DNA of 64,000 bases from Candidatus Colwellbacteria bacterium (GTDB lineage Bacteria; Patescibacteriota; Minisyncoccia; UBA6257; Colwellbacteraceae). The DNA is taken from contig JAQTUL010000007.1 of assembly GCA_028710275.1 (NCBI GenBank), forward strand, positions 952 to 64,951, written 5' to 3'. The notes below the pieces were generated by a model. That model searched no databases, was not told where the DNA came from, and worked only from the letters and a program-made list of their open reading frames with translations. The translations under genes were made by a program, and so were the position numbers. Positions within the stretch are counted from its first letter, which is position 1. The number at the start of each line of letters is the position of its first letter. This document shows, in pieces, positions 1 to 64,000 of the stretch.

Positions 1-2
1 TG

Positions 3-686
3 ATGGGATTCGATACTATGCCAATAGTAGGCGAAGAGTTCATCGCCGGAGGAGGGGATATCTCAGACATATTAGTACATAAGGCGACTAAGAAAGAGAC
101 TGCGCCCGTCGAGGACAAGGCGACCATAGTAGCCATATTAAAAGCTGACGTGGCCGGATCACTCGAGGTACTAAAAGATGTCATGGTGGGAAAAGTTAAA
201 GTCCTTGATTCCTCCGCGGGAGATATAACGGACGGTGATATTAAATCGGCAATTGCTTCCGGTGCCGTCATAATTGCCTTTAGGACGAAGTTTGATAATA
301 AGACGGTTGAGGTCTTCGCAAAAAATCAGAGCGTTCTAATATTCTCATCAGATATCATATATGAGCTCATAAAATCGGTGGATGAGCACATAGAGGCGAA
401 TTCTATACCAGAAGTGGCCGGAAGAATGGAAGTCCTTGCCATATTTGGTAAAAAAGACGGCAAGCAGGTAATCGGAGGAAGAGTGATAGAGGGAGTAATA
501 AGAATGGGAAAGAAGGTAGAGATAAAAAGGAAGAGCATAATGCTCGGAGACGGAAAGATAGTAAACCTTCAGACTGGAAAGGTGGACACAAAGGAAGTCG
601 AGGCCGGTATCGAGTGCGGCATACTTATAGATTCGATAGCAACAATAAAGGTAGGAGATGAGCTTTCGCAGACAGCAACTAAATAG
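3..686 (+). CDS. infB: translation initiation factor IF-2, C-terminal part (5' end lies outside the window)
   Basis: ORF running off the window start; C-terminal IF-2 domain pattern (GK..V.GG.V.EG..R.G....+R......G.I.SL+.....V.EV..G.ECGI); immediately followed by rbfA as in the infB-rbfA operon. Confidence 0.8.
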   Translation: MGFDTMPIVGEEFIAGGGDISDILVHKATKKETAPVEDKATIVAILKADVAGSLEVLKDVMVGKVKVLDSSAGDITDGDIKSAIASGAVIIAFRTKFDNKTVEVFAKNQSVLIFSSDIIYELIKSVDEHIEANSIPEVAGRMEVLAIFGKKDGKQVIGGRVIEGVIRMGKKVEIKRKSIMLGDGKIVNLQTGKVDTKEVEAGIECGILIDSIATIKVGDELSQTATK

Positions 687-1026
687 CCTTATAAGGAACG
701 AAGTAGTCATCGCTATCCAAAAGGAGGTCGAGTTTCCTTCGGGGTGTCTGGCCACCGTGACGAGGGTGGAAATAGCTCATGATCTTGATCGAGCGGCGGT
801 CTTTGTGAGTGTGATACCGACGGATAAGAAAGAGGGAGCTTTGAAAGCCCTTAAAGCGAAGAGGGCTGAACTCCAAACGATACTATTCAAAAGGATAAAG
901 ATTATGTCTTTACCTCAAATATATTTTGAATATGATGCCGGACCAGAGAAAGCGGCGAATATAGAGAGAATAGTGCTGGACGATGAGGAGAAGGGACTTT
1001 TCCAAAATACCGGAGGTTCGGTATAA
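658..1026 (+). CDS. rbfA: ribosome-binding factor A
   Basis: about 120 aa, N-terminal R..R....I..E pattern, position right after infB; overlaps infB end by 29 nt. Confidence 0.75.
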   Translation: MSFRRQQLNSLIRNEVVIAIQKEVEFPSGCLATVTRVEIAHDLDRAAVFVSVIPTDKKEGALKALKAKRAELQTILFKRIKIMSLPQIYFEYDAGPEKAANIERIVLDDEEKGLFQNTGGSV

Positions 1027-1070
1027 TTGCCTAGGTCGGTTAAGCGTCGTGTCGGTCTTAGTGACCGAAA

Positions 1071-1142
1071 GGCCTGGTAGTCAAGTGGTAAGACGAGGGT
1101 CTGCAAAACCCTTATGCGCGAGTTCGATTCTCGCCCAGGCCT
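1071..1142 (+). tRNA. tRNA-Cys (anticodon GCA)
   Basis: hand-folded cloverleaf: acceptor GGCCTGG/CCAGGCC, 3-bp D stem, anticodon stem AGGGT/ACCCT, loop CTGCAAA, T-arm GCGAG-TTCGATT-CTCGC, discriminator T; no encoded CCA. Confidence 0.85.
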
Positions 1143-1273
1143 CAGATATCAGTCGATACATACATATATCGCATGCAGGGTCTTTAGGAGGTTACACACT
1201 TATTCCTTGACTTTTTGTAATTTATGTGAGATAATTAAAGGGTAATTTTAAAAAATAAAAAGGGGGAATTTTT

Positions 1274-2107
1274 GTGAGTAGAAGGGAACAGATTATAGAG
1301 GAACTTGGAATAAAGACGGTGCGGTTCAGGATGCTTACCGAAGGAGAGATAAGAAGGGTGGACATCATGGAATTCGATGACAGGAAGCAGATGTTCTCCG
1401 AAGAGATGAAAAGGAATATAGCCGATAATTGGTCTCAGATGAAAGCGAAGAACCCTACGGTTTTCTCGGGGTCCATGGCTTCAGTGAAAAGCCTGGAACT
1501 GAAAGAGGGGGTTCTGCGTTTTCGCCTTAGGCTTAGCAGTTACGACGAGTTCGTCTATCTGCGCCAGTTCAATATGCCTGGTCTGGATTTTTTCGGAAAA
1601 GAAACAGATAAAGGGACGACATTACCTTTATCCATCGGGTTGGTGGCTGTGACCGATTCCGATTCCATTGTGCTTGGAGAGAGAAATTTCTGCGCCGATT
1701 GGTCCGGAATGTTCAATACGCTGCCGTCAGGATATCTAGACCCATATAAGTCATTGTTGAGATATGGCGATCCAGGAGATGAGAGTCAAGAGCTTTCTCT
1801 CGATATGTTGATATACGAAGAACTCAAAGAAGAGGTCGGCATGAACCAGGTAACCTCCAGAAGATGGCATAATGTCGTCTATGCTACCGAGGGAAACACT
1901 CAACCTTTACTTGCTGGAACTCTACATGTTCCTTATACCGATCAAGAAATAAAAGATTTTTATCTAGAAGGTGAACTAGCTCGCGAAGTAAGGAGGATGC
2001 ATTTCGTACCGAATAATCTTGGAGAAATGGCAAAATTCATGAAGGGAAAAAAATTCACCCCACACGCCGAGGCTCAGATAGTCGCTCACTTTGAGAACTC
2101 TATCTGA
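1274..2107 (+). CDS. hypothetical protein (GTG start, RBS AAGGGGGAA upstream)
   Basis: 277-aa ORF with good RBS; no family recognised by eye. Confidence 0.5.
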   Translation: MSRREQIIEELGIKTVRFRMLTEGEIRRVDIMEFDDRKQMFSEEMKRNIADNWSQMKAKNPTVFSGSMASVKSLELKEGVLRFRLRLSSYDEFVYLRQFNMPGLDFFGKETDKGTTLPLSIGLVAVTDSDSIVLGERNFCADWSGMFNTLPSGYLDPYKSLLRYGDPGDESQELSLDMLIYEELKEEVGMNQVTSRRWHNVVYATEGNTQPLLAGTLHVPYTDQEIKDFYLEGELAREVRRMHFVPNNLGEMAKFMKGKKFTPHAEAQIVAHFENSI

Positions 2108-2116
2108 TCCCGGACA

Positions 2117-2144
2117 AATACAGGCCCCAAGGCCTGTATTTTTA
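2117..2144 (+). terminator. rho-independent terminator (hairpin ACAGGCC-ccaa-GGCCTGT followed by T-run)
   Basis: GC stem followed by TTTTT directly after the stop of the 1274..2107 ORF. Confidence 0.7.
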
Positions 2145-2174
2145 AAAATGAATTTGTGATATTTTAAGTTGGCC

Positions 2175-2258
2175 GCCCGGGTGTTGGAATGGTAGACAAT
2201 GGAGACTTAAAATCTCCTGCTCGTAAAGGGCGTGTGGGTTCGAGTCCCGCCCCGGGCA
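2175..2258 (+). tRNA. tRNA-Leu (anticodon TAA), class II with long variable arm
   Basis: acceptor GCCCGGG/CCCGGGC, anticodon stem GGAGA/TCTCC, loop CTTAAAA, long variable arm, T-arm GTGGG-TTCGAGT-CCCGC, discriminator A; no CCA. Confidence 0.85.
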
Positions 2259-2268
2259 CATATTAAAA

Positions 2269-2291
2269 ACAGGCCTATCGGCCTGTTTTTA
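2269..2291. terminator. bidirectional terminator hairpin (ACAGGCC-tatc-GGCCTGT) flanked by A-run and T-run
   Basis: palindromic GC stem with T-run on both strands; lies between tRNA-Leu (+) and the end of the minus-strand receiver gene. Confidence 0.65.
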
Positions 2292-2299
2292 AAAGTTAT

Positions 2300-2731
2300 C
2301 TATTTAACCAGTTTGGTTATTGTCCCAAGCAGGTCCACGGGGAGGACCTCAGATTTAATAAGGAAGGCATCTGCTCCTAGCGCGCGAGATTCCCTCTCTG
2401 TTTGTTCGTCGCTCAAGTTGGTAAAGACGATGACGGGAACATCTCGGAATTTAGCATCAGACCTTATCTTCTTAAGTATAGTGAAGCCGTTTTCTTTTTC
2501 TGGAGTTTCAATATAGCTTTCCACTGTTCCTGACGGCAGGCGGAGATCGAGGATTATCACATCCGGGGCATCCTTGGTGTCTAGATACTCCATAGCCGTC
2601 TTCATGTCCGGAACGGCTTCTGGCTTAAAATCGTATCCGGCATATTCGTCCTTATATCCTATAATGGCATCCTCAAAGAGAGTGCGTAGAAGTTTTTCAT
2701 CCTCTATAAAGAGGGTATTTATGGTTTTCAT
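2300..2731 (-). CDS. stand-alone response regulator receiver domain protein (CheY-like)
   Basis: 143 aa; acidic pocket (IEDE, VIILDLRLP), conserved T/K region (VIVFTNLSD...K); no output domain; 4-nt overlap with the upstream kinase gene. Confidence 0.8.
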   Translation of the reverse strand: MKTINTLFIEDEKLLRTLFEDAIIGYKDEYAGYDFKPEAVPDMKTAMEYLDTKDAPDVIILDLRLPSGTVESYIETPEKENGFTILKKIRSDAKFRDVPVIVFTNLSDEQTERESRALGADAFLIKSEVLPVDLLGTITKLVK

Positions 2732-4269
2732 GATGAGATTATCGGTAGTTTTACCACGAAAGCGGTTCCTTTTCCTCTTCCTTCGCTTGATACCTCTATA
2801 TCACCTTTCAAAATATCGACCATTCTTTTTGCGATATAAAGTCCAAGACCTGATCCACCAGGAGAGAGCTTAACAGCTTCCTCGCTCCTGACGAATTTCT
2901 GAAAGACTCTAGCCTTGTCTGACTCAGTGAGACCGATACCAGTGTCTCTTACCTCGATTATAACATTTTTGTCAGACGAGCTAAGAGAGATATCTATCCC
3001 TCCTTTATTAGTATACTTGAGGCCGTTATCTATGAGATTTCCTATTATCGATTCGAGATATTTCTTATCGGATCTAATTTTAGGGATATCTCCGGAGGAA
3101 AGTCTGAAAGATAGCTTTTTATCCTCGAATTGAGTCTTGAAATCGGCTGTATATATATCCGATACCAGTTTTTTAAGATCGATTTCCGATATTTCGAGCT
3201 TTACCTCCTTTCCTTCGGCTTCGAGTTCTAGGGCGTCCACCATGCTGTTCACAATCGAGCTTAATTGGTCTGAGGCTATTAGTATATTCTGTTTGATTTC
3301 TGTCTGCTTATCGGGGGCAAATTTCTCAAACTTACCATCTCTCCATAGCTCGAGATATCCGCGCAGGGCGGAAATGGGAGTTCGTAACTGGTGGTTTATT
3401 ATATGAAGGAACTCAGTCTTTAGTTTAAGTCCGGCAAGTACGCTATTTAATCTGTCCAGTTCTTCATTCCTAGCTTCGAGATCAGTCTTTGCCTTATCAA
3501 GACGGTCGATATTTTTACGAAGGCTTTTTACCATCACGTTGAAAGACTTTGCAAGGACACCTATTTCAGTCTCTTTGTCCATGAGACTTTTCTTGACGTC
3601 TAATTTAATGTTTCCTTTGGTGATTCCTTCAGCAAGGCTGGTTAGCTCTACAAGTGGGCTCGTTACCTTCTTAGCAAATGATATCGAGTAGATAAAACAG
3701 CCGATGATTATAATCAGGAAAAGGATTACTATTCCGACCGATGTGAAAAGATAGAGTCTTTCTATCCTCACTTGAAGTCCTTCGGCAAAACCTAATTCCT
3801 TCATGACGAGAGCTGTCGCGTTCGCCTCAGCGAAGGAGTATATATGGTTTGCCTCGTTAAGCAGGGCAGTCGTACCGATGATATCTCCTTTATCGACGGC
3901 GATTACGGCGGCGTCCGTCTTTTCGATGACGCTATAGATCGTATTTTTAAGCCCTTCGTAATTGTCGGCGCTTTCCTTATTTATAATGACCGTATCGAGG
4001 TGGGTTATTAAAAAGTCTATTTCCTCTTTTTTAGAGTCATATGCCAATCTATTGGCGCCTGTCGGCTGTTTAAAATAGGCGCTGTAAAGATTAACCAGAT
4101 CCGAGGTCGCCTTAGTAAGTTTATATTCCGAGAAGATATTATCCGAGACTTCCTGATATGAGCGGACTATCGTGAAGTATGAGATAAGGATGGCGATAAT
4201 CGCCGCTGAGAAGACAGTTATGACGACAAGGAACGCACCTATAAGCTTTGACCTTAAGCTATTAATCAT
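2728..4269 (-). CDS. sensor histidine kinase (two N-terminal TM segments, HAMP, HisKA, HATPase_c)
   Basis: H-box HQLRTPISALRGYLEL; N/G1/G2 boxes (IGNLIDNGLKYT, DTGIGL, GGSGLGL); coiled-coil linker. Confidence 0.85.
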   Translation of the reverse strand: MINSLRSKLIGAFLVVITVFSAAIIAILISYFTIVRSYQEVSDNIFSEYKLTKATSDLVNLYSAYFKQPTGANRLAYDSKKEEIDFLITHLDTVIINKESADNYEGLKNTIYSVIEKTDAAVIAVDKGDIIGTTALLNEANHIYSFAEANATALVMKELGFAEGLQVRIERLYLFTSVGIVILFLIIIIGCFIYSISFAKKVTSPLVELTSLAEGITKGNIKLDVKKSLMDKETEIGVLAKSFNVMVKSLRKNIDRLDKAKTDLEARNEELDRLNSVLAGLKLKTEFLHIINHQLRTPISALRGYLELWRDGKFEKFAPDKQTEIKQNILIASDQLSSIVNSMVDALELEAEGKEVKLEISEIDLKKLVSDIYTADFKTQFEDKKLSFRLSSGDIPKIRSDKKYLESIIGNLIDNGLKYTNKGGIDISLSSSDKNVIIEVRDTGIGLTESDKARVFQKFVRSEEAVKLSPGGSGLGLYIAKRMVDILKGDIEVSSEGRGKGTAFVVKLPIISS

Positions 4270-4272
4270 GGA

Positions 4273-5316
4273 TCAATTCAGTCTATAGACGCTTTCGCGA
4301 CTATGGAAGCCGCTCGCGATGACCGTTGAGTCTATGTTTGATTTGTCGACTAGTATCGGATCAAGGAGTAGGGAGGGGATGCCTTCAATTACGGAATCTG
4401 TTTCCGTGCCGCCTCCATTAGCTATGGAGACCGCTAATTCAACAGCTCGGTAGGCGATTGAACGGATTGGCTTAAAAACTGTCATAGTCTGAGTTCCAGC
4501 GACTATTCTTTGACAGGCGGTAAGCTCGGCATCCTGTCCGGATACAGGTATTTTCCCAGCCAGACCGACTTCGGTTAAAGCTCTTATAGCACCAAAGGCG
4601 ATTCCATCGTTCGCGGCGATGACCGCGTCTATATCCTTATCATCTTTCAAAAATTCTCTAAGACTTTTATATGCCTCCTCGGAATCCCAATTATCTATAT
4701 CCTTATCAAAAGCAATCTTTATCACTCCTGATCTAAGATGTGGTCCTAATATATCCATAGTCCCTCTCCTGAGATATCCGGAATTATTATCGGTGGGAGC
4801 TCCTCCGAGATATACATATCTTCCTCGGGGAGTGACATTCACAATACCCTGAGCCTCAAGCTCGCCAACTTTCTCATTATCAAAGGAAATATAAAGATCG
4901 GTGTAGGGGCTTTTTATCAGCCGATCGTAGGCTATCACCTTTATTCCGGCATCGTGAGCTTTTTTAACCATATCCATTAAAGCATCTCCGTTATGCGGAA
5001 CGATGATGATGACATCTACTTTCTGGATTATTAGATTTTCTATCTGTTCCTTTTGCAGGTTATCGTCGCCATTTGCGATAAAGGTTACTACCGTCGCCCC
5101 AACGTCCCTAGCTCTTTTTTCAATTAGGTCTTTATCAGTCTTCCATCTTTCTGTTATCAATGAGTCCATGGATAAGCCGATTCTTATCGTCTTTTCCTTC
5201 GGAGTGACGGCAGGCTTCTGGCCACTGATGAGATATATGATTGCGCCGATGACTATGGTGGCGGCTATTACTGTCAGGAATATCGCAACCACTTTCTTGA
5301 GATTAAAATCAGTCAT
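4273..5316 (-). CDS. membrane-anchored periplasmic-binding-protein type-1 (sugar-binding/LacI-like PBP) protein, first gene of the PBP-kinase-receiver operon
   Basis: N-terminal TM anchor, then an alternating beta-alpha PBP1 fold pattern (IGLSMDSL...VDVIIIVP...IKVIAYDR). Confidence 0.65.
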   Translation of the reverse strand: MTDFNLKKVVAIFLTVIAATIVIGAIIYLISGQKPAVTPKEKTIRIGLSMDSLITERWKTDKDLIEKRARDVGATVVTFIANGDDNLQKEQIENLIIQKVDVIIIVPHNGDALMDMVKKAHDAGIKVIAYDRLIKSPYTDLYISFDNEKVGELEAQGIVNVTPRGRYVYLGGAPTDNNSGYLRRGTMDILGPHLRSGVIKIAFDKDIDNWDSEEAYKSLREFLKDDKDIDAVIAANDGIAFGAIRALTEVGLAGKIPVSGQDAELTACQRIVAGTQTMTVFKPIRSIAYRAVELAVSIANGGGTETDSVIEGIPSLLLDPILVDKSNIDSTVIASGFHSRESVYRLN

Positions 5317-5431
5317 CGTATTAATATAAAAATTATAACATTTAAGCTCTATAGAGCCTTTCTTTGCCTTTTATTGAGGCGGCCGGTATAATCAGCTAAT
5401 TTCGTTCTTCGACATAATATTAAAAAGGAAG

Positions 5432-5725
5432 GTGGTATGTATGGACACGGACCGTATTGACGCGCTTGTCGAGAGGGCCGAGAGAAGAATAGAAGAGATA
5501 GCGAAAAGATACGAAAATTCCGACCCGGAGACAGCAAAGGCGATAAAGGAGCTTTTAGGCTTTGCTATACAATTCAGGGTGGGAGAATGCACCAAGGATC
5601 AAGAAAGAAAAAATCACTCATCAAAGATTGTGTTCTCCAGGATGGATGACATGATTGAAAAAGGAATGAGAGAAGACGTGCTTATAGGGTATGTAAGACA
5701 GATAACTGGAATAATCGTAATGTGA
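5432..5725 (+). CDS. hypothetical small protein
   Basis: 97-aa ORF with RBS AGGAAGGTGG 6 nt upstream; divergent from the PBP operon. Confidence 0.35.
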   Translation: MVCMDTDRIDALVERAERRIEEIAKRYENSDPETAKAIKELLGFAIQFRVGECTKDQERKNHSSKIVFSRMDDMIEKGMREDVLIGYVRQITGIIVM

Positions 5726-5865
5726 TGGGAGCTGATCGATTAGTGAGAGAAGATAAGATATCCGATTAAGAGCGGCCTTTCCATATGTGGTGGGGCCGCT
5801 TTTTATTTTTTCGCGCGGACTGATATGAATGGGTTCATAAAGCACATATCAATCAAGATGAGCAA

Positions 5866-5890
5866 GGCCTAGATTAAAAACCGCGGCCAT
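5866..5890 (-). terminator. terminator hairpin CCGCGGCC-atga-GGCCGCGG with T-run on the minus strand
   Basis: perfect 8-bp GC stem immediately downstream of the hsp20 stop. Confidence 0.7.
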
Positions 5891-5905
5891 GAGGCCGCGG
5901 TATAT

Positions 5906-6286
5906 CTAGTCGTTCTTTATTTTTAGCTTTCTTGTCTTTCCTTTAGCTATCTTAGGAAGACGTATCTTTAGGATGCCGTTCTTAAAGTCAGCCTTAGCTT
6001 TATCAGGGTCGACCTCTTGGGGAAGAATTATGGAGCGGGAGAACTTACCCCAGTAGCATTCCTGGTAGAGATAATTCTCATCGGCGACTGTTTCTGTCTT
6101 GTGTCTTTCGCCCCTGACTGTGACTGATTCACTCGATATATCGATATCGAGTTCGTCTGGTTCCACGCCCGCTATGGTGGACTCAATAACTATTTCTTCA
6201 TCGGTCTGGTAGACATCGATGGTTAACTGGCCCTCGCTTTCTTCCTGAAGAAAGTCGAGATTGGTTTCAGCGCTTTTTCCTTTCAT
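5906..6286 (-). CDS. Hsp20/alpha-crystallin family small heat-shock protein
   Basis: 126 aa; alpha-crystallin domain pattern (GVEPDELDIDISSESVTVRGER...GKFSRSIILP...GILKIRLPK). Confidence 0.85.
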   Translation of the reverse strand: MKGKSAETNLDFLQEESEGQLTIDVYQTDEEIVIESTIAGVEPDELDIDISSESVTVRGERHKTETVADENYLYQECYWGKFSRSIILPQEVDPDKAKADFKNGILKIRLPKIAKGKTRKLKIKND

Positions 6287-6941
6287 AGTAGTACTGCTTT
6301 ATTCTATCAAATTCGTAGAAGAGGATAAACGCCACGAAGAGAAGAAAGGCGGTCGGCCAAGTTTCTGGTCCTTTTTCGAGGATAAGAAAGTTGAATATCG
6401 TATGGACAATGGTTGCTATAACCAATCCCAGAAGGAGTTTTCCTTTTGCCCAGGCGTAGCCGAGCATTCCCGATGAGAGAGAGTGCATGAGAGTAGCGCC
6501 GATGAAGCGCATGATGGATAGGCCAGCCAGCTCGCTTATGGTCGTCGCATTAGAAAGGAAGAAAAAGTTCTCAGTGGTAGCAAAACCGAGGGCGGCCACT
6601 ATCATATAAATCATCCGGTCTACTGGTTCGTCAAAATCTCGCGATGCGCTTATAAAGACGAAAACGACGATGAATTTTATTAACTCTTCGATCAAGGAGT
6701 TTCCGGTCAGCGATAAGATCGAATAATCATGGATCGCCGCGCCGGCACAAAAGACTGAGAATCCTTTTTCCAGGGCGGCTGCTGCCATGGCCGATATCAT
6801 TCCGAAGAAGAAAGTCTTCGTTATAGCTAACTTCGGCTCCGGCTTGTTTCTATCTTCCAAAAGGAAGAACACAAGCCATATCGAGCTCAGAAAGAGTCCG
6901 AGCATAATCGATATCGGAAGTATGTATTGGGCTATTACCAT
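6267..6941 (-). CDS. polytopic membrane protein, tentatively PrsW-like intramembrane protease
   Basis: 6-7 predicted TM helices; GFATTENFFF and MHSLSSG motifs reminiscent of PrsW/CPBP proteases; assignment uncertain. Confidence 0.4.
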   Translation of the reverse strand: MVIAQYILPISIMLGLFLSSIWLVFFLLEDRNKPEPKLAITKTFFFGMISAMAAAALEKGFSVFCAGAAIHDYSILSLTGNSLIEELIKFIVVFVFISASRDFDEPVDRMIYMIVAALGFATTENFFFLSNATTISELAGLSIMRFIGATLMHSLSSGMLGYAWAKGKLLLGLVIATIVHTIFNFLILEKGPETWPTAFLLFVAFILFYEFDRIKQYYYERKKR

Positions 6942-9133
6942 GGCTCGACCATAAGTAGGTCTCTTTTCTTGACCTCATCAGGCATGTTTTTCCAGACGGA
7001 TTCAGTGACGAAGGGCATGAAGGGATGGAGTAGTTTTAATGAACCGATGGAAATATCCATAAGGACGGTTTGCGCGGCCATCCTATCGGCTTCGTTTGGA
7101 TTATCTTTGAGTCTTTGCTTGGTAGATTCTATAACCTTATCCGCGAACGTGTGCCAGAAATAATGATAGAGCACATCACCAGCTTTATTCATGTCAAACC
7201 TTTCAAGTTCGGCAGTGACGGTTTTTTTTATTTTCTCGAACTCTTTTATATTTTTAAGATCATCCTTAGTGAACTTCGGTTTAACCTTTGAAGGGAAATA
7301 GTTCATAAGAACGAAGCGAGAGGCATTCCAGACCTTGGTCGAGAAATTTCTGTATCCTCGAACTCTATCCTCTGACATCTTAATGTCATTACCCGGGGCG
7401 GCTCCTATAACGAGAGCCAGACGGACGGCGTCGGCGCCGTAGGTATCTATAAGACCAAGGGGGTCAATCGTATTACCGAGGCTTTTAGACATCTTCCTGC
7501 CTTGAGCGTCTCTTACGAGTCCGTGAAGATAGACGTTTTTAAAGGGGACCTCTCCGACGAGATAGGTACTCATAAGAATCATTCTTGCGACCCAGAAGAA
7601 GAGGATATCATAACCAGTCTCAAGGACGGAGGTGGGATGGAACGTTTCAAAATCGCTGCTTTTCTTCGGCCAGCCGAGAGTTGAGAACGTCCAAAGGCCA
7701 GAAGAGAACCAGGTATCAAGAGTGTCCGGATCCTGCTCCCATCCGGCACCCTTCGGGGCATCGGTTCCGCAGTTAACCTCGCCTTTCTTATACCAAACGG
7801 GGACGCGATGGCCATACCATATCTGACGGCTGATACACCAATCACGGAGATTATCGATCCATTGGAAATATGTCTTTTCGAAGCGTTTGGGCACGATATT
7901 GATTTCTCCACTCGTGATGACGTGGCGCATAAGCTGTTTTAAGGTAACTTTCTGCCCGGTCTTTATCCCTTTTATCTTCGAGGGACCCATTTTAAACTCC
8001 TTATTTACGGCAACAAACCATTGCTCTTTTACTTGAGGCTCAATAATTCCTCCGCCACGCATATTTGTTGCGACGCGATGAGAATAATCATCTTCGATAT
8101 GATCAAGGAGACCCTTCTCCTTCATCTTTTCTACAATGAGCGGACGAGCTTTTTTTATATGTATACCAGAGAACTCTCCCGCCAAACCCATGAGCTTTCC
8201 TGAGTAATCTATTATCTGCTCCTTATCTAGACTATGGCGTTCAGCTATCTCCATATCGGTAGCATCGTGCCAAGGAGTAATAGTCATCACTCCGGTGCCG
8301 AACGACATATCTATGGCCTTATCCTTTATGACGGTCGCCGTCACAGGACCATTTATCCATTCAAGCTTTATTTTGTCTCCATGCTTATATTCCTTATATC
8401 TCTTGTCCGACGGGTGCATCACCACATATTTGTCTCCAAACTTCGTTTCTGGCCTTGCTGTCGCGATAGTGAAGGGTCCGTACTTTAGATAATAAAGAGG
8501 AGATTTTTCATCAATCCATTCTATCTCATCGTCAGAGACGGTTGTCTGCATCTTTGGGTCCCAATTAACCATCCTGGCCCCGCGATAAATCAGGCCGTCA
8601 TCGAACATTCTTTTAAAAGCTGTTCGGACACCTAGAGAGCGTTTCTCATCGAGTGTATATGCCTCTCGGCTCCAGTCGATGGAGGCTCCCATCTTCTTTA
8701 TCTGAGAGATGATTATGTCGTGGCTTTCCTTTGCAAACTCTTCTATCCGGCGGATGAGCTCATCGCGACCAATGTCGTATCTTGTCTTTCCTTCCTTCTT
8801 GTATATGATGCCCTCAACTTTTGATTGGGTCGCTATGGCAGCATGGTCGGTTCCCGGTATCCAGACGGTTTTCTTACCCCTCATCCTTTCAAAGCGGACC
8901 ATGATATCCTCTGTGGCTATCATAGCGGCGTGTCCCACATGAAGAACACCCGTGACGTTTGGAGGGGGCAGAACTATAGAGAACGGCTTAGCCGCTGTTT
9001 TTGTGACCTTCTTTTTTATGCAGACATCAGGGTTTGCATATCCGGAATTTTCCCACTCGGCGTATATGGTATCTTCTTTCTTCTGATCATAGCGGGTATC
9101 CATAGGGGATTCCTGCGACTTTAAAGGCTCCAT
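6935..9133 (-). CDS. valS: valine--tRNA ligase (short form lacking the C-terminal coiled coil)
   Basis: PPPNVTGVLHVGHA (HIGH), GRKMSKSLGN (KMSKS), WCISRQ, editing-domain TGV/TPWHD motifs. Confidence 0.85.
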   Translation of the reverse strand: MEPLKSQESPMDTRYDQKKEDTIYAEWENSGYANPDVCIKKKVTKTAAKPFSIVLPPPNVTGVLHVGHAAMIATEDIMVRFERMRGKKTVWIPGTDHAAIATQSKVEGIIYKKEGKTRYDIGRDELIRRIEEFAKESHDIIISQIKKMGASIDWSREAYTLDEKRSLGVRTAFKRMFDDGLIYRGARMVNWDPKMQTTVSDDEIEWIDEKSPLYYLKYGPFTIATARPETKFGDKYVVMHPSDKRYKEYKHGDKIKLEWINGPVTATVIKDKAIDMSFGTGVMTITPWHDATDMEIAERHSLDKEQIIDYSGKLMGLAGEFSGIHIKKARPLIVEKMKEKGLLDHIEDDYSHRVATNMRGGGIIEPQVKEQWFVAVNKEFKMGPSKIKGIKTGQKVTLKQLMRHVITSGEINIVPKRFEKTYFQWIDNLRDWCISRQIWYGHRVPVWYKKGEVNCGTDAPKGAGWEQDPDTLDTWFSSGLWTFSTLGWPKKSSDFETFHPTSVLETGYDILFFWVARMILMSTYLVGEVPFKNVYLHGLVRDAQGRKMSKSLGNTIDPLGLIDTYGADAVRLALVIGAAPGNDIKMSEDRVRGYRNFSTKVWNASRFVLMNYFPSKVKPKFTKDDLKNIKEFEKIKKTVTAELERFDMNKAGDVLYHYFWHTFADKVIESTKQRLKDNPNEADRMAAQTVLMDISIGSLKLLHPFMPFVTESVWKNMPDEVKKRDLLMVEPW

Positions 9134-9186
9134 TATAGGCTGATTTTAGCAGAGAAAAAGGGCGTTTTCCAGACTGACAATGATAA

Positions 9187-9215
9187 TAAAAAGCTCTGCA
9201 TATGCAGAGCTTTTT
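9187..9215. terminator. bidirectional terminator hairpin AGCTCTGCATATGCAGAGCT flanked by A-run and T-run
   Basis: perfect palindrome with poly-T on both strands, downstream of the tsaD stop (minus) and in the valS leader region. Confidence 0.65.
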
Positions 9216-9236
9216 ATTAAAGACCTTAGAGATTCA

Positions 9237-10286
9237 TTAAATACCAAGGTCTCCTTTTGCGGAGATGCGGCGCTTTATACCGGAAAGATGTTCGATGTAG
9301 GTTCCGACCGCTATCATCGCCGCGTTGTCCGTATTGTATTTCATGCTCGGGGCAAAAAAAGACATCGATCTTTTCATAGCTCCTTCGGCGAAAGCAGAGC
9401 GGAGAGACGAGTTCGCGGCAACGCCACCAGCTAGAATCACAGACCTTGCCTTAAGATTATCTGCCGCGCGCATAGTCTTACCTATGAGGCAATCGATTAT
9501 GGCAGCCTGGAAACTGGCAGCGAGATTTTCATAGTCGTCGGGTCTTACAGAACCTGATGGCTTGTTAAATTCTTTCCAGTCAGCCTTATGAGCTCCTTTT
9601 ATATAATAGAGAAGGGAAGTCTTCAATCCAGCGAAGCTCATATCGTAATTTTTTTGATCAAGCATCGGTCTTGGGAATAATACTGCTTTCGGGTTTCCTT
9701 TTTTTGCAGCCTTCTCTATTTCCGGACCTCCTGGATAGGGAAGTCCTAAAAGGCGGGCGGCCTTATCGAAAGCCTCACCGGCGGCATCGTCTCTAGTCTC
9801 ACCAATCTTCTTAAACTCCGTAAGGCTCTTCATGGATAGAATGACCGTATGTCCGCCACTTACGATTAAAGCAATACTCGGAAACATGCGCCCTCTTGCG
9901 ATGGGGTCTAATAGAAAACTATAGAGGTGTCCTTTTAGGTGATTAGCTCCAAAAAGGGGTCTATCCATCTTCTTTGCCAGTCCGCGTGCGAATTCTATAC
10001 CAGTCCAAAGGGCGGGCTCTAATCCGGGACCCATAGTGACCGAAATAAGGTCGACGGACTCGGGGTCAATCTTCTTGGAAAGCTCTTCAAAAAGAACCGG
10101 AAGCATCTTCTCGTGTTCTCTTTTTGCGATATTGGGAACGACGCCTCCGAATTCGCGATGCATCGGTATTTGAGAAAAAACCAAGGACTCAATGACCGAA
10201 AAAGAAGGGACCTTAAGTCCTCCCTTGGCATCCACAACTGCCATCGCAGTCTCATCGCAGCTTGTCTCGATCGAGAGTATTCTCAT
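9237..10286 (-). CDS. tsaD: tRNA N6-adenosine threonylcarbamoyltransferase (Kae1/TsaD)
   Basis: MRILSIETSCDETAMAVV N-terminus, conserved H..GH metal motif, GGVAANS. Confidence 0.9.
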   Translation of the reverse strand: MRILSIETSCDETAMAVVDAKGGLKVPSFSVIESLVFSQIPMHREFGGVVPNIAKREHEKMLPVLFEELSKKIDPESVDLISVTMGPGLEPALWTGIEFARGLAKKMDRPLFGANHLKGHLYSFLLDPIARGRMFPSIALIVSGGHTVILSMKSLTEFKKIGETRDDAAGEAFDKAARLLGLPYPGGPEIEKAAKKGNPKAVLFPRPMLDQKNYDMSFAGLKTSLLYYIKGAHKADWKEFNKPSGSVRPDDYENLAASFQAAIIDCLIGKTMRAADNLKARSVILAGGVAANSSLRSAFAEGAMKRSMSFFAPSMKYNTDNAAMIAVGTYIEHLSGIKRRISAKGDLGI

Positions 10287-10446
10287 ATCAATCGGAATGG
10301 TATAACGCCCTTAAGGGAAGGGCAAACGAGAATGGTTAAGGCTTGATATGCAGTAGATATAATTGACATTATTATTAAGACGTTGTATCTTCACCGGAGC
10401 TCTTTTTAATTCAAAAAGCTCATTATAAAGAAGGAGGTTGTTATTA

Positions 10447-10776
10447 TTGGCTGAGAAATACAGACTTGAAAAAGTACCTGGAGGCGGTTTTGGGATAACC
10501 TGGACCGGCGGCAAAATGGAAGGTGATTGCTATCTGAGGGCTATAAAGGCCAGTACAGATGCTAAAGAACTGAAAGAAAAGAACAGGAGGGTGCCTAAGG
10601 GCTCCCAATTCTCCCCACCTCAGTCGCTAGGAGAGATATCTGTCGATCTTCGGAATGGAGGTATGGCAAGGATGCTTGGCGAAAAGGCTGAAAGATGTCT
10701 TGGGGTCATACTCTATGAAAATAACCAAAAGACTGAGTTTACCGCTCCAGTCTTGGCTCCTAAAACGAGACAATAG
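10447..10776 (+). CDS. hypothetical protein (probable TTG start 10 nt after AGGAGG)
   Basis: ORF behind a strong RBS; the start is ambiguous (TTG at 10438 or 10447); terminator follows. Confidence 0.35.
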   Translation: MAEKYRLEKVPGGGFGITWTGGKMEGDCYLRAIKASTDAKELKEKNRRVPKGSQFSPPQSLGEISVDLRNGGMARMLGEKAERCLGVILYENNQKTEFTAPVLAPKTRQ

Positions 10777-10794
10777 TGATAAAGAGCTTAAAAG

Positions 10795-10826
10795 GACCCC
10801 TGCATATCGCAGGGGTCTTCGTTTTT
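10795..10826 (+). terminator. rho-independent terminator (GACCCCTGC-atat-CGCAGGGGTC followed by T-run)
   Basis: 10-bp stem followed by TTTTT. Confidence 0.7.
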
Positions 10827-10846
10827 CTTGACGATATGTTCCTTGG

Positions 10847-12130
10847 TTGTACGATAATGGAACAATGAAAAGGAAAATATATCTTGATAACGCGGCCACA
10901 ACGCCGGTCGATAAAGATGTCTTTGCTGCGATGGAACCTTATTTTTCCGAGATATATGCTAATCCTTCATCCGTGCACGGAGAAGGTCAGGAAGCACAGG
11001 AGGGTCTCGTTTTGGCAAGAAAGAAGGTAGCCGATTTTCTTAATAGTGATGTTTCAGAGATTATATTCACAAGCGGGGCGACTGAGGGGAACAATACTGT
11101 TATCAAAGGCATATCGGCTTCTGAAAAAATAAAAGAATCGGCAGGCGGGATCCCTCATATAATAGTAAGTAGCATAGAGCATGATTGCATCATCGAGTCG
11201 GCGAAAAGGATGATGAAAGAAAAAATCGCCGAAGTTACCTTCGTTCCGGTCGGAGAGGATGGATTAGTGAATGTGGAGGAGATAAAGAAAGCCATAAGAC
11301 CGAACACGGTCCTTGTCTCTGTGATGTATGCCAATAATGAAATTGGATCGATACAGCCGATAATCGAAATAGGGGAGATGATAGATGGAGAGAATCGGTT
11401 AGGTCATACGCGGATATATTTCCATACTGACGCGGTCCAAGCGGTGAATTATCTCGATTGCGATGTTCAAAAGCTCAAAGTTGATATGATGACCATTTCC
11501 GGACATAAGATATATGGACCGAAAGGGGTCGGCGTCTTATATGTAAGGAAGGGAGTTCCTATCATGCCTTTAATGGATGGCGGAGAACAGGAATACCGAT
11601 TGAGAGCGGGAACGCACAATATGACCGGAATAGTTGGCATAGGTGCAGCGGTTGATAAAGTAATCGCCGATAGGCCCGAGATATCGAAGACGACCGCTCT
11701 CAGGGATAAGCTTATAGACGGTATATTATCAAAGATAAGCGGAACGGCTTTGAACGGCTTAAGGGAAAAGAGGCTGCCGAACAATGCTAATATACGCTTT
11801 GAAGGAACCGAAGGAGAGGCGATACTCGTCATGCTCGATATGGAAGGGATTGCGGTCTCGACCGGTTCGGCTTGCGCTGCAAGGTCTCTTTCTCCTTCCC
11901 ATGTCCTGAAAGCGATGGGACTTGTGGATATAGACGCTCACAGTTCGATAAGGTTCTCACTTGGAAGAAATACAACGGAGGAGGATATAAACAGAGTTAT
12001 TGAGGTTCTCCCTGGCATTATCGAAAAACTTCGGGGGGTGAGCGGCAGTTTTAATAATGAAGATCTCAGGAATCCGACAGCCTGGAAGGATGATGAAGAT
12101 GAAGAGAAGTGTGGAACAGGCTGCGTCTAA
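10847..12130 (+). CDS. iscS: cysteine desulfurase (IscS/NifS class V aminotransferase)
   Basis: PLP lysine context TISGHKIYGPKGVGVLYV; active-site Cys loop STGSACA; paired with the scaffold gene. Confidence 0.9.
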   Translation: MYDNGTMKRKIYLDNAATTPVDKDVFAAMEPYFSEIYANPSSVHGEGQEAQEGLVLARKKVADFLNSDVSEIIFTSGATEGNNTVIKGISASEKIKESAGGIPHIIVSSIEHDCIIESAKRMMKEKIAEVTFVPVGEDGLVNVEEIKKAIRPNTVLVSVMYANNEIGSIQPIIEIGEMIDGENRLGHTRIYFHTDAVQAVNYLDCDVQKLKVDMMTISGHKIYGPKGVGVLYVRKGVPIMPLMDGGEQEYRLRAGTHNMTGIVGIGAAVDKVIADRPEISKTTALRDKLIDGILSKISGTALNGLREKRLPNNANIRFEGTEGEAILVMLDMEGIAVSTGSACAARSLSPSHVLKAMGLVDIDAHSSIRFSLGRNTTEEDINRVIEVLPGIIEKLRGVSGSFNNEDLRNPTAWKDDEDEEKCGTGCV

Positions 12131-12154
12131 AAGATAAATAAAAAAATAGAGAAA

Positions 12155-12538
12155 ATGTATTCGAAAGAGGTAATGGACCATTTTCAGTCTCCGAGAAATC
12201 TTGGGGCTATAGATTCTCCGGATGCCGTCGGCAATGTTGGTAATCCGGTATGCGGGGACATGATGAAGATATATTTGAAGATTGCCCTGAATGAAGAAGG
12301 AAAAGAGGTAATCGAAAAAATTGGATTCGAGACCCTAGGGTGCGTCGCCGCCATAGCGACCTCATCGATGGTAACCGAACTTGCCGAAGGAAAGACCCTT
12401 GATGAAGCAATGAAAATAGAATTCAAGGATGTGGAAAAGGCCTTAGGGTCTCTTCCTCCGATAAAGGTGCATTGTGCCGACCTCTCTGTAAGAGCGTTAC
12501 GTAAGGCGATAGAGGACTATAGGGCGAAAAGAGGCTGA
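12155..12538 (+). CDS. iscU: Fe-S cluster assembly scaffold protein IscU/NifU-like
   Basis: three conserved Cys (NPVCGD, LGCVAA, HCADLS) and 127-aa length. Confidence 0.85.
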   Translation: MYSKEVMDHFQSPRNLGAIDSPDAVGNVGNPVCGDMMKIYLKIALNEEGKEVIEKIGFETLGCVAAIATSSMVTELAEGKTLDEAMKIEFKDVEKALGSLPPIKVHCADLSVRALRKAIEDYRAKRG

Positions 12539-12611
12539 GAACCGACCCCTTGGACCGGATGACGGATAAGGCGTATTATCGAGACAGAACATTTTAAAGG
12601 GAGGTGTCTCT

Positions 12612-12854
12612 ATGAGCGAGTTCGATCTTCCAAAGGAACTACTGAGATTAAAGACTGTGGAGAAACTGCTCGAGGATTGGGAGCCAACAAGCGATCTTCA
12701 GCGGGAAAGGAAAAAGTCCATACAGTACGACATTAGGGAGGCGAGAATGTCATCCGAAGCGGCATCCGGTAAGGCGGGCCATAAAGCGATTATATCAGCC
12801 GGAAAGATAGCCGAGTTCGCAGAGAGAAAGATTTGGGAGACCAATCTTCGATAA
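12612..12854 (+). CDS. hypothetical small protein
   Basis: 80-aa ORF with RBS GGGAGG and a strong terminator downstream. Confidence 0.45.
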   Translation: MSEFDLPKELLRLKTVEKLLEDWEPTSDLQRERKKSIQYDIREARMSSEAASGKAGHKAIISAGKIAEFAERKIWETNLR

Positions 12855-12870
12855 CTCAGAAGCCAGGAAA

Positions 12871-12905
12871 GCGGCGACCACATAATAAGGTCGCCGCATT
12901 TTTTA
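12871..12905 (+). terminator. rho-independent terminator (GCGGCGACC...GGTCGCCGC followed by T-run)
   Basis: 9-bp GC-rich stem followed by TTTTTTATT. Confidence 0.75.
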
Positions 12906-12987
12906 TTCGCGATGTTTTGCTATAAGACACAAAAGTTGCCAAATAGCCGGTTTCTTGGCAATATGTGAGACGTTTAGACCATATATT

Positions 12988-13059
12988 GGCCCTATCGTCT
13001 AACGGTTAGGACGCCAGGTTTTCATCCTGGCAATCGGGGTTCGACTCCCCGTGGGGCTG
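12988..13059 (+). tRNA. tRNA-Glu (anticodon TTC)
   Basis: acceptor GGCCCTA/TGGGGCT (two G-U pairs), D stem CGTC/GACG, anticodon stem CCAGG/CCTGG with loop TTTTCAT, T-arm CGGGG-TTCGACT-CCCCG. Confidence 0.8.
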
Positions 13060-13114
13060 CAAAAAACGCGAAAAATAAGAGGGGTACGGATGTGAGAGCG
13101 TAATCATCGGTCGC

Positions 13115-14647
13115 GTGCCATCTGAATCAATGAAAAGATTTTTCGAAATACTTCCTGGAGCTCTCGCCTGGACGACTATCATCGCCATGTTTTTCGTGTC
13201 GTGGATATTTCCCGTTCAGACGGCCGTTTTCATAATCTTGTTCGATATATTCTGGCTACTAAAGACGGTCCACTTCGCTATCTATCTCATAATTGGCTAC
13301 AAGGAGATGAAGAGGTCTATGGGGATGCATTGGTTTGATATGGCAAAAGAGCTGTCTCCAAGAGATGGGCGGAGCGTGGATAATATCTATCATCTTATTA
13401 TCTTCCCAATGTATAAGGAGACTTATTCAGTGGTCAGGGAGAACTTTGAATCGCTTATAAAAACAAACTATCCCCTTAATAAGTTAATAGTGGTTCTTTC
13501 TGGGGAGGAGAGGGCAGGAGAGGAGTCATTCGATACCATAAGAAGGATAAGCGATGAATACGGCTCTAAATTCTATAGATTTCTTTCTACAGTCCATCCG
13601 AAAGATATGCCGGGTGAGATACCAGGGAAAGGTTCAAACGAGGCTTGGGCGGCTAGGCAGGCTAAGGAGATAATAATAGATAAGGAAGCGATACCGTATG
13701 AGAACATAATAGTATCAACCTTCGATGTCGATACACAGGTATTTCCGGAATATTTCGGAAGGCTGGTTCATGCGTTTCTCACAGCCGAACATCCGGATAG
13801 ATCAAGCTATCAACCGATAGTCTTTTTTACGAACAATATATATGAAGCGCCTATATTCGCCAGGATAGCGGCTTTTTCAACGACCTTCTGGAATGTGATG
13901 AATCAAATAAGGCCGGAGCAGCTCATAACGTTTTCCTCGCACTCCATGCCTTTTAAGGCTCTTGTCGAGATTGGTTTCTGGACCACTGATCATGTCTCCG
14001 AAGATTCACTAATATTCTGGCAGTGCTTTCTCCATTACAACGGTGACTGGAGGACGGTTCCTTTAAATTATCCGGTATCAATGGACGCCAACGTTGCGGA
14101 GAGCTTCTGGCAGACGATGAAAAATATGTATAAGCAGCAAAGGCGTTGGGCTTGGGGTTGCGAGAACATACCTTTTATATTCGAGGGATTTAGAAAGAAC
14201 AGTAAGATAGCCGTATCACAAAAAATATATTGGGTATGGAACCATATAGATGTCTATTGGGGTTGGGCGACGAGCGCTCTTATGATTCTTCTTTTAGGCA
14301 GACTTCCTCTTCTTCTGGGCGGAGAGAAATTTAATGTGTCCGTACTCTCTTATAATCTTCCCCAGCTCACAAGTCTTCTTATGAACCTAGCCATAGTCGG
14401 AGTGTTCCTTTCGGCAATATTGTCGATGATGGTGCTTCCGGAAAAACCGAAATGGTTTAAGAAGAGACACTACTTTATATATCTGGTGCAGTGGATATTA
14501 CTTCCTGTTAACCTTATGGTTTTCGGAGCGATACCCGGACTTGAGGCGCAGACTAGGATGATGCTTGGAGGAAAATATCGCCTTGGATTTTGGGTTACCC
14601 CGAAGGCGAGAAAAGGAGAAAAGATTGCCGAGTCAGAGAGTAAATAG
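13115..14647 (+). CDS. family-2 glycosyltransferase, processive type (cellulose/chitin/hyaluronan-synthase-like), polytopic membrane protein
   Basis: DxD (FDVDT) motif, the signature QQRRWAWG (Q(Q/R)xRW) motif, and multiple C-terminal TM helices. Confidence 0.75.
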   Translation: MPSESMKRFFEILPGALAWTTIIAMFFVSWIFPVQTAVFIILFDIFWLLKTVHFAIYLIIGYKEMKRSMGMHWFDMAKELSPRDGRSVDNIYHLIIFPMYKETYSVVRENFESLIKTNYPLNKLIVVLSGEERAGEESFDTIRRISDEYGSKFYRFLSTVHPKDMPGEIPGKGSNEAWAARQAKEIIIDKEAIPYENIIVSTFDVDTQVFPEYFGRLVHAFLTAEHPDRSSYQPIVFFTNNIYEAPIFARIAAFSTTFWNVMNQIRPEQLITFSSHSMPFKALVEIGFWTTDHVSEDSLIFWQCFLHYNGDWRTVPLNYPVSMDANVAESFWQTMKNMYKQQRRWAWGCENIPFIFEGFRKNSKIAVSQKIYWVWNHIDVYWGWATSALMILLLGRLPLLLGGEKFNVSVLSYNLPQLTSLLMNLAIVGVFLSAILSMMVLPEKPKWFKKRHYFIYLVQWILLPVNLMVFGAIPGLEAQTRMMLGGKYRLGFWVTPKARKGEKIAESESK

Positions 14648-14694
14648 TTATCCCCAATAAATATAAGGAAAAATTCAGCTATACTTCATATATC

Positions 14695-15195
14695 ATGAAG
14701 ATCATGGAGAAAATTTCCGGACTGCCAATAAAGACGATCATCATATATGTCGCTCTTGCGATTATATTTATCATCGGAGGAGCTATTTTGTGGAAGGGGG
14801 TTATAAATACTAATCCTGATAATTCGCCTATAACCACTCCCGGAGTTGGTGACGCGGCGCAAAATCCGGATGTTGTTATACCGAGCGTTGTAGCGCCTGC
14901 TGCTCCAGGCTCTACCTCTAAGAGAAGGGAGTTTAATATAGAGGTTGCGAACGGAGTTTTTACTCCTTCGACGGTGGTTGTAAATATAGGCGATACGGTC
15001 CATATAAACCTAACCTCCATCGACAGAGAGTATGATCTTACCATCCCAAGTTTGGGCATTAAGCAGACCGTCGCAAGAGGTCAAACAAAGCCTCTTGAGT
15101 TCCAAGTAAATGAGGTTGGCAGCTGGCCTTATTATTGTGATCTTTGCGGAGGTGCCGAATCTTCGACTAAGGGGATACTCGTGGTGAATAAATAA
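14695..15195 (+). CDS. membrane-anchored cupredoxin-like domain protein
   Basis: N-terminal TM helix; beta-sandwich pattern V..GDTVHINLTS.D..YDLTIP......G.....EF.....G.W.YYC..CG typical of the cupredoxin_1-like fold; copper ligand set incomplete. Confidence 0.5.
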   Translation: MKIMEKISGLPIKTIIIYVALAIIFIIGGAILWKGVINTNPDNSPITTPGVGDAAQNPDVVIPSVVAPAAPGSTSKRREFNIEVANGVFTPSTVVVNIGDTVHINLTSIDREYDLTIPSLGIKQTVARGQTKPLEFQVNEVGSWPYYCDLCGGAESSTKGILVVNK

Positions 15196-15314
15196 AAAAT
15201 GGGCTGACCTGATACTGACAGGAATCCTATTTCATCAATAATTAACTTTCAGTGACAATAGATATCGCACTGTCCACATCCTCTGGCGGTCAGGCAATGC
15301 TATAATTAATCCAT

Positions 15315-16760
15315 ATGAAGCAGAAGACCTTAATCATAGCCTTTATTATCTTGGGGTCTTTTTGCATGAATGCTTCCACGGTTTTCGCGTGGACTAATCC
15401 TTCGGTAAGCCCGGCAGCTGGAGGAGGGATGTACGTTGCCGAACAAAACTCTCCAGCAAATACGGTCTATATAAAATCCAACGGCAATGTGGGCGTTGGG
15501 ATGACTAATCCGACTGCCAAAATGAACATTGGATTAGACACGTCTTTTACGAGCGGTACGGCGTCGATGATAAACTGGACCGCTGCCACTACCGGAGCTT
15601 CATCAAATACGATCGGGCTAAATATCGATTTTAACAACTTTACCCCTAACGCTACCAGTTCCAACACCTACGGTGTTTTTCTAGATGATCCAGTCAATGC
15701 CAATGGTTCGGTCTACGGCCTTTATGTCTCTGGATCGAACTGGGACTATGGAATATATTCCGCGGACAATGTCTATTTCACCACGACTAGTTATATGGGG
15801 GATACCTCAACCTATTTTGATACATCCGGAAGATTATTCTTGCCCGCTTCCGATTATATACAATTCGATACTGCCGCTACTCAGATATATGCTTCTGCTG
15901 ATGCTATAGAGAATCTTACGGTGACGGCTGCCGGTCACATAATCCTCAACCCTGTAAGCAATGTCGGTATCGGCAATATCTCTCCTACTGCGTATCTCAA
16001 TATAAAAGCCGGGACCGCCGCGGCCGGTACGGCTCCTTTGAAATTCACAACCGGAGTGAACCTAACAGCTCCGGAGGCCGGAGCGGTGGAATGGGACGGA
16101 ACTAATCTTTTTATAACCCAGGATACCGGACCAACCAGAAAGACGATTGCCTATACCGATTCTGCGTCCACCGGAACCATCACGGCCGCGAACGTCTCAT
16201 CCGGAGCCTTCGGGGCAAACACTGGGGGAGGGAACTATAGTTTTCCCGCGAATGTTGCTATAGGAACCTCTGGGACGCCCGCTGCTGCGTTGGATGTACG
16301 GGGGCTAATGGTTGGAGGATTTGGCGCTCAGACGACAGCGGGCACTCTTGATTGGAATGATGTATCTAATTCACGATCAGGAAGCGGATATTCACTTCTT
16401 CTTGGTAGTGCGACAAATGGTCCAGGTTCTGGAAATTATTTCCATCCTTTCAGTTTCGAATATAGTAATAAGGATGGCACCGGCAATGTAACCCAATTTG
16501 CTATTCCTTATGGAAACTCCTCAAGTATCAATACGGGAATGTTTATGAGAGGTAGATATGGTGGGGCGTGGACCTCTTGGGTAAAAGTAATCACCTCAGA
16601 CACGAGTGGTAATGTGACGTTTACTGGAAATACAAACCTATGTCATCTAGTTTCCTATTCTGGAGGAACAACGTCGTGCCCAGCCGGATATTACACGTGG
16701 ACAGGCACCGCTCTCGCTTCAGGAACGATGTTATGTTGTAAGGTAGATAATCCACTGTAA
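15315..16760 (+). CDS. secreted Ser/Thr/Gly/Ala-rich protein, probable cell-surface protein
   Basis: clear signal peptide (MKQKTLIIAFIILGSFCMNASTVFA); low-complexity T/S/G/A/N composition; Cys pairs at the C-terminus. Confidence 0.55.
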   Translation: MKQKTLIIAFIILGSFCMNASTVFAWTNPSVSPAAGGGMYVAEQNSPANTVYIKSNGNVGVGMTNPTAKMNIGLDTSFTSGTASMINWTAATTGASSNTIGLNIDFNNFTPNATSSNTYGVFLDDPVNANGSVYGLYVSGSNWDYGIYSADNVYFTTTSYMGDTSTYFDTSGRLFLPASDYIQFDTAATQIYASADAIENLTVTAAGHIILNPVSNVGIGNISPTAYLNIKAGTAAAGTAPLKFTTGVNLTAPEAGAVEWDGTNLFITQDTGPTRKTIAYTDSASTGTITAANVSSGAFGANTGGGNYSFPANVAIGTSGTPAAALDVRGLMVGGFGAQTTAGTLDWNDVSNSRSGSGYSLLLGSATNGPGSGNYFHPFSFEYSNKDGTGNVTQFAIPYGNSSSINTGMFMRGRYGGAWTSWVKVITSDTSGNVTFTGNTNLCHLVSYSGGTTSCPAGYYTWTGTALASGTMLCCKVDNPL

Positions 16761-16772
16761 AAATATCTTAAG

Positions 16773-16797
16773 ACCCGCCTGATGGCGGGTTTTTTTG
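16773..16797 (+). terminator. rho-independent terminator (ACCCGCC-tgatg-GCGGGT followed by T7)
   Basis: hairpin followed by TTTTTTT after the surface-protein gene; the ATG at 16782 lies inside it. Confidence 0.7.
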
Positions 16798-16853
16798 ATA
16801 TGGGTATCTTAGTGTTTGTATCATTTCCGTCTTTTGGTTTATCATCTTCATAT

Positions 16854-17333
16854 ATGTCGAACGCAGTAAACGGACCTTCTTACGAAACACTCGAGGTTAG
16901 CGCTAAACTATATCCATTGGAGGCCATATATGGCGCGGTCTATGTCTTTCTGGACAAGGCTTATTTTTTCCTTGATGGGGACCCGGAAGATAAGGTGACC
17001 ATAAATATAAAAGGGAAGGAGGGGATTTCCCAAAATGATCTCAAACAACTCAAAAACGAGCTTCAGAATGAGCTTATAAACTATGCGTTTAGGGTTAAAA
17101 TATCCGAATCCAACAGAAAGATAAGAGAATACATAGTCGGAGCCGCCCTTCTGGGGGTTACGGGCGAGTTTGATATTCATCCGGCAAGTATAAGACCGGA
17201 GGAAAAAAATGATGACCGCGGACATCTGGCCGAGGAAGAAGTTGTCATAGACGATGTCTGGGCCGATGATCCTTTGGGAATAGCCGTTCCCTGGGAGGAT
17301 AAATATATGACCGAAAATAAAGAAGGGGAATAG
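16854..17333 (+). CDS. hypothetical protein, candidate HxsD-like His-Xaa-Ser system accessory protein (start uncertain, 16782 to 16854)
   Basis: first ORF of the Hxs-type cluster; contains ELINYAFRV, which resembles the LLNDYxLRE motif I recall for HxsD (from memory, unverified). Confidence 0.4.
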   Translation: MSNAVNGPSYETLEVSAKLYPLEAIYGAVYVFLDKAYFFLDGDPEDKVTINIKGKEGISQNDLKQLKNELQNELINYAFRVKISESNRKIREYIVGAALLGVTGEFDIHPASIRPEEKNDDRGHLAEEEVVIDDVWADDPLGIAVPWEDKYMTENKEGE

Positions 17334-17543
17334 ATGGATATCCTATTCAGCAAGAAGCTCTATAAAGAAGAGGCGATAGACGCGGCGGCGGCCGCCTTCA
17401 GCGACGTGGCTGACATATTCATAACGGTTGGGCGCGATATCATAGGCGTTGGCATAAAAGGCTGCGCCGCGGAGGATAAGCCGCTTATACAGAGCGAGTT
17501 TTCCAATTACGTGCTTTCAGAAATGAGGAGGCCCATTATTTAG
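17334..17543 (+). CDS. small protein (69 aa), second HxsD-like candidate
   Basis: start abuts the previous stop (TAGATG); C-terminal EFSNYVLSEMRR again resembles an LLNDYxLRE-type motif. Confidence 0.35.
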   Translation: MDILFSKKLYKEEAIDAAAAAFSDVADIFITVGRDIIGVGIKGCAAEDKPLIQSEFSNYVLSEMRRPII

Positions 17544-17549
17544 ACTATT

Positions 17550-19040
17550 ATGGAAAAAAACAAGTGCAAAGGCTGCATGAACTGCGGCAATATAGAGCTT
17601 GATCCCGATAAGCCGAATTTTTTCAGATTCAGGAAGGTGGGAGACCAGGTTCTTATAACTAATGATTTTGGAGGCAGTCATTTTCTTTCGGAAGCTGATT
17701 TTAAGGATTTTGCTGAAGGAAAGATAACTCCGATACATGAGCAATATGACCCTCTTATGAAAGCGGGTTTTCTGAAGAGTGATATAGACGTTGATATGGC
17801 CCTTAATCTGTATAGGTCGAGAAACGCGTCAATATTCTACGGGCCATCCCTCCATATAATAGTCGTCACACTGAGGTGTAACTATAAGTGTGTCTATTGT
17901 CAGGCGAGTTCAAGGCCGATGGATGGAATCGGATATGATATGGATATAGAAACTGCGAGAAAGACAGTTGATTTTATATTTTCTACGCCTAATCCCTCAA
18001 TAACGATAGAGTTCCAGGGCGGTGAGCCACTTATTAACTGGGAGGCTATCAAGTTTATAACCGAATACGCAAGACAAAAGGAGGCTGAGACGGGAAAGAA
18101 GGTTTTTCTTTCGCTCGTTTCTAATCTCAGTCTTCTCGATGAGGAAAAGCTTGATTTCATAATTGATCACGGGGTGGGTCTCTGTACTTCCATTGACGGT
18201 CCAGAGGAGCTTCATAATCTCAATCGTCCGATGCCTGGAGGGAACAGCTATCGGGAGACTATGGATCGAGTAGATAGGATAAAAAAGCTAGAAGCTGACA
18301 GGGAGGCGGAAAAAAAGCCGATGTATAAGCTTTCAGCCCTACTTACCGTATCAAAAAGGTCTCTTTCGCAACCTAAGGAGATAATCGACGAATATCTGAA
18401 ACATGGTTTTACGGGGATACATCTCCGGCCTTTAAGCTATCTAGGGGACGCGACAAAAACGGGAGATTCTATCGGATATAGCGCCTTAGAATTCATGGAT
18501 TTCTGGAAAAGGTCCCTCGATTACATATTGGAATTAAATATGGCTGGTGCGGAGTTCACTGAGCGCGGATCGGCGATTGTTTTGCAGAAGATATTAAAGG
18601 CGATGGACCCGGGGTATGTTGACCTCAAATCTCCGTGCGGAGCCGTGATAGGCCAGATGCTCTATAACTACGATGGCAAAATATACACTTGCGATGAAGG
18701 AAGAATGTGTGAAGGAGATGTATTCGCGTTAGGAAGGGTGGATGATACGGGTGGAGAAGAGACTAAGGAGGCGTATAACGAAAATTATAAGCGTATCGTC
18801 ACCGGCGGGAAGACAAAGGCGATGCTCGTAGCATCGACCCTTGATAACACCCCTTGTGACTATTGTGCCTATAAACCTTATTGTGGGGTCTGTCCTGTTA
18901 TAAACTATTCAACATCCGGTAATCTTTATCCCCAGATGGCGACAAGTGACTGGTGTGTCAGACAGAAAGCCATGTTCGACTACCTATTCGAGAAGATGCA
19001 GCATCCGGAGTATCTGAAAATATTCAAAAAATGGATATAA
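17550..19040 (+). CDS. radical SAM enzyme with C-terminal SPASM-like domain and Cys-rich N-terminal extension (Hxs-system maturase candidate)
   Basis: CNYKCVYC (CxxxCxxC) cluster motif, GGEPL, C-terminal CDYCAYKPYCGVC SPASM-type Cys motif, N-terminal CKGCMNC. Confidence 0.85.
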   Translation: MEKNKCKGCMNCGNIELDPDKPNFFRFRKVGDQVLITNDFGGSHFLSEADFKDFAEGKITPIHEQYDPLMKAGFLKSDIDVDMALNLYRSRNASIFYGPSLHIIVVTLRCNYKCVYCQASSRPMDGIGYDMDIETARKTVDFIFSTPNPSITIEFQGGEPLINWEAIKFITEYARQKEAETGKKVFLSLVSNLSLLDEEKLDFIIDHGVGLCTSIDGPEELHNLNRPMPGGNSYRETMDRVDRIKKLEADREAEKKPMYKLSALLTVSKRSLSQPKEIIDEYLKHGFTGIHLRPLSYLGDATKTGDSIGYSALEFMDFWKRSLDYILELNMAGAEFTERGSAIVLQKILKAMDPGYVDLKSPCGAVIGQMLYNYDGKIYTCDEGRMCEGDVFALGRVDDTGGEETKEAYNENYKRIVTGGKTKAMLVASTLDNTPCDYCAYKPYCGVCPVINYSTSGNLYPQMATSDWCVRQKAMFDYLFEKMQHPEYLKIFKKWI

Positions 19041-19179
19041 GAGGAGAAGAAACGATTGGTTTTATCAGATAAGAAACTTTGATCGATAAGCAGACTGTCG
19101 AAATCCACAGCTAGAAGATATACTTATACTGTATAATCAATTAAGTGTTCCATTTAAGCGAAAAACAAGGAATATTAAA

Positions 19180-20055
19180 GTGGATATAAAAAAGAAGCTT
19201 CCGGCAATAAGAAAGAATATAGAGTCTTTTCTCATAAGTGAGGAAGGGCGCATAAGCAAGAAGAGCGCTCTTGAGCTTGGTATGGGAATAGCCGCGCTTG
19301 GCTTCATGCTTACGCAGTCGATTACATCGGCTCATTATAGTTATTTCGAGAACGTTGCCGGACAAGGGAGACATCAATCGGGAGATGCGGTTCCTCCGCC
19401 ACCGGCGGCAGGAAGCCATACGAGCTATTTTGAAAATACGGCTGGTGGAGGAAGACATTCTTCACATGCTTCACATGCATCCCATGGTTCACACGGTTCT
19501 CATGGGTCTCATTCTTCGCATTCCTCCCATGGTTCACATGGTTCTCATGGTTCGCACAGCTCTCACTCATCTCATGGTTCACACGGTTCTCATGGGTCTC
19601 ATTCTTCGCATTCCTCCCATGGTTCACATGGTTCTCATGGTTCGCACAGCTCTCACTCATCTCATGGTTCACATAGCTCTCATGGTTCTCACTCATCCCA
19701 TGGTTCACATAGCTCTCATGGTTCTCACTCTTCTCACTCTTCACATGGTTCACATGCTTCCCATGGTTCTCATGGTTCACATGCTTCCCATGGTTCTCAT
19801 GGTTCTCACTCTTCTCACTCTTCCCATGGTTCTCATGGTTCGCACAGCTCTCACTCATCTCATGGTTCGCATAGCTCGCACGGTTCGCATGGTTCCCATT
19901 CCTCCCATGGTTCTCATGGCTCCCACTCTTCGCATAGTTCTCATGGCTCCCACTCTTCGCATAGCTCGCATTCTAGCTGTGGTGTCATGATTACAGACAT
20001 GGACTGCTATTCCTGTAATTACGCGGCAGGAGATGTTACAACCGGAGTAGTCTAG
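19180..20055 (+). CDS. hxsA: His-Xaa-Ser repeat protein (HxsA-like putative precursor/substrate)
   Basis: N-terminal hydrophobic segment, two YFEN(V/T)AG.GRH motifs, then about 58 consecutive H-[SGA]-S triplets and a Cys-containing tail (SSCGVMITDMDCYSCNY). Confidence 0.85.
   Translation: MDIKKKLPAIRKNIESFLISEEGRISKKSALELGMGIAALGFMLTQSITSAHYSYFENVAGQGRHQSGDAVPPPPAAGSHTSYFENTAGGGRHSSHASHASHGSHGSHGSHSSHSSHGSHGSHGSHSSHSSHGSHGSHGSHSSHSSHGSHGSHGSHSSHSSHGSHSSHGSHSSHGSHSSHGSHSSHSSHGSHASHGSHGSHASHGSHGSHSSHSSHGSHGSHSSHSSHGSHSSHGSHGSHSSHGSHGSHSSHSSHGSHSSHSSHSSCGVMITDMDCYSCNYAAGDVTTGVV
19456..19977 (+). repeat. coding tandem repeat region of hxsA (9-bp H-x-S units; higher-order 90-bp unit duplicated exactly at 19486..19575 and 19576..19665)
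   Basis: direct reading: the CAT GGT TCN / CAT TCT TCN units are periodic; the 90-nt blocks are identical. Confidence 0.9.
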
Positions 20056-20088
20056 GTAGCATTCTTTCTTTGTGATAGGCTATCGGTA

Positions 20089-21369
20089 ATGCAGTTTACT
20101 GGTCTTGAAATAATGGTGGCAGGAACCTGTCCGCTTAACTGCTCATATTGCTACATACCTAAAACTCCCGGCATGGACAGGATCCACCGGGATGTTCTGG
20201 TTTCACTCGAGGATGAATCGGTTTTTAAAAGGGCTTTTAATCTTGCTGGAGGGGGCATAGAGAACATCGGCTTCTGGGGTACGGAACCGGCAATAGTTAT
20301 GGATGTTCTCACTGATAAGATACCGACAATGAAGAGAATTTTTCCCTTGCTTAGGCATATATCCTTTTCGACTTCCGGTATTGCAGCTGATCCTATAATT
20401 CCTTTCGTGAAGGCGGCTTCCCGATCCGGCATAAACGTAAACATACAGGTGTCCCTAGACGGGCCAGATTTTATTTCGGATGTAAATCGTTTTTCAGGAG
20501 CGGCCGATATAGTTCCCAATAATGTAAAGAAGATTGTTTCAGCCCTTAAGGATATTCAAGCGAAGCTTGTCATAAATTGGAAGCCGACGCTGACACTTCA
20601 GAACATGAAGGAAATGGATGACAGCAAGATAAGGGAATATTTTGATTTTTTTAAAAGAGTAAACACAGAAATAATATCGGCGAACAAAAATCCTAACATA
20701 CGCATAGCCGAACATTCGGCTGCTCCGACTCCGATGCTTCCCGGAAAATATACTGCTCTCGATGGGGTGGCGTTTGCTGAATTCATAAGAAGAGTACACG
20801 CGACCGGGAATAGGACCGCTCATACGATAAAGATGATTGATTTTTTCCGAAGGACGGCGGAATTTAAGAATGATAAAAAAAGGATGATGTGTGGGGCTGG
20901 CAACTCTTTTATGGCCGTTGGAGGCAGGGGGTTTATATGTCATAGGAGCTTTTTCTTCGACGACGACGATTATGTTGATGCGGCGATAGCGGGAACGGAC
21001 GAATGGTTGGTGGCGAAGCTTAACAGAAAAACGGTCGAGATGCTTCGTAAATGGTATATGCCGGACCCTGATGACAAGGGAGATATAGAGAGATATCTCC
21101 ATGTGATGGAAGGTTTTCATAGGTTCAATAAGTTGGCTGTTTCAAATATAGAGGCAGCGACTTTGGAATTGGCTATGGTCGGCCAGGTAGACCGTGAATT
21201 TCTAGATGATCCCGTATATCTAAGACTCTTTGCGTTGTTTATGAGTACCGCCTCTAATTGTCCTTTCGAAAACATTCTCAATACCTCCTCTGCTAACGTT
21301 ATGCCTTTCTCAATGATAAGGTTCCACGGAAACGGGGCGTTCCGGGAGGTGATAAAAACCATAAGATGA
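20089..21369 (+). CDS. radical SAM enzyme (Hxs-system maturase candidate, HxsB/HxsC-like)
   Basis: N-terminal CPLNCSYCY cluster motif, GFWGTEP (GGE-like), C-terminal Cys/Gly-rich region (MMCGAGNSFMAVGGRGFICH). Confidence 0.8.
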   Translation: MQFTGLEIMVAGTCPLNCSYCYIPKTPGMDRIHRDVLVSLEDESVFKRAFNLAGGGIENIGFWGTEPAIVMDVLTDKIPTMKRIFPLLRHISFSTSGIAADPIIPFVKAASRSGINVNIQVSLDGPDFISDVNRFSGAADIVPNNVKKIVSALKDIQAKLVINWKPTLTLQNMKEMDDSKIREYFDFFKRVNTEIISANKNPNIRIAEHSAAPTPMLPGKYTALDGVAFAEFIRRVHATGNRTAHTIKMIDFFRRTAEFKNDKKRMMCGAGNSFMAVGGRGFICHRSFFFDDDDYVDAAIAGTDEWLVAKLNRKTVEMLRKWYMPDPDDKGDIERYLHVMEGFHRFNKLAVSNIEAATLELAMVGQVDREFLDDPVYLRLFALFMSTASNCPFENILNTSSANVMPFSMIRFHGNGAFREVIKTIR

Positions 21370-22706
21370 CGGAAGAATTTAAAAAAGAGAATGATGCGGT
21401 CGCTGAATCCTTTATAAAGAGATATTTTATCGATCCCTGGAAAAGCGATGACAGGAAGGTGTGGGAGCACTCACGGAACTTTGAAGTCTTTTTTGGGACA
21501 AAGTGTCCTTTTGGCTGCAAATACTGTTACCTGAACAGAAAAGGGGATGATTTGTATCCGACCGATATCCAGAGAGACGATGTTCTTATAGCTAATATGG
21601 CTAAGGTGCTCGAGTGGATGAAGCGAGAGAATATGGCACCAAAAGGATTTTTATTCTTTTCCGGAGAACCCTTCGTCCAAGAGGCATGCATGAAGGCAAT
21701 AGATATGACGCTCGATGCCTTTGCTGAAAGTGAAAAAAAGCCGGAGCAGATAACGGTTCCGACCGGTTTTGGATTCATGTTCTACCCAGAAATGGTCGAG
21801 CGCGTCGAGAAACTGATGGAAAAATCCAGGCGTGTTGGGATACCAATACATCTAAGCGCCTCGATAGACGGTAAGCATTGCGAGCCAAACCGACCCTTCA
21901 AGGATCAGACGATTAAGCGGGATGATGAATTTTACGACAAGGCCTTCAGCTTTATGGCTAAGTGGAAGATCGGAGCCCATCCGATGATCTATTCGGACCT
22001 TATTGAGAATTGGAAGGATAATTGGAAATGGTTCCAAGAAAAATTCTTAAAACACGGGATACCTTTCTATAAGATATATCTTTTAGAGGTAAGAAACGCC
22101 GAATGGTCACCGGATCAGATTGGCCGATTCTCGGAGTTCATTGATTTTCTCATTGAATGGACATATGAAAAGGTTTTCAATAAGAACGCTGATCATACTT
22201 TGGATTTCATATTCAACCACGGCTTCAATCTTTTAAGAAACTCATTTCTAGAGGGTGATGGAAGAGGGATGAAATGCGCCCTCCAAGATTATATGTTCCT
22301 AAGGCTGGGAGACCTTGCCTGGGTACCTTGTCATCGAACCTCTTATGACCAATTCATCTTTGGGCGTTTCATCGAGAAAAACGGGAAAATAGACGGTTTT
22401 AGCTCCGATAATTCCGATCTTATTCCGGCCATCTATTCCATGAAGGGGGAGGATATGCCTTATTGCGAGAACTGTGCCATAAGAGACCTGTGTGTCCAAG
22501 GGTGTCTCGGAAGCCAATATGAGGCGACGGGAGACCTTTTTTCGCCTATACCGACCGTCTGTGAGTTGGAACACGTAAAAGTATTTACGATAATAAAAAC
22601 TCTCAAGAGGCTGGGTCTTATTGATAAGGCGACGGCATATATCCCTGAAAATAGAAGAAAAGCGTTTAAGAGGGTCTCTGATATGGTTCTGAATACGGTA
22701 AACTGA
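21366..22706 (+). CDS. radical SAM/SPASM enzyme (Hxs-system maturase candidate), translationally coupled to the preceding rSAM
   Basis: CPFGCKYCY cluster motif, FFSGEPF, canonical SPASM CX2CX5CX3C (CENCAIRDLCVQGC); 4-nt start/stop overlap. Confidence 0.8.
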   Translation: MTEEFKKENDAVAESFIKRYFIDPWKSDDRKVWEHSRNFEVFFGTKCPFGCKYCYLNRKGDDLYPTDIQRDDVLIANMAKVLEWMKRENMAPKGFLFFSGEPFVQEACMKAIDMTLDAFAESEKKPEQITVPTGFGFMFYPEMVERVEKLMEKSRRVGIPIHLSASIDGKHCEPNRPFKDQTIKRDDEFYDKAFSFMAKWKIGAHPMIYSDLIENWKDNWKWFQEKFLKHGIPFYKIYLLEVRNAEWSPDQIGRFSEFIDFLIEWTYEKVFNKNADHTLDFIFNHGFNLLRNSFLEGDGRGMKCALQDYMFLRLGDLAWVPCHRTSYDQFIFGRFIEKNGKIDGFSSDNSDLIPAIYSMKGEDMPYCENCAIRDLCVQGCLGSQYEATGDLFSPIPTVCELEHVKVFTIIKTLKRLGLIDKATAYIPENRRKAFKRVSDMVLNTVN

Positions 22707-22722
22707 TAGAATTGCCTTTGAT

Positions 22723-23253
22723 ATGGAGACAAAACCGGATATCCGAAAGATAAGGGTGGGCCTACAAAAAGTTAGGGACATATATGCCCTTAGGCGGGGT
22801 TTTACTGATATCCTCGAAGAAAAGATAAGCTCGGAACTCGATAAGGCACTCGGTACTGTTTCCGGACAGCTCGAAGCTTCATTCATTGACGAAGAAGTGA
22901 AGTCCGAGCCAATCGATGCTCCATGGCTAATAAAATTGACCAAGGCGATTGCCGACGCCTCTATTTATAGACAAATTGATGATCAGTTTGCTGATTTTGT
23001 ATCCGAATACTCCATGGTTGTGTCCGCCTGGAACGACCGAGTGGTTCGATCAAGTGAATTAACGAGAGAGCTTGCGGTTGCGGAATCCCTTGCAGTTAGT
23101 CGCCCGGCGATGATCCAAGCAGCAAAGGCACTAAGGGCTCTTTCTGAGAAGCTTATACAGCTTAACTTTATCGAAACCCCAGCTCTTAATATGAGTAAGT
23201 TCTATCTTGATTCGCTTCGGAAAAACTTGGAGAAGAAAGAAGAAAAAGAATAA
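22723..23253 (+). CDS. hypothetical alpha-helical protein between the Hxs-type module and the rSAM paralog array
   Basis: 176-aa ORF on the same strand, tightly packed; no recognisable family. Confidence 0.45.
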   Translation: METKPDIRKIRVGLQKVRDIYALRRGFTDILEEKISSELDKALGTVSGQLEASFIDEEVKSEPIDAPWLIKLTKAIADASIYRQIDDQFADFVSEYSMVVSAWNDRVVRSSELTRELAVAESLAVSRPAMIQAAKALRALSEKLIQLNFIETPALNMSKFYLDSLRKNLEKKEEKE

Positions 23254-23255
23254 AA

Positions 23256-24176
23256 ATGGAGAGAGTTGATATCAAGGTTGGATTCCAATGCAACAATCAT
23301 TGCATCTTCTGTATACAAGGCAACAAGAGGGAATACTGTAAGGACCGGACAGAAGATGAGATAAAGAAAATATTGGAACAGGGTCGGTCCGAAGGAAAGG
23401 AGGCGGTCGTTTTCACGGGCGGCGAGCCAACTTTTCGTCCGAAGCTTCTTCTTAATTGCGTCTCGTATGCAAGGGATATTGGTTATAGGGTCATACAGAT
23501 ACAATCTAATGGGAGGATGTTCGCATATCGGGCATATTGCGAGGAGATAGTCCGGGCGGGAGCTAATGAATTCTCTCCTGCGGTACATGGGTCGGTCGCC
23601 TCTATACATGACCGTCTCACAAACGCGCCCGGAAGTTTTGATCAGGTTACTGCTGGTATTCGAAATCTGAGAGAACTGAGACAATATATTCTTACCAATT
23701 CGGTGGTAACGAAAATAAATATGGAAGATATACCAAATCTAGCGAAGCTGTTGGTCGAGCTTAGGGTAGACCAGTTCCAGTTCGCTTTTATACATATAAA
23801 TCCGATTATTGCAGAAGACCAGAAGCTCATTGAAGAAGTGGTTCCCTCGATGGCCAAGGCCATGCCTTATGTGAAGGCTGGTCTCGATATAGGCCGGAAG
23901 TCGGGAGTTAAGTGCATGACTGAAGCAATTCCCTATTGCATGATGAGAGAGTACGAAGACCTTATCGCCGAGAGGATAATACCAGAAGCTCATGTCTTCG
24001 ATGCTGAGGAGGATATAGAGAAATACAGCGAGTACAGACAGAACGAAGGAAAATCAAAGGGGCCAAGGTGCGTTTCGGAGTGCATTAAGAACGACGTATG
24101 CGAGGGCCCATGGAGGGAATATCCGCAGCTTTTCGGCTGGGAAGAGTTTAAGCCGATAACCGAAGAAAAGATATGA
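23256..24176 (+). CDS. radical SAM enzyme, array paralog 1 (twitch/SPASM-like, MoaA/PqqE-type core)
   Basis: CNNHCIFC cluster motif, FTGGEPT, QSNGR, GSFDQ..GI.NL, C-terminal CVSECIKNDVCEGPW. Confidence 0.8.
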   Translation: MERVDIKVGFQCNNHCIFCIQGNKREYCKDRTEDEIKKILEQGRSEGKEAVVFTGGEPTFRPKLLLNCVSYARDIGYRVIQIQSNGRMFAYRAYCEEIVRAGANEFSPAVHGSVASIHDRLTNAPGSFDQVTAGIRNLRELRQYILTNSVVTKINMEDIPNLAKLLVELRVDQFQFAFIHINPIIAEDQKLIEEVVPSMAKAMPYVKAGLDIGRKSGVKCMTEAIPYCMMREYEDLIAERIIPEAHVFDAEEDIEKYSEYRQNEGKSKGPRCVSECIKNDVCEGPWREYPQLFGWEEFKPITEEKI

Positions 24177-25102
24177 AAAAGCAAGGAGTAATACTGCTAA
24201 GGTGGGCTAATAAATGTAATAACAACTGCGCGATGTGCAGTCTTCATTCAGGAGATAGTGAAGAGGAGGTTATGTCCATCGAAGAAGCGCTCGATTTCAC
24301 GAGAAAAAACGCGGCATCATATCAAAATATCGAGTTCACTGGAGGCGAGCCGACGATAAAGGAGGGTCTCGTCGATCTTGTCGCGGCAGCCAGAGAATCG
24401 GGATATGAGAGAATAGCTATAAGTACTAACGGCAGAAGGCTTTCTGATGAAAATTTTTGCCGTAAACTAATTGATAACGGTCTGAATGCTGTGACCTTCG
24501 CCCTCCATGGGCATGATGTGGAAACTCATGAAAAGAGGATGAGTAGATCGGATGGAGCTTTTAATGAGGCGATACGAGGTCTCAAAAACCTGATTACAGA
24601 ACATTCAGTGTCATTAAACGTCGCATCTGTTCTTGCAAGACATAACCACGAAACCTTCTCGGAGATTGGCAAGATGCTTATAGAGATGGGCGTTAAGCAA
24701 TGGAGTATATCGGACTTAATCCCGGACGGGAGGGCGCAGGATATATATGATTCACTAAGCCTCAGTCCTTCGGAGGCGGAAAAGGCAATAAGCGGCATTC
24801 TGCCTATGGCTGGTCAGATTGGGCTTGTTATATTTAATTTTTCAAGATGTTTTTTCCCGAGGGACCTTGATGACAGGATACTTTTCTTCGATACCAGAGA
24901 TAAAGCTGATCTTTGTAATATAGAGAGAAAGGAAGGCCGCTATGAGAAGGAGGGCGAAGTCTATCACGATTTTCATAAGACATATCTCGGGATATGCGAA
25001 AAATGTCCGGCATATGAGACATGCGGAGGAGTATGGAGAAGAAATATGGAGCTGTACGGAGAGGGGATAATGACCGAAGTAGCTAGAAGAAACGGTTTTT
25101 GA
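24173..25102 (+). CDS. radical SAM enzyme, array paralog 2
   Basis: CNNNCAMC, FTGGEPT, STNGRR, C-terminal CEKCPAYETCGGVW; ATGA overlap with paralog 1. Confidence 0.8.
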   Translation: MKKQGVILLRWANKCNNNCAMCSLHSGDSEEEVMSIEEALDFTRKNAASYQNIEFTGGEPTIKEGLVDLVAAARESGYERIAISTNGRRLSDENFCRKLIDNGLNAVTFALHGHDVETHEKRMSRSDGAFNEAIRGLKNLITEHSVSLNVASVLARHNHETFSEIGKMLIEMGVKQWSISDLIPDGRAQDIYDSLSLSPSEAEKAISGILPMAGQIGLVIFNFSRCFFPRDLDDRILFFDTRDKADLCNIERKEGRYEKEGEVYHDFHKTYLGICEKCPAYETCGGVWRRNMELYGEGIMTEVARRNGF

Positions 25103-25133
25103 TGCCGAGCTCTCCAAAAATAAAAAAAGACAT

Positions 25134-26075
25134 ATGAAAAAACCAGGAATGATATTCGTCAGATGGGCCAACAGATGCAATAACAATTGTGAGATGTGCA
25201 GTCTTCATTCTGACGACAGCAGAGATGAATCGATGTCGTTCGAAGAGGCGGCGGAGTTTACGATAAAAAACATCGATGAATATTCTAATATCGAGTTTAC
25301 GGGAGGCGAACCGACGATAAAGGAGGGCCTTTTAGAGCTTGTCGCTCTGGCGAAGAAGACGGGATACGATAAGATATGTATCAGTACTAACGGCAGAAGG
25401 CTTTCCGATGAAAATTTTTGCCACGCTCTCGCGGAGAACGGCTTGAACGTTGTGACATTTGCTCTTCATGGGCATAATGCTGAGACCCATGAGAGAATGA
25501 GCCGCGTTATCGGTTCTTTTGAAGAGTCGATGGAGGGAATAAAGAATGTTCTTAATGAACCAACGATGGCGCTTGCGATAACATCCGTCTTATCAAGACA
25601 TAACCACGAAACCTTCTCGGAGATTGGCAAGATGCTTATAGAGATGGGCGTTAAGCAATGGAGTATATCGGACTTAATCCCGGACGGGAGGGCGCAGGAT
25701 ATATATGATTCACTAAGCCTCAGTCCTTCGGAAATGGGGAAATCCCTAGCTGAGGCGATCCCTCTTTTTCCCGGTTTCTATCAGGTTGGGATATTTAATT
25801 TTTCAAGATGCTTTTTCCCAGAAGAACTCTATAGGAACGTTGCATTCTTTGATACGAAAGCAAAAGCTGATCTGTGGGATATAGAAGGTAAGGAGGGCCG
25901 CTATGAGAAGGAGGGCGAAGTTTATCACGATTTTCATAAGACATATCTCGGAATATGCGAAAAATGTCCGGCATATGAGACATGCGGAGGAGTATGGAAG
26001 AGAAGTCTGGAACTATATGGGCCTTCAGAAATGGAAAAAATAGCGAGGGTAAACGGTTTTGTGGAGACGGTGTAA
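25134..26075 (+). CDS. radical SAM enzyme, array paralog 3 (recent duplicate of paralog 2)
   Basis: CNNNCEMC, FTGGEPT, STNGRR; C-terminal half nearly identical to paralog 2, including 100%-identical nucleotide patches. Confidence 0.8.
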   Translation: MKKPGMIFVRWANRCNNNCEMCSLHSDDSRDESMSFEEAAEFTIKNIDEYSNIEFTGGEPTIKEGLLELVALAKKTGYDKICISTNGRRLSDENFCHALAENGLNVVTFALHGHNAETHERMSRVIGSFEESMEGIKNVLNEPTMALAITSVLSRHNHETFSEIGKMLIEMGVKQWSISDLIPDGRAQDIYDSLSLSPSEMGKSLAEAIPLFPGFYQVGIFNFSRCFFPEELYRNVAFFDTKAKADLWDIEGKEGRYEKEGEVYHDFHKTYLGICEKCPAYETCGGVWKRSLELYGPSEMEKIARVNGFVETV

Positions 26076-26096
26076 TATAGGATATAAATAAGACCA

Positions 26097-27074
26097 ATGG
26101 AAAAGACAGTATTCATACAATTGAACTCAACGTGCAATCAGCACTGTCTTTTTTGTAATAGGCCGCCGCAATCGGAAAGGAGCCCGGAATATCTAACCTT
26201 CGAACAAGTAATAAAAAAGATAGATGAGTGCGCTGATGATCCGGAGATAATAAGAGTGTGTCTCACCGGAGGGGAGCCGACCTTATATCCGCGTCTTGTT
26301 GAGGCGGTTACCCGTTGTCACGAGAGAGGCAAGCATGTGGAGATACAGACGAACGGGGTTGCCCTAACAAAGGAAAGAATAAAGGAATTGAAAGACGCAG
26401 GCATAGATATAATAAACTTTGCGTTCCATAGTCATAAGAAGGAAATAAGCAACAGGCTGAGAGGTGTCGATTTCGGTTTTGAGAACATAACCGAATCGAT
26501 AAAGGAGGCTAACCGTCTCGGAATAGTGATTCATATAGTGCATGTCATAACGAAGCTGAACTATAAGGATCTACCGGAGTTTATAGACACTTTTTCAGAT
26601 ATGGGACTTGATCTGCCAAAGATGTTCCTTAATCTTTCAATAGTCGTTCCGGATGGATGGGCCTGGGAGAATAAGGATGTGATCGTCCCAAGGATGTCTG
26701 ATATAAAGCCTTATCTAATCGAAGCCTGCCATAAATGCAAAGAATATGGGATAACCTTCGATATTTCGGAGGTGGTTCCGCTGTGCATAGTGGATGGGTA
26801 TGAGGATATGGCGATATCGACGGTCTTCAAGATAAACAACGCTGTTATAGTCGATGATTACCATACAGGTAAAAAATCCCTCGAGTTTGCCGCTGCTGAC
26901 GAGAGCTGGGCTATGAAGGCTCCCCAATGCGTAAAATGTTCCATGAACGAAATATGTGTCGGATTCTACCCTCATCTTTCTGAGATGTACGGCTTCGAAG
27001 ATTATGTTCCGAGAACGGATGATCCGGCCGAGATAATAAGCCGATTTAAGGGACCAGAAGATGACAGGCAATAA
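26097..27074 (+). CDS. radical SAM enzyme, array paralog 4
   Basis: CNQHCLFC, LTGGEPT, QTNG, C-terminal CVKCSMNEICVGFY. Confidence 0.8.
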   Translation: MEKTVFIQLNSTCNQHCLFCNRPPQSERSPEYLTFEQVIKKIDECADDPEIIRVCLTGGEPTLYPRLVEAVTRCHERGKHVEIQTNGVALTKERIKELKDAGIDIINFAFHSHKKEISNRLRGVDFGFENITESIKEANRLGIVIHIVHVITKLNYKDLPEFIDTFSDMGLDLPKMFLNLSIVVPDGWAWENKDVIVPRMSDIKPYLIEACHKCKEYGITFDISEVVPLCIVDGYEDMAISTVFKINNAVIVDDYHTGKKSLEFAAADESWAMKAPQCVKCSMNEICVGFYPHLSEMYGFEDYVPRTDDPAEIISRFKGPEDDRQ

Positions 27075-28035
27075 TAGAGACAATCAAGGTTTTCCAGAGA
27101 GGATCTGCGTCGTGATGACAGGCTTTTCGTGCAACAACAACTGCATCGTCTGCAGCGTTAGGCCTTACGGACGAAATAATCAGGATAGAGAAACGGCTGA
27201 CATAATAAGATCGATGGAGGAGGGAAGAAATAATGGTATTCCGGGAGTCGAGTTCACCGGAGGCGAACCGACCATGAGAAGAGATATTCTTGCCCTTATA
27301 TCGAAAGCGAAGGAGCTTGGCTATAAGGAAATAGCTTTAAGTACCAATGCAAGAGCATTCGGATACGAGAAGTTCGCGGATGCCGCGATAGAGAGCGGAC
27401 TTAATAGGGTTACGTCCACTATCGACGGTCACAGCGCAGTAGCTCATGATGCGCTGACGAGGACGCCTGGATCATTTGATCAGACGATACAAGGCATAAA
27501 GAATCTCGTTGCCCGCGGGATGAGAATCAGCGTCAATACGGTATTCTGTAAGATGACCGCGCCGAACCTATCTGACATAGGCCGGACCATAACCGATCTC
27601 GGAGTACCCGTGTGGGGAATATTAGACCTGATTCCGGACGGTAATATAGCGGAGATATATCCCGATTTCGTAGTCACTCTTAATGATACATACACCGCTC
27701 TTGATTCCATATATGATATAGCGAGGGAAATAGACCACGTTAATCTCTTTGATTTTCCTATTTGCGCCATACCGGAAAGACTTCGGATATCAAAGCATGC
27801 GGCGGTTTTTGATGCCTTTTCGCGTTCTGATCTTCTGAAGCAGACGGGTTATGACCCTCAGAGGTTCACTGAGGTGGAAGGAAATTACAGCGATATATAT
27901 AAGACGAGACTTAATGGATGCTTATCCTGCCTTAAGAAAGAGGATTGCGCCGGGATATGGAACAGATATATTGACGTTTATGGTAAGGAGGGCGCGGAAG
28001 ATTTCATCACGGACCATAAGGTAGGGAAACAATAA
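27061..28035 (+). CDS. radical SAM enzyme, array paralog 5
   Basis: CNNNCIVC, FTGGEPT, STNAR, TPGSFDQTIQGIKNL, C-terminal CLSCLKKEDCAGIW; 14-nt overlap with paralog 4. Confidence 0.8.
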   Translation: MTGNNRDNQGFPERICVVMTGFSCNNNCIVCSVRPYGRNNQDRETADIIRSMEEGRNNGIPGVEFTGGEPTMRRDILALISKAKELGYKEIALSTNARAFGYEKFADAAIESGLNRVTSTIDGHSAVAHDALTRTPGSFDQTIQGIKNLVARGMRISVNTVFCKMTAPNLSDIGRTITDLGVPVWGILDLIPDGNIAEIYPDFVVTLNDTYTALDSIYDIAREIDHVNLFDFPICAIPERLRISKHAAVFDAFSRSDLLKQTGYDPQRFTEVEGNYSDIYKTRLNGCLSCLKKEDCAGIWNRYIDVYGKEGAEDFITDHKVGKQ

Positions 28036-28051
28036 GGTTGCTGAATCTTAA

Positions 28052-29266
28052 ATGGAGAACAATATCAAAAAGATAGAGGAAATATGTAAGGACAAGAAGA
28101 TAGAACGCAACACCGGCAGTGAAGGCGCTAACAAGGTTATCTATCTCAATCTTGGGGCCCAATGCAATCAGAACTGTAATTTTTGTCTTATAAAAGGGAG
28201 TGAGGGTAATTTTCCATTCATGCCTCTCGTTGAAGCAAAAAGGATAATAAAGGATTTTGCCGAGAGTGGCGGAGAGATGCTTATGATAACAGGAGGCGAG
28301 CCGACTCTCTATCCCGAACTGGATGAGGTTATAGCCTTTGCGGATCTTTTTCCGGGAATAAAACAGGTTTCCATATTAACGAACGCGACCGCCTTTGCCG
28401 ATGGGCTATACACTGAGAAGATAATAGGACGAGATAAATCTAATAAGCTTGGATTTTCGGTCTCCTTTCATTCTCATATCGCAGAAGTCTCGGATAAGAT
28501 AACTCAGGGAATGCCGGGGGATTACGGAAGGACGGTCTCCGGCCTTGCTAATATATCCAAATGGAACAGACAAATATCCGTCTATCACGCGATAGTCTCA
28601 GATAATTTCAATCTCCTTCCTGATTTCGTCGAATGGATAAATGTTAATTTTCCGAACATAAATTCGGTTGTGATGGCTTATCCTTTTCCTCAAGGGAACG
28701 CTGATAAGAATTCCTGGATATACGTTAAATTTACGGAGCTTAAACCTTATTTACTGAAAGCGCTGCATTTTCTTAGAGAAAAAAATATCAGTTCTAATAT
28801 AGCGACCTGCGGACAATTTCCATTATGTATCATACCCGAGTTTGAGGAAAAGGTGCTGAACATGCTGATATTTTTCAGAAAGAATGTCGCGGGTACTGTC
28901 GGTAAAGACGTTTTTCATGAGACGGAATGGTCATCGGAGAAATGGATAAATAACTATAAGAATAAATCTCCTCAGTGTGACCAATGTATCCTTAATGAAG
29001 TTTGTCAGGGCTTTTGGAAAAAATACACGGACATATTTGGTTTTGACGGGGTATCTCCGGTTACCAGGAAGACTTTTGAGGGAAATATCGTCAAGATTGA
29101 TCTCAATACCGAAAATGTCTTTGATCGCGTGATGGCGAGGATATTATGGGAGAGGTTAAACCTTATAATAGCGAAAGGGGACGATGTGATGATATCTAGG
29201 CTGAAGGATGCTCTTGCGGACAATGGAGTTCCGGCAGTTGTGATAAGGGATGACGAAGAGGTCTAA
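28052..29266 (+). CDS. radical SAM enzyme, array paralog 6 (longer, 404 aa, with N- and C-terminal extensions)
   Basis: CNQNCNFC, ITGGEPT, C-terminal CDQCILNEVCQGFW. Confidence 0.75.
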   Translation: MENNIKKIEEICKDKKIERNTGSEGANKVIYLNLGAQCNQNCNFCLIKGSEGNFPFMPLVEAKRIIKDFAESGGEMLMITGGEPTLYPELDEVIAFADLFPGIKQVSILTNATAFADGLYTEKIIGRDKSNKLGFSVSFHSHIAEVSDKITQGMPGDYGRTVSGLANISKWNRQISVYHAIVSDNFNLLPDFVEWINVNFPNINSVVMAYPFPQGNADKNSWIYVKFTELKPYLLKALHFLREKNISSNIATCGQFPLCIIPEFEEKVLNMLIFFRKNVAGTVGKDVFHETEWSSEKWINNYKNKSPQCDQCILNEVCQGFWKKYTDIFGFDGVSPVTRKTFEGNIVKIDLNTENVFDRVMARILWERLNLIIAKGDDVMISRLKDALADNGVPAVVIRDDEEV

Positions 29267-29292
29267 AAAGGACTTGGGAAAAGATACATAAA

Positions 29293-30267
29293 ATGGATAT
29301 AACCGAGGCATACAAGAAGATACACGATATAACCGCGGCCATACCGATAAACGGGGAGGAAATATTAGGTGTTTACATAGGGATAAAGCCGGCGATGGCC
29401 GAGGCAAATACTGGGATATACAACGCTGATTTTCTAAGGAAGATGAGCGTAGTGAACTCTATATGCGGAGAGCTGGGTCTGAAGCTTGCTGTGTCGAAAT
29501 ATAAGTACGTCATAAATAGCCCAAGAGGCATATTTAAGGAGGTATTAAGAGACGACCCGGCGCCCGGATGTTTAATAATAGGTATAGCGAGAGATATGGA
29601 GAAGGCAGTAAGCGGCGTTGCTCATTATCATCTCAAGATGCATCATAGCAAGTATGGAAGGAGCTTCGCTGAGCTTATGGGATATCCTTCCTGTTGTATA
29701 GATTTTGGCGACTATCTCGCCAACAATAAAGGTGATCCGGATAATTTCGGGTTCAAAAATCCGGCAATTGAGGTACTCAAGAGGTCGGATAAAGTTGCCT
29801 GGCAGTTAAACGTTTTTTCTACATCTTCAATGCTTTCGCATTTTCCTTGCAGTTATACCTGCAAGAAGAGTATTGATTATATGAACTCTCTATTAGGCGC
29901 TATAAAGGAGGCCGATCTAGAACATGGCAGGGTGGTGGAAGATAACCTAAAACAGGATATTTCAGTATATTGGAGCTGTGTAGATAAGGTGATGCTTCGC
30001 GGAGATTTTATAAAAAAGGACTCGCTTTTCAGGGAAGGGGAGGCTAGATACGAGAGTATAAAATGGCCGATAGGATCAGAAAACTTTTATCAGGAGGTGG
30101 ACAGCGAGTATCTAGACGGGATGAAGACTATATGGAGGTCGATGGGGGAAGGAGACTGTATAAAGATATCAAAGAACAGCGTTTCAGTATTCAAGGGTGA
30201 TGATGAGATAGGACTTTTCGAGAAAGATAGCCAGTATTCACCGGTAATAGTAAGAGCCGATGCCTGA
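29293..30267 (+). CDS. hypothetical Cys/His-containing protein embedded in the rSAM array (not a radical SAM)
   Basis: 324-aa ORF lacking CxxxCxxC; HYHLKMHH, PSCCIDFGDY, FPCSYTCKK; 8-nt overlap with the next rSAM. Confidence 0.5.
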   Translation: MDITEAYKKIHDITAAIPINGEEILGVYIGIKPAMAEANTGIYNADFLRKMSVVNSICGELGLKLAVSKYKYVINSPRGIFKEVLRDDPAPGCLIIGIARDMEKAVSGVAHYHLKMHHSKYGRSFAELMGYPSCCIDFGDYLANNKGDPDNFGFKNPAIEVLKRSDKVAWQLNVFSTSSMLSHFPCSYTCKKSIDYMNSLLGAIKEADLEHGRVVEDNLKQDISVYWSCVDKVMLRGDFIKKDSLFREGEARYESIKWPIGSENFYQEVDSEYLDGMKTIWRSMGEGDCIKISKNSVSVFKGDDEIGLFEKDSQYSPVIVRADA

Positions 30268-31114
30268 CGAAAAAGATTTCATAAGCCCATACGTATATGT
30301 AGGTTTTCATTGCAATAATAATTGCATTTTTTGCAGTGAGGCTGATGAATATCTAGACGGAAGATTAGAGAAGGACTTTGATGATATCAAACATGAGATA
30401 GACCTTGTGAGGACCGGATACGATTTTGTAAATCTGATGGGTCGTGAGCCCACTCTCAGAAAGGATATCCTTTCCGTGGTTTCTTATGCGAAGAGTGTCG
30501 GTTTTAGACAGGTTGGCCTTACGACGAATGCCAGGATGTTATCGTACGCTCCTTTTGCTGAGGCTATCATAGGGTCTGGATTAAACCAGATAGGAATATC
30601 TCTTCTCGGCGCGACGGCCAAAACCCATGACCTTCTTTCGGCTGCTGAAGGGAGTTATGCTCAGACGATTGAAGGCATAAAGAATGTGATGAGATTTAAG
30701 GGGCCGGACCTGAGTGTTCTCGTAAACATCCCCCTTAACAGAAAGAACGTGTCCGAGCTGGAGGATGAGATAGATCTTCTAATATCTCTAGGGGTGAAAG
30801 AGATAAACGTGTTGTGGGTAGCCCCTCTTAGCCGAAGATCCAGGGATAAGGAACTTATCGGAAGGATGAGTGAACTCGGAAACCATGCTGCCAGGATTAT
30901 AAAAAATCATTTAGGAGAGGCAAAGTTTCTGATGGTCGAGTTCCTTCCTTGTAGCCTAAAAAAAGAATATAGAGATATGTTCTTTCCGTGCCTTGAGAAA
31001 AATCCGTCAAAAATAAGAATAACTTTATGTGGCGGATGTCCCTACGTCGACAAATGCGACGGAGTCCTTTCAAGCTATATTGATATGTACGGCGATGAAG
31101 AGTTTGAAATATAG
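30260..31114 (+). CDS. radical SAM enzyme, array paralog 7
   Basis: CNNNCIFC, GREPT, TTNAR, GSYAQTIEGIKNV, C-terminal CGGCPYVDKCDGV. Confidence 0.8.
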   Translation: MPDEKDFISPYVYVGFHCNNNCIFCSEADEYLDGRLEKDFDDIKHEIDLVRTGYDFVNLMGREPTLRKDILSVVSYAKSVGFRQVGLTTNARMLSYAPFAEAIIGSGLNQIGISLLGATAKTHDLLSAAEGSYAQTIEGIKNVMRFKGPDLSVLVNIPLNRKNVSELEDEIDLLISLGVKEINVLWVAPLSRRSRDKELIGRMSELGNHAARIIKNHLGEAKFLMVEFLPCSLKKEYRDMFFPCLEKNPSKIRITLCGGCPYVDKCDGVLSSYIDMYGDEEFEI

Positions 31115-31214
31115 GACCAGGTCTTCTTTATTGTGGATAGTGTTGTTTCAAAACGCCTGGTGTTAACATATAATCAATACATAAACCAAAAGAAAGCCTT
31201 TAAATAAAATAAAA

Positions 31215-31754
31215 ATGAAAAAATCTTATTATCTCGTCATAGCTCTTTTTGTGGCCGTAGCAGTATTTGTTGGGGGGGTACTTGTATACATGAATAAGGG
31301 AGTTTCGGTACCTTCTGATACCGTGCAGGAAAACATACAGACCGGCGAAGCCCCGACTATTCCGCCTGTGGATGATAAAGGAAAGTCTCCTGAGTTTAAG
31401 ACTACCTATAAGGGAAGGGACATAACCGCCAATCCCGATTACCAGATTGGCATTCTTGATGGAAAACTAGCTAAGGACCCGGACGTTGTTAATAAGACAA
31501 TATCGATGGATGTGGACATAATGAAGATATTTCCTAATATGGACATTGAGCAGCTGAATACCATTATTTCCGTATCAGGCGCTAAGTTTTTCGTGAAAGT
31601 CGGAAATGCTGAGCCTACAGAAGCGAGCTTGTCCGATCTTAAAGAAGGGGATGTAGTGAACGTTGGACTTGTCGATGGCCAGACGAATAGAGACATCGTC
31701 AAAGAGGGAAGCAAACTCACCGCTCAGCAGGTCTATAAGTTTATAATTCAATAA
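31215..31754 (+). CDS. membrane-anchored (signal-anchor) hypothetical protein within the rSAM array
   Basis: N-terminal TM helix YYLVIALFVAVAVFVGGVLVYM followed by a soluble domain; terminator follows. Confidence 0.5.
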   Translation: MKKSYYLVIALFVAVAVFVGGVLVYMNKGVSVPSDTVQENIQTGEAPTIPPVDDKGKSPEFKTTYKGRDITANPDYQIGILDGKLAKDPDVVNKTISMDVDIMKIFPNMDIEQLNTIISVSGAKFFVKVGNAEPTEASLSDLKEGDVVNVGLVDGQTNRDIVKEGSKLTAQQVYKFIIQ

Positions 31755-31773
31755 TTACCTATGGTGATAAGAG

Positions 31774-31802
31774 CCGACTCGATTAACTCGAGTCGGTTTT
31801 TT
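31774..31802 (+). terminator. rho-independent terminator inside the rSAM array (CCGACTCGA-ttaac-TCGAGTCGG followed by T6)
   Basis: perfect 9-bp stem followed by TTTTTT; followed by a TATAAT-like box at 31825..31832. Confidence 0.7.
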
Positions 31803-31838
31803 GTCCTTTTCTGTATCTCTTGTATATAATTCCGACTA

Positions 31839-32816
31839 ATGCCCCCAGATATAATAAAGAAAACAGTCGTATTTGCCGGATACAGATGTAACAACAACTG
31901 CCGGTTTTGTATGGAAGCTGATAAGAGAGATTTGCCTGTGAGGGGTACTGCTGTAATCAAGGGCGAGCTTAAATCAGCTAGAGAAAGGGGGTCTGATTAT
32001 ATCGAGATTATCGGAGGGGAGGCCGCAATGAGGTCTGACATAACATCAATCATCTCCTATGCCAAGGATTTGGGCTTTTCGACCATTATGATGGCTACGA
32101 ACGGCAGAATGTTTTCCTATCCGGAACTTACAAAGCGGCTCATCGATGCTGGGCTTAATAGCCTTGTTTTCTCGATACATGGAGCCGATGCGGAGACTCA
32201 TGACTACCTCACTCGGTCGCCTGGCAGTTTCGATCAATTGATAGTCGGGATGGAGAATGTGAAAAATGCGGCTATTATCTCGGGAGCCAGAATATCGCTG
32301 GGGTCGAATACCTGCATAGTAAAGGATAATTACCGTCAGCTTCCGGCAATCAGTGAGCTTATAGCTTCTTCTGGCGTTGGGAATTCAGAGTTTATATTCG
32401 TAGACTGCAACGAGGGAGGGGCGAAGAACAGTTTTGATGAGCTCGTTCCGAAGATATCTGACGCAGCTCCTTATATGAGAGAGTGTCTTGATATCGGAAA
32501 CAGAAATAAGGCTGATCATTGGGATGTCAGATATGTGCCCTTATGCTATTTTCCGGATCATCTGAATAGGATAAGTGAATTACATGAGGCAAAGACCTTT
32601 CATACGGAACATATCGCCCAGGATTTCGTGAATACCGATGCGCAAAGCGGTCGCAAGAATGTAGGGAGGAGAAAATCAAGAAGGTGTTCCGAGTGTATTC
32701 TCGACCCATGGTGTGAGGGAATATGGAGAACATATATCTCACGCTATGGAGATGATGAGCTTATTCCCATTACTGAGCTGACAGTTGGTCAAAAAGAGAT
32801 GCTTGATGGGCTCTAA
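31839..32816 (+). CDS. radical SAM enzyme, array paralog 8
   Basis: CNNNCRFC, IGGEAA, ATNGRMFSY, SPGSFDQLIVGMENV, C-terminal CSECILDPWCEGIW. Confidence 0.8.
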   Translation: MPPDIIKKTVVFAGYRCNNNCRFCMEADKRDLPVRGTAVIKGELKSARERGSDYIEIIGGEAAMRSDITSIISYAKDLGFSTIMMATNGRMFSYPELTKRLIDAGLNSLVFSIHGADAETHDYLTRSPGSFDQLIVGMENVKNAAIISGARISLGSNTCIVKDNYRQLPAISELIASSGVGNSEFIFVDCNEGGAKNSFDELVPKISDAAPYMRECLDIGNRNKADHWDVRYVPLCYFPDHLNRISELHEAKTFHTEHIAQDFVNTDAQSGRKNVGRRKSRRCSECILDPWCEGIWRTYISRYGDDELIPITELTVGQKEMLDGL

Positions 32817-32858
32817 TTCCGATATTTCGGGCAAAATGGTATCATTTACGAAATAGTC

Positions 32859-33056
32859 ATGGAAAAAGAGTACATAATCACCTATAGGAGCGAAGAGCAT
32901 TTTGAAGTTGTTGGTTGGGTAAAGGCCGAGTCTATGGAAGAGGCCAAAGAGCTGGCCAGAAACGTGCTCGCCAAAGAAGCGTCTTTTTATGGCGTGACCG
33001 AGGCAGAGATAGCCGAATACGGAACGTCGGAGACGATGAGCTTCGAAGAGAAGTAA
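32859..33056 (+). CDS. small acidic protein (65 aa), candidate precursor peptide or partner protein, TAATG-coupled to the next rSAM
   Basis: ORF ends with TAA overlapping the ATG at 33056; highly acidic, no Cys. Confidence 0.4.
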   Translation: MEKEYIITYRSEEHFEVVGWVKAESMEEAKELARNVLAKEASFYGVTEAEIAEYGTSETMSFEEK

Positions 33057-33985
33057 TGGATGTCTGCGTCTGGAACAGGTGCAATAACAGGTGTGTTATG
33101 TGTACTAATCCCGAAGGTTTCGGGGACGTTTCTTTGAGTGGACCTTATTCTTATGAGGGGGTTCTTTCGAGGGTATTAAGGATAAAAGACATTCCCGATT
33201 CGGCTGCTGAGGCTATATGTCTTACCGGAGGTGAGCCGACCTCCCATCCTGAGTTTCTAAGATTGGTCTCAACAATCAAGAGGGAGCTTCCTAATAATCA
33301 GCTAATACTTGCCACGAATGGCAGAATGTTCGCATATGAGGAGTTTGCCAGAAAATATCTTGCAATCGGTAGCTCGAAGATAGAAATACCGATACATGGA
33401 TCAGAGGCCAGACTCCATGATGCCATAACGTGCGTGAAGGGAAGTTTTGAACAGACTATCCAGGGGATAGAAAACATATTGAAGTACATGTCATTTGAGC
33501 ATGAGCTCGAAATAAGACTTGTTCTTACAAAGATAAATTTACATGATACGCGGGCGATACTGGATCTTGTTAAAGAAAGTTTTCCAAGGATAACCAGAGT
33601 GGTAGTGATATTCCCTGAATTCGAGGGTATGTGCGCCAAGAATATGGAGGTGGTCGGGCTTAAATATTCGGATGTTAAGGAGGAGATGACGGGATTGATA
33701 TCCGAATGGAAAGAATCTTTCGATGGTTTAAGCCTATATCATTTCCCATTATGTTCCCTTCCGGTCGGCCTTTGGGGATATGCCTGGAGGACATTGAGAG
33801 GGAATGAGATAATGTTTCCTGAACAATGTAATGGGTGCCGTTTTAAAAAATATTGTCTGGGCGTACACGTAGATTATGCCAAACTTATAGGTACAGATGA
33901 GTTTATGCCTCCGACAGGGAATATAAAGATAAAAGAGAATAATGGTCCGGATAGGGAATATCACCCGATAATCGAAGCTATATAA
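33056..33985 (+). CDS. radical SAM enzyme, array paralog 9 (start set at Met48 of the longer track ORF)
   Basis: CNNRCVMC, LTGGEPT, ATNGRMFAY, GSFEQTIQGIENI, C-terminal CNGCRFKKYCLGVH; the upstream in-frame extension is Arg-rich junk overlapping the small ORF. Confidence 0.75.
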   Translation: MDVCVWNRCNNRCVMCTNPEGFGDVSLSGPYSYEGVLSRVLRIKDIPDSAAEAICLTGGEPTSHPEFLRLVSTIKRELPNNQLILATNGRMFAYEEFARKYLAIGSSKIEIPIHGSEARLHDAITCVKGSFEQTIQGIENILKYMSFEHELEIRLVLTKINLHDTRAILDLVKESFPRITRVVVIFPEFEGMCAKNMEVVGLKYSDVKEEMTGLISEWKESFDGLSLYHFPLCSLPVGLWGYAWRTLRGNEIMFPEQCNGCRFKKYCLGVHVDYAKLIGTDEFMPPTGNIKIKENNGPDREYHPIIEAI

Positions 33986-33996
33986 AATAATCAACA

Positions 33997-35148
33997 ATGG
34001 GAATAACGATATTTTTGGCAGCTCCCGCGCTCATATTAATAGGGGTGATATCCTCTTATACCGATCTTAAGTACGGTCGCATACCTAATTGGTTGATAAT
34101 ATTCGGTTTTGTGTATGCTATCTGCCTGTATTCTTTCCTATTCGGATACAATGCTTTCTTTCTTCATCAAGCGGTAAACGGGGCATATATTTTAAAGGCT
34201 TTACAGAACACAGCAATCGCCTTTGTCTCTGGGGTTATATTATGGAAAATGAGTTTCTGGTCAGCTGGCGATGCCAAGCTTTTTGCTGTCTATGCGGCTA
34301 TTCTTCCGCTAGAAGCCTATATGAATGGATACGTTGATCAGTTTCCCTCCTTTAATCTCCTGGTAAATCTTTTCTTTCCACTGGTACTAGTTCTTATAAT
34401 AAAGGCTATCTGGTTTGCTATTAAAACATGGTTTCCGTTAATCAAAAACGGTTCATGGAAAGAAGAGATAAAGATAAAAGACATACCGATGATGGCATTG
34501 AAGGGCGCATTAGCCCTTCTTAAGTTATTTGGTAACTTCTTCTTCATGTACCTTATCTTTATGACGGTTGGGCAGATAGTATCTTTCATCTCTCATGGGA
34601 CATTCAAGATAGATCCTTTCATAATGTATTTTGGAATATTAGCCATCATGGGAAGGTTCAATGCGATACAGAAAAAATATAAACTAGCAAAGTTCGGGGT
34701 ATATTCTATATCTGCCGGATATCTAACTTATCTCCTTATTCTCGCTCAATACGCGACTCTCAGAAAGATGATTGTGATGGCTCTAGTATTCATGGTCGCG
34801 ATAACAGTGACCAGGAAGATTCTTGATATATATATTCAAAAAGCCGAAATAAAAGAAGTTGTAGTCAAAAGCCTCGTCCGAGGGACAATGCTTCATTCAT
34901 CTGAGATGTCTGCCATAAAGAATGAGCTAGTGGAGAACGGAAGAGGGGAGGAATTCGGTTGGTTCGAGCCCGGCGGACTAAAAGAATCACAGGTTCTGAT
35001 AATAAAAGAGATCTTTTCTGATAGGGAAGAAACGATATTTAGGGCATATAGAACCTTTCCATTCGCTCCTTTCCTATCCCTTTCGGTAATTATAACCATG
35101 ATAACCGGGATATCGTTCATAAAATATTTTCAGGTATTCATGAAATAA
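33997..35148 (+). CDS. polytopic membrane protein with N-terminal A24 prepilin-peptidase-like (TadV/CpaA/FlaK-type) aspartic protease domain plus a long C-terminal extension
   Basis: first Asp motif YTDLKYGRIPNWL (D...RIPN) and second Asp motif SAGDAKLFA (GxGD-like) in TM helices; about 8 TM helices in total. Confidence 0.55.
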   Translation: MGITIFLAAPALILIGVISSYTDLKYGRIPNWLIIFGFVYAICLYSFLFGYNAFFLHQAVNGAYILKALQNTAIAFVSGVILWKMSFWSAGDAKLFAVYAAILPLEAYMNGYVDQFPSFNLLVNLFFPLVLVLIIKAIWFAIKTWFPLIKNGSWKEEIKIKDIPMMALKGALALLKLFGNFFFMYLIFMTVGQIVSFISHGTFKIDPFIMYFGILAIMGRFNAIQKKYKLAKFGVYSISAGYLTYLLILAQYATLRKMIVMALVFMVAITVTRKILDIYIQKAEIKEVVVKSLVRGTMLHSSEMSAIKNELVENGRGEEFGWFEPGGLKESQVLIIKEIFSDREETIFRAYRTFPFAPFLSLSVIITMITGISFIKYFQVFMK

Positions 35149-35209
35149 CATCGATTGGAGTAGTTATGTCCTTCTTGCGGTAATTAAATAGGGGTTCTAA
35201 TCTTACGAC

Positions 35210-35422
35210 ATGAAAAGGATTATCCTTAATAGACAAAGATGTATGGGGTGCGGCCTCTGCGCTAATTTATCTCCAGATATTTTCGGATTCGACGGAAAAG
35301 CGATTCTTATAGGAGGGAGGGAAATGACTAAGGATGTGTTTGAGGTCGAGACTGAAAATGTTATCGAGGCGGAAAAGACGGCAAATATCTGTCCGGTATC
35401 GGCTATAATCATCTCGGAGTAA
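35210..35422 (+). CDS. 4Fe-4S ferredoxin (small, single cluster)
   Basis: CMGCGLCANL (CxxCxxC) plus distal ICPVSAI (CP) motif; 70 aa. Confidence 0.75.
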   Translation: MKRIILNRQRCMGCGLCANLSPDIFGFDGKAILIGGREMTKDVFEVETENVIEAEKTANICPVSAIIISE

Positions 35423-35445
35423 AAAAATATCTCCGGATACTGAAA

Positions 35446-37065
35446 ATGAGAAGAACTGTAATATTTGCCGGTCAAGCAGGAAGTGGGGTTGATAAAACGG
35501 CCTCCATCTTCGCGGAGATGCTTGCGGCACAAGGCCTGCAGGTATTTATATACAGAGACTATTCCTCACTTATACGGGGGGGTCATAATTTCAGCACAGT
35601 CACCTTCGGAGAAGGATCGATAAGGTCACATGACAGAAAAGCTGATGCCTTGGTCGTTTTTAATAAGGATGCGATAGATCCTCATAGAGACAGTCTAATT
35701 AAGGGAGGTCTCATGGTCACTTCCGGAGATTATTCGGAGGAGGGAGCCGTAATAGCTTCTGGAGGTAATAATCGATATCTCGCCAATAACTCATCTCTAG
35801 GAATAATAGCCGGATACTTTGGGCTTGATAAAGAAAAAGCGAGGAGAGTGTTGGCTGAAAGGCTTGGACCGACCATGGGTTCTGCCGGTTCCGCATTTGA
35901 AGCCGGATATGATATGACCGATGGAAAGTATTCCATTAGGGGAGGAAAGAGAGCGATTGTAATCATGGATGGAAGTGAGGCCGTCGCGAGAGCGGCCATA
36001 GATATGGGGCTAAAGGCAGCCTTCTATTATCCAATGACCCCTGCGACGGGGGTTTTCGCGAAGCTTGTTAAAATGAGCGATGAAAGACCGATATCGGTTG
36101 TCAGAACAGAAGACGAGATAGCGGCAGCGATGGCTACTATCGGGGCGGGATTTTCCGGAGTGAGGGCGATGACCGGAAGTTCCGGAGGAGGATTAGCTCT
36201 TATGGGTGAAGCTGTCAGCCTTTCGGGAATGGCTGAAGTGCCACTTGTGATATACGCGGCACAAAGAACGGGTCCGTCGACTGGGGTGCCAACATATACG
36301 GCGCAGGGAGATATTAAATTCATATTATCCCTCGGTCCCGGAGAATTTCCCAAGTTCGTCGCCATGCCTGGTGATGCGGAAGAATCATATGAACTTACAG
36401 CACAAGCGTTTTATTTTGCTGATAAATACAGGATACCTTCGTTCATACTTTCCGATAAACATGTGGCAGAAAGCTACTTTTCTGTTTTGGGGACATTGAG
36501 AACGACTGTTCCCAAGAAGATGACGGTGAGAGTAAAACCAGTCAAGGGATATCAGAGCTACAAAATAGATGAGAGTGGTTTTTCTCCTATGGCAATACCT
36601 GGGAGCGGAAATCTTGCCAGAGCGACTAGCTATGAGCATGATGCGTTCGGAGCAACGATTGAAGATGCAGAAGCCATTAAAAAAATGACGGACAAAAGGA
36701 TTAGAAAATCATCTTCACTCGCTTCGGAGACGGCGGATTTTTCTCCAATCGTCACTTATGGGAAAGGAAGCAAGGTGATAGTGGGCGCCGGTTCAGTTAA
36801 AGGGGCAATACTAGACGCCCTAGAATATCTTCCTGGATGGAAGTTCGTTCAGATAAGACACATAGAACCGTTTCCGACGAAGGCGTTTACTGGCTCGCTA
36901 AAGAGCGCTAAGGAAGTGGTTATAGTAGAGAGTAATTCCACTGGACTTCTTGCTTCAATTATAAGAGAGAAGACAGGTGTGGATATCAAGAAAAAAATCC
37001 TCAAGTATGACGGCAGACCATTCGCGGCCGAAGAGATAGTAATATCAATAGGTAAAAAAAGATGA
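35446..37065 (+). CDS. 2-oxoacid:ferredoxin oxidoreductase, fused gamma-alpha subunit (KorA/PorA-like)
   Basis: gamma-like N-terminus (IFAGQAGSGVDKTASIFAEMLAAQG) followed by the alpha-subunit core (FYYPMTPATGV). Confidence 0.8.
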   Translation: MRRTVIFAGQAGSGVDKTASIFAEMLAAQGLQVFIYRDYSSLIRGGHNFSTVTFGEGSIRSHDRKADALVVFNKDAIDPHRDSLIKGGLMVTSGDYSEEGAVIASGGNNRYLANNSSLGIIAGYFGLDKEKARRVLAERLGPTMGSAGSAFEAGYDMTDGKYSIRGGKRAIVIMDGSEAVARAAIDMGLKAAFYYPMTPATGVFAKLVKMSDERPISVVRTEDEIAAAMATIGAGFSGVRAMTGSSGGGLALMGEAVSLSGMAEVPLVIYAAQRTGPSTGVPTYTAQGDIKFILSLGPGEFPKFVAMPGDAEESYELTAQAFYFADKYRIPSFILSDKHVAESYFSVLGTLRTTVPKKMTVRVKPVKGYQSYKIDESGFSPMAIPGSGNLARATSYEHDAFGATIEDAEAIKKMTDKRIRKSSSLASETADFSPIVTYGKGSKVIVGAGSVKGAILDALEYLPGWKFVQIRHIEPFPTKAFTGSLKSAKEVVIVESNSTGLLASIIREKTGVDIKKKILKYDGRPFAAEEIVISIGKKR

Positions 37066-37814
37066 ATATATCAGACCTTACTACCGGAGAAAGGCCAACT
37101 TGGTGTCCTGGGTGTGCTAACTTTGTGACGCTTGCCGCAATCAAGAAGGCTCTTATCGAATTACATTCAGAAGGGATGATTGATATAGACAAAACGGTAA
37201 TTGTCTCCGATATCGGGTGCGGAGCCAAGATATATGATTATCTTAACATCAACGGATTTTATGCCCTTCATGGCCGGGTTATACCGACGGCGATAGGAAT
37301 TAAAGTCGGTAATCCGGAATTGAATGTCATAGGTTTCGGCGGTGACGGAGGAACTTATGATGAAGGTATGTCTCATCTTGTGCATGCTTCAAGGACTAAT
37401 CCCGGCATAACCATGATGGTGGCCAACAATAGGGTGTTTGCCCTAACAAAGGGACAATCGACATCATCGGACTCGCCGATAACCAATCCTTTATCGATTG
37501 CGGCTGTTTCCGGAGCGGGATTTATAGCTAGAGGCTCCTCGACTGATCTTGACCATCTTTCATCCCTGATGAAGGAGGCTATATCCCATAAGGGATTCTC
37601 CCTTCTTGAGATAATGCAGCCGTGTATCATCTTTAGGAACGATGGAGTGGATATAGCCGAGAAAATGGAGATGATAGCCAAACCGAAAGAACCGAACTTC
37701 GGTAAAAACATCGACAGGCTTCATACGAAAGATGGTCGTTTGCCTATAGGAATATTTAGAAAAGAAGAAAGGCCTTCGCTGGAGGATTTAATGAGATATG
37801 ATCCGAAAGGATAG
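37062..37814 (+). CDS. 2-oxoacid:ferredoxin oxidoreductase beta subunit (TPP-binding)
   Basis: WCPGCANF, GCGAKIYDYL, GFGGDGG TPP-binding motif; overlaps the alpha stop. Confidence 0.85.
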   Translation: MNISDLTTGERPTWCPGCANFVTLAAIKKALIELHSEGMIDIDKTVIVSDIGCGAKIYDYLNINGFYALHGRVIPTAIGIKVGNPELNVIGFGGDGGTYDEGMSHLVHASRTNPGITMMVANNRVFALTKGQSTSSDSPITNPLSIAAVSGAGFIARGSSTDLDHLSSLMKEAISHKGFSLLEIMQPCIIFRNDGVDIAEKMEMIAKPKEPNFGKNIDRLHTKDGRLPIGIFRKEERPSLEDLMRYDPKG

Positions 37815-37907
37815 GTGACAGGATAATGATAAAGATACCCCGATATCGGGGTATCTTTATGTGCTAAATTTTAAAATTGAAATTTGGATTATCTAGCTTT
37901 CGGAATT

Positions 37908-40043
37908 TCATTCAAAATGGAACTCTCCGCGTAATTTATCCAGCCTTTTTTCTAAAGGAGAAAATTCATCGAATCTTATCTCTCCCTCTACGACCGCTTC
38001 GGCCGCCCGGCGGGTGCCTCTTATTATAGACGGGTCTTGAAGAGCTATCATCGTAAGGTCTGGGGTTCCAGTCTGGGAATCTCCTAAGAACTCTCCTGGA
38101 CCCCTGAGGGCAAGATCCTTCTCTGCAAGCTCAAATCCGCTTTTAGCCTCAACTACAACCTTTAATCTGTTGATGGCCGATTCCGAGGGGCTTTCGGAAA
38201 GTAAAAGACAATAAGACTTATGAGGTCCGCGTCCAACCCGTCCTTTAAATTGATAAAGCTGAGCAAGTCCGAATCGATCTGCGCTTTCTATCATCATTAC
38301 GGAAGCGTTCGGTATATCGACACCTACCTCGATAACCGAGGTAGCGACCAAGATATCTGTTTTTCCGTCACGGAAATCATCCATGACCCCGGCTTTTTCC
38401 CCGGTTTTCATTTTGCCATGGAGCATTACGACCTTAAGGTCTGGAAATATCTTCTTTGATAAACGTTCAAACTCTTCTTTCACTGTCTTCGCTTCATTTG
38501 AGGAGTTGGAAGAAATAACCTCTTCATCATCGTTCTTCTCTATTCGGGGACAGACAATGAAAGCCTGTCGGCCTTCTAATATTTCTTTTCTAACGAAATC
38601 ATATGCTTTTTCCCTGGATGATGGAGGAACGATGCGGGTTACTATCGGTTTTCTTTCCTTAGGGAGTTCATCGATTACTGACAGGTCGAGGTCTCCGAAA
38701 ATAGATATGGCAAGTGTTCGAGGAATAGGCGTGGCTGACATACTAAGAAAGTGAGGAACCTTATGGCTATCCAAGCCACTTTTCTTAAGAATCTTCCCCC
38801 TGGCCTTAACTCCGAAGCGGTGTTGTTCATCGACTATAACGAGACCTAGTTCGCCGAATTCTATCGCCGAACTTTTAGACTCAGCTATTAATGCATGCGT
38901 TCCTATCACGATGCGAATCTTTCCTTTTTTGATATCCTCTAAAATATCCTTGCGTTTGACCGATGATTCCAGCCCTGGTCCATAGAACACAGATGTTTCT
39001 TTTCCGGTCACGAGGGCAATAGGATATTCAAGCGAACCGAATAGCCTGATAAGCGTCGAGTAGTGCTGTTCGGCAAGAATCTCCGTGGGGGCCATAAGAG
39101 CTGTCTGGCAGCCGTGCTTTGCGGCCATTAGGGCGGCTATGGCAGAGACTACCGTCTTTCCTGAGCCGACGTCTCCTTGAAGAAGGCGATTCATCGGCCT
39201 CCCTGAGCCCATATCCTTCATTATCTCCCAAAGACTTCTCTTTTGAGAAAAAGTAAGCGAGAACGGCAAGGAAGACATTATCTCTTTTGCAAATCCGATA
39301 TCGCTTTCGATTACCGGACTCTCCATGGAAAGAAGCTTCTTCTTTTCGATGAGATTTATAAGCTGGACCATAAACAGGTCTTCAAAGGCAAATCTGCGTC
39401 TAGCCCGTTCAGCCTCACGGATATTGATGGGTATATGCAGAGCTCTAAGACTTTCGTTAACTTCAGGAAGGCTTTCAATCTCCCTAACCTTGTGCGGAAT
39501 GAATTCTTCGATTGGTTCCGTAATAGGAAGAATCTTTTTAATGGCTGTCCATATTGACTTAGAGGAGAGGCCGGTTGTCCGACGATACACGGGCATAATC
39601 CCGAAATCCGATATTTCCGAGACTGTCTCATATGTAGGGTTAGGAATGGTTAGGGATCTTTTGCCAAAGCTAACCTTTCCGGAGCCGACGATCTCCTGAC
39701 CCTCGGAAAATCCGTATCTGACATATGGCTGATTGAACCAAACGAGAGAGATGGTTCCGGTTGCATCTTTAAGCCGGACCTCCATCATGGAAAAACCCCT
39801 TCTCCATGCGCGACGTTGAAACGCTTTTTCCACTGTTCCGCGGAAGATAACATAGTCTCCAGCCTTCATTTTCGAGATTGGCATGGGTTTTGACCAATCT
39901 TCATAGCGTACTGGTGTATGACGAAGGAGATCTCCAACCGTCTCAAGTCCGAGTCGTCCGAATTTTTCGGAGGCCTTAGGTCCTATACCTTTTATATCGG
40001 AAAGAGGAGTATCTTTCTTCAGTCGGGATGACATATAGACCAT
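37908..40043 (-). CDS. recG: ATP-dependent DNA helicase RecG
   Basis: N-terminal wedge/OB domain, Walker A GDVGSGKT, DEQHRFG (DEQH box), helicase C motifs; 711 aa. Confidence 0.9.
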   Translation of the reverse strand: MVYMSSRLKKDTPLSDIKGIGPKASEKFGRLGLETVGDLLRHTPVRYEDWSKPMPISKMKAGDYVIFRGTVEKAFQRRAWRRGFSMMEVRLKDATGTISLVWFNQPYVRYGFSEGQEIVGSGKVSFGKRSLTIPNPTYETVSEISDFGIMPVYRRTTGLSSKSIWTAIKKILPITEPIEEFIPHKVREIESLPEVNESLRALHIPINIREAERARRRFAFEDLFMVQLINLIEKKKLLSMESPVIESDIGFAKEIMSSLPFSLTFSQKRSLWEIMKDMGSGRPMNRLLQGDVGSGKTVVSAIAALMAAKHGCQTALMAPTEILAEQHYSTLIRLFGSLEYPIALVTGKETSVFYGPGLESSVKRKDILEDIKKGKIRIVIGTHALIAESKSSAIEFGELGLVIVDEQHRFGVKARGKILKKSGLDSHKVPHFLSMSATPIPRTLAISIFGDLDLSVIDELPKERKPIVTRIVPPSSREKAYDFVRKEILEGRQAFIVCPRIEKNDDEEVISSNSSNEAKTVKEEFERLSKKIFPDLKVVMLHGKMKTGEKAGVMDDFRDGKTDILVATSVIEVGVDIPNASVMMIESADRFGLAQLYQFKGRVGRGPHKSYCLLLSESPSESAINRLKVVVEAKSGFELAEKDLALRGPGEFLGDSQTGTPDLTMIALQDPSIIRGTRRAAEAVVEGEIRFDEFSPLEKRLDKLRGEFHFE

Positions 40044-40138
40044 ATTCTACCACTTATAGCCTGTTTAGGCCGACGGTATTGCAAGGGTATGACCCGTGTG
40101 GTCTAATGGGGGCAGCTCATTTAAAGGGGGTTTTTGTA

Positions 40139-40527
40139 TGGAAAGGCTTTTAATACGAAATGATGAGGTAGCGGAGGCGAAGCTTCGGGAAGCGATTTCC
40201 TACATCGGAGAAAACTGCCCGAACGTTAGGGAACTGATAGAAAAGAGACTGAAGCACATCGATTTTCTCGGGGGACCGGTCTTTAACGGAAATCTGGTCA
40301 TCCATAACTATAGGGGTGAATCGGTGATAGGTGAATATCAGATATCCGTCGCCAAGGCAGCCGACCTATCAATCGCGGACCTAGCTGATCGCATATGTGC
40401 AGCCGCAATCATTGTAGCCGCAGAAGAAGCAGCGAGACCGCTAGGCTCATGGATCCTTTCTGGGGAAGAGGTCGAACTGATGGTTTCTTACGGGATGCAT
40501 ATCCCAGCCACTGAAATATCGTGTTAA
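40139..40527 (+). CDS. hypothetical protein (start chosen at the ATG with an AAAGGGGG RBS)
   Basis: ORF with terminator downstream; no family recognised. Confidence 0.4.
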
Positions 40528-40545
40528 CCGACCTCAAAAATAAAA

Positions 40546-40572
40546 AGGACGCCGAAGGCGTCCTTTCTTTTG
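40546..40572 (+). terminator. rho-independent terminator (AGGACGCC-gaa-GGCGTCCT followed by T-rich run)
   Basis: 8-bp GC stem followed by TTCTTTTG. Confidence 0.7.
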
Positions 40573-40620
40573 CATATTTTATATTTGGTATCCTTTTTTT
40601 AATCTTATTATTAGATTTTT

Positions 40621-40643
40621 AAAAACCTCCGCTCAAGCGGAGG
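40621..40643 (-). terminator. terminator after tRNA-Lys (CCTCCGC-tcaa-GCGGAGG, T-run on the minus strand)
   Basis: hairpin immediately 3' of the minus-strand tRNA, followed by AAAAA on plus (TTTTT on minus). Confidence 0.6.
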
Positions 40644-40649
40644 TTCAAG

Positions 40650-40722
40650 TGGATCGCCTGGGAATCGAACCCAGAACCTTACGCTTAAGAGGCGTCTGCT
40701 CTGCCAATTGAGCTAGCGATCC
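40650..40722 (-). tRNA. tRNA-Lys (anticodon CTT)
   Basis: reverse complement folds: acceptor GGATCGC/GCGATCC, D stem GCTC/GAGC, anticodon loop CTCTTAA, T-arm CTGGG-TTCGATT-CCCAG, discriminator A. Confidence 0.85.
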
Positions 40723-40834
40723 AAACAAGCGGTTAAAGACAATTGTGAATATATCCTATCCTAATATTTTTTTCAATAACCGGTTAGCCTTCCTTGGTTG
40801 TAAAACATGGGTTTTGAAATTAGAGTGATAGCAT

Positions 40835-40907
40835 GCGCCTTTAGCTCAATGGATAGAGCATCTGGCTTCGAACCAGAAGGTTGCGGGTTCGACTCCTGCA
40901 GGGCGCA
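40835..40907 (+). tRNA. tRNA-Arg (anticodon TCG)
   Basis: acceptor GCGCCTT/AGGGCGC, D stem GCTC/GAGC, anticodon stem TCTGG/CCAGA with loop CTTCGAA, T-arm GCGGG-TTCGACT-CCTGC. Confidence 0.8.
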
Positions 40908-40916
40908 CAACAAAGC

Positions 40917-42389
40917 GTGAAAAAAGATATCGTCGATAAAATTCCGAACGAGGCAAAAGAGGTTCTCCAAAAGTTGGAAGAGGCTGGTTTTCAGGCATAT
41001 GTCGTAGGAGGTGCCGTCAGGGATATTCTATATGAAAAGGTGCCGAAAGACTGGGACATCGCGACCGATGCCAGACCGGAAGTTATCCAGGTAATATTTC
41101 CGGATTCGGTATATGAAAACGCTTTTGGGACAGTTGGGGTAAAAACGAGATCGGATGATAAGAGCGTAGCCGTGATAGAGGTGACCACTTTCAGAAAAGA
41201 GGGTTCCTATTCTGATCGTAGGCATCCGGACGAGGTTCAGTTCGCTGATACGATAGAGGAGGATCTTTCAAGGAGAGATTTCACGGTGAATGCGATGGCG
41301 ATGACTATAAGAGGGGAGTTAACTGATCCGTTTGATGGACGGAGTGATATTTCCAAAAAATCGATAAGGGCTGTAGGCGATCCAGAAAGGCGTTTTGATG
41401 AAGATGCACTTCGACTTGTTCGCGCAGTCCGTTTTGCGGCAGAGTTGGGTTTTGAAATAGAAGATAAAACTCTTTCAGCTATAAGAGATAAAGCTTCACT
41501 TCTAAAAGAGATAGCTTCAGAAAGGATAAGGGAGGAATTCGTAAAGATATTGATGAGCGACGGCAATGGTCCGGCATGGGGAGTTGTTGAACTCGAAAAC
41601 CTTGGTCTTCTCTCGAACATCATTCCGGAACTTAGGGACGGTATAGGTGTCGGTCAAAACAAGCATCATATATACACTGTTTGGGAGCATAATCTTCGCG
41701 CGCTCGACTATACAGCCAAAGAAGGAGCATCTCTCGAAGTGCGATTAGCTGCCCTTTTGCATGATGTTGGGAAACCTAGATCCAAGGTTGGTGATGGGCC
41801 TGATTCGACCTTCCATAACCATGAAGTTATAGGGGGAAAGATGGCTGTCAAAATACTGGAGAGGCTTCATTTTTCCAAGAAAACAACAGAGCGGGTATCA
41901 CATCTAGTAAGACATCATCTTTTCTATTACAACGTCGGAGAGGTGACTGAGGCCGGGGTAAGGCGATTCATAAGCAGGGTAGGAGAAGAAAATATCGACG
42001 ATTTAATGAAGATACGTGAGGCCGATCGCATAGGGTCAGGTGTTCCTAAGGCGGTCCCATATAAGAACCGTCATCTCAAATTTATGATAGACAAGGTTCG
42101 CCGAGACCCTATAGCTCCAAAGATGCTCGCTCTTAACGGAAATGAACTGATGGGCAATCTTGGGATAGAGCCGGGACCCCGTATCGGAATGATTCTCTCG
42201 ATACTTCTCGAAAGCGTATTAGACGATCCTTCTTTAAACAATAAGGATTTTTTATCCGAAAGGGCGAGAGAACTTAATGTTATGGGTGACGATGAGCTTC
42301 GATTATTATCATTGAAAGCCAGAGATGCAAAGAGTGAATTCGAAGCTGGCATAGAAGCCGAGATAAAAAAGAGACATAAGGTCAGCTAG
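40917..42389 (+). CDS. cca: CCA-adding tRNA nucleotidyltransferase with HD domain (GTG start just after tRNA-Arg)
   Basis: pol-beta-type NT motif GGAVRD...DWD, HD motif HDVGK; located between tRNA genes; none of the tRNAs here encode CCA. Confidence 0.8.
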   Translation: MKKDIVDKIPNEAKEVLQKLEEAGFQAYVVGGAVRDILYEKVPKDWDIATDARPEVIQVIFPDSVYENAFGTVGVKTRSDDKSVAVIEVTTFRKEGSYSDRRHPDEVQFADTIEEDLSRRDFTVNAMAMTIRGELTDPFDGRSDISKKSIRAVGDPERRFDEDALRLVRAVRFAAELGFEIEDKTLSAIRDKASLLKEIASERIREEFVKILMSDGNGPAWGVVELENLGLLSNIIPELRDGIGVGQNKHHIYTVWEHNLRALDYTAKEGASLEVRLAALLHDVGKPRSKVGDGPDSTFHNHEVIGGKMAVKILERLHFSKKTTERVSHLVRHHLFYYNVGEVTEAGVRRFISRVGEENIDDLMKIREADRIGSGVPKAVPYKNRHLKFMIDKVRRDPIAPKMLALNGNELMGNLGIEPGPRIGMILSILLESVLDDPSLNNKDFLSERARELNVMGDDELRLLSLKARDAKSEFEAGIEAEIKKRHKVS

Positions 42390-42443
42390 GTTATCTATTG
42401 GAAAAAAGAAATCCGACGGGTTATAATGCCACCCGTCAGAGAA

Positions 42444-42514
42444 CGGGCTGTAGTATACCGGTAGTACGTACGATTCGGGTTCGTAAAGACTGGGTTCGAT
42501 TCCCAGCAGCCCGA
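42444..42514 (+). tRNA. tRNA-Pro (anticodon CGG)
   Basis: C1:G72 acceptor (CGGGCTG/CAGCCCG) typical of bacterial tRNA-Pro, anticodon stem TACGA/TCGTA with loop TTCGGGT, T-arm CTGGG-TTCGATT-CCCAG. Confidence 0.8.
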
Positions 42515-42567
42515 CAGAGATAAAACCCCCTCATGGGGGTTTTACAATGTGTCGCTGGGAATCGAAG
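42502..42567 (+). repeat. direct repeat copy 1: tRNA-Pro 3' end, terminator hairpin (AACCCCC-tcat-GGGGGTT), inverted T-arm copy (GCTGGGAATCGAA)
   Basis: about 66-bp unit repeated at 42673..42738 with three mismatches; the inverted 13-mer is the exact reverse complement of the tRNA-Pro T-arm segment. Confidence 0.8.
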
Positions 42568-42672
42568 GGGGAGGGGCCGGGAGGGGAGAAATGTCGCCCC
42601 TCCCGTTTAGGAAGAGATTAGAAACCGAGGGTTTCTAAAAGGAATAAGCGGATGCTTATGACGTGAGAGCTT

Positions 42673-42738
42673 CCCAGTAGCCCGACAGAGATAAAACCCC
42701 CTCATGGGGGTTTTACAATGTGTCACCGGGAATCGAAG
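42673..42738 (+). repeat. direct repeat copy 2 (partial tRNA-Pro 3' end, terminator hairpin, inverted T-arm-like segment)
   Basis: CCCAGTAGCCCGACAGAGATAAAACCCCCTCATGGGGGTTTTACAATGTGTCACCGGGAATCGAAG; period about 171 bp. Confidence 0.8.
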
Positions 42739-42834
42739 AAAAGGAGGATAGCTCTCTGCTATAATGATGGAAGAGTTGACGATTGCCCTGTGCTGAGGGT
42801 ATAAGGTCCGAAGCGAAACCCTAAAATAAAAGAA

Positions 42835-43755
42835 ATGGTAGAAATATATCAAAGGAGTATAAAGGACTCTCAGATGAACAAGATAGACCAGCTTCGACCA
42901 GGAAGCTGGGTCCTTGTTGAAGAGCCGACTACCGAGGAGCTGAGAGAGTTAGCAGAAAGCATGTCTCTTGACGAAGGACTCCTTAGGGACGGCATAGATC
43001 CATACGAGGTTCCTCGCATGGAAACTGATTCTGGAAATATATATGTGTATGCGAGAACCCCTCATCAAGAAGGGGAAATGATGACGACGGCACCTCTCCT
43101 TGTGGTTCTTGGAAGCGATTTCGTAATGACGGTATCCGGACATCGCTCTCCGATATTAAGAAAGATGCTTGGACCAGAGGAGAATTTACATACTACCCAG
43201 AAGGTCGCAATGCTTATCAGGGTCTTTTCTGAGGTGGTTTCCTCCTATAATATCTTCCTGACCGATATGAGAAAGAGAGTTAGGGGAGTGTCGTCCAATC
43301 TTGAAGACATAACGAACAGGGACATAATGCAGCTTGTAATGTTTGAAAACATTATGAATGACTTTTTGTCGGCACTTATCCCGATGAATTCGATAATATC
43401 TAATCTTCTTTCGGGAAAGTTCTTTAAGATGTACGAACAAGACCATGAGATAATCGAAGATCTATTCCTGGGAATCGGCCAGCTTATAGAGATAGCGAAA
43501 TCAACCCTTAAGACGACGGTTAATATCCGGGAGGCCTATTCGGTGATAATGACTACTAATCTGAATAAGGTAATCAAGATGCTTACCGCCCTTACTATCG
43601 TATTAACAATCCCAACTATGATATCGAGCTTCTTCGGAATGAATGTAATGGTTCCGCTTTCCCAATCTCCCTACGGTTTTTCGATTGTCGTAATCATAAC
43701 GGTCGCGATTGCCGGAGGTCTCATCTTCATCTTTAATCGCAATAACTGGCTTTAA
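42835..43755 (+). CDS. corA: CorA-family Mg2+/Co2+ transporter
   Basis: C-terminal two TM helices with the GMN motif (FFGMNVMVP); about 300 aa. Confidence 0.85.
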   Translation: MVEIYQRSIKDSQMNKIDQLRPGSWVLVEEPTTEELRELAESMSLDEGLLRDGIDPYEVPRMETDSGNIYVYARTPHQEGEMMTTAPLLVVLGSDFVMTVSGHRSPILRKMLGPEENLHTTQKVAMLIRVFSEVVSSYNIFLTDMRKRVRGVSSNLEDITNRDIMQLVMFENIMNDFLSALIPMNSIISNLLSGKFFKMYEQDHEIIEDLFLGIGQLIEIAKSTLKTTVNIREAYSVIMTTNLNKVIKMLTALTIVLTIPTMISSFFGMNVMVPLSQSPYGFSIVVIITVAIAGGLIFIFNRNNWL

Positions 43756-43758
43756 GAT

Positions 43759-44037
43759 ATGTTTATAAAAAAACAAGAAGACTTTGTCTGTGATAATTGC
43801 GGGCACGGGGTGGTGGGAACGGGATATACTAATCATTGTCCCAGCTGCTTATGGAGCAAGCATGTTGATATCGATCCGGGGGATAGGGCTTCTGATTGCG
43901 GGGGGATGATGAGGCCCGCAGCTGTGGAAAAGAAAGGCGATGAGTTTATATTGGTCCACATATGCGAACGATGTGGCCACGAGAAAAGAAATAAGATGTC
44001 TCCGGAAGACGATATGGAGGAGGCGTCGAGGATATAA
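43759..44037 (+). CDS. RNHCP-domain zinc-ribbon protein
   Basis: CDNCGH...YTNHCPSC...HICERCGH Cys pairs; the TNHCP signature matches the RNHCP domain name. Confidence 0.55.
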   Translation: MFIKKQEDFVCDNCGHGVVGTGYTNHCPSCLWSKHVDIDPGDRASDCGGMMRPAAVEKKGDEFILVHICERCGHEKRNKMSPEDDMEEASRI

Positions 44038-44043
44038 TAAAAA

Positions 44044-44064
44044 CCCCGCATCAAGCGGGATTTT
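44044..44064 (+). terminator. putative terminator (CCCGC-atcaa-GCGGG followed by TTTT)
   Basis: short GC stem followed by a T-run after the RNHCP gene. Confidence 0.45.
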
Positions 44065-44358
44065 AAGAGCTGCCAAACCCAGGAACCGAAAGGTCCTACT
44101 TCTTCTTGGCAGTCTTCTTTGCAGCCTTCTTGGCTTTCTTAGCGGCCATTGGTTTTTATATTTATGGTGAAGAGAGCGACCTTTCTCTTAATTTAATTAT
44201 AACTTAAGGGGGGGTGTGTATAACTTGATCAACGTTCAGAGATATACCGTTATAATCAGGTAAACCCCTCTTCCGAACGGAAAGAGAGACAGAATGGAGA
44301 GATGCCTGCATACAGACCGGGGAAAGGTCGAACTTTTTTAAAAAAATAAACAGATAAG

Positions 44359-44544
44359 GTGATAAAAATAATAGCCTGGACGTTGCTTATTATTGGGGGA
44401 TTAAATTGGGGTCTCGTCGGAGCATTCGACATAGACCTGGTAAAGATGCTCTTCGGAGATATGTCGGTCTTATCAAGGACGATCTATATCCTTGTCGGTA
44501 TCTCAGCGGCTTATATGGCCTTTATGCCGCCAAAGAAAGCCTAG
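44359..44544 (+). CDS. DUF378-family small membrane protein
   Basis: 61 aa, two TM helices, conserved GGLNWGLVG motif characteristic of DUF378. Confidence 0.55.
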   Translation: MIKIIAWTLLIIGGLNWGLVGAFDIDLVKMLFGDMSVLSRTIYILVGISAAYMAFMPPKKA

Positions 44545-44575
44545 CTCGACAACCGCTTGCGGTGCTATCATCGGG

Positions 44576-44977
44576 ATGATGAAGAAGCCTTTGTCTAGTT
44601 ACAGACATCTCTGGAGATTCTTAGCCGCCTTCTGGGCGATATCGATGTATTCGATGGTGATAATAGATTTCGCGACTGACAATGCCTATCAGCAGATACT
44701 TGGTCCACTTTCTGCCATATACATTGCGGCTTTGGCCATATATACCGGAGATAAAGAATTTGACAGGTGGAGCGATTATCATGATAGCCAGCATCCCGGC
44801 GAAATGTTTGTGATAGGATGGACAATCCTTCTTATACTGATAATTTTGGCTGATATCGTGTTCATGAAGCCCTACAAGATGCCGGGAGAGGTTACTTCAA
44901 CCTACATAGCGGTTCTCAGCATACTCGCGATAACGCAGAAATCGAAGAATCTTTATTCAAAGAAGAGAAAGAGATAG
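44576..44977 (+). CDS. hypothetical membrane protein (start moved to an ATG that avoids overlap with the DUF378 gene)
   Basis: four hydrophobic segments; same frame as track ORF 44492..44977. Confidence 0.4.
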   Translation: MMKKPLSSYRHLWRFLAAFWAISMYSMVIIDFATDNAYQQILGPLSAIYIAALAIYTGDKEFDRWSDYHDSQHPGEMFVIGWTILLILIILADIVFMKPYKMPGEVTSTYIAVLSILAITQKSKNLYSKKRKR

Positions 44978-44983
44978 ATACAG

Positions 44984-45055
44984 AAACCCCGCCTTTTATA
45001 AGGGCGGGGTTTCGGGCAGAAAAATCCTCCGTTTTTATGCGGAGGATTTTTTTCT
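44984..45055. terminator. two tandem hairpins with T-runs (bidirectional terminator region)
   Basis: AACCCCGCC...GGGCGGGGTT and ATCCTCCG-tttttatg-CGGAGGAT with TTTTTTT, between convergent genes. Confidence 0.65.
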
Positions 45056-45086
45056 TTGAAGAGTTGCGTTTTTCTCAGGAGAAAAA

Positions 45087-45665
45087 CTAAGCGAAGTAGA
45101 TGCCTCGCTTCTTCATCTCCTGTTCGTACCAAGGCCAAGAGCCTTCGGGGTACGGGTTCACGTCTTTAGTAGGCTCGTATTTCGGGCCGACAGTATCAAC
45201 GGCGTCGGGATAAAAATAGATCTCGATCTTGGCAGTGTTACTTCCGTAGTTCAGTGGAACTTGGAAGATAAACTCGATCTTAACCTTGGTCCCGGAATCA
45301 AGAGTAATGATACCCTCATCAGCGATAGCGCTTAGAGAACGACCATCAACCTTAATATCCGAAAGCCTGAACGGGGAGGATACTATCGACCATTCTATGG
45401 AACGTTCCTTATCGGATGCGTTCTTCAATGAATAGGCGACGGACGTATTTTTACCCTTTCTTACGTTAGGGTTGCCATCGATTGGTACTATCGATAATCC
45501 GTCGTCGTTCTCGGAGATCGAGACGTTACGGACATCGCTAACAGTTCCAATCGATAGCGTCCTTCCCGCCATTTTATCCTCAGTATTTGCGGTTGCGAAT
45601 GTGGGTACGATCAGTACATTCAGGCAAAGCAGTATTGCCAACATGACGCAAAACCTCTTCTTCAT
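45087..45665 (-). CDS. secreted hypothetical protein
   Basis: signal peptide MKKRFCVMLAILLCLNVLIVPTFATA followed by a beta-rich domain. Confidence 0.5.
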   Translation of the reverse strand: MKKRFCVMLAILLCLNVLIVPTFATANTEDKMAGRTLSIGTVSDVRNVSISENDDGLSIVPIDGNPNVRKGKNTSVAYSLKNASDKERSIEWSIVSSPFRLSDIKVDGRSLSAIADEGIITLDSGTKVKIEFIFQVPLNYGSNTAKIEIYFYPDAVDTVGPKYEPTKDVNPYPEGSWPWYEQEMKKRGIYFA

Positions 45666-45820
45666 ATAAAAGACCTCCAATCGCTAAAACGTATTTAGCA
45701 CTGAGCATCAGTACTATGGTGTTTTTATACCATACAAATGACAAATAGTCAAGAGAGACTGAAAATGTGGATATGGCCGTCTGTAATCGAGTGGTCGATA
45801 TAAGCTAGAATTAGCAGTAG

Positions 45821-47092
45821 ATGATAAAGAACCGCTTAGAACTGGCTTCCAATTCTTTGAGGGAGGCAGCCCTCCAGATAATTGAGGCCGGTCTTCATGC
45901 CATAGATCCAGAAGTTGCTCTTCAGAGTAAGGTATCCATGAAGGGTGGCGTGTTATTAATAGGCAAGGAAAAATTCGATATGAGTAAATATCGGAAGGTA
46001 TTCGTTGTTGGAATAGGAAAGGCTTCTTTTTTAACAGCGAAGTTTCTCGAGCGGATGTTGGGCGATAGGATATCAGACGGCGTCGTGATAGACGTGATAG
46101 AGGGAAGACTAAATCATATAAGGAGCTATAAAGGAACTCATCCTCTTCCGACGGAGGTGAATATTCGCGCGACGAATGAGGTGATAAAGCTTCTTTCTAG
46201 CGCTGGTAAGAGGGATCTTGTAATAGCAATTATCTCCGGAGGCGGATCATCTCTTCTTTGTCAGCCTAATAAGATGACGTGTATTTCTCTGCAACAGGTA
46301 ACCGAGATTCTCTTTAAGAACGGGGCGGATATAAAGGATATGAATACACTTCGAAAGCATATATCGAAGATTCATGGAGGTAATCTTGCAAAGATAGCAT
46401 ACCCGGCCACGGTTGCATCCCTTATATTTTCCGACGTACCCTTCAATGACTTGTCTTTTGTCGCATCTGGTCCGACTTATCCGGACAAGACCACAAAAGC
46501 TGATGCTGAGAAAATAGTTAAAAAGTACGACCTGCCTAAAATACCACTTATTGATACTCCTAAGGACCAGAAATACTTCGACAAGGTCTCTAACACGTTG
46601 GTATTGAGTAATAAAGTTGCTCTTAAGGCGATGAAGAAGAGAGCGGAAGAACTTGGATTTCCGTCCCGGACTTGCGTGAGTTGTTTGAAAGGGGAGGCCA
46701 GACTGGTTGGCGCGCGACTGATATCAAAACTTAAAGGAAAAAAGGCCGCATTGATTGCTGGAGGAGAAACAATAGTCTTCGTTAAGAAGAAGGGTAAAGG
46801 AGGAAGGAATCTAGAGGTAGTGCTCGGCGCTCTCAGTCATATCAGGAAGGGAGAAGTGATTATCTCAATCGCATCCGACGGAAAGGATCATATAAAGGAA
46901 GCGGCCGGAGCGATAGGGGACATGGAGCTCCGCGCTGCGATGGAGGCTAAGGGGTATGATCCAGAGATATTTTTGAATGATAACCGCTCGTTCGATTTTT
47001 TCGTCGATCTCAAAGGGGTTATAGTCATGGAACCGACAGGGAGTAACGTTTCAGATTTGGTACTTATCCTTAGGGATGGGACCGATGGATAA
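45821..47092 (+). CDS. glycerate kinase (MOFRL family, glycerate 2-kinase-like)
   Basis: 423 aa; DUF4147/MOFRL-like pattern (KVFVVGIGKAS...IISGGGSSLL...GETIV...GGRN). Confidence 0.7.
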   Translation: MIKNRLELASNSLREAALQIIEAGLHAIDPEVALQSKVSMKGGVLLIGKEKFDMSKYRKVFVVGIGKASFLTAKFLERMLGDRISDGVVIDVIEGRLNHIRSYKGTHPLPTEVNIRATNEVIKLLSSAGKRDLVIAIISGGGSSLLCQPNKMTCISLQQVTEILFKNGADIKDMNTLRKHISKIHGGNLAKIAYPATVASLIFSDVPFNDLSFVASGPTYPDKTTKADAEKIVKKYDLPKIPLIDTPKDQKYFDKVSNTLVLSNKVALKAMKKRAEELGFPSRTCVSCLKGEARLVGARLISKLKGKKAALIAGGETIVFVKKKGKGGRNLEVVLGALSHIRKGEVIISIASDGKDHIKEAAGAIGDMELRAAMEAKGYDPEIFLNDNRSFDFFVDLKGVIVMEPTGSNVSDLVLILRDGTDG

Positions 47093-47198
47093 GTCTTATC
47101 GAAGAAGACGGATTATAACAGGTTCTTCTTTGACAAAATCTTTAAAATGTGATATATTTTCGGCGGTTGATTTAAGAATTGAATAAGGAGGAAATTTT

Positions 47199-47519
47199 AT
47201 GTTTTTAAAATTTTTGAGTCCAGTGTACGGGAAAAAGCATATAATAGATGCTTTTTATTCATTTATGAGAGATAATCCCGGCGATTTCTCCAGTAGCGAC
47301 AGGTCATCGACGATTCACGCTTTGGGGTTTCTAGTGGCGTTCTGCTATACAATTATATTCTCAGGATTCGTCATTCTTGCGATATCAATACTGATGGCAG
47401 GTCAAAAAGGAGTATGGATGTGGATATGTAGTGGAAGCGGCATTGTTTTCATCGGCTATCTATTCCTGATAGTTGCATACTGGATGTTTGGTCGTCTTGG
47501 CAAGAATGCCAAACAATGA
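47199..47519 (+). CDS. hypothetical small membrane protein
   Basis: RBS AAGGAGGA upstream; three hydrophobic helices. Confidence 0.45.
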   Translation: MFLKFLSPVYGKKHIIDAFYSFMRDNPGDFSSSDRSSTIHALGFLVAFCYTIIFSGFVILAISILMAGQKGVWMWICSGSGIVFIGYLFLIVAYWMFGRLGKNAKQ

Positions 47520-47575
47520 GCTGTCTTTAAAGGCAGCTCTTTTTTATACCCATCTCATCGAGTAAAATTACATAC

Positions 47576-49957
47576 ATGCGGAACATTATCTGGTTCAAAG
47601 AGTTGGGAATAGAGGATGTCCCGGAAGTCGGAGGCAAGAACGCCTCCCTGGGAGAGATGTACAACGATCTCACTCCGAAGGGAATAAGGATACCGGATGG
47701 ATTTGCCATAACGTCCGGAGCCTATAAATATTTTCTTGATAAAGCCGGACTGGCAGAGCGAATGACTGAGGCATTGAAAGGTCTTGATACTAAGAAAATA
47801 GCGAATCTTCAGGCAAGAGGAAAAAAAATAAGGGAGATGATGGTGGCGACTAAGCTGCCATCCGATCTTGAAGACGAGATATCTTCTGCCTATAGGAAGA
47901 TGTGCGAGGAGTTCGGACGCAAGAATATTGATGTGGCAGTGCGGAGCTCCGCTACGGCAGAGGATCTTCCTGGGGCATCGTTCGCCGGACAGCAGGAGAC
48001 ATATCTTAATATAACAGGAGAGAAGGCTTTACTTATCGCCGTAAGAAAATGTTTCGCCTCGCTGTTTACTGATAGGGCCATATCATATCGTGAGGATAAA
48101 GGATTCGACCATATGAAGACCTATCTTTCTGTCGGAGTGCAAAAGATGGTCCGATCAGACAAAGCGTCTTCAGGGGTCGCTTTTACCATCGATACGGAAA
48201 CTGGTTTCAAGAACGCGGTGGTAGTGACAGGGTCTTGGGGATTGGGGGAACTAGTGGTCCAAGGAGAGGTTATCCCAGATGAGTTCAAGGTGTTTAAACC
48301 AACCCTAAAGGAGGGTTATAGATCGATAATAGGAAGAGAACTTGGTACTAAGGAGATAACAATGGTCTATGGAGCGAAGGGAAACGTAACGAAGACCGTG
48401 AGAACTTCGGATAATAAAAGGGCCCAGTTCATACTTTCCGATGATGAGGTGGTAGAGCTTGCCAAATGGTGTGTGATGATAGAGGACCATTATAAAAAGC
48501 CGATGGATATAGAGTGGGCTAAGGATGGTGTTACTGGAGAGCTCTTTATAGTGCAGGCGAGGCCAGAGACAGTCCAAGCCGGAAAGGAGGAGGGATCGAT
48601 AGAGGATTACATCATGCATAAGGCTGCGGGTAAACTTCTTGCGAAGGGAGCAGCTGTCGGCTCTAAAATAGCCGAAGGAAAGGCCAACATCATAAAAGAT
48701 GTCAGAGGCATAAAGACATTTAAAAAAGGGGAAGTGCTTGTGACTAAGATGACTGACCCCGATTGGGAGCCAATCATGAAGATAGCGGCTGCAATAGTAA
48801 CCGATGAGGGAGGCCGAACCTCCCATGCGGCCATAGTATCGAGAGAGCTTGGTATTCCGTGTATAGTCGGTTCAGGGAACGCAACGAAGAACATTAGGCC
48901 GGGACAGCTCGTGACCGTCGATTGTTCGACGGGGGGAGAGGGTAATGTTTGGAATGGAAAAGCAGAGTGGGAAGTGAAGAGATATAAGGTGGATATGAGC
49001 GTTCGGCCTAAGACGAAGATAATGATGAACATCGGAAGTCCGGATGAGGCTTTTGAAGCATCCTTCCTTCCTAATGACGGGGTTGGTCTTGCCAGAGAGG
49101 AGTTCATCATAGCGGGACATATCAAGGTTCATCCGATGGCACTCATTGAGTTTGCTAAATTAAAGGACAAGAAAGCGAAAGCTGAAATAGAAAAACTGAC
49201 CCGTGGGTATAAAAAGAAGACCGATTTCTATGTCGATAAGCTCGCAGAGGGTATCGGCCAGATAGCGGCGGCGTTCTATCCTAAGCCAGTCATATTACGC
49301 TTCTCCGATTTCAAGACCAACGAATACGCAACTCTTCTTGGCGGAAAGGAATTTGAGCCGGAAGAATCTAACCCGATGATCGGATGGCGCGGAGCTTCCC
49401 GTTATTATCATCCGGCTTTCGAGAAAGCGTTTGGTCTAGAATGTGAAGCAGTAAAGAGGGTGCGCGAGGAATTCGGTCTTAAAAATCTGGTTGTAATGGT
49501 GCCATTTTGCAGAACGGTTGATGAGGGTAAACAGGTTATCGCGAAGATGGCTGAATACGGGCTAAAACAGGGAGATGATGGCCTGAAGGTTTACGCGATG
49601 TGCGAAATACCCTCGAACGTTATTTTGGCTGATGAATTTCTTTCGGTCTTCGATGGTTTCAGTATCGGATCGAACGACCTCACCCAGCTTACTGTTGGTA
49701 TCGACCGCGACAGTACTTCTCTCGGATATATAGCGAACGAGAAGGATGGGGCCGTTAAAAAGCTTATATCTCAGGTCATTAAGGCAGCGAACGCCAAAGG
49801 AAAGTACATTGGCATTTGCGGTCAAGCTCCTTCAGACTATGAGGATTTTGCTACATTCCTTGTGGAGGAGGGGATACATAGCATGTCCCTTAATCCCGAT
49901 ACCGTTATAAAGACAACGACGGCAATAATAGAGAAAGAGAGAAAGTTGGGAAAATAA
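47576..49957 (+). CDS. ppsA: phosphoenolpyruvate synthase (pyruvate, water dikinase)
   Basis: N-terminal ATP-grasp (WF.ELG..DV..VGGKNASLGEM), phosphohistidine domain TDEGGRTSHAAIVSRELGIPCIVG, C-terminal PEP-utilising TIM-barrel domain. Confidence 0.9.
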   Translation: MRNIIWFKELGIEDVPEVGGKNASLGEMYNDLTPKGIRIPDGFAITSGAYKYFLDKAGLAERMTEALKGLDTKKIANLQARGKKIREMMVATKLPSDLEDEISSAYRKMCEEFGRKNIDVAVRSSATAEDLPGASFAGQQETYLNITGEKALLIAVRKCFASLFTDRAISYREDKGFDHMKTYLSVGVQKMVRSDKASSGVAFTIDTETGFKNAVVVTGSWGLGELVVQGEVIPDEFKVFKPTLKEGYRSIIGRELGTKEITMVYGAKGNVTKTVRTSDNKRAQFILSDDEVVELAKWCVMIEDHYKKPMDIEWAKDGVTGELFIVQARPETVQAGKEEGSIEDYIMHKAAGKLLAKGAAVGSKIAEGKANIIKDVRGIKTFKKGEVLVTKMTDPDWEPIMKIAAAIVTDEGGRTSHAAIVSRELGIPCIVGSGNATKNIRPGQLVTVDCSTGGEGNVWNGKAEWEVKRYKVDMSVRPKTKIMMNIGSPDEAFEASFLPNDGVGLAREEFIIAGHIKVHPMALIEFAKLKDKKAKAEIEKLTRGYKKKTDFYVDKLAEGIGQIAAAFYPKPVILRFSDFKTNEYATLLGGKEFEPEESNPMIGWRGASRYYHPAFEKAFGLECEAVKRVREEFGLKNLVVMVPFCRTVDEGKQVIAKMAEYGLKQGDDGLKVYAMCEIPSNVILADEFLSVFDGFSIGSNDLTQLTVGIDRDSTSLGYIANEKDGAVKKLISQVIKAANAKGKYIGICGQAPSDYEDFATFLVEEGIHSMSLNPDTVIKTTTAIIEKERKLGK

Positions 49958-49959
49958 GA

Positions 49960-49988
49960 AAGGCCCCGCGAGAGCGGGGCCTTTCTTA
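49960..49988. terminator. bidirectional terminator (GGCCCCGC-gaga-GCGGGGCC)
   Basis: 8-bp GC stem between convergent ppsA and the methyltransferase gene, flanked by A-rich and T-rich runs. Confidence 0.7.
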
Positions 49989-49996
49989 GAAGTGAT

Positions 49997-50677
49997 TTAT
50001 TTCTTTTCTGCGAGCACGATACCGTAGATTACGGGTATGTTGTCGACGGTCTTGTGGTAGGCAGTGAATTCCTCATCCTGAAGGACTTCCAGGTTAAGGT
50101 CATTCATAATCTTCGTAATCTCTTCTTTTGTATGTCTGTATACAAGAAAAGAAAGAAGCTCCGGGATTGGATTAGCTATGCCTTTTCCTAGTTCTGCCTC
50201 TTTCCATTTCTGGAGTCTGCTTTCTTCTAAAAGTTTTTCATAGGTGAAACATATTTTTCCGGAAGGCTTCAATAACTCAGAGATGTTTTTAAGGACTTTT
50301 TTGATATCGGAAACGAATTCCAATGCGCCGGAGGCAATTATGATGTCAAACCTTTTATCCTCCAAAAAAGAGAAGCCCTCTTCTATATTCTGTTTATGAA
50401 TTTTCCACTCAGGAAATTTGGAAGCGGCTTCCGCAATCATTTCTTTAGAGATATCGATGCCGGTGATTTTACAACCTTTTTTAAAAAGAGGCTTTGATGA
50501 TCTTCCTGTTCCAATTCCAATGTCGAGGACCTCGCATCCTTGTTTCGCGTAAGGGGCTGTGAGCTCTTCTATTTTTCGCGGCGCGACCCAGGGATGATCC
50601 CTGTCTGAGGTTGCTTCGTCGTAGATTGCTGATAGTTTGTCGTTGTACTGTTCCAGGATTTCTATTTTTTGCTTCAT
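49997..50677 (-). CDS. class I SAM-dependent methyltransferase
   Basis: motif I VLDIGIGTGRSS, post-I acidic residue, motif II/III spacing. Confidence 0.7.
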   Translation of the reverse strand: MKQKIEILEQYNDKLSAIYDEATSDRDHPWVAPRKIEELTAPYAKQGCEVLDIGIGTGRSSKPLFKKGCKITGIDISKEMIAEAASKFPEWKIHKQNIEEGFSFLEDKRFDIIIASGALEFVSDIKKVLKNISELLKPSGKICFTYEKLLEESRLQKWKEAELGKGIANPIPELLSFLVYRHTKEEITKIMNDLNLEVLQDEEFTAYHKTVDNIPVIYGIVLAEKK

Positions 50678-50777
50678 CAGATGGAAAATATTCCGGTTAA
50701 TTTTATACCGAAGGGATCTATTTTGCGACTCGATCGATTAAAGGCTCATCAGACTGGTTTTTGTTATAATCAATAAT

Positions 50778-51785
50778 ATGAAAATAGCGTTTTTTGAAAC
50801 GGAACCTTGGGAAGAGGAATACCTCCAGTCTAAGCTTCAGGGCCATGAGCTTTCTTTCTCAGCTGAACGTATAGATAGTGAGCATATGCCGGAAGCTAAA
50901 GATTATGATTCGATATCCGTTTTCACAAACTGTCGTGTCGACCGGGCTATTATTGAATCTTTGCCGAACCTTAAATTCGTGACGACTAGGTCCACCGGCT
51001 ATGACCATATCGACCTTAACGCTCTCTCGGAAAAAAACATCCCTTCTTATTCCGTTCCATCATATGGAGAGAACACTGTGGCGGAGTTTGCCTTCGGTCT
51101 ACTTCTCACTATATCGAGGAAAATATCTATCTCATACGACCGGATCAAAGAAGATGGATCATTCGATCTCGATGGCCTTCAGGGGTTTGATCTTATGGGT
51201 AAGACTATTGGTGTCGTAGGTACCGGACGTATAGGTAGGCACTCGGTAAAGATAGCTAAAGGATTCGGAATGGATGTTATCGCATATGACGCGATGCCGA
51301 ATCCAGCCTTCGAGACAGAATTGGGATTCAAATACGTTTCATTAGAGGAGCTACTCGGAAGATCGGATGTTATAACAATCCATGTACCGGAACTTCCGTC
51401 TACCCGTCATCTCATAAATATGTCGAATATTTCGCTTATCAAGAAAGGAGCAATCCTTATAAATACCGCAAGGGGTTCGATAGTGGAAACGGCAGCGCTT
51501 GTGAAGGCTTTAAATGATGGGATACTTGGCGGAGCGGGGCTGGATGTCTTTGAGGAGGAAATACCGACTAAGGATGAAAGGGAATTTTTAACTACTGGAA
51601 AGACTCAAGGGCACGATCTACTTACCGTTCTTCAAAACCATCTTTTAATAGATATGCCGAACGTGATTATAACGCCTCATAACGCCTTCAATACCAGAGA
51701 GGCTTTACAGAGAATACTTGATACGACGATTGAAAACATTGAAGGTTTTGCATCCGGATCAGTCAAGAACCTTATAAAAGCCTGA
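50778..51785 (+). CDS. D-isomer-specific 2-hydroxyacid dehydrogenase (D-lactate/hydroxypyruvate/glycerate dehydrogenase-like)
   Basis: NAD-binding GVVGTGRIGRHSVKIAKGFGMDVIAYD; catalytic R/E/H positions (TARG, PH). Confidence 0.85.
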   Translation: MKIAFFETEPWEEEYLQSKLQGHELSFSAERIDSEHMPEAKDYDSISVFTNCRVDRAIIESLPNLKFVTTRSTGYDHIDLNALSEKNIPSYSVPSYGENTVAEFAFGLLLTISRKISISYDRIKEDGSFDLDGLQGFDLMGKTIGVVGTGRIGRHSVKIAKGFGMDVIAYDAMPNPAFETELGFKYVSLEELLGRSDVITIHVPELPSTRHLINMSNISLIKKGAILINTARGSIVETAALVKALNDGILGGAGLDVFEEEIPTKDEREFLTTGKTQGHDLLTVLQNHLLIDMPNVIITPHNAFNTREALQRILDTTIENIEGFASGSVKNLIKA

Positions 51786-52240
51786 TGAAGGAGAGGAAAC
51801 TAATAGGCTCTCTCAAGGCGGGAGTGATTATCGCGATATCGGCGATGCTAGGAGAGGTTCTTGCAACACCGATAGCTGTCATCGTGGTCCTAATACTTCT
51901 CTCGACCGGAACTATATCTTCAGTGGTTGGTACGGCTATATCCTTTATCGGTGTCATTCTGGGTACTATTATAGGCTCTTGTATCGTATCAAGAAGAGGA
52001 ATCTTGCCGGATAAGGTGGCTAAGGCCGCCGTGATAGGCGCAACTATAGCGGCGGTAGTTTCGCTTATTATGGGAGGAGCAACCCTTGCTATCGGGGCAT
52101 TGGCTGGTGAGAGCGGCGTATCCTTTATAATGACCATCATCGAAGCGGGCATGCGGTGGGTAATCATCTATGCTGTCTCCTTATCGGTTATCAAGGTGAC
52201 CAAAAAAAGAAAACTTGAAGAAGGCAGTTCTACCCATTAG
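51785..52240 (+). CDS. hypothetical Gly/Ala/Ile-rich membrane protein
   Basis: ATG overlaps the upstream stop (TGATG); four hydrophobic helices. Confidence 0.45.
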   Translation: MKERKLIGSLKAGVIIAISAMLGEVLATPIAVIVVLILLSTGTISSVVGTAISFIGVILGTIIGSCIVSRRGILPDKVAKAAVIGATIAAVVSLIMGGATLAIGALAGESGVSFIMTIIEAGMRWVIIYAVSLSVIKVTKKRKLEEGSSTH

Positions 52241-52291
52241 ACTTAATTTCGTCGATTGGAACGTTGCGTATAAAATAAAAAAAGAAATAAA

Positions 52292-52489
52292 ATGGGAGTA
52301 TTCGACCAGTTCAAAGCGGCTCAGGAAATGATGAAGAATATGAGTCCAGACCAGCTTAAACAAATGATGGAACAAGCTAAGGAGAGCCAGAAGATGCTTG
52401 AGGATATGATAAAGAAATCTATCGATAAGGCGATAAAGGATAAGGACCTTGTTTCAAGAGATGAGGTCAGAAAGATGATAGGAAAATAG
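52292..52489 (+). CDS. hypothetical small helical protein
   Basis: 65-aa ORF followed by a strong terminator. Confidence 0.4.
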   Translation: MGVFDQFKAAQEMMKNMSPDQLKQMMEQAKESQKMLEDMIKKSIDKAIKDKDLVSRDEVRKMIGK

Positions 52490-52496
52490 GATAAGA

Positions 52497-52523
52497 AAAG
52501 CTCCCCTGGACGGGGAGCTTTTA
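52497..52523 (+). terminator. rho-independent terminator (GCTCCCC-tgga-CGGGGAGC followed by TTTT)
   Basis: perfect 8-bp stem followed by a T-run. Confidence 0.75.
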
Positions 52524-52534
52524 GTATATATTAT

Positions 52535-52558
52535 CGACGAGAGGTTTCCCTCTCGTCG
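52535..52558 (-). terminator. hairpin CGACGAGAGG-tttc-CCTCTCGTCG, likely terminator of the minus-strand membrane-protein gene
   Basis: perfect 10-bp stem 25 nt downstream of the minus-strand stop. Confidence 0.5.
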
Positions 52559-52582
52559 TAGTTATCATCGGTGCCTTTTTGT

Positions 52583-52972
52583 TTATCGGGATTTACTCCA
52601 GATAATGACGTATCCGGCGGCCAGGGCCGACAGGATCATCAGTATGAAGGACGACCATCCGAGAGTATCGGCATTTTCCGAGAGGTAGCACCAGATTGGC
52701 ACCATAGCCGTGAAGACGGCGGCCTCATAGAAAGCCCATTTAGTCAGCAGCATTTTCTTTGGCAGAGCTACTCCGATTGCTGTTATGGCGATGACGGATG
52801 CTCCCACAAAGACCGCAAGCGGCAGTGTTTCTTTGAAGAGTACATAGCCTGGTATGAGCGCCGCGAGCGCTATCAATATCATCAGCGGATTAAGGTGTTT
52901 CCTTGTCGGAAAGGCCGATGAAAGCCTTATTAGCAATATTCTCATATTAAGGACCCCCTTTCGTAAGTCCAA
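52583..52972 (-). CDS. hypothetical membrane protein
   Basis: 129 aa with four hydrophobic helices. Confidence 0.45.
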   Translation of the reverse strand: MDLRKGVLNMRILLIRLSSAFPTRKHLNPLMILIALAALIPGYVLFKETLPLAVFVGASVIAITAIGVALPKKMLLTKWAFYEAAVFTAMVPIWCYLSENADTLGWSSFILMILSALAAGYVIIWSKSR

Positions 52973-53094
52973 AGATATCAGGAAAGAATAGATTTTGAAA
53001 GAGTGAGATATTAAAAAGGAAAATGAGCTTGGATGGCAGTAATTTTCGGAATATTTGAATTAGTGAAAAATTCTCTTATAATCAGCGAGTTATT

Positions 53095-53165
53095 GGGCCT
53101 GTAGTAAAGTGGTATTACACGGCATTCGCATTGCCGGGTCAGGGGTTCGATTCCCCTCAGGTCCA
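53095..53165 (+). tRNA. tRNA-Ala (anticodon CGC)
   Basis: acceptor GGGCCTG/CAGGTCC with the G3:U70 Ala identity pair, D stem GTAA/TTAC, anticodon stem CGGCA/TGCCG with loop TTCGCAT, T-arm AGGGG-TTCGATT-CCCCT. Confidence 0.8.
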
Positions 53166-53206
53166 CATAATAAAAGAGCTCCTCAGGGAGCTCTTTTATT
53201 ATGTGG
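53163..53206. terminator. perfect 20-bp-stem palindrome (CCACATAATAAAAGAGCTCC-tcag-GGAGCTCTTTTATTATGTGG) overlapping the tRNA-Ala 3' end; bidirectional terminator-like
   Basis: exact inverted repeat verified base by base; the inner part is a classic terminator with a T-run. Confidence 0.7.
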
Positions 53207-53307
53207 TGGGGAATCGAACCCCCAGGTAAGAAAGACGATTCGTAGAGATAAGTCTTCATACGATAAATTTTTTATTAGAGATAATTCAGTAAATGAGGGA
53301 GGGGTGA

Positions 53308-56013
53308 GTGAATGGAGTTTCGCCGATATTCTTAGGGCTAGCCCTTCTTCCTGCTATAATTTTACAGATGAACTGGCACTCTATCCCGATAAAAGAGATA
53401 GCGGATACTTTGAAAACCGATATCCAACTCGGTCTTTCAGAGGCAGATTTTCGGAGGCGGTCAAAAGAACAGGGGCACAATGAGCTTCCTCGTCCTAAGC
53501 CTTTCACTAAGATTCAGATACTTGCGGCTCAATTTAAGAATCCCTTAATACTGATTCTTGTTGGCGCTGGGATTATAACGGTTTTTCTGCGGGATTTTTC
53601 GGATACAGCCATAATAGCGGTAACCATAGCTATAAATACTCTCTTCGGTTATTTCCAGGAGTTGAAGACATCTAAGATATTAGAATCTTTACGGAAGGCA
53701 GTGAAGACAAAAGCTTTTGTCATAAGAGACGGAGGAGAAAAAGAGATTGATCAAGAACATCTTGTTCCTGGAGATATAGTCATCGTGAAGACCGGTTCAA
53801 AAATTCCAGCGGACGGCAGAGTCATTTTTGCGAACGAACTAAGAGTGAATGAATCCGTATTGACTGGAGAGTGGCTTTCGGTCGAAAAGACTTCGGCGGT
53901 CGTTGCAGTCGATTCTCCTGTGGCTGACAGAAGTTCTATGGTCCATATGGGAACGATAGTGGAAGGCGGCGAAGGAAAGATTATTGTTACCGGTACGGGT
54001 AAAAATACCGAGATTGGCCGCGTCGTCGAGGCGACCGAGGGGATAAAAGAGGAACAGACCCCGTATCAGAAGAAGCTTAGCGGGTTATCCCGACTTATAG
54101 GGATACTCGTAACAGTCGCTGTTCTATTGATATTCACTGAGGGTATTCTGACGGGAGGAAATCCAAGGGAAATATTTTTAATCTCGGTCGCTGTAGCTGT
54201 AGCCGCCATTCCTGAGGGTCTGCCGATGGCCATGTCCGTCATTCTAGCGGTAGGCTCTCAACAGATACTTAGAAAGAAAGGATTAGTTCGCCGCTTGGCG
54301 TCCGCTGAGACGCTGGGTAGTACGAATATAATATTAATGGATAAGACGGGAACGCTGACCGAGGCGAAGATGAAGGTGTCGGGAATATATGCCGGAGAAA
54401 ATATTTTTAGCGATAATGTTGAGCAGCCTGGTAATGACATGACTTTTTCCGCGATGACCGCTCTAAAGTCGGCAGTCTTGTCAAATGAGGCGTTCATAGA
54501 GAACTTCGACGGGCCAATGGACAAGTGGATTATTCGGGGACGCCCTACAGAGAGAGCTGTTGTGGAGGCGGGGATAAAAGCAGGAATAATAAAAAGAGAA
54601 ATTGAGAAGAAGGAGATAAAGGTATCAGAGATAGTCTTTAGTTCCGAATGGCGATATTCCGCCGTTCTTCATGAGGATGCGGATGGAAGCAAGAACGTAT
54701 ATTCAATGGGCGCTCCTGAAGCGATATTGGAAAAAGTATCGGGTATCCAAATGGGCAATAAGGTGGTCCGTATCACCAAAAAAGAGATAGAAGCGATAAT
54801 AAATAAATCGACAGAACTCGCTTCTGGAGGAGCGAGGGTCATTGCGACTGCTAGAAAAGAGATGAAGGATCACGATGATTTGAATCGAGATCTTTCAGAT
54901 ATGATATTTACCGGACTCATTATTCTTACTGATCCAATAAGAAAGGAGGTGGAACATGCGCTTAATTCCTGCAGGCGTGCCGGAATAAGGCCGATAATCA
55001 TCACTGGAGATAATGCGTTGACGGCTCAAAACATAGCAAACTCTCTAGGGTTCGAGGCGCGCAGCGATAATATAATGGAAGGTAATGAATTGGATGAAAT
55101 ATCCGATGATGACCTTCCGGACCGCATAGTCGACATAAAGATATTCGCCAGAGTAGCTCCTGTTCAGAAATTACGCATTGTCTCCGCGTGGCAGAAGAGA
55201 GGTCAGGTTGTTGCAATGACGGGAGACGGTGTAAATGACGCTCCAGCTATCAAAAAGGCCGATATCGGCATTGCTCTTGGGTCAGGAACTGATGCCGCTA
55301 AAGAGGCTGCTGATTTTATTCTTCTGGATGATAGCTTTGTTGTTATCGAGACTGCAATCGAGGAAGGAAGAAGGATACTCGATAATATACAGAAAGTGAT
55401 TACTTATCTCCTTTCAGACAGCTTTACTGAAACATTACTAGTCGGAACAGCTCTCTTTATTGGCTTACCGATACCTGTGACCGCGGCGCAGATATTGTGG
55501 ATTAACCTAATTGAAGATGGCCTACCGAATGTTGCACTAGCCTTTGAGCCGAAGGAGCAGGGTATTATGTTGAGAAAGCCGAACAAGAAAGAGGATTCTC
55601 TTATAAATCAGGAGATGAAGATTATTATATTCGTAATAGGAGCGATTACTAATATCATATTAGTGGGAATATTTCTCGTTTTATCGTCTTGGGACCTTGA
55701 TCTTAATACTGTGAGGACGGTTGTATTTGCCCTTCTCGCCGTTAATTCCCTTTTTTATTCTTTTAGCTGTAAGAATCTGAGAAAAAATATCTGGGAAATA
55801 AATATTTTATCGAACAAACTACTGGTATTTTCGAGTGTCTTCGGCCTCGTTGCACTCCTATCAGCTGTCTATGTTCCTTTTCTTAATATGATATTAGGGA
55901 CGGTTCCGATAGCTTGGTCTTTCTGGTATTTAATATCGGGACTCGCGGTTATCAATGTATTCCTGATAGAGGTGGCTAAATATTATTTCATAAAAAATAA
56001 ACTGACCGAATGA
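53308..56013 (+). CDS. P-type ATPase, Ca2+-transporting (P2-type, SERCA/PMCA-like); start ambiguous (GTG at 53308 or ATG at 53368)
   Basis: DKTGTLT phosphorylation motif, TGDN, GDGVNDAPAIKKADIG, 10 TM helices, N-terminal SERCA-like cation-ATPase_N pattern. Confidence 0.9.
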   Translation: MNGVSPIFLGLALLPAIILQMNWHSIPIKEIADTLKTDIQLGLSEADFRRRSKEQGHNELPRPKPFTKIQILAAQFKNPLILILVGAGIITVFLRDFSDTAIIAVTIAINTLFGYFQELKTSKILESLRKAVKTKAFVIRDGGEKEIDQEHLVPGDIVIVKTGSKIPADGRVIFANELRVNESVLTGEWLSVEKTSAVVAVDSPVADRSSMVHMGTIVEGGEGKIIVTGTGKNTEIGRVVEATEGIKEEQTPYQKKLSGLSRLIGILVTVAVLLIFTEGILTGGNPREIFLISVAVAVAAIPEGLPMAMSVILAVGSQQILRKKGLVRRLASAETLGSTNIILMDKTGTLTEAKMKVSGIYAGENIFSDNVEQPGNDMTFSAMTALKSAVLSNEAFIENFDGPMDKWIIRGRPTERAVVEAGIKAGIIKREIEKKEIKVSEIVFSSEWRYSAVLHEDADGSKNVYSMGAPEAILEKVSGIQMGNKVVRITKKEIEAIINKSTELASGGARVIATARKEMKDHDDLNRDLSDMIFTGLIILTDPIRKEVEHALNSCRRAGIRPIIITGDNALTAQNIANSLGFEARSDNIMEGNELDEISDDDLPDRIVDIKIFARVAPVQKLRIVSAWQKRGQVVAMTGDGVNDAPAIKKADIGIALGSGTDAAKEAADFILLDDSFVVIETAIEEGRRILDNIQKVITYLLSDSFTETLLVGTALFIGLPIPVTAAQILWINLIEDGLPNVALAFEPKEQGIMLRKPNKKEDSLINQEMKIIIFVIGAITNIILVGIFLVLSSWDLDLNTVRTVVFALLAVNSLFYSFSCKNLRKNIWEINILSNKLLVFSSVFGLVALLSAVYVPFLNMILGTVPIAWSFWYLISGLAVINVFLIEVAKYYFIKNKLTE

Positions 56014-56972
56014 TAACAAGCGCAATAATGATTTTGATATGGATAGCAGTCCTCTATCTTTCCGGAAGAGTTATTATGGATTCTTTAGAGAAGGTCGCTC
56101 TAATATCGGGGGTGCAAAAGTTCATCGTGTCTTTTCTCATTATGGCGACCATAGCTTCGTTGCCTAATCTTTTCGTGGGAATCACGTCCGCGATTGACGG
56201 CGTGCCTCAATTGTCTTTTGGAGAAATAGCGGGCGGTAACGTCATTGATCTTACTCTCGCTCTGGCTCTCGCTGCCCTCTTATCTAAAAAGGGAATATCT
56301 TCCAGAGAGAAGACTACTAGAGTAACCGCTGTCTTCGCTGGCATATCCGGCGTTCTGCCTTTCATACTAACGCTCGACGGAGCGCTTACGAGAGCGGACG
56401 GAGTGATTCTTATAGGTTGCTTCATCGCTTATATGATATGGATACTTGGAAAGAGAAAAAGATTCGAAGAGATATATGAGAACGATGGAGCGCGGAAGAT
56501 GCGAAGAAAAGACATATTAAAAGAGGTGATAAAGGCAATCTTTGGAATGGGATTACTTCTTATTGCTTCGGCTGGCATAGTAAACGAAGCTTTATCACTG
56601 TCAGTGGCAGCAGGGATATCTATCGGAGCTATAGGTATCCTGATTGTCGGCCTCGGGAATACGCTTCCGGAGACCTATATGGCGATTGCCTCAGTAAGGA
56701 GCGGTAAACAGGATTTGGTTCTAGGTAACCTTTTGGGGTCGGTTATAACTCCGACACTACTGGTTCTCGGGATAGTGGCTCTTATTTCTCCTTTTGAAAT
56801 AGGGGATTCTTCGACATTCTTCATTACGAGGATCTTCCTTGCGATAGCAGTATTCTTCGCTGTTTTCTTCATATGGACCGGTAAAAAGATATTAAAAAAG
56901 GAAGGTATCGTCCTTCTTCTTATATATATTGCCTTTCTCGCATCAGAAGCGCTTCGGATATTCCTCGTATAG
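56010..56972 (+). CDS. Ca2+/cation antiporter (CaCA family, YrbG-like Na+/Ca2+ exchanger)
   Basis: two alpha-repeat motifs (GEIAGGNVIDLTLALA and GNTLPE...GNLLGSVIT) in a 10-TM protein; start overlaps the ATPase stop. Confidence 0.8.
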   Translation: MITSAIMILIWIAVLYLSGRVIMDSLEKVALISGVQKFIVSFLIMATIASLPNLFVGITSAIDGVPQLSFGEIAGGNVIDLTLALALAALLSKKGISSREKTTRVTAVFAGISGVLPFILTLDGALTRADGVILIGCFIAYMIWILGKRKRFEEIYENDGARKMRRKDILKEVIKAIFGMGLLLIASAGIVNEALSLSVAAGISIGAIGILIVGLGNTLPETYMAIASVRSGKQDLVLGNLLGSVITPTLLVLGIVALISPFEIGDSSTFFITRIFLAIAVFFAVFFIWTGKKILKKEGIVLLLIYIAFLASEALRIFLV

Positions 56973-57104
56973 TCGGTTAAGGATTGTCCTGATAAACTTA
57001 TATAGTTGGATTTCTCTTATGTGGTTGTATCTTTCTTTTTTGTTTTTTTGCGGTGGCGATAAGAGATTATCAGTATGATTCCATAAACATCGAGCTAAAA
57101 ATAA

Positions 57105-58241
57105 ATGATAAAAATAGACATCAAGGAAAAGAAAAAGGCTCCCGAAGGGGAATGGTCTACGATATTCGATTACAGGGAGGATATAGAGAAACTCCGGAAG
57201 GCCGTCAAGCAATATAGCGGGCGCAAATTAGTGGTCATAGGAAATGGAGGGTCGATAACGTCCTTCAGGGCATATCGTGACGCCCTTCGTCTTACGGATT
57301 CCTCGGTAATCGTCTGGACGATGGACCCGGATTACATAGCTGAAGTCAGAAAAAATTTTCCGGCGAAAGACTCAGTCGTGGTGATCGTCTCCAAGTCAGG
57401 AGAGGATATCGGTCCCATAGAGGAGCTTTTGGCGTTTCCGGAATATGAGACGGTGGTCGTCACTGAAAATAAAGAAAGCGCTCTTAGAAAGATGGCTGAA
57501 AAAGCCGGCTGGATGATAATAGATCATCCTCATATCGGAGGAAGATTTTCTGGCGGAACATCGTCGGCGCTTGTTCCGGCCATAATAGCCGGTATGGACG
57601 TGGAGGAGTTGGTGGCAGGGATGAGGCTTGGCTATTCCATGAGAGATGAGGCTTACTCCCTTGCTGAGAACCTTTTTAAGTCCGAACAGTCCGGATACAT
57701 AGAACTGTATACATCCATCTATGCATCGCTACTCTCAGGATTCGAAGACCTCTTTATCCAATTGATGCATGAATCGGTGTGTAAGGAAGGGAAAGGCCAG
57801 ACTGTATATGTGGCTTTTGGTCCAGATTCTCAACACCATACTAATGAGAGACTATTCGGCGGAAGAAAGAATATCTGCGTTCTATTTATAACAGTCGAGA
57901 ATCCGCAAGCTGATATAAGGATATCGATACCGGAGGTGTTCCATAATGTGACGTTCAAGGGCGGTAAAATAGGGGATTTGGACGGGGAGAATCTTAAGAT
58001 GGCTCTTAATGCCGAATATCTAGGGACAAAAATGGAGGCTGACAATGAAATGGTCCCAAACTTTACTATCTCCCTTAATGAGATAACGTCGAAGTCTATC
58101 GGCGAGCTTACAGCATTCATGCATCTATTGGCGTTCTATAGCGCGAAAATACGTGGCGTTGACCCTTTTGATCAGCCGGCCGTCGAAAGAAGTAAGAATA
58201 TAACTTTCGAGATACTGGCCGAAGAGAACGACGACGATTGA
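57105..58241 (+). CDS. pgi: glucose-6-phosphate isomerase, short form (paralog 1)
   Basis: VVIGNGGSITS (GxGGS) and HIGGRFSGGTSSALVPA (PGI signature GGR[FY]S) motifs; about 380 aa. Confidence 0.65.
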   Translation: MIKIDIKEKKKAPEGEWSTIFDYREDIEKLRKAVKQYSGRKLVVIGNGGSITSFRAYRDALRLTDSSVIVWTMDPDYIAEVRKNFPAKDSVVVIVSKSGEDIGPIEELLAFPEYETVVVTENKESALRKMAEKAGWMIIDHPHIGGRFSGGTSSALVPAIIAGMDVEELVAGMRLGYSMRDEAYSLAENLFKSEQSGYIELYTSIYASLLSGFEDLFIQLMHESVCKEGKGQTVYVAFGPDSQHHTNERLFGGRKNICVLFITVENPQADIRISIPEVFHNVTFKGGKIGDLDGENLKMALNAEYLGTKMEADNEMVPNFTISLNEITSKSIGELTAFMHLLAFYSAKIRGVDPFDQPAVERSKNITFEILAEENDDD

Positions 58242-58388
58242 AAGATACCCTTGTTGTAAAAGTGTTTCAGCAGCCCTTTACTTGACTTTTTCTCCTAAAT
58301 ATGATGTAATCCAAGGAGATCGCTGAGATTGATCAGCGGCCTCCGTCGCAAGACCGTTGTTATCTTGCACATTTAAAAAGAAAAAGGA

Positions 58389-58841
58389 GTGAGTGTTGTG
58401 GGACATAGAAAACCGACGCTCGGAGGATTAAAGAAGCTCAAAGAGGGATTTTCTCTCGCGGGTTTCGATCTGCCCATCTTACAGATGAATATCTGGAAGG
58501 GGTCTACTAGGGGCGGAAGAATAGGAATAGCGTTTGTGCCAGGTGAAGGAGACACTATATCGATCGATGAAGCTATCAAAAAATATGGAGAGGGCTATAG
58601 GGTAGAGGATGTCCGATTATGTAATGAGGATAAGAGTCTGGAGGTAATGTTTGTATCTGAATCACATAGTCTATTTCCTTGTATGGATGACGGCTTCAAC
58701 GAGGTTGAGATTCTATGCTCCAAAAATGATCCAGAGTTCATAAATTTTTTGGAATCGGAGGTTTGCGGGAAACTGATTTATATCGCGCAGAAAGGTATTT
58801 TTTGGCAATCTTTATTCAATAGGCTTTTCAGCCGAGTTTGA
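58389..58841 (+). CDS. hypothetical protein
   Basis: 150-aa ORF between the two pgi paralogs; no recognised family. Confidence 0.35.
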   Translation: MSVVGHRKPTLGGLKKLKEGFSLAGFDLPILQMNIWKGSTRGGRIGIAFVPGEGDTISIDEAIKKYGEGYRVEDVRLCNEDKSLEVMFVSESHSLFPCMDDGFNEVEILCSKNDPEFINFLESEVCGKLIYIAQKGIFWQSLFNRLFSRV

Positions 58842-59146
58842 AAAAAGAAAGCGCGCTTAGCCCTCTTTAGAAATATATTCTAAAGAGGGCTTTTTAATAT
58901 CGAAAAAATTTCGTAAAAGTTTTCGGCATAAATAATAAAGAGTCACCACTTGACCTTTTATTTATAAGGTGTCAATTGATGGGTATTTGTATCATCCAGC
59001 GATATAGCATGTAAAAAGCGTCAGAATTGGAACAATGTGGCACTTGGGATAAAATTAAGAAGTAAGCGTATTTTACTATTCATGATAATTGTGGCCTAGC
59101 CTTATTTTCTAAATACAATATCGGTGATATAAGTGCTTAAGTTCCA

Positions 59147-60280
59147 ATGATAGAGGTTAAATCGATAAATAAGATTCGTGCTTCGTCTGAGCTGCCTGAA
59201 ATATTTTCCTATAAAGAGGATCTGGATCTTTTGCGTTCCCAACTTTCTCCATATATAGGGAAGAAGGTAATCGTAGTAGGAAACGGGGGGTCAATAACAT
59301 CGTTCCAAACTTATAGGGAAGCGTTCGGAAAAGAGAATGAATCCCAAATAGTGTGGTCTATGGATCCTCACTTAATAGAGAAAACTAGAAAAAACTTCTC
59401 TCCTGAAGAGTCAGTCGTCGTTGCCATATCTAAATCTGGTAATACGATTGGAGCGATTGTGGCGCTCTCATGTTTTCCAGAATACGAGACCATAGCTGTT
59501 TTTGAAGATACTAAGAACGCTTTGCGCGACCTATCTCTGACTAAAGGCTGGATGACAATAAGTCATCCAACTATAGGAGGAAGATTTTCTGGCGGAACTT
59601 CATCTGCTTTCGTTCCGGCAATGATAATCGGAATAGACGTTTCTGCGATAGCTGAAGGGATGACTGATGGATACCTAATGAAGGATGAGGCTTATTCTCT
59701 TGCAAAGGGCCTTTTTGATCTAGAGGAGCAAGGATATACAGAACTTTATGTGCCTATATATTCATCTGCCTTGTCGGGGATTAAGGATCTCTTTATCCAA
59801 CTGATGCATGAATCGGTATGTAAAGACGGAAGGGGTCAAACTGTATATGCGGCAATGGGCCCGGAATGCCAACATCATACTAATCAGAGATTTTTCGGAG
59901 GAAGAAAGAACGTTGCGGCACTTTTCATTGCGATGGATAGCCTTTCTTCGGATGCTTTTGTATCAATTCCTCAGGATGCATTTGAGGTAAAGGCAAAAGG
60001 GGTACCGCTCAGGGTACTTCATAATCTTCCTTTGCGGAAAGCTCTTGAGGCTGAATATCTTGGCACAAGGAGGAATGCCGAAGAAGAGGGTATCCCTGTT
60101 TTCGATATTAAGATATCCGATTCCTCGCATAGGACTATCGGTGAGCTGGTTGCCTTTCTTCATTTACTTGCCTTCTATAGCGCGGATCTGAGAGGGGTTA
60201 ACCCTTTTGATCAGCCGGCCGTCGAAAGGAGCAAGAATATAACGATAGATATATTGGGATCGAGAAGGGAAGAATTTTAA
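59147..60280 (+). CDS. pgi: glucose-6-phosphate isomerase, short form (paralog 2)
   Basis: VVGNGGSITS and TIGGRFSGGTSSAFVPA; about 65-70% identical to paralog 1 by eye. Confidence 0.65.
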   Translation: MIEVKSINKIRASSELPEIFSYKEDLDLLRSQLSPYIGKKVIVVGNGGSITSFQTYREAFGKENESQIVWSMDPHLIEKTRKNFSPEESVVVAISKSGNTIGAIVALSCFPEYETIAVFEDTKNALRDLSLTKGWMTISHPTIGGRFSGGTSSAFVPAMIIGIDVSAIAEGMTDGYLMKDEAYSLAKGLFDLEEQGYTELYVPIYSSALSGIKDLFIQLMHESVCKDGRGQTVYAAMGPECQHHTNQRFFGGRKNVAALFIAMDSLSSDAFVSIPQDAFEVKAKGVPLRVLHNLPLRKALEAEYLGTRRNAEEEGIPVFDIKISDSSHRTIGELVAFLHLLAFYSADLRGVNPFDQPAVERSKNITIDILGSRREEF

Positions 60281-60285
60281 ATACG

Positions 60286-60969
60286 ATGCATCTAGCAATA
60301 ATACCCGACGGAAATAGAAGGTGGGCCAAACAAAAAGGACTTCCTTCTTTTTTAGGCCATAAAACGGGGGCTGACACTATGGAGCAGACTATCGCCAGCG
60401 CATTCGACCTAGATGTAGAATACCTGACCATCTGGGGGGCATCGACGGCAAATGTGACAGAAAGGGATCCTAAGGAGATAGATTTTCTTTTCTCGGTTTT
60501 TAAGAATAGCTTTGAAAAGCTCATAGCATCGCCAGAAATTTCTGACCGACGGGTTCGAGTGAGAATACTTGGCGAGTGGAGAGTTTTATTCCCGGAGCCG
60601 CTTAAAAAAGTATACGAAGACATAATAGAGAAGACCGAGAAAAACGACGGCCCTTCCCTTACCTTTATGATGGCCTATAGCGGAACAGGAGAGATATTAA
60701 GGGCTGTGGATATACTCAGGGCTACCAGTCCCGACATCGTAATAGATAGGGATAGTATTAAAAGATCGCTTATGACACACGATCTTCCGGCAGTGGACCT
60801 TGTGATAAGGACGGGTGGTGAGCCTCATTGGTCGGATGGGTTCATGATGTGGGATACAGCTAATTCTCAACTTTATTTCACAGAGACCTTATGGCCGGAT
60901 TTTTCTAAGGAAGAACTTGCAAAAGTAGTGGAGCAATACAGATCTACCGAAAGGAGGATGGGTAAATAG
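60286..60969 (+). CDS. uppS: isoprenyl transferase (undecaprenyl-diphosphate synthase)
   Basis: HLAIIPDGNRRWA substrate-binding motif, conserved RTGGE...SDGF C-terminal region. Confidence 0.9.
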   Translation: MHLAIIPDGNRRWAKQKGLPSFLGHKTGADTMEQTIASAFDLDVEYLTIWGASTANVTERDPKEIDFLFSVFKNSFEKLIASPEISDRRVRVRILGEWRVLFPEPLKKVYEDIIEKTEKNDGPSLTFMMAYSGTGEILRAVDILRATSPDIVIDRDSIKRSLMTHDLPAVDLVIRTGGEPHWSDGFMMWDTANSQLYFTETLWPDFSKEELAKVVEQYRSTERRMGK

Positions 60970-61016
60970 CGTATCCCTGATGACGGGAACTAAAATCGGA
61001 TATAATGAGATAACAT

Positions 61017-61616
61017 ATGACTGAGGAGGAGAGGACAGAATCATTGCGTAAAATAAAGGAAGAGATCCTTATACTTAAGGAGTCTCCTTTATATATCGAG
61101 CGCGTGAATAATAAAGTCTTTCCGGTGATAGGAGAAGGGAGTCATCAGGCTAAAATTATGTTTATAGGTGAGGCTCCCGGGAAAAATGAAGCAGCGACTG
61201 GCAGGCCGTTCTGCGGTGTATCAGGAAAACTTCTCGATGAACTTCTTTCCTCTATAGGCGTAGAGAGGTCGAGTGTCTATATCACAAACATCGTGAAAGA
61301 TAGACCGCCGATGAACCGCGATCCTTCTCCGGAAGAGATAGCGCTCTATGCTCCGTTTTTGGATAGACAGATAGATATAATACAACCTTCAGTCATAGCG
61401 ACCCTCGGAAGGTTCTCGATGGATTATATAATGAGGAAGTTTGGTCTCGATGAAAGTATCGAACCTATAAGTAAGATACACGGTAGGATGTTTAGCGCTC
61501 CTGCTTCATATGGCGAGGTGAGGATATCACCTTTTTTTCATCCGGCCGTTGCGATATATGACAGGTCTAAGTTTCCTGTCCTTCAGAAAGATTTCCAAGT
61601 TTTAAAAGAAATATGA
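61017..61616 (+). CDS. uracil-DNA glycosylase, family 4
   Basis: GEAPGKNEAATGRPFCGVSGKLL (GE[AG]PG..E...G.PF.G..G) and HPA motifs. Confidence 0.8.
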   Translation: MTEEERTESLRKIKEEILILKESPLYIERVNNKVFPVIGEGSHQAKIMFIGEAPGKNEAATGRPFCGVSGKLLDELLSSIGVERSSVYITNIVKDRPPMNRDPSPEEIALYAPFLDRQIDIIQPSVIATLGRFSMDYIMRKFGLDESIEPISKIHGRMFSAPASYGEVRISPFFHPAVAIYDRSKFPVLQKDFQVLKEI

Positions 61617-62743
61617 TCGAGATAAAAGAGGGTCAAGTCACACCCAAAGGGATGGTGATAAGAGCTTGCGTGGCCGTCGTCTTCATGATGGCTGCGGCCT
61701 TTGGTTTTTGGATGGTATTCTCTCCGGTAAACGCGGAACCGGAGCCGGAAGACCTTTCAGGTAATCTTGCCAAAGCGACGGAAATAAGGACTGAATCGGA
61801 GAAGGTGTTTATGATAGCGGTCGGCGACATAATGCTCGACAGACACGTTCTTGCTCTTACCATGAAGGATGGTAAATACGACTATCCATTCAGGAAGATA
61901 GATGATTATCTTTCGAGAGCTGATATCCGCTTTGGAAATCTTGAAAGCCCCATGACGTCCAATAGCTCGAAGGCGCTCACGACGAACGGCATGACATTCA
62001 CAATCCCTACCGATTATCTTTCTCCGCTCGCGGACAGGTTTGATGTTCTAAGTCTTGCAAATAATCATATGCTCGATTTCGGAGAAGAAGGTTTTAGAGA
62101 GACTAAAGTCAATCTTTCGGGCAAGGGAATAGATTTTTTCGGCGACTATCTAAATAGGGGAGACAATACCTCTACGATAGTTAAGAAAAATGGGATAAAG
62201 ATTGGTTTTGTTGGATACCATGAACTTTCCAGAAAAGGATTTGATAACGTTCTTATGGATATAAGAAAGACGGACGCTATCTGCGATATGACGATAGCTG
62301 TTCCTCATTGGGGAGAGGAGTATGCGGCCGAAGAAAACGAACTTCAGAGGAAGGAAGCTGAACAGATGATAGATGCCGGAGCAGATCTTGTTATTGGCGG
62401 TCATCCGCACGTCGTCCAGCCGGTATCATCCTATAAAGGAAAGGCAATATTTTGGAGCTTGGGCAATTTTGTCTTCGACCAGTATTTTTCTGCCGAGACT
62501 ATGAAAGCCCTCTCAGTTACAATAGAGGCAACCAAGGAGAGGGATGGAAAGATATCTTTGAGATACGGTTTAGTCCCTATAGCAATAGACAAAGCGAGTC
62601 AGCCGGCCGTCATGGAGAGAGAGCCTGCTAAGGAGTTACTTGCGGATATTGCTTCGAGATCGGATGTATCACTGGAGCAGAAGAACGAGATTGAGAGCGG
62701 AACGTTCCTTCCTGCTAAAGAGAACGGAACGCGTCTTCCTTGA
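61613..62743 (+). CDS. CapA/PgsA-family metallophosphatase-like protein (poly-gamma-glutamate capsule synthesis-like)
   Basis: N-terminal TM anchor, VGDIMLDR, GNLE, NNH, GGHPH metallophosphatase-like motifs typical of CapA. Confidence 0.7.
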   Translation: MIEIKEGQVTPKGMVIRACVAVVFMMAAAFGFWMVFSPVNAEPEPEDLSGNLAKATEIRTESEKVFMIAVGDIMLDRHVLALTMKDGKYDYPFRKIDDYLSRADIRFGNLESPMTSNSSKALTTNGMTFTIPTDYLSPLADRFDVLSLANNHMLDFGEEGFRETKVNLSGKGIDFFGDYLNRGDNTSTIVKKNGIKIGFVGYHELSRKGFDNVLMDIRKTDAICDMTIAVPHWGEEYAAEENELQRKEAEQMIDAGADLVIGGHPHVVQPVSSYKGKAIFWSLGNFVFDQYFSAETMKALSVTIEATKERDGKISLRYGLVPIAIDKASQPAVMEREPAKELLADIASRSDVSLEQKNEIESGTFLPAKENGTRLP

Positions 62744-62816
62744 TGAAAAGAAAGGCGTTTTTTGATATGATTAAAGGGCCAAGAAAAAGAAAGGTCGAAA
62801 AACAAATAACATAAAA

Positions 62817-63518
62817 ATGATCTATTTACAGAGTTGGAGCGATGTATGGTATCAGGCCATGATGGGAGTATTGAACGGAGTGTTTGGTTTTGTACCCAAT
62901 ATTCTCGGAGCGATAATTTTCCTCATCGTCGGATTACTTGTCGCGCGTGCTTTGGACTTCGCGGTATTGAAGATAATCTCGTTCATCAAGCTCGATTCCG
63001 TTCTTCGGAAGCTCGGCCTTGATCGCTATCTTCAGCGTGCCGGTGTCGCTTTGAATTCCGGCGCTTTCTTAGGTAAGGTCGTCTACTGGATTGTGATGCT
63101 CGTCTTCGCGATTGGCATCTTCGACATCCTTGGACTTATGACCCTTTCGGCTTTCGTTAACGATGCCCTTAGGTGGATATTCTCCAGGCTGATCGTCGCT
63201 GTAATAATCCTCTTTGTCGCTGCTTTCCTTGCTCAGTTTATTCGCCGCGTCGTTGACGCCGCAATAATGGGCGCAAAGCTGCATTCGGCAAAGTTCCTCG
63301 GAGCCCTTACCTGGTGGATCGTGATGATATTCGGTGTGATTGCGTCTTTGGACAGGCTCGGTATCGATACCGGCTTCATCCAGACTAATCTTACAAATAT
63401 CATCCTGATCATTACCGCTTCCGTCGGTTTAGCCCTTGGTTTAGCCTTCGGTTTAGGCGGAAAAGAACAGGCCAGAAAAGTCCTCGAAAAACTCGAGGAA
63501 AAAATCGAAAATCGCTAG
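62817..63518 (+). CDS. conserved TM-helix-repeat membrane protein (MscS-N-terminal-like)
   Basis: repeated amphipathic/TM helix pattern similar to the TM_helix repeat family; coiled-coil tail. Confidence 0.5.
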   Translation: MIYLQSWSDVWYQAMMGVLNGVFGFVPNILGAIIFLIVGLLVARALDFAVLKIISFIKLDSVLRKLGLDRYLQRAGVALNSGAFLGKVVYWIVMLVFAIGIFDILGLMTLSAFVNDALRWIFSRLIVAVIILFVAAFLAQFIRRVVDAAIMGAKLHSAKFLGALTWWIVMIFGVIASLDRLGIDTGFIQTNLTNIILIITASVGLALGLAFGLGGKEQARKVLEKLEEKIENR

Positions 63519-63552
63519 TAATAATCAGTGTTTTTCGACCAGAAGCAACCTC

Positions 63553-63580
63553 TTGACAGAGGTTGCTTCTCTTGTATACT
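63553..63580 (+). promoter_or_regulatory. sigma70-like promoter (TTGACA, 16-nt spacer, TATACT) upstream of the 23S rRNA, overlapping the terminator hairpin of the preceding gene
   Basis: near-consensus -35/-10 with a 16-bp spacer read directly; hairpin AGAAGCAACCTCT...AGAGGTTGCTTCT at 63541..63571. Confidence 0.55.
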
Positions 63581-63834
63581 TATCCCCGTAGATGCACAGG
63601 TTGAACGGAACCAAGAGTAGGTCATAAACTAGCGCGGAGAAATCCGGCCAGTCACGGACCGCTCGAGGAGCGGTTTTTCAGTTCTGGATGTAACGACAGA
63701 AGTTTGACAATCGGAAAGTCAAAAAATACGTCTGTGAGCGAGTAGCTCACAAGATGGTAAACAGGTAAGAATCGTATTTTTATCCCCATTTGAAGTTAAT
63801 AAGCCTTCAGATGGGAATCATTGGTTTTTAAGTG

Positions 63835-64000
63835 ACCGGTTTATTCATTAAGGGCGTACGGTGGATGCCTTGACACAAAATGGCTATGAAGGACGCTGTG
63901 TAGCGGCGATATTCTCGGCGAGGTGTGTAACAGCCTTTGACCCGGGAGTTTCCGAATGGGGTAACCCGATCAGGTAAACCCTGATCATCCTCACACATAA
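63835..64000 (+). rRNA. rrl: 23S ribosomal RNA, 5' end (continues beyond the window); approximate start
   Basis: highly conserved 23S 5' domain strings (GGTGGATGCCTTG..., CCGAATGGGGTAACCC); no 16S rRNA upstream. Confidence 0.7.

What the first reader, a model, noticed from the sequence alone, without database searches (positions are those of the whole stretch)
16782..22706. Expanded His-Xaa-Ser (Hxs-type) system: HxsA-like repeat protein with three radical SAM enzymes and two HxsD-like small ORFs
Seen in sequence: one ORF (19180..20055) encodes about 58 uninterrupted H-[S/G/A]-S triplets, preceded by two YFEN(V/T)AG(Q/G)GRH motifs and followed by a Cys-bearing tail. Three radical SAM genes flank it (17550, 20089, 21366; two with SPASM-type CxxCx5Cx(2-3)C motifs), and two small ORFs upstream carry NY..-type motifs that resemble the HxsD signature I recall (LLNDYxLRE). 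Established knowledge: the described Hxs cassette has four genes (HxsA precursor, rSAM HxsB and HxsC, HxsD), and its chemistry is still uncharacterised. Here the cassette is enlarged (three rSAMs, duplicated HxsD-like gene, rearranged order) and sits in front of a second large rSAM array. This suggests the poly-His/Ser protein is heavily modified.
Basis: partly seen in the sequence, partly recalled or inferred. Interest (0 to 1): 0.8.

Follow-up and report, generated by a model that had tools for sequence, protein, structure and literature searches.

The report
CPR HxsA4-type His-Xaa-Ser maturation locus
A tiny-genome candidate-phyla-radiation bacterium spends about 18 kb and twelve radical SAM enzymes on one exported protein made of 58 His-x-Ser repeats; this is a little-studied "type 4" relative of the HXS antiphage system that has also picked up an enzyme pair otherwise found mostly in viruses.

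Summary
ORF 19180-20055 encodes 58 uninterrupted H-[G/S/A]-S triplets, two YFENxAGxGRH motifs and a Cys-bearing tail. NCBIfam places four genes above their curated cut-offs: HxsD, HxsD_rel, HxsB and HxsA4.

The interpretation needs three corrections.
- The HxsD + HxsD_rel pair, the D-Drel-B-A order and the downstream rSAM array are the normal architecture of HxsA4 ("type 4") loci. I saw this in about 55 loci, mostly Omnitrophota and metagenomes.
- The HxsC-like genes are the downstream array: nine paralogs at 23256-33985, all below the HxsC and HxsC4 cut-offs. An A24 leader peptidase follows at 33997-35148. The system therefore spans about 16.8-35.1 kb.
- The two rSAMs at 20089 and 21366 are not Hxs enzymes. 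They form an unnamed, always-adjacent pair. In viruses, CPR and DPANN it normally follows small "MAFTW" proteins rich in [H/Y]-x-[S/T]. Only this window, L014 and partial contig L081 place the pair in an HxsA4-type locus.

Runs of 41-53 HxS triplets recur in relatives, so 58 is the longest seen, not an outlier.

Canonical HXS was shown in 2026 to be an antiphage system. The function here is inferred only.

Verdict: new variant of a known kind, moderately interesting.

The parts
15315..16760 (+). Secreted 481-aa protein with a signal peptide and a C-terminal 4-Cys motif (N.C.LV.Y...CP.G.Y...GTMLCCKVDNPL). It is a probable accessory gene or second substrate.
   Evidence: No Pfam, NCBIfam or PHROG family. 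Proteins with the same C-terminal motif lie directly upstream of HxsD in L014, L031 (338 bits), L032, L036, L040 and weakly L026. The Parcubacteria copies without Hxs genes (L001, L004, L005) lack the motif.
16770..16824 (+). Terminator-like hairpin (16770-16793, 10-bp stem plus T-run) followed by a promoter-like site (16795-16824). This is the likely start of the Hxs transcription unit.
   Evidence: consensus scan only, not evidence of function.
16782..17333 (+). HxsD. The real start is probably ATG 16854.
   Evidence: TIGR03976 scores 62 bits against a cut-off of 50, matching residues 40-125. The LYPLEAIYG and LINYAFRVK motifs correspond to the LYW and LLNDYxLRE motifs described in PMC13128918. 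The ORF start overlaps the terminator-like hairpin.
17334..17543 (+). HxsD-like small protein (HxsD_rel), 69 aa.
   Evidence: NF038315 scores 60.6 bits against a cut-off of 41. The same 67-69-aa gene sits between HxsD and HxsB in L014, L025-L028 and most metagenome loci.
17550..19040 (+). HxsB, a radical SAM/SPASM maturase.
   Evidence: TIGR03978 scores 475.9 bits against a cut-off of 370. CNYKCVYC at residue 110 and CDYCAYKPYCGVC at residue 436.
19180..20055 (+). HxsA4-type repeat protein (291 aa). Leader n-region res 1-29 (nt 19180-19266); hydrophobic segment res 30-51 (19267-19332); YFEN motifs at 19342-19374 and 19426-19458; 58 HxS triplets at 19456-19977; Cys/Tyr/Asp tail at 19978-20052.
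   Evidence: NF038313 scores 101.4 bits against a cut-off of 55. Repeat counts. Hydropathy and charge. Leader conserved in 666 proteins. It is the only HxS-rich ORF in the window.
20089..21369 (+). X1, a radical SAM enzyme of an unnamed family (NCBI locus tag PHG66_03065).
   Evidence: No family above cut-off. About 130 homologs at 29-41% identity. Always next to X2. The AF2 model has pLDDT 91; the nearest folds are anSME, CteB and ChlB at TM 0.4-0.5.
21366..22706 (+). X2, a radical SAM/SPASM-like enzyme and the obligate partner of X1.
   Evidence: CPFGCKYC at residue 47 and CENCAIRDLCVQGC at residue 367. No family above cut-off. No PDB sequence relative. Adjacent to X1 in every locus with room.
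22723..23253 (+). Y, a 176-aa protein of unknown function that follows X1-X2 in CPR loci, one Iainarchaeum locus and three viral loci.
   Evidence: phmmer hits in L001, L004, L005, L007-L010, L012, L014, L083, L086 and L091. Only one database homolog besides itself (63% identity). No family hit.
23256..29266 (+). HxsC-like radical SAM paralogs C1-C6: 23256-24176, 24173-25102, 25134-26075, 26097-27074, 27061-28035, 28052-29266.
   Evidence: HxsC4 or HxsC is the best hit for five of the six; for C4 PqqE and MoaA score marginally higher. Scores are 71-148 bits, below the cut-offs of 500 and 268. All have CxxxCxxC plus a C-terminal 3-Cys motif. Pairwise identity is 22-34%, except C2/C3 at 70%. C1 has orthologs in L014 (347 bits), L025 (341 bits) and L081.
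29293..30267 (+). Conserved unknown protein of 324 aa (motif GYPSCCIDF).
   Evidence: Only a weak DUF483 hit, below cut-off. Homologs lie inside HxsA4 loci L030, L031, L042, L046 and L048.
30260..31114 (+). HxsC-like radical SAM paralog C7.
   Evidence: Best hit HxsC4 at 110.5 bits against a cut-off of 500. Motifs.
31215..31801 (+). 179-aa membrane-anchored protein (31215-31754) with its own promoter-like site upstream and a strong terminator-like hairpin (31769-31801). Membership in the system is doubtful.
   Evidence: No family hit. No homolog in other HxsA4 loci. Terminator-like hairpin with a 14-bp stem.
31839..33985 (+). HxsC-like paralogs C8 (31839-32816) and C9 (32915-33985). C9 is the closest in the window to canonical HxsC.
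   Evidence: C8 scores 151.7 bits on HxsC4. C9 scores 175.6 bits on HxsC (TIGR03977) against a cut-off of 267.9. Orthologs directly after HxsA4 in L026 score 325 and 225 bits.
33997..35148 (+). Polytopic membrane aspartyl peptidase of family A24 (prepilin-peptidase type). Candidate leader peptidase for HxsA4.
   Evidence: PF01478 scores 36.4 bits against a cut-off of 26.5. Both Asp motifs are present (TDLKYGRIPN, WSAGDAKLF). Homologs in HxsA4 loci L014, L026, L035/L045, L036/L037, L048, L063, L071, L073, L078 and L080.

Best explanation
The locus (about 16.8-35.1 kb of the window, from a MAG of Candidatus Colwellbacteria, CPR/Parcubacteria) is a 'type 4' (HxsA4) member of the His-Xaa-Ser family of rSAM-matured proteins.

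It encodes one substrate, HxsA4. Its parts are:
- a conserved 29-residue basic leader (KKLPAIRKN..FL.SEEGRISKK);
- a hydrophobic export or anchor segment ending S-x-A|H;
- two YFENxAGxGRH motifs;
- 58 HxS triplets;
- a Cys/Tyr/Asp tail.

Proposed mechanism, with each step marked as shown or inferred:
1. Inferred by homology with E. coli HXS: in the cytoplasm HxsB and the HxsC-like enzymes, the latter assisted by HxsD and HxsD_rel, install radical-mediated covalent modifications in or next to the HxS triplets. Nine diverged HxsC-like paralogs would allow several chemically or positionally distinct modifications on an iterative substrate.
2. Inferred from gene linkage only: the X1-X2(-Y) pair, recruited from a module that elsewhere accompanies [H/Y]-x-[S/T]-rich 'MAFTW' proteins, adds a further modification. 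The extra C-terminal tail is its most likely target.
3. Inferred from conserved co-occurrence: the A24 aspartyl peptidase removes the leader at the membrane.
4. Inferred from the sequence: the mature domain of about 240 residues has 61 His and almost no Lys, Arg, Asp or Glu. It is displayed outside the membrane as a pH-switchable polycation, with computed charge about +1 at pH 7 and +42 at pH 5.5.
5. Speculative, by analogy with canonical HXS: this layer guards the envelope, for example against entry of phage DNA.

What is actually shown here: the family assignments, the architecture and how often it recurs, and the independence of the X1-X2 module.
For: - Family assignments above curated cut-offs for HxsD, HxsD_rel, HxsB and HxsA4.
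- Eight of the nine array paralogs have HxsC4 or HxsC as best hit; in C4 HxsC ranks third behind PqqE and MoaA. All nine have intact cluster motifs.
- The same architecture occurs in NCBI-named HxsA4 loci of Omnitrophota (L025, L026), in L027/L028, in Saccharibacteria L014 and in 52 metagenome loci: HxsD - HxsD_rel - HxsB - HxsA4 - several rSAMs, often with an A24 peptidase and the 324-aa unknown.
- C1, C8, C9 and the A24 peptidase have clear orthologs there, at 127-347 bits.
- The leader is conserved in 666 proteins.
- Hydrophobic segment and charge profile.
- HxS runs of 41-53 triplets occur in independent metagenomes. The repeat is degenerate at DNA level and uses six Ser codons.
- X1-X2 are linked to HxsA4 in the window and L014. 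In partial contig L081 they sit next to a C1 ortholog.
- The two complete X1-X2-linked HxsA4 proteins have the longest non-domain tails. L014's tail carries the MAFTW-type C-x-[SA]-D-K motif twice.
- The X1 model resembles the peptide-modifying rSAM enzymes anSME, CteB and ChlB.
Against: - No experiment exists for any HxsA4-type system.
- No array member reaches the HxsC or HxsC4 cut-off.
- HxsA4 lacks the peptidoglycan-binding domain of canonical HxsA, and CPR cells have no classical periplasm.
- No PADLOC model hits, though that library predates HXS.
- The flanks are housekeeping genes, not a defence island.
- The mature repeat carries almost no Lys or Arg, unlike the basic repeats invoked for DNA binding in E. 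coli. DNA binding would need acidic pH or the modification.
- The putative A24 cleavage site does not look like a classical G|F prepilin site.
- X1-X2 are absent from all 52 metagenome HxsA4 loci and from L025-L028, so they are not needed for HxsA4 maturation in general.
- The window tail lacks the C-x-[SA]-D-K motif.
Confidence: 0.55

Rival explanations
1. Multi-core RiPP or cofactor precursor. The 58 HxS triplets are repeated cores. Each is cross-linked by the rSAM enzymes and then cut out, so one precursor yields many copies of a small His/Ser-derived molecule, such as a metallophore, redox cofactor or antibiotic.
For: - A leader-like conserved N-terminus is followed by highly repetitive cores.
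- There are many tailoring rSAMs, and in Omnitrophota loci also B12-rSAMs and a methyltransferase, as in heavily tailored RiPP clusters.
- The nearest NCBIfam neighbours of HxsB, X1 and X2 are RiPP maturases such as PapB, CcpM and SCIFF.
Against: - No protease is present that could release tripeptides; the only peptidase is an A24 leader-type enzyme.
- There is no transporter of the ABC/PCAT type in the locus.
- Some family members fuse the repeat to a C-terminal domain of about 330 aa, which fits a protein product rather than a peptide.
- In canonical HXS the modified protein itself is the effector.
Confidence: 0.15
2. Metal-handling protein. The poly-His/Ser domain is an extracytoplasmic Ni, Zn, Cu or Fe buffer or scavenger, and the rSAM modifications tune metal affinity. 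There is no role in phage defence.
For: - The mature part has 61 His in 240 residues.
- A cupredoxin-like gene and NifS lie upstream.
- Cys-containing tails are present.
Against: - The cupredoxin, NifS and OFOR genes belong to the syntenic backbone. Relatives without any Hxs genes also have them (L001, L004).
- Simple His-rich metal binders need no rSAM machinery.
- There is no metal transporter or regulator in the locus.
Confidence: 0.15
3. X1-X2-Y is a passenger. It is a remnant of a virus-derived or ancestral Parcubacterial 'MAFTW' module that lost its substrates. It sits between hxsA4 and the HxsC-like array by accident and does not act on HxsA4.
For: - In related Parcubacteria the same chromosomal slot (between the cupredoxin gene and OFOR) holds MAFTW genes plus X1-X2-Y without Hxs genes (L001, L004, L005).
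- Window X1 is closer to those copies (379-387 bits) than to the HxsA4-linked X1 of L014 (253 bits).
- The 56 other HxsA4 loci examined (L025-L080) do without X1-X2.
- No MAFTW gene is present in the window.
Against: - The same order HxsA4-X1-X2-Y recurs in a different CPR class (L014).
- X1-X2-Y followed by a C1 ortholog recurs in L081.
- All three genes are intact, with the family-invariant residues.
- Gene spacing is tight: 33 nt after hxsA4, a 4-nt overlap between X1 and X2, and 2 nt between Y and C1.
- The X1-X2-linked HxsA4 proteins have unusual C-terminal extensions, and the L014 one carries a MAFTW-type motif.
Confidence: 0.3
4. One reading: a single enlarged canonical Hxs cassette in which the three flanking rSAMs are HxsB, HxsC and one extra Hxs enzyme, standing next to an unrelated rSAM array.
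For: HxsB, HxsD and an HxS-repeat protein are present and adjacent.
Against: - X1 and X2 score only 22.5 and 20.7 bits on HxsB and do not appear on HxsC at all.
- HxsC similarity resides in the downstream array.
- The array is conserved with HxsA4 across phyla.
Confidence: 0.03

Closest known systems
Canonical HXS antiphage system (HxsD-HxsB-HxsC-HxsA; E. coli, Klebsiella, Pseudomonas; Li et al., Nat Commun 2026, PMC13128918; families first defined by Haft and Basu)
   Same: - An HxS-repeat protein with an N-terminal export signal.
- An HxsB-family SPASM rSAM (above cut-off), an HxsD-family small protein (above cut-off) and HxsC-related rSAMs.
- The substrate is presumably modified in the cytoplasm, cleaved at the N-terminus and exported.
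   Different: - 58 repeats against 5.
- No peptidoglycan-binding domain.
- Repeats lack Lys and Arg.
- No protein reaches the HxsC cut-off; instead there are nine diverged HxsC-like paralogs.
- Extra components: HxsD_rel, an A24 peptidase, a 324-aa unknown and the X1-X2-Y module.
- Order D-Drel-B-A-..., not D-B-C-A.
- The host is a CPR bacterium, whereas 99.7% of canonical systems are in Pseudomonadota.
NCBIfam 'type 4' Hxs families: HxsA4 (NF038313), HxsD_rel (NF038315) and HxsC4 (NF038332). Annotated mainly in Candidatus Omnitrophota; no publication found.
   Same: - HxsA4 and HxsD_rel are above cut-off.
- Same leader and the same order D-Drel-B-(x)-A4-rSAM array.
- Shared C1, C8, C9 and A24 orthologs.
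   Different: - No HxsC4-grade protein: the maximum is 152 bits against a cut-off of 500. This is also true of the Omnitrophota loci checked.
- No gene between HxsB and HxsA4.
- Longest HxS run seen: 58, against a median of 5 and a maximum of 53 elsewhere.
- X1-X2-Y is inserted after HxsA4.
- No B12-rSAM or methyltransferase genes.
X1-X2 rSAM pair with 'MAFTW' [H/Y]-x-[S/T]-rich proteins, in IMG/VR viral contigs, CPR and DPANN. Unnamed; defined here.
   Same: Window X1, X2 and Y are members at 30-41% identity, with invariant residues kept, the same order and overlapping genes.
   Different: In the window and in L014 the preceding gene is HxsA4, not a MAFTW protein. No MAFTW gene is found in the window.
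SPASM/twitch peptide-modifying rSAM enzymes with solved structures (anSME 4K37, CteB 5WHY, ChlB 9GM3)
   Same: They are the best structural matches of the X1 model (E about 1e-7). The best NCBIfam neighbours of HxsB, X1 and X2 are PapB-, CcpM- and SCIFF-type maturases.
   Different: TM-score is only 0.4-0.5 and identity 14-18%. X1 has three conserved extra Cys (C268, C284, C391) and an HICHR motif rather than a full seven-Cys SPASM motif, plus a long helical C-terminal half.
Type IV prepilin / preflagellin leader peptidases (Pfam PF01478, family A24)
   Same: The protein at 33997-35148 passes the Pfam cut-off and has both catalytic Asp motifs. HxsA4 has a basic leader followed by a hydrophobic segment, the general layout of class III signal peptides.
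   Different: There is no G|F(M)xxxE site. The invariant Gly (EEG|K/R) lies about 7 residues before the hydrophobic segment. The segment also ends with a signal-peptidase-I-like S-x-A|H. Which enzyme cuts, and where, is untested.

Membership tests
Canonical Hxs cassette (TIGR03976-03979 set) | Protein with tandem His-Xaa-Ser repeats (HxsA) | tested here: met
   58 uninterrupted triplets at residues 93-266.
Canonical Hxs cassette (TIGR03976-03979 set) | HxsB: TIGR03978 at or above 370 bits | tested here: met
   475.9 bits over the full length.
Canonical Hxs cassette (TIGR03976-03979 set) | HxsC: TIGR03977 at or above 267.9 bits | tested here: not met
   The best score is 175.6 bits (32915-33985); the others score 67-109 bits. 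X1 and X2 do not hit the model at all.
Canonical Hxs cassette (TIGR03976-03979 set) | HxsD: TIGR03976 at or above 50 bits | tested here: met
   62 bits.
Canonical Hxs cassette (TIGR03976-03979 set) | Four-gene order HxsD-HxsB-HxsC-HxsA (99.6% of systems, PMC13128918) | tested here: not met
   The order here is D-Drel-B-A-X1-X2-Y-C1..C9-A24.
Canonical Hxs cassette (TIGR03976-03979 set) | HxsA carries a peptidoglycan-binding domain and a signal peptide | tested here: inconclusive
   No peptidoglycan-binding domain in Pfam. A signal-like hydrophobic segment is present at residues 30-51.
Canonical Hxs cassette (TIGR03976-03979 set) | Confers phage resistance by blocking DNA entry; +8 Da modification in an HxS repeat | not testable with these tools
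   Requires expression, mass spectrometry and phage assays.
HxsA4-type ('type 4') Hxs locus | HxsA4: NF038313 at or above 55 bits | tested here: met
   101.4 bits.
HxsA4-type ('type 4') Hxs locus | Conserved leader K.LP.I[KR]KN..FL.SEEG[KR]ISKK followed by a hydrophobic segment | tested here: met
   Alignment A2. 666 homologs. 52 loci were found with these patterns.
HxsA4-type ('type 4') Hxs locus | HxsD_rel: NF038315 at or above 41 bits, between HxsD and HxsB | tested here: met
   60.6 bits. Same position in L014, L025 and L027.
HxsA4-type ('type 4') Hxs locus | HxsC4: NF038332 at or above 500 bits | tested here: not met
   The maximum is 151.7 bits. The cut-off is also not met in the NCBI-named HxsA4 loci L025 and L026, so the model is narrower than the locus type.
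HxsA4-type ('type 4') Hxs locus | Array of several HxsC-like or SPASM rSAM genes downstream of HxsA4 | tested here: met
   Nine paralogs here. There are 4-10 in other loci with enough sequence.
X1-X2 rSAM pair (unnamed) | Two adjacent, usually overlapping rSAM genes homologous to X1 and X2 | tested here: met
   X1 ends at 21369 and X2 starts at 21366. Adjacent in all loci with room.
X1-X2 rSAM pair (unnamed) | Directly preceded by one or two M[AGS][FI][TSDE]W proteins with [H/Y]-x-[S/T]-rich repeats | tested here: not met
   No such ORF in the window. HxsA4 occupies that position.

The most novel reading that the evidence does not exclude
A virus-type rSAM pair (X1-X2) normally matures [H/Y]-x-[S/T]-rich proteins encoded beside tail-fibre genes. 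In CPR bacteria it has been captured by an HxsA4 system, so one giant poly-HxS surface protein receives two independent sets of radical modifications. This hyper-modified, pH-switchable polycation is an envelope-level barrier to phage or epibiont-host DNA traffic in organisms that lack most known defence systems. If so, there is a shared His/Tyr-x-Ser/Thr radical chemistry used on both sides of the virus-host conflict.
Probability: 0.15. Interest if true: 0.85.

Novelty: new variant of a known kind. Interest (0 to 1): 0.6.

Why it matters
HXS was shown only in 2026 to be a defence system. Its chemistry, a +8 Da change on S-H-R-S-S, is still unsolved because the E. coli substrate is hard to handle.

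HxsA4-type loci offer a different entry point. Their substrates are short, leader-tagged and highly repetitive, and they come with large sets of diverged HxsC-like enzymes. The window shows the extreme case: 58 repeats, twelve rSAM genes and about 18 kb in a CPR genome. It also suggests a candidate for the unknown leader protease, the A24 peptidase.

The locus further links HxS chemistry to a second, undescribed rSAM pair that is common in uncultivated viruses. If the two enzyme sets act on related [H/Y]-x-[S/T] motifs, they would define a new class of protein modification.

None of this is demonstrated. The value of the locus is as a well-defined target set for co-expression and mass spectrometry.

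Tried and rejected
- **Collagen or tail-fibre reading of HxsA4.** The Pfam Collagen, SclB and PHROG tail-fibre hits come from the triplet periodicity. Gly occupies the x position in only 29 of 58 triplets. Rejected as low-complexity matches.
- **PADLOC.** The scan of ten locus proteins gave only weak viperin-type rSAM similarity. The library dates from 2023 and predates HXS, so this is uninformative.
- **Exact-sequence look-up of HxsB.** It found nothing. The source was identified instead through X1 (P0001, Ca. Colwellbacteria).
- **First impression that 58 repeats is twice the family maximum.** The top 120 of 666 hits had a maximum of 29. The metagenome scan then found runs of 41-53, so this was withdrawn.
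- **Search for a MAFTW-type substrate, TatC, or a second HxS-rich ORF in the window.** None found.
- **Homolog search for Y.** It returned only itself and one relative, so no useful alignment or structure could be made.
- **Sequence search of X1, X2 and C1 against PDB.** Only remote rSAM hits.
- **Rfam gathering scan of 14000-36000.** No RNA family.
- **PHROG scan of the 481-aa and 179-aa proteins.** Nothing.
- **Promoter scan.** Promoter-like sites are fewer than in shuffles (33 against 42±6). Only the two long terminator-like hairpins are used, and only as hints.
- **Assembly-artefact explanation of the repeat.** Not supported for the existence of a long run: the DNA repeat is degenerate, and similar runs occur in other samples. 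It cannot be excluded for the exact copy number.

Full report
**1. The observation**

ORF 19180-20055 (+) starts at a GTG with AAGGAA 7 nt upstream. It encodes 291 residues. Residues 93-266 are 58 uninterrupted H-x-S triplets, with x = Gly 29, Ser 25, Ala 4. The whole protein has 61 His and 94 Ser.

So is the Cys-bearing tail, CGVMITDMDCYSCNYAAGDVTTGVV.

The ORFs at 17550, 20089 and 21366 each carry a CxxxCxxC radical SAM motif. The first and third also carry CxxCx5Cx2-3C.

The long ORFs in the other frames of the repeat (19298-19990 +, 19322-19858 -) are by-products of the repeat.

At DNA level the repeat is degenerate, with 69-84% matches at periods 9, 45 and 90. Ser is encoded by six different codons. 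This points to an old repeat maintained at the protein level, not recent slippage.

One caveat applies. An independent Logan assembly of the same sequencing run (SRR22315508) yields a contig that begins at window position 19839, inside the repeat. The exact copy number therefore depends on the MAG assembly.

**2. Family assignments**

NCBIfam places four proteins above their curated cut-offs:
- 16782-17333 = HxsD (TIGR03976, 62 bits against a cut-off of 50)
- 17334-17543 = HxsD_rel (NF038315, 60.6 against 41)
- 17550-19040 = HxsB (TIGR03978, 476 against 370)
- 19180-20055 = HxsA4 (NF038313, 101 against 55)

It is not passed for HxsC. The rSAMs at 20089-21369 (X1) and 21366-22706 (X2) have no family above cut-off. 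Their best hit is PapB at 45 and 41 bits against a cut-off of 340, and they do not hit HxsC at all.

The HxsC similarity lies in the downstream array, which holds nine paralogs (C1-C9):
- 23256-24176
- 24173-25102
- 25134-26075
- 26097-27074
- 27061-28035
- 28052-29266
- 30260-31114
- 31839-32816
- 32915-33985

For eight of the nine the best hit is HxsC4 (NF038332) or HxsC (TIGR03977). For C4, PqqE and MoaA score marginally higher. Scores are 71-176 bits, all below the cut-offs of 500 and 268.

All nine have CxxxCxxC and a C-terminal 3-Cys motif. They are 22-34% identical to one another, except C2/C3 at 70%, which is a recent tandem duplication.

The array is followed by a polytopic membrane protein at 33997-35148. 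It passes the Pfam cut-off for Peptidase_A24 (36.4 against 26.5) and has both catalytic Asp motifs.

The flanks on both sides are housekeeping genes: ValRS, TsaD, NifS, a glycosyltransferase and a cupredoxin-like protein upstream; OFOR alpha and beta and RecG downstream.

**3. Source**

X1 is 100% identical to NCBI protein PHG66_03065 of a MAG of Candidatus Colwellbacteria (CPR, Parcubacteria), on a 68,444-bp contig. The 176-aa protein after X2 is PHG66_03075.

**4. What the standard HxsA4 locus looks like**

A profile of the HxsA4 leader (alignment A2) finds 666 proteins. In the top 120 the median is 99 aa and 7 HxS. The named members are mostly from Candidatus Omnitrophota, some already annotated 'His-Xaa-Ser repeat protein HxsA4'.

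I examined their genomic contexts in L025 and L026 (Omnitrophota), in L027/L028, and in 52 metagenome loci (L029-L080). All show the same plan:
- HxsD - HxsD_rel - HxsB
- sometimes one more gene
- HxsA4
- then 4 to more than 10 further rSAM genes: HxsC-like and HxsB-like SPASM, and in Omnitrophota also B12-rSAMs and a methyltransferase
- often an A24 peptidase, in L014, L026, L035/45, L036/37, L048, L063, L071, L073, L078 and L080
- often a homolog of the 324-aa unknown at 29293-30267, in L030, L031, L042, L046 and L048

Window C1 has orthologs of 341-347 bits in L025 and L014. C8 and C9 have orthologs of 325 and 225 bits directly after HxsA4 in L026. The A24 peptidase has orthologs of 127-194 bits.

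Even in the NCBI-named loci no array member reaches the HxsC4 cut-off, so that model is narrower than the locus type.

It follows that the doubled HxsD, the gene order and the large array are family traits. They are not an enlargement peculiar to this genome.

Long repeat runs also recur: 53 triplets in L030/L031, 51 in L035/L045, 44 in L033, 43 in L047, 42 in L042 and 41 in L040. L030/L031 also share 59% N-terminal identity with the window protein and the same doubled YF[EQ]N..G.G.H motif. The window's 58 is the longest run I saw, but it lies within the range of this subgroup.

**5. X1-X2(-Y) is a separate module**

X1 has about 130 homologs at 29-41% identity.

In 21 genome loci and 20 IMG/VR viral contigs, X1 is always followed by X2 wherever the contig allows. 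In CPR loci, one Iainarchaeum locus and three viral loci, a homolog of the 176-aa protein Y (22723-23253) comes next.

In nearly all of these loci the pair is directly preceded by one or two small acidic proteins that begin M[AGS][FI][TSDE]W. These have a conserved N-terminal domain of about 35 residues, usually a Cys motif (C-x-[ST]-[HD]-[DNK]), and then S/D/T/N/Y/G/H-rich repeats.

In 37 distinct such proteins, [HY]-x-[ST] occurs 288 times against 159±10 in composition-preserving shuffles (z = 12.7).

In viral contigs the genes just upstream hit tail-fibre, tail-spike and virion-structural PHROGs (L086, L088, L090). L002 carries a Phage_tube_2 gene and a 7-deazaguanine gene set.

Related Parcubacteria (L001, L004, L005) carry MAFTW genes plus X1-X2-Y, with TatC and TatA. 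These sit in the same chromosomal slot as the window's Hxs locus, between the cupredoxin gene and OFOR, and there are no Hxs genes.

Conversely, none of the 52 metagenome HxsA4 loci, nor L025-L028, contains X1-X2.

The combination HxsA4-X1-X2-Y appears only in three places:
- the window;
- L014, a Saccharibacteria MAG that also has HxsD, HxsD_rel, HxsB, an A24 peptidase, a second HxsA4 and a C1 ortholog;
- L081, a 2.5-kb contig with X1-X2-Y (63% identity) followed by the start of a C1 ortholog.

The AF2 model of X1 has pLDDT 91. It is closest to the peptide- or protein-modifying enzymes anSME, CteB and ChlB, at only TM 0.4-0.5. This fits a protein-modifying rSAM of a new subfamily.

**6. Does X1-X2 act on HxsA4?**

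The evidence is indirect:
- The gene order is conserved in two CPR classes.
- Spacing is tight.
- The genes are intact.
- Tail length differs. Among 44 HxsA4 proteins the tail after the last HxS run is normally 1-16 residues (HGQW, GGWC, CSPNIE). The two X1-X2-linked proteins have tails of 25 residues (window) and 52 residues (L014).
- The L014 tail contains C-x-[SA]-D-K twice. This motif is typical of MAFTW type b proteins and absent from the other 43 HxsA4 proteins; its background rate is 0.024 per 1000 residues.

Against this, the window tail does not contain that motif. Window X1 is also closer to the MAFTW-linked Parcubacterial copies than to L014's copy. The passenger hypothesis stays open at about 0.3.

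**7. Proposed mechanism**

Shown: the identities, the architecture and its recurrence.

Inferred by homology with E. coli HXS (PMC13128918): HxsB and the HxsC-like enzymes, the latter with HxsD-type partners, modify the HxS region in the cytoplasm. Processing and export then depend on that modification.

Inferred from sequence:
- Residues 1-29 form a basic leader (8 K/R against 4 D/E).
- Residues 30-51 form a hydrophobic segment ending S-x-A|H.
- The mature part has 61 His, 2 K/R and 6 D/E. Its computed charge is about +1 at pH 7, +10 at pH 6.5 and +42 at pH 5.5.

Inferred from co-occurrence: the A24 peptidase is the leader protease. [quoted passage not shown]

Speculative: an envelope barrier against incoming phage DNA. 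I put this function at roughly one in three. Rival readings are a multi-core RiPP or cofactor precursor, and a metal-handling protein. Both are given in the rival explanations with their tests.

**8. Transcription-unit hints (weak)**

A 10-bp-stem terminator-like hairpin at 16770-16793 overlaps the annotated ATG of HxsD and is followed by a promoter-like site. The HxsD start is therefore probably ATG 16854, which also matches the length of its homologs.

A 14-bp-stem hairpin at 31769-31801 follows the 179-aa membrane protein. It separates C8-C9-A24 from the rest of the array.

The 481-aa secreted protein upstream (15315-16760) is thus a separate unit. Even so, proteins with its C-terminal 4-Cys motif (..CCKV[DS]NP[LI]) lie directly upstream of HxsD in L014, L031, L032, L036, L040 and weakly L026. 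The non-Hxs Parcubacterial copies lack the motif. It is likely an accessory component or a second substrate.

**9. Comparison and novelty**

The locus works like an HXS system and belongs to the HxsA4 branch that NCBIfam already models. I found no paper describing that branch. The full-text search returned only the 2026 E. coli study and its preprint, plus incidental mentions elsewhere.

It fails the canonical membership tests for HxsC, for gene order and for the peptidoglycan-binding domain. It also fails the HxsC4 cut-off.

New here:
- the CPR host;
- the longest HxS run seen;
- the fusion with the virus-associated X1-X2-Y module;
- recognition that the A24 peptidase, the 324-aa protein and the CCKVDNP-tail protein are recurrent components.

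I rate it a new variant of a known kind, with interest 0.6. It is not low, because the system is experimentally untouched, very large for a CPR genome, and connects to an undescribed viral rSAM module.

Noticed in passing
L083-L102 (IMG/VR), L001-L024; window 20089-23253: There is an undescribed module: one or two small acidic 'M[AGS][FI][TSDE]W' proteins with [H/Y]-x-[S/T]-rich repeats (z = 12.7 against shuffles), followed by the rSAM pair X1-X2 (±Y). It is common in uncultivated viruses, where it sits next to tail-fibre or tail-spike genes, and in CPR and DPANN genomes. None of these proteins has a Pfam, NCBIfam or PHROG family above cut-off.
   Followed up: partly
window 15315-16760; L014 5968-6510; L031 6373-7719; L032, L036, L040, L026: Secreted proteins ending in a 4-Cys motif (N.C.LV.[YF]...CP.G.Y...G[YT]M[LM]CCKV.NP[LI]) sit directly upstream of HxsD in HxsA4 loci of different phyla. 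The Parcubacterial homologs in loci without Hxs genes lack this tail. They may be a further substrate or partner.
   Followed up: partly
L033 2863-4587, L041 602-2071, L042 9995-11560, L043 1248-2768, L046 5434-6864, L047 9995-11569: Some HxsA4 proteins continue after the HxS run and a C..CPFI[VA]LWNG motif into a C-terminal domain of about 330 aa, of unknown fold. In these cases the repeat is part of a larger protein and not a short peptide.
   Followed up: no
window 19839 / L082 1: An independent Logan assembly of SRR22315508 breaks inside the HxS repeat. The contig starts at window 19839 and is otherwise identical. The repeat copy number needs read-level or long-read confirmation.
   Followed up: partly
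window 24173-26075: C2 and C3 are 70% identical tandem duplicates with long identical stretches. All other paralog pairs are 22-34% identical. This points to recent duplication or gene conversion within the array.
   Followed up: no
window 16770-16860: A strong terminator-like hairpin overlaps the first ATG of the HxsD ORF (16782). The NCBIfam match starts at residue 40, and ATG 16854 is the more plausible start.
   Followed up: partly
L013, L018, L024 versus L085, L100, L099: Contigs deposited as parts of MAGs of Thermoprotei, Omnitrophota and Paceibacterota have the same lengths as, and overlapping coordinates with, IMG/VR viral contigs (53,993, 56,298 and 26,635 bp). They carry virion and 7-deazaguanine genes, so they are probably viral sequences binned into cellular MAGs.
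   Followed up: no
L001 6337-9824 (and L004, L005): In related Parcubacteria the slot occupied by the Hxs locus holds TatC and TatA, a small protein with a twin-arginine signal (RRKFLK), and three MAFTW/MAFEW proteins upstream of X1-X2-Y. This hints that the modified MAFTW proteins are exported folded through Tat.
   Followed up: no
window 31215-31801: A 179-aa membrane-anchored protein sits inside the rSAM array, with its own promoter-like site and a 14-bp-stem terminator-like hairpin. It has no homolog in other HxsA4 loci and is possibly an unrelated insertion.
   Followed up: no
window 6935-9133 (-): The valine-tRNA ligase is 732 aa and matches only positions 4-695 of the 860-position model, so it lacks the usual C-terminal part. 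The ortholog in L001 is 711 aa, so this looks like a lineage trait of these CPR bacteria.
   Followed up: no

What the first reader, a model, noticed from the sequence alone, without database searches (positions are those of the whole stretch)
23256..33985. Tandem array of nine paralogous ~300-aa radical SAM enzymes (CNNxC.FC / C-terminal CxxCx5C..G.W) of unassigned family
Seen in sequence: nine same-strand genes (23256, 24173, 25134, 26097, 27061, 28052, 30260, 31839, 33056) each carry an N-proximal CxxxCxxC motif of the form CN(N/Q)(N/H/R)C.(F/M)C, a (F/L)TGGEPT SAM-binding motif, an (S/T)TN(G/A)R loop, a G(S/A)F(D/E)Q..GI.N(L/V/I) segment, and a conserved C-terminal Cys triad CxxCx5C followed by G.W. 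Most starts overlap or abut the preceding stop (ATGA, TAATG, 8- and 14-nt overlaps), which indicates translational coupling. With the three upstream enzymes this makes 12 rSAM genes in about 18 kb. Established knowledge: this core resembles twitch/SPASM-type enzymes (MoaA, PqqE, sactisynthases) that modify peptides or proteins. Inference: this is a battery of maturases acting on a shared or repeated substrate (the 58-repeat HxsA is an obvious candidate), or a RiPP-like system with several precursors. I know of no described system with this architecture.
Basis: partly seen in the sequence, partly recalled or inferred. Interest (0 to 1): 0.9.

Follow-up and report, generated by a model that had tools for sequence, protein, structure and literature searches.

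The report
Expanded HxsC radical-SAM maturase cluster
A tiny candidate-phyla-radiation bacterium carries nine anciently diverged copies of the radical-SAM enzyme HxsC next to a secreted protein made of 58 His-x-Ser repeats. This is a conserved, greatly enlarged and apparently undescribed version of the four-gene HXS system, which was recently shown to block phage DNA entry in E. coli.

Summary
Nine + strand radical SAM (rSAM) genes lie at the stated coordinates, with real homology between them (BLASTP E 1e-8 to 1e-168). They are 22-34% identical, apart from one 70% pair.

Two details need correcting.
- The array is interrupted by three non-rSAM genes.
- The family is not unassigned. All nine hit HxsC4 and HxsC best or near-best in NCBIfam, all below cutoff, and they share every HxsC signature motif. 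They lack the ~100-aa N-terminal domain of canonical HxsC.

The window comes from a Candidatus Colwellbacteria MAG. Upstream lie bona fide HxsD, an HxsD-like protein, HxsB and HxsA4 (58 uninterrupted HxS triplets), followed by two further rSAM genes that score only weakly against SPASM-type peptide maturases.

Each paralog falls in its own orthogroup (41-67% identity for those sampled widely) across Colwell-, Nealson-, Portnoybacteria and other Patescibacteria. C9 is sister to canonical HxsC.

Loci anchored on the conserved HxsA4 leader carry HxsD and HxsB upstream in 27/28 cases each, and HxsC-like genes downstream in 18/19. An A24 aspartic peptidase closes the cluster in 17/17 long loci. Gene fusions (three rSAM domains in one protein; u324+C8; C9+u324) point to a physically coupled enzyme battery.

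Best reading: an expanded "type-4" Hxs maturation machine acting on HxsA4. I rate it a new variant of a known kind. Chemistry and biological role are untested.

The parts
16782..17333 (+). HxsD. It has a CPR-type C-terminal extension ending in the conserved DPLGIAVPWEDKY motif. The true start is probably about 70 nt downstream of 16782.
   Evidence: TIGR03976 scores 62 bits against a cutoff of 50. Alignment with 6 CPR and 4 canonical HxsD sequences. A terminator-like hairpin at 16770-16793 and a promoter-like site at 16795-16824 lie immediately upstream.
17334..17543 (+). HxsD-like small protein (69 aa)
   Evidence: NF038315 scores 60.6 bits against a cutoff of 41. hhalign against HxsD gives probability 94%.
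17550..19040 (+). HxsB, the rSAM/SPASM maturase of the His-Xaa-Ser system
   Evidence: TIGR03978 scores 475.9 bits against a cutoff of 370. 30% identity to Klebsiella HxsB over 463 aa, E 6e-60.
19180..20055 (+). HxsA4, the predicted substrate. It has a conserved leader (KKxPxIKKNIxxFLxSEEGKISKK), a hydrophobic segment, an AxA-like site, 58 uninterrupted HxS triplets (aa 93-266) and a 25-aa Cys-rich tail.
   Evidence: NF038313 scores 101 bits against a cutoff of 55. Repeat count. Imperfect DNA repeats at 19461-19971. Leader conserved across 42 unique homologs.
20089..21369 (+). Divergent rSAM with CPLNCSYC and only weak similarity to PapB/SPASM-type peptide maturases (SP1)
   Evidence: PF04055 scores 36.8 bits. 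Only weak PapB-type hits in NCBIfam. Homologs occur in L028, L092 and L099.
21366..22706 (+). Divergent rSAM/SPASM-like enzyme with CPFGCKYC (SP2). It overlaps SP1 by 4 nt.
   Evidence: PF04055 scores 29.9 bits. TIGR04085 SPASM scores 23 bits, below its cutoff of 27.
22723..23253 (+). u176, a 176-aa protein of unknown function. Its membership in the system is uncertain.
   Evidence: No Pfam or NCBIfam hit. No homolog in any related locus.
23256..24176 (+). C1, an HxsC-family rSAM paralog (306 aa)
   Evidence: HxsC4 147.9 bits and HxsC 95.3 bits. Its own orthogroup shows 53-64% identity in CPR loci, and 48-50% in the most divergent ones (L027, L030, L031).
24173..25102 (+). C2, an HxsC-family paralog. 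It is a recent duplicate of C3, and the pair branches beside the C5 orthogroup.
   Evidence: 70% identity to C3. NJ tree.
25134..26075 (+). C3, an HxsC-family paralog
   Evidence: HxsC4 122.4 bits and HxsC 108.9 bits..
26097..27074 (+). C4, an HxsC-family paralog
   Evidence: HxsC 83 bits. Orthogroup at 51-57% identity. Elsewhere it is fused in triple-domain proteins.
27061..28035 (+). C5, an HxsC-family paralog
   Evidence: HxsC4 134 bits. Orthogroup at 37-48% identity.
28052..29266 (+). C6, an HxsC-family paralog with a ~70-aa C-terminal extension (404 aa)
   Evidence: HxsC 101 bits. Orthogroup at 43-49% identity.
29293..30267 (+). u324, a conserved accessory protein with four invariant Cys (GYPxCC ... 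PCSxxC). It is weakly DUF483-like.
30260..31114 (+). C7, an HxsC-family paralog (GGE motif replaced by GRE)
   Evidence: HxsC4 110.5 bits. Orthogroup at 41-59% identity in genome loci, plus a 68% partial match.
31215..31754 (+). u179, a membrane-anchored 179-aa protein. It looks like a lineage-specific insertion with its own promoter-like site and a strong terminator-like hairpin.
   Evidence: Found in only one other locus, L005. Terminator-like hairpin with a 14-bp stem at 31769-31801.
31839..32816 (+). C8, the most widely conserved HxsC-family paralog
32859..33056 (+). s65, a small conserved protein that lies upstream of C9, directly so in most loci. It is a likely C9 partner subunit.
   Evidence: 17 orthologs in related loci. 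In most of them it sits directly upstream of C9. Only 7 clusters among 1.84 billion representatives. No similarity to HxsD or to the HxsC N-terminal domain.
33056..33985 (+). C9, the paralog closest to canonical HxsC
   Evidence: TIGR03977 scores 175.7 bits, the best of the nine. E 1e-27 against Klebsiella HxsC. tblastn hits annotated hxsC genes. Sister to canonical HxsC in the NJ tree.
33997..35148 (+). A24-family (prepilin-peptidase-type) aspartic membrane peptidase. It is a conserved terminal gene of the cluster.
   Evidence: PF01478 scores 36.4 bits against a gathering score of 26.5. Both catalytic-Asp motifs are invariant in 30/30 sequences. Present in 17/17 loci of at least 17 kb.

Best explanation
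The nine genes are anciently diverged members of the HxsC family, the second radical-SAM maturase of the His-Xaa-Ser (Hxs) system. With HxsD, an HxsD-like protein, HxsB, two further divergent rSAM genes (weakly SPASM-like), the Cys-rich accessory protein u324, the small protein s65 and an A24 aspartic peptidase, they form an expanded 'type-4' Hxs cluster. The cluster spans about 18.4 kb (16782-35148) and is conserved across Patescibacteria.

Its substrate is HxsA4, a leader-bearing exported protein whose core is 58 consecutive HxS triplets.

Shown here:
- Family relationship to HxsC.
- Orthogroup structure of the paralogs.
- Synteny and co-occurrence with the Hxs genes.
- Gene fusions between components.
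- Intact catalytic motifs.

Inferred:
- Each paralog uses its CxxxCxxC [4Fe-4S] cluster and SAM to generate a 5'-deoxyadenosyl radical.
- A C-terminal four-Cys site holds an auxiliary Fe-S cluster.
- Each paralog performs a distinct, non-redundant step or site class of covalent modification on the His/Ser repeats. The enzymes work as a physically associated battery that docks on the conserved HxsA4 leader.
- The leader and signal segment are then removed, by the A24 peptidase and/or signal peptidase, and the heavily modified poly-HxS chain is displayed outside the cell.

By analogy with E. coli HXS (PMC13128918), its role may be an envelope barrier against phage DNA entry. That step is the least certain.
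For: Family. HxsC4 and HxsC are the best or near-best NCBIfam hits for all nine. All signature motifs are shared with Klebsiella HxsC. C9 retrieves annotated hxsC genes from 465 plasmid records.

System. HxsD, the HxsD-like protein, HxsB and HxsA4 all score above their curated cutoffs immediately upstream.

Non-redundancy. Each paralog has its own ortholog in other genomes. For those sampled widely the ranges are C1 53-64%, C4 51-57%, C6 43-49%, C7 41-59% and C8 49-67%, against 22-34% between paralogs. The NJ tree of 144 sequences resolves separate clades, with canonical HxsC sister to C9.

Linkage to the substrate. Of loci anchored on the HxsA4 leader, 27/28 have HxsB upstream, 27/28 have HxsD upstream, and 18/19 have HxsC-like genes downstream.

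Physical coupling. L045 encodes a 1055-aa protein with C5-like, C4 and C6 domains. L093 encodes u324+C8. L106 encodes C9+u324.

Catalytic competence. CxxxCxxC, the GGE-motif E and the C-terminal Cys triad are invariant across 52 sequences, and the fourth Cys is nearly invariant. The AF2 model is confident (pLDDT 95) and has an rSAM core.

Processing. The A24 catalytic Asp motifs are invariant in 30/30 sequences, and the gene is present in 17/17 long loci. The leader is conserved across 42 unique HxsA4 homologs and found on no other ORF.

Functional precedent. HxsB, HxsC and HxsD mature HxsA in E. coli (+8 Da on an HxS repeat, N-terminal processing, export), and HxsC binds HxsD (PMC13128918).
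Against: None of the nine reaches the HxsC cutoff (best 175.7 against 267.9) or the HxsC4 cutoff (best 151.7 against 500). All lack the ~100-aa N-terminal domain of canonical HxsC.

Portnoybacteria-type loci (L002, L021, L023) carry 6-7 paralogs and A24 but no Hxs gene within 10 kb. They sit beside GT2, carbamoyltransferase and GDSL-lipase genes. Only 8/17 long C8-anchored loci show HxsB within the flank, although the window itself would fail that test because HxsA4 lies 11.8 kb from C8.

HxsA4 has no room for the peptidoglycan-binding domain of E. coli HxsA. Canonical HXS is found 99.7% in Pseudomonadota, so the defence role may not transfer.

No chemistry, Fe-S content, protein-protein contact or cleavage site was tested. 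The NJ tree has no support values.
Confidence: 0.72

Rival explanations
1. The HxsC-like array, or most of it, is not dedicated to HxsA4. It modifies a different substrate, such as a cell-envelope glycan, nucleotide sugar or lipid, or another exported protein. Only C9, or a few paralogs, would serve the Hxs system.
For: Portnoybacteria-type loci have the array and A24 next to GT2, carbamoyltransferase and GDSL-lipase genes, with no Hxs gene in the 10-kb flanks. A conserved ~170-aa membrane protein sits before A24 in L002 and L023. In L001 a GT2 and a PMT_2 gene lie inside the array. The closest solved folds include the small-molecule enzymes viperin, BlsE, GDGT-MAS and MoaA. The C8-s65-C9-A24 module appears to be a separate transcription unit.
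Against: The best named relatives by sequence are HxsC4 and HxsC, not sugar or lipid enzymes. HxsA4-anchored loci nearly always carry the paralogs (18/19). The structural matches cover only the generic rSAM core and also include the peptide maturases SkfB, SuiB and anSME. Absence of Hxs genes in a 10-kb flank does not show absence from the genome.
Confidence: 0.17
2. The paralogs are functionally redundant or rapidly diversifying copies, for example an arms-race expansion. They would catalyse the same reaction on the many repeats, amplified for dosage or robustness.
For: C2 and C3 are a recent 70% duplicate pair. Copy number varies from 3 to 10 per locus. The substrate has 58 near-identical repeats.
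Against: Apart from C2/C3, each copy belongs to an orthogroup kept at 41-67% identity across CPR lineages while paralogs are only 22-34% identical. That is a pattern of long-term retention of distinct functions. CPR genomes are small: the complete Nealsonbacteria chromosome that carries the array is 653,831 bp. Ordered fusions of different orthogroups suggest complementary rather than redundant roles.
Confidence: 0.07
3. Housekeeping cofactor enzymes (MoaA, QueE, NirJ or AhbD type), or an assembly artefact.
For: The source annotation of one homolog reads 'cyclic pyranopterin...'. There are sub-threshold hits to MoaA, AhbD and NirJ.
Against: MoaA-model scores are 43-85 bits against cutoffs of 231-325, and AhbD scores are 44-93 against 500. 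An independent assembly reproduces the order at 99.97% identity. Orthologous arrays exist in dozens of other MAGs and in two complete chromosomes.
Confidence: 0.01

Closest known systems
Canonical His-Xaa-Ser (HXS) system HxsD-HxsB-HxsC-HxsA (Haft and Basu's TIGR03976-03979 families; antiphage function shown by Li et al. 2026, PMC13128918)
   Same: HxsD and HxsB score above their curated cutoffs. The substrate is an HxS-repeat protein. The HxsC-type enzymes carry the same CNNxCxFC, GGEP, TNGR, GxFxxxxxGxxN, PxC and CxxCx5CxG motifs. The substrate has an N-terminal region that is expected to be processed and exported.
   Different: There are nine HxsC-like genes rather than one, and all lack the HxsC N-terminal domain. 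Two more rSAM genes with weak SPASM-type similarity are present, along with the extra components u324, s65 and an A24 peptidase. The substrate has 58 repeats (3-61 in relatives) against 5, and no peptidoglycan-binding domain. The gene order is D-B-A-...C rather than D-B-C-A. The host is Patescibacteria rather than Pseudomonadota, where 99.7% of canonical systems occur and 99.8% of them have four genes.
NCBIfam HxsA4 (NF038313) and HxsC4 (NF038332, 'rSAM_rare_HxsC4')
   Same: The window's repeat protein passes the HxsA4 cutoff. HxsC4 is the top-scoring named family for six of the nine paralogs.
   Different: No paralog here, and none of the five HxsC-like proteins tested from related loci, reaches the HxsC4 cutoff of 500 bits (best 171). 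These are therefore distinct, unnamed HxsC-like subfamilies. I found no paper that mentions HxsA4 or HxsC4.
Multi-rSAM RiPP clusters with repeated-core precursors, such as SPASM/twitch peptide maturases of the PapB, SkfB, SuiB and anSME type
   Different: The nine have no SPASM or twitch model hit, and four C-terminal Cys rather than seven. The substrate is a ~290-aa protein rather than a short peptide. I know of no cluster with a comparable number of same-family maturases; that statement rests on my own knowledge and was not tested.

Membership tests
Radical SAM superfamily (PF04055) | CxxxCxxC cluster motif and a Pfam score above the gathering threshold | tested here: met
   All nine score 51-103 bits against 29.5. 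CxxxCxxC is invariant.
HxsC (TIGR03977) | Score at or above the curated cutoff of 267.9 bits | tested here: not met
   Scores are 67-176 bits. The best is C9 at 175.7.
HxsC (TIGR03977) | Signature motifs of the catalytic and C-terminal Cys region shared with bona fide HxsC | tested here: met
   Klebsiella HxsC has CNNLCLFC, SGGEPL, LTNGRKF, GAFNETVKGLINA, YPLC and CDECTQKSSCAG, matching the nine.
HxsC (TIGR03977) | N-terminal domain of ~100-120 aa preceding the CxxxCxxC motif | tested here: not met
   In canonical HxsC the motif starts at residue 101-123. In the nine it starts at residue 9-38. Neither s65 nor u324 resembles that domain.
HxsC (TIGR03977) | Genomic association with HxsB, HxsD and an HxS-repeat protein | tested here: met
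   All three score above cutoff in the same + strand cluster. Co-occurrence is 27/28, 27/28 and 18/19 in related loci.
HxsC4 (NF038332) | Score at or above the curated cutoff of 500 bits | tested here: not met
   The nine score 71-152 bits. Five HxsC-like relatives from other loci score at most 171 bits.
SPASM / twitch rSAM | SPASM domain model hit (PF13186 or TIGR04085) and a seven-Cys CX9-15GX4C...CX2CX5CX3C...C pattern | tested here: not met
   None of the nine hits a SPASM model. Each has only four C-terminal Cys, in the pattern PxC ... Cx2-3Cx5C.
SPASM / twitch rSAM | An auxiliary Fe-S cluster bound by the C-terminal Cys | not testable with these tools
This needs Fe/S analysis and EPR.
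MoaA / housekeeping cofactor rSAM | Score above the curated cutoffs (231-325 bits) | tested here: not met
   MoaA-model scores are 43-85 bits across the nine.
HXS antiphage defence system (Li et al. 2026) | Four-gene D-B-C-A operon in which HxsA carries a peptidoglycan-binding domain | tested here: not met
   The order here is D-Drel-B-A-...-C1..C9. HxsA4 ends 25 aa after the repeats, and no such domain was reported by NCBIfam.
HXS antiphage defence system (Li et al. 2026) | Protection against phage by blocking DNA entry | not testable with these tools
   The PADLOC 2023 library gave only generic pVip-level rSAM hits for the ten cluster proteins searched. No hits in IMG/VR.
Peptidase A24 (gene 33997-35148) | Pfam score above the gathering threshold and two catalytic Asp motifs | tested here: met
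   36.4 bits against 26.5. D23 (YTDxKYGxIPN) and D92 (AGDAKLF) are invariant in 30/30 sequences.

The most novel reading that the evidence does not exclude
Patescibacteria use a conserved battery of seven or more distinct HxsC-type radical-SAM enzymes, plus the previously unstudied partners u324 and s65, as an assembly-line-like complex. This complex would convert a ribosomally made poly(His-x-Ser) protein into a densely cross-linked or heterocyclised extracellular polymer. That would be a new class of protein-derived envelope material, serving as a phage-DNA-entry barrier or as a metal- or host-binding surface in organisms that otherwise have minimal genomes.
Probability: 0.3. Interest if true: 0.85.

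Novelty: new variant of a known kind. Interest (0 to 1): 0.62.

Why it matters
The chemistry of the Hxs modification is still unsolved. Even in E. coli only a +8 Da shift is known, and in vitro reconstitution failed (PMC13128918).

A natural system with 58 target repeats and a dozen separable enzymes offers far more signal and a stepwise set of intermediates, so the chemistry becomes more tractable.

It also shows that Hxs systems are not essentially confined to Pseudomonadota as four-gene cassettes. CPR bacteria with chromosomes of about 0.65 Mb devote at least 13 kb, or at least 2% of the genome, to an expanded version. That implies strong selection on a surface or defence trait in these episymbionts.

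It adds two conserved protein families with no detectable annotation: u324, which has a confident AF2 model but no PDB fold match, and s65. It also provides several unnamed HxsC-like subfamilies that annotation pipelines currently label only 'radical SAM protein'.

Tried and rejected
- s65 as an HxsD homolog, or as a detached HxsC N-terminal domain. hhalign probabilities were below 1%.
- u324 as a homolog of the HxsC N-terminal domain, HxsD, s65 or u176. No similarity.
- Identifying true HxsC4 among the paralogs or their relatives. None reaches the cutoff. The ~370-aa rSAM between HxsB and HxsA4 in L038 and L045 is an SbtM/ACGX/AhbD-like SPASM enzyme, not an HxsC.
- PADLOC. Only generic viperin-level rSAM similarity.
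- Other leader-bearing precursors. The SEEGKISKK-type leader occurs only on HxsA4 homologs, and the intergenic gaps in the array are too short for hidden peptides.
- Phage carriage. No relatives in IMG/VR for either the leader or the enzymes.
- Literature. No paper was found on HxsA4/HxsC4 or on rSAM arrays in CPR. The Haft and Basu 2011 paper is not held.
- An exact-sequence look-up of the window's HxsB found nothing on record.
- The assembly-artefact and housekeeping-enzyme readings were rejected.

Full report
**Observation.**
Each passes the Pfam Radical_SAM gathering score. All-vs-all BLASTP gives E-values of 1e-8 to 1e-168. Identities are only 22-34%, apart from the 24173/25134 pair at 70%.

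The invariant columns in the nine-way alignment are the three CxxxCxxC cysteines, the N that follows the first of them, a G and the E of the GGE motif, the N of the TN loop, a C-terminal Cx2-3Cx5CxG and one further G. A fourth upstream Cys ('FPxC') is present in every copy. The start/stop overlaps are as described.

The array is not strictly tandem. It is interrupted by a 324-aa gene (29293-30267), a 179-aa gene (31215-31754) and a 65-aa gene (32859-33056). An independent Logan assembly reproduces window 26799-37858 at 99.97% identity with no gaps. Together with the low identity between paralogs, this excludes a collapsed-repeat artefact.

**Source and neighbours.**
C8 is identical to a protein from a Candidatus Colwellbacteria MAG on a 68,444-bp contig. 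Upstream, four genes score above their curated NCBIfam cutoffs:
- 16782-17333 is HxsD (62 bits against 50).
- 17334-17543 is an HxsD-like protein (60.6 against 41).
- 17550-19040 is HxsB (476 against 370).
- 19180-20055 is HxsA4 (101 against 55).

HxsA4 residues 93-266 are 58 uninterrupted HxS triplets, with x being G 29 times, S 25 times and A 4 times across the protein. They are encoded by imperfect DNA repeats. The genes at 20089 and 21366 are divergent rSAM enzymes whose matches to PapB/SPASM-type maturases are only weak. They are not HxsB and HxsC. 22723-23253 has no family hit. Downstream, 33997-35148 is a Peptidase_A24 protein (36.4 bits against 26.5).

**Family of the nine.**
NCBIfam places HxsC4 (NF038332) and HxsC (TIGR03977) at or near the top for all nine. 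All scores are below cutoff: 71-152 bits against 500, and 67-176 against 267.9. C9 scores best against HxsC. tblastn of C9 against plasmids returns 465 records, and nine of the ten listed hits lie on genes annotated hxsC.

Its CxxxCxxC starts at residue 101, and at 101-123 across four canonical HxsC sequences. In the nine paralogs it starts at residue 9-38. The paralogs are therefore HxsC-family catalytic domains without the canonical N-terminal domain. MoaA, AhbD and NirJ scores fall far below their cutoffs. No SPASM model hits the nine.

**Conservation.**
C8 has 762 detectable homologs. Its orthologs are mostly 53-67% identical, in Nealson-, Portnoy-, Colwellbacteria and other Patescibacteria. 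I examined two context look-ups and 28 genome loci.

In these, each window paralog finds its own ortholog. For the paralogs sampled widely the ranges are C1 53-64%, C4 51-57%, C6 43-49%, C7 41-59% and C8 49-67%. C5 (37-48%) and C9 (mostly 38-56%) are more divergent. Similarity to the other paralogs stays near 25-30%.

An NJ tree of 144 HxsC-like sequences resolves separate C1, C4, C5, C6, C7, C8 and C9 clades, plus further clades absent from the window. C2 and C3 are a window-specific duplicate pair branching beside the C5 clade. Canonical HxsC is sister to the C9 clade. The tree has no support values.

Loci of at least 17 kb hold 3-10 HxsC-like domains, with a median of 7. The A24 peptidase is present in 17/17 of them and s65 in 11/17. 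The recurrent core is C8-s65-C9-A24. In the window this core appears to be its own transcription unit, behind a 14-bp-stem terminator-like hairpin and a promoter-like site at 31769-31830.

**Link to HxsA4.**
HxsA4 homologs share a strongly conserved N-terminus, KKxPxIKKNIxxFLxSEEGKISKKxxLxLGxxLAxLGxxL...SA, followed by H-x-S. It reads as a conserved leader, a hydrophobic segment and an AxA-like site. No other ORF in any locus carries it.

A metagenome scan with this leader found 118 relatives. Where enough flank exists:
- HxsB is upstream in 27/28 loci.
- HxsD is upstream in 27/28 loci.
- HxsC-like genes are downstream in 18/19 loci.

The reverse test is weaker. Hxs genes lie within 10 kb of C8 in 8/17 long loci. 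That figure is a lower bound, because in the window itself HxsA4 is 11.8 kb from C8.

Portnoybacteria-type loci are the real exception. They have 6-7 paralogs and A24 next to glycosyltransferase, carbamoyltransferase and GDSL-lipase genes, with no Hxs gene in view. Whether HxsA4 lies elsewhere in those genomes could not be tested.

**Accessory proteins and fusions.**
- **s65** lies upstream of C9, directly so in most loci. It has only 7 related clusters among 1.84 billion representatives. It resembles neither HxsD nor the HxsC N-terminal domain.
- **Fusions** occur in other genomes: a 1055-aa protein with C5-like, C4 and C6 domains, a u324+C8 protein, and a C9+u324 protein. Such fusions suggest that different orthogroups and u324 act together physically.
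- **The A24 peptidase** keeps both catalytic Asp motifs in 30/30 sequences.

**Mechanism.**
Shown: this is an HxsC-family expansion embedded in a bona fide Hxs cluster, with non-redundant orthogroups, intact catalytic motifs and tight genomic linkage to a leader-bearing poly-HxS protein.

[quoted passage not shown] HxsC binds HxsD. Mature HxsA blocks phage DNA entry. In that survey 99.8% of systems have four genes and 99.7% are in Pseudomonadota.

Inferred for this locus:
- The paralogs each carry out a distinct radical step, or act on a distinct site class, on the His/Ser repeats, docking through the conserved leader.
- The four C-terminal Cys bind an auxiliary cluster.
- The A24 peptidase and/or signal peptidase removes the N-terminal segment.
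- The modified polymer is displayed outside the cell.

A defence role is plausible by analogy but uncertain. HxsA4 lacks a peptidoglycan-binding domain, and PADLOC (2023) gives nothing specific. No relatives were found in viral contigs.

**Rivals.**
- A non-HxsA substrate, such as a glycan, nucleotide sugar or lipid, remains possible mainly because of the Portnoybacteria-type loci (confidence about 0.17).
- Redundancy is disfavoured by the long-term retention of distinct orthogroups in very small genomes and by the ordered fusions (about 0.07).
- The housekeeping-enzyme and artefact readings are rejected (about 0.01).

**Novelty.**
NCBIfam already has HxsA4 and HxsC4 models, so curators have seen this substrate class. 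No paper in the searched library mentions either model, or any multi-HxsC or CPR rSAM array. I rate this a new variant of a known kind, with an interest score of 0.62. It is a conserved Hxs system with about a dozen rSAM genes, two uncharacterised partner families and a dedicated A24 peptidase. In the complete 653,831-bp Nealsonbacteria chromosome the homologous cluster occupies at least 2% of the genome.

Noticed in passing
window 15315-16760: A 481-aa secreted protein with 'GNVGIG'-type repeats and a C-terminal four-Cys domain (NLCHLVSY...CPAGYYTW...MLCCKVDNPL). Shorter homologs of this C-terminal part (50-60% identity) sit just upstream of HxsD in 6/17 HxsA4-anchored loci. In the window a terminator-like hairpin separates it from HxsD. 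It could be another client or partner of the system.
   Followed up: partly
window 16782-17333; L010, L015, L020, L022, L029, L032: CPR HxsD proteins are 130-183 aa, against ~90-120 aa for the four canonical HxsD sequences. They end in a conserved acidic tail with the motif DDPLGIAVPWE(D/E)KY, which is absent from Klebsiella, Aeromonas and Nostoc HxsD. It may be a docking peptide for the many HxsC-like enzymes.
   Followed up: no
L045 12622-15789; L093 9260-11185; L106 448-2445; also L001 4567-7539, L016 and L017: Multi-domain fusions occur in related loci: a triple rSAM protein (C5-like + C4 + C6, 1055 aa), u324+C8 (641 aa) and C9+u324-like (665 aa). Proteins of 990-1151 aa in other genomes were not dissected.
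   Followed up: partly
L038 9995, L039 3148, L043 3094; L044-L048, L063, L080, L093: HxsA4 cores vary widely. Some have HSSC repeats instead of HxS (ending ...HSSCHSSCHLSCSCTCAT). Some have only 3-9 HxS. Long forms of ~500 aa add a C-terminal region ending SFVLKSKGYY. The accompanying rSAM sets differ between these types.
   Followed up: no
L002, L021, L023 (Portnoybacteria-type loci): The array and A24 lie next to GT2, carbamoyltransferase, DUF5989 and GDSL-lipase genes, with no Hxs gene within 10 kb. In L002 and L023 a conserved ~170-aa membrane protein (precomputed Pfam hit Ig_Rha78A_N in L002; motif GWWGWGD) sits just before A24. This may mark a different substrate.
   Followed up: partly
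L030 (MAG labelled Campylobacterales) and L031 (MAG labelled archaeon): Near-identical five-gene HxsC-like arrays with u324, C8-type at 42% identity, appear in bins with non-CPR labels. This could reflect mis-binning or horizontal transfer.
   Followed up: no
window 22723-23253 and 31215-31754: Two ORFs inside the cluster have no family hit. u176 has no homolog in any related locus. u179 is found only in L005, and has its own promoter-like site and a 14-bp-stem terminator-like hairpin at 31769-31801.
   Followed up: partly
window 19298-19990 (+) and 19322-19858 (-): Long ORFs in other frames and on the opposite strand across the HxsA4 repeat region are by-products of the triplet repeat (P/T/L-rich or G/M/R-rich translations). 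They are not genes.
   Followed up: yes
window 13115-15195 and 35243-37814: The flanking genes look unrelated. Upstream are a membrane GT2-family glycosyltransferase and a cupredoxin-like protein. Downstream are a small ferredoxin and the two subunits of a 2-oxoacid:ferredoxin oxidoreductase. The OFOR pair also follows A24 in L006, L008, L014 and L017.
   Followed up: no

Follow-up and report, generated by a model that had tools for sequence, protein, structure and literature searches.

Probable gene conversion between two old, tandem HxsC-like radical SAM genes in a Candidatus Colwellbacteria genome

Introduction

Two adjacent radical SAM genes of a Candidatus Colwellbacteria bacterium, here called g2 and g3, raise the question of how neighbours that are close to saturation at synonymous sites over most of their length can be identical over 139 consecutive nucleotides. 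The genes lie in the window analysed here, a 64,000-nt stretch (positions 952 to 64,951, forward strand) of contig JAQTUL010000007.1 of assembly GCA_028710275.1, a short-read metagenome-assembled genome (MAG). A first-pass annotation had read the pair as a recent tandem duplication with a mosaic of gene conversion, and had pointed to a risk of misassembly. Here, we delimit the shared tracts, compare both genes with their relatives and weigh gene conversion against other origins of the mosaic, namely, assembly artefact, recent duplication and constraint; acquisition is considered as a possible origin of one copy.

Results

Two related genes in an expanded His-Xaa-Ser locus

The genes for HxsD, HxsB and an HxsA4-like repeat protein are located 4–7 kb upstream of g2 and g3 on the same strand (Table 1), placing the pair in a His-Xaa-Ser (HXS) locus. 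Among the 61 HxS triplets of the repeat protein, 29 are H-G-S and 25 are H-S-S. The locus contains twelve radical SAM genes, including nine HxsC-like paralogs and two extra genes of the SPASM type. HxsC4 (NF038332) is the best-scoring NCBIfam model for g1, g2, g3, g5 and the genes at 30260 and 31839, but g2 reaches only 114.9 bits and g3 only 122.4 bits against its cutoff of 500, and their scores with HxsC (TIGR03977; 106.3 and 108.9 bits, respectively) are likewise below the cutoff of 267.9. Indeed, none of the nine HxsC-like paralogs reaches the HxsC cutoff. By these scores, g2 and g3 are relatives, not members, of HxsC and HxsC4. Elsewhere in the window, recG is found at 37908..40043.

Table 1. 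Features of the HXS locus and of the g2/g3 tracts (window coordinates)
Feature	Position	Strand	Description
hxsD	16782..17333	+	TIGR03976, 62 bits (cutoff 50)
hxsB	17550..19040	+	TIGR03978, 475.9 bits (cutoff 370)
HxsA4-like repeat protein	19180..20055	+	NF038313, 101.4 bits (cutoff 55); 61 HxS triplets
g1	23256..24176	+	HxsC-like radical SAM paralog upstream of g2, 306 aa
g2	24173..25102	+	HxsC-like radical SAM gene, 309 aa, from ORF; paralog 2 of the first-pass annotation
g3	25134..26075	+	HxsC-like radical SAM gene, 313 aa, from ORF; paralog 3 of the first-pass annotation
g4	26097..27074	+	HxsC-like radical SAM paralog downstream of g3
g5	27061..28035	+	HxsC-like radical SAM paralog downstream of g4
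Candidate third tract (g2 copy)	24422..24461	+	1 mismatch in 40 nt against 25383..25422; over the STNGRRLSDENFC motif
Tract 1, g2 copy	24636..24774	+	139 nt, 0 differences from 25594..25732
Unconverted inter-tract segment (g2)	24775..24934	+	encodes residues 202–254; one indel
Tract 2, g2 copy	24935..25037	+	103 nt, 2 differences from 25896..25998
Tract 1, g3 copy	25594..25732	+	139 nt; partner of 24636..24774
Tract 2, g3 copy	25896..25998	+	partner of 24935..25037, offset 961

Both products match the Pfam family Radical_SAM (PF04055), with 69.6 bits for g2 and 75.2 bits for g3. In g2 the radical SAM motif reads CNNNCAMC; C15, C19 and C22 of this CxxxCxxC cluster motif are nearly invariant, and C226, C275, C278 and C284 are candidate ligands of an auxiliary cluster. 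The AlphaFold2 (AF2) model of g2 has a pLDDT of 93.4, and its closest structural matches are BlsE, viperin, SkfB and MoaA, consistent with a radical SAM fold. Since all cluster cysteines are retained in both genes and dN outside the shared tracts is well below dS, both copies are probably functional.

The two genes stand on one contig, g3 starting 31 nt downstream of g2, and the 3′ end of g1 overlaps the start of g2 by 4 nt. At 70% overall amino-acid identity g2 and g3 are mutual best matches in the window, in which every other paralog is at most 34% identical to either. Base composition is uniform from g1 to g5 (GC 0.42–0.48). In an exact-protein look-up g2, g3 and g4 were without a record, whereas g1 and g5 were recorded and led to Logan contigs.

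Identity is confined to discrete tracts

Tract 1 is the longest exact match between g2 and g3 (offset 958) and occurs only twice in the window. It encodes residues 155–201, which comprise a helix (159–172), a strand (176–180), the DLIPDG loop and the first part of a further helix (199–212). Tract 2 covers residues 255–289, a beta hairpin plus CEKCPAYETCGG, with C275, C278 and C284; its two mismatches (GTC/GTT and GGG/GGA) are both synonymous, and its offset, like that of tract 1, is in register. Both islands of the first-pass annotation are confirmed, with corrected limits. The segments 24641..24775 and 25599..25733, given there as 100% identical, agree at 134 of 135 positions, the final base being the first mismatch after the true 139-nt run. 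For the second patch, 24925..25040 had been set against 25885..26000 with about 3 differences, one base out of register, so that only 31 of 116 positions match; at an offset of 961 the figure is 108 of 116. The description of identity as non-uniform is borne out, with sliding windows spanning 31% to 100%, but the remainder of the genes is far from the 80–85% identity then assumed: outside the tracts 453 of 687 nucleotides agree (65.9%), and over the whole gene 692 of 927 (74.6%).

The segment between the tracts is the most divergent of all (31–77% nucleotide identity in sliding windows) and shows the lowest conservation across the family as well. Further upstream, the candidate third tract is made up of two exact matches, 23 and 16 nt long, and 12 of its 13 variable sites unite g2 and g3, although its global permutation p value of 0.04 is marginal. 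It may be an older or short tract of the same origin as tracts 1 and 2. Another stretch, 24830..24858, with 1 mismatch in 29 nt, is not significant.

The contrast between tracts and background extends to synonymous sites. Inside the tracts 235 of 237 nucleotides are identical, and the same codon is used at 73 of 75 conserved, degenerate amino acids as against 71 of 133 outside (Fisher p = 6e-13). By the Nei–Gojobori method dS is 0 in tract 1 and 0.107 in tract 2 (with dN 0 in the latter), whereas the background has pS 0.70, dS about 2.0, pN 0.258 and dN 0.315, and only 139 of 229 amino acids (61%) are identical there. Among 100,000 shuffles of codon columns the longest run was 66 nt, compared with the 139 nt observed. 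The difference counts of the two tracts (0 in 139 nt and 2 in 103 nt) do not separate them in age.

Tracts and background have different histories

As a third sequence we used the homologue P0003 at locus L004, the nearest known relative. This locus carries a single g2/g3 homologue, located between g1-like and g5-like genes; its g1-like product is 84% identical to that of g1, a flank shared with the single-copy locus. At L004, as at locus L013, the homologue directly precedes the g5-like gene, and g4 is lacking. Four more distant homologues, P0004–P0007 (41–50% identity), each occur singly among genes unlike those of the HXS locus and served as outgroups only.

Among the sites that vary between g2, g3 and P0003, those uniting g2 with g3 make up 44 of 44 in tract 1 and 35 of 37 in tract 2, and neither fragment was matched in 5000 permutations (p = 0/5000 for each). 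Over the whole gene, g2 and g3 agree at 162 such sites, g2 and P0003 at 85, and g3 and P0003 at 95; removal of the three fragments leaves about 71 sites that unite g2 and g3. Neighbour-joining trees are incongruent as well: g2 and g3 group together in 300 of 300 bootstraps from tract columns but in only 41 of 300 from background columns, where g3 groups with P0003 in 206 of 300, or in 165 of 300 when another relative, P0008, is included, leaving the three-way split unsettled. Amino-acid identity in the background is no higher for g2–g3 (60.8%) than for g2–P0003 (63.6%) or g3–P0003 (65.1%). Between the window and L004, synonymous divergence has reached saturation (pS 0.79–0.88) and does not tell whether duplication or speciation came first.

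Both copies are known from one genome only among the genome and metagenome contigs scanned: a scan of genome contigs with g2 revealed no second tandem pair (relatives of 29–41% only), nor did a scan of metagenome contigs with g3 (one relative of 25%). Within the window, no further conversion tracts were found among the twelve radical SAM genes, the longest exact match in any other pair being 14 nt.

Taken together, two paralogs of one genome that share discrete tracts free or nearly free of synonymous change (dS 0 and 0.107 against about 2), with incongruent trees for tracts and flanks, are very probably the product of ectopic (non-allelic) gene conversion between old tandem paralogs, and on this point the first-pass annotation is upheld. 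According to this scenario, a duplication long ago would have given g2 and g3, both intact and in tandem; later, homologous recombination between misaligned copies would have moved short stretches without reciprocal exchange, presumably by RecA-type strand invasion and heteroduplex repair, and would have wiped out divergence, also at synonymous sites, over 139 nt in tract 1 and about 103 nt in tract 2. A point against conversion is that, with a background divergence of 34%, the substrate for the initial strand exchange is not obvious.

The origin of g3

Conversion is compatible with more than one origin of the second copy. It is possible, if rather doubtful, that g3, perhaps with g4, was gained from a related Parcubacteria lineage, inserted beside g2 and converted later. 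The grouping of g3 with the relatives' copies in the background points in this direction, as do the extra block of one copy plus g4 in the window compared with L004 and L013 and the C-terminal extension NGF[VI]E, which g3 and the relatives possess and g2 does not. However, the bootstrap values behind that grouping are weak, the split among the three sequences being essentially unresolved. Moreover, GC is uniform over the block, and its flanks have no mobile-element gene or repeat. Base composition was also considered as a test of foreign origin, but a flat GC is uninformative.

The mosaic is unlikely to be a product of assembly

Misassembly was a reasonable worry for a MAG contig. Co-occurring strain alleles might have been joined in tandem, or paralogs homogenised by mis-mapped reads during polishing; related variants of the gene, P0003 and P0008, do occur together in sample 3300037067, and the MAG differs from Logan contig L018 by 3 SNPs, an indication of microdiversity. 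However, a different assembler gives the same sequence: contig L017 of the Logan assembly (k=31) of run SRR22315508, which possibly derives from the same reads as the MAG, equals 19839..24665 of the window with 0 mismatches. L017 starts at the boundary of a repeated 31-mer in hxsA, and its end lies within tract 1 after 30 nt (k-1), where a true repeat boundary would place it. The stop coincides with the start of the first fully shared 31-mer, which shows that the raw reads contain tract 1 with two left contexts. Furthermore, no part of the sequence between the tracts is repeated, neither the 3′ end of g2 nor the spacer nor the 5′ end of g3, and the two SNPs of tract 2 link the middle segments in phase to their 3′ ends when k exceeds 46. 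The tandem two-copy path should therefore be the one linear arrangement in which each segment is used a single time. The 139-nt repeat is also below common read lengths. The even composition from g1 to g5 also argues against a join. Misassembly of the region is therefore unlikely, and we regard an origin of the mosaic by assembly or polishing as quite improbable.

Neither recent duplication nor constraint is likely to account for the tracts

If the whole gene had been duplicated recently, the islands would be the remnant of an identical pair of which the remainder had diverged rapidly. The two genes are indeed adjacent, in the same orientation and mutual best matches, the nearest relative has a single copy, and background pS is slightly lower for g2–g3 (0.70) than for either copy against P0003 (0.77–0.79). 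However, a dS of about 2 outside the tracts, against 0 and 0.1 inside, is not something that fast protein evolution can produce, and divergence is neither low nor uniform. Nor are the copies closest relatives over their whole length: background pN between them (0.258) is no smaller than that of either copy against the L004 homologue (0.22–0.23), the background bootstraps rarely join them, and the agreements left outside the tracts are fewer than those of each copy with P0003. Hence the claim of a recent duplication is not sustained, and we consider this reading very improbable.

The idea that the islands were kept identical by constraint, as an RNA or regulatory element, an antisense gene or an extremely conserved stretch of protein, has next to no probability in our view: tract 1 does hold the conserved DLIPDG motif and overlaps a 90-aa antisense ORF (24526..24798), and tract 2 holds three invariant cysteines, but the better-conserved N-terminal core of g2 and g3 is not homogenised, and P0003 and P0008 show ordinary synonymous divergence at the same codons (pS 0.76–1.0), with no rise in nucleotide identity across the tract regions. 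Each form of constraint was rejected in turn. No Rfam family was detected within the tracts (E up to 1), the sole match in 23000..27500 being sub-threshold and outside them (25784..25826), and the folding of the tracts does not surpass that of shuffled sequence (z = +0.24 and -0.15); the antisense ORF matches no family, and g3 lacks a counterpart; and conservation at the protein level across 32 family members is 0.51 and 0.505 in the tracts against 0.534 elsewhere (p = 0.25). Constraint thus leaves the identity unexplained.

Discussion

The tracts shared by g2 and g3 are a real yet ordinary instance of gene conversion. Among bacterial paralogs, ectopic conversion is exemplified by tufA/tufB of Salmonella and E. 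coli and by rRNA operons, and the present pair resembles these in having two paralogs per genome, synonymously identical tracts and incongruence between tract and flank. Unlike the tuf copies, g2 and g3 are in tandem, about 960 bp apart, differ at 34% of nucleotides and belong to an uncultured host of the Parcubacteria (CPR). Because they are far more diverged than the tuf copies, conversion would be limited to two short patches rather than the whole gene. In the programmed systems, Neisseria pilE/pilS and Borrelia vlsE, silent donor cassettes and dedicated elements serve the diversity of surface antigens. They have in common with g2/g3 the non-reciprocal copying of segments between tandem or nearby homologous cassettes; by contrast, both copies here are complete, apparently functional enzyme genes, the effect is homogenisation, and none of the features examined at g2/g3 indicates a programmed process. 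The literature searched yielded nothing relevant on conversion between paralogous radical SAM genes.

Whether selection shaped the mosaic is a separate question. We consider it improbable that the mosaic is selected rather than neutral, with two modules kept identical while residues 202–254 hyper-diverge; the one specific point in favour is the placement of the tracts on the AF2 model. Were it so, the identical modules would be the auxiliary-cluster hairpin (C275/C278/C284) and the alpha5–beta6 face, and they could dock a common partner, for example HxsB, HxsD or the HxsA scaffold. This would leave g2 and g3 free to act on different flavours of HxsA repeat (H-G-S and H-S-S), and conversion would preserve their co-assembly during subfunctionalisation.

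Gene conversion between g2 and g3 has practical consequences in any case. Phylogeny or dating of the HxsC-like array needs masking of 24636..24774, 24935..25037 and their partners; with the tracts left in, g2 and g3 appear far too young, the error of the first-pass annotation. The 139-nt exact repeat breaks assemblies of small k, as in the Logan contig. Moreover, the exact match next in length measures 23 nt, so that the tracts are the only long identical substrates that the two genes share; they should favour further conversion as well as unequal crossing-over. The unit of about 960 bp could thus be deleted or amplified, and copy number may vary between strains.

The surrounding locus is much expanded and more unusual than the mosaic. 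The canonical HXS antiphage system is HxsD-HxsB-HxsC-HxsA (Li et al., Nat Commun 2026, PMC13128918); more than 99.8% of HXS systems consist of four genes, 99.6% show the D-B-C-A order and 99.7% are found in Pseudomonadota, and canonical HxsA combines five repeats with a peptidoglycan-binding domain (PMC13128918). The Candidatus Colwellbacteria locus is like it in having hxsD, hxsB and a His-Xaa-Ser repeat protein above the NCBIfam cutoffs, together with HxsC-like genes. It departs from the four-gene architecture with a five-repeat HxsA in its D-B-A order, its 61 HxS triplets, its nine HxsC-like paralogs and two extra SPASM-type genes and its position outside Pseudomonadota. As a footnote, the g2/g3 mosaic matters chiefly for technical and evolutionary reasons; the wider locus, with its 61 repeats and twelve radical SAM genes, merits more attention. 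The tracts also show homologous recombination at work in a small Parcubacteria genome.

Genomic context of the duplicated radical SAM genes

The genes g2 and g3, the second and third of a tandem run of HxsC-like radical SAM genes (g1–g5), are located in a His-Xaa-Ser (HXS) locus in which hxsD, hxsB and an HxsA4-like protein exceed the NCBIfam cutoffs (table). The HxsA4-like protein has an N-terminal hydrophobic segment and a Cys-rich tail. The locus spans 16782..35148, which is very large for HXS, and belongs to the NCBI MAG of a Candidatus Colwellbacteria bacterium (Parcubacteria, Patescibacteria), to which the protein search assigned the window. Recent work has shown that the canonical HXS system prevents phage DNA from entering the cell; this system comprises four genes in the order D-B-C-A, has five repeats and is found to 99.7% in Pseudomonadota (PMC13128918). 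By contrast, the present locus, a strongly expanded HXS variant in a member of Parcubacteria, combines nine HxsC-like genes with two extra genes of the SPASM type, an A24-type peptidase and 61 triplets.

Features of the His-Xaa-Ser locus, the g2/g3 tracts and other repeats (window coordinates)
Feature	Position	Strand	Remarks
hxsD	16782..17333		above NCBIfam cutoff
hxsB	17550..19040		above NCBIfam cutoff
HxsA4-like protein	19180..20055		above NCBIfam cutoff; 61 HxS triplets (29 HGS, 25 HSS)
hxsA repeat region	19461..19971		nested DNA tandem array
SPASM-type radical SAM genes, weak (two)	20089, 21366		extra genes
Three ORFs	22723, 29293, 31215		no confident family
g1, HxsC-like	23256..24176
g2, HxsC-like	24173..25102	same as g3	ORF, 309 aa
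g3, HxsC-like	25134..26075	same as g2	ORF, 313 aa
g4, HxsC-like	26097..27074
g5, HxsC-like	27061..28035
HxsC-like radical SAM gene	28052..29266
Three further HxsC-like radical SAM genes	30260, 31839, 32915
A24 prepilin-peptidase-like protein	33997		383 aa
Tract 1	24636..24774 = 25594..25732		exact, 139 nt
Tract 2	24935..25037 vs 25896..25998		103 nt, 2 mismatches
tRNA-Pro(cgg)	42444..42515
tRNA-Pro repeat	42508..42553 = 42679..42724		exact, 46 nt

Both g2 and g3, separated by a 31-nt spacer, contain the CNNNCxMC cluster motif, match Pfam PF04055 (69.6 and 75.2 bits, respectively) and have four further cysteines, C226, C275, C278 and C284, invariant in an alignment of 34 homologues. The AlphaFold model of g2 obtained from this alignment is confident (pLDDT 93.4), and the closest solved folds are BlsE, viperin, SkfB and MoaA, that is, generic twitch- or SPASM-type radical SAM enzymes. 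HxsC4 and HxsC are the top NCBIfam models for both genes, with scores far under the cutoff, for which reason we classify g2 and g3 as HxsC-like and not as members of these families. Outside the locus, the nearest homologues of g2/g3 (P0004 and P0005) share about 50% identity with them and occur singly, in neighbourhoods (L005:8362-10927 and L014:83-3244) with copper-handling genes, namely, a CsoR-like repressor, an HMA/DsbD_2/Cupredoxin_1 protein and an HMA P-type ATPase. In the window, too, a Cupredoxin_1 protein is encoded 1.6 kb upstream of hxsD, at 14695..15195. Metal handling may therefore be a role shared by this radical SAM subfamily and the His-rich repeat protein.

Near-identical tracts in a diverged pair

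Codon and nucleotide alignments of g2 and g3 revealed two near-identical tracts. Tract 1 confirms a patch of about 135 bp described as 100% identical in the first-pass annotation, whose boundaries give 134/135 matches. Both mismatches in tract 2 are synonymous; this second patch had also been recognized correctly (108/116 identical at the right offset), but it had been placed one base out of register, where only 31/116 positions match. The 80–85% identity proposed for the remainder of the genes proved wrong: outside the tracts g2 and g3 share 65.9% of nucleotides and 61% of amino acids, compared with 74.6% nucleotide identity over the whole genes. In 100,000 codon-column shuffles no run exceeded 66 nt, and the same codon is used at 73/75 conserved degenerate amino acids inside the tracts versus 71/133 outside (p = 6e-13); a chance origin of the tracts is excluded. 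Tract 1 has only two copies within the window, and no other pair of its twelve radical SAM genes shares an exact match of more than 14 nt. On the g2 model, helix 159-172, strand 176-180 and the DLIPDG loop fall within tract 1, and a beta hairpin plus the C275/C278/C284 motif within tract 2; residues 202-254, between the tracts, form the most divergent segment of both the pair and the family.

Misassembly of this region, previously raised as a risk, appears unlikely from comparison with an independent Logan assembly (run SRR22315508, k = 31). Contig L017 equals 19839..24665 with 0 mismatches; it ends exactly 30 nt (k-1) into tract 1, and its start lies within an hxsA interval of repeated 31-mers, 30 nt before that interval ends. 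Since both ends lie at repeat intervals, Logan contigs break at genuine repeat boundaries, and the break in tract 1 implies that the raw data contain two distinct sequences on the left side of this tract. Furthermore, the sequence between the tracts is all unique and the two tract 2 SNPs link each middle segment with the 3' end that belongs to it, which would make the published tandem order the sole linear path using every segment once. A second contig, L018, matches 26799..37858 except at 3 SNPs (28313, 28318 and 28960), all in the radical SAM gene 28052..29266, indicating some strain microdiversity in the source population. The hxsA array has periods of 9, 27, 45, 81 and 90 nt and several exact repeats of at least 31 nt; because L017 starts at one of its repeats, its repeat number is probably assembly-sensitive, and it may vary between strains. 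Elsewhere, the 3' end of tRNA-Pro(cgg) and a terminator-like hairpin (AAAACCCCCTCATGGGGGTTTT) recur 171 nt downstream, and this region (42444..42724) resembles a small scar, either att-like or left by a duplication.

Probable gene conversion between old paralogs

The protein search returned two close relatives only, both from JGI sample 3300037067: the 315-aa protein P0003 at locus L004 and the C-terminal fragment P0008 at locus L013. L004 and the window are collinear over a 446-aa radical SAM gene, a 176-aa ORF and g1, after which L004 has one g2/g3 homologue followed directly by a g5-like gene; L013 displays the same copy-then-g5-like order. Thus, these relatives lack one copy and g4. The two loci (L004:1-3149 and L013:1-1138) represent related populations in one sample, with P0003 and P0008 about 77% identical in nucleotides and the L013 g5-like gene interrupted by a run of N.

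With P0003 as third sequence, the unconverted columns yield a near-trichotomy: amino-acid identities are 60.8% (g2-g3), 63.6% (g2-P0003) and 65.1% (g3-P0003), and bootstraps favour g3+P0003 in 206/300 replicates and g2+g3 in 41/300. The tract columns, however, unite g2+g3 in 300/300. Among sites varying between the three sequences, those uniting g2+g3 amount to 44/44 in tract 1 and 35/37 in tract 2 (permutation p = 0/5000 each) versus about 71 outside the tracts, fewer there than the sites joining either copy to P0003 (85 and 95). By Nei-Gojobori estimates, dS is 0 in tract 1 and 0.107 in tract 2 (dN = 0), whereas the unconverted part has pS 0.70 (dS about 2) and dN 0.315. This background dS, together with the near-trichotomy, leaves the earlier proposal of a 'recent' tandem duplication unsupported. 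Because the comparison of the window with L004 shows saturated synonymous sites even in flanking orthologues (pS 0.79-0.88), the duplication can only be dated as old rather than recent, with an age on the scale of the divergence from the L004 lineage.

An alternative, in which the tracts are held identical by protein-level constraint, a nucleotide-level element or an antisense ORF, fails. In 32 other members of the family, conservation of the tracts does not exceed that of the background (0.51 and 0.505 versus 0.534, p = 0.25), and homogenization is absent from the N-terminal core, which is better conserved. An Rfam search gave no match within the tracts, their folding z scores (+0.24 and -0.15) reveal no excess structure, and the P0003/P0008 pair has diverged at synonymous sites of these codons to an ordinary extent. 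The antisense ORF that overlaps tract 1 matches no family and lacks a counterpart in g3. A sub-threshold Rfam match to the Na+ riboswitch aptamer RF03071 at 25784..25826, in the g3 CDS (23.3 versus a gathering score of 40.5 bits, E = 0.099), is almost certainly due to chance.

With the constraint explanations failing, the tract dS values and the incongruent bootstraps support the gene conversion proposed in the first-pass annotation, and ectopic conversion between old tandem paralogs is the best-supported origin of the tracts. A short heteroduplex would have formed between misaligned g2 and g3 copies and been resolved by writing the sequence of one copy onto the other, the enzymology, direction and number of events being inferred. 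Since the longest exact match elsewhere in the pair is only 23 nt, any further exchange or unequal crossing-over would now rely mainly on the tracts as substrates. The g2/g3 mosaic is a further instance of a process that is already well known.
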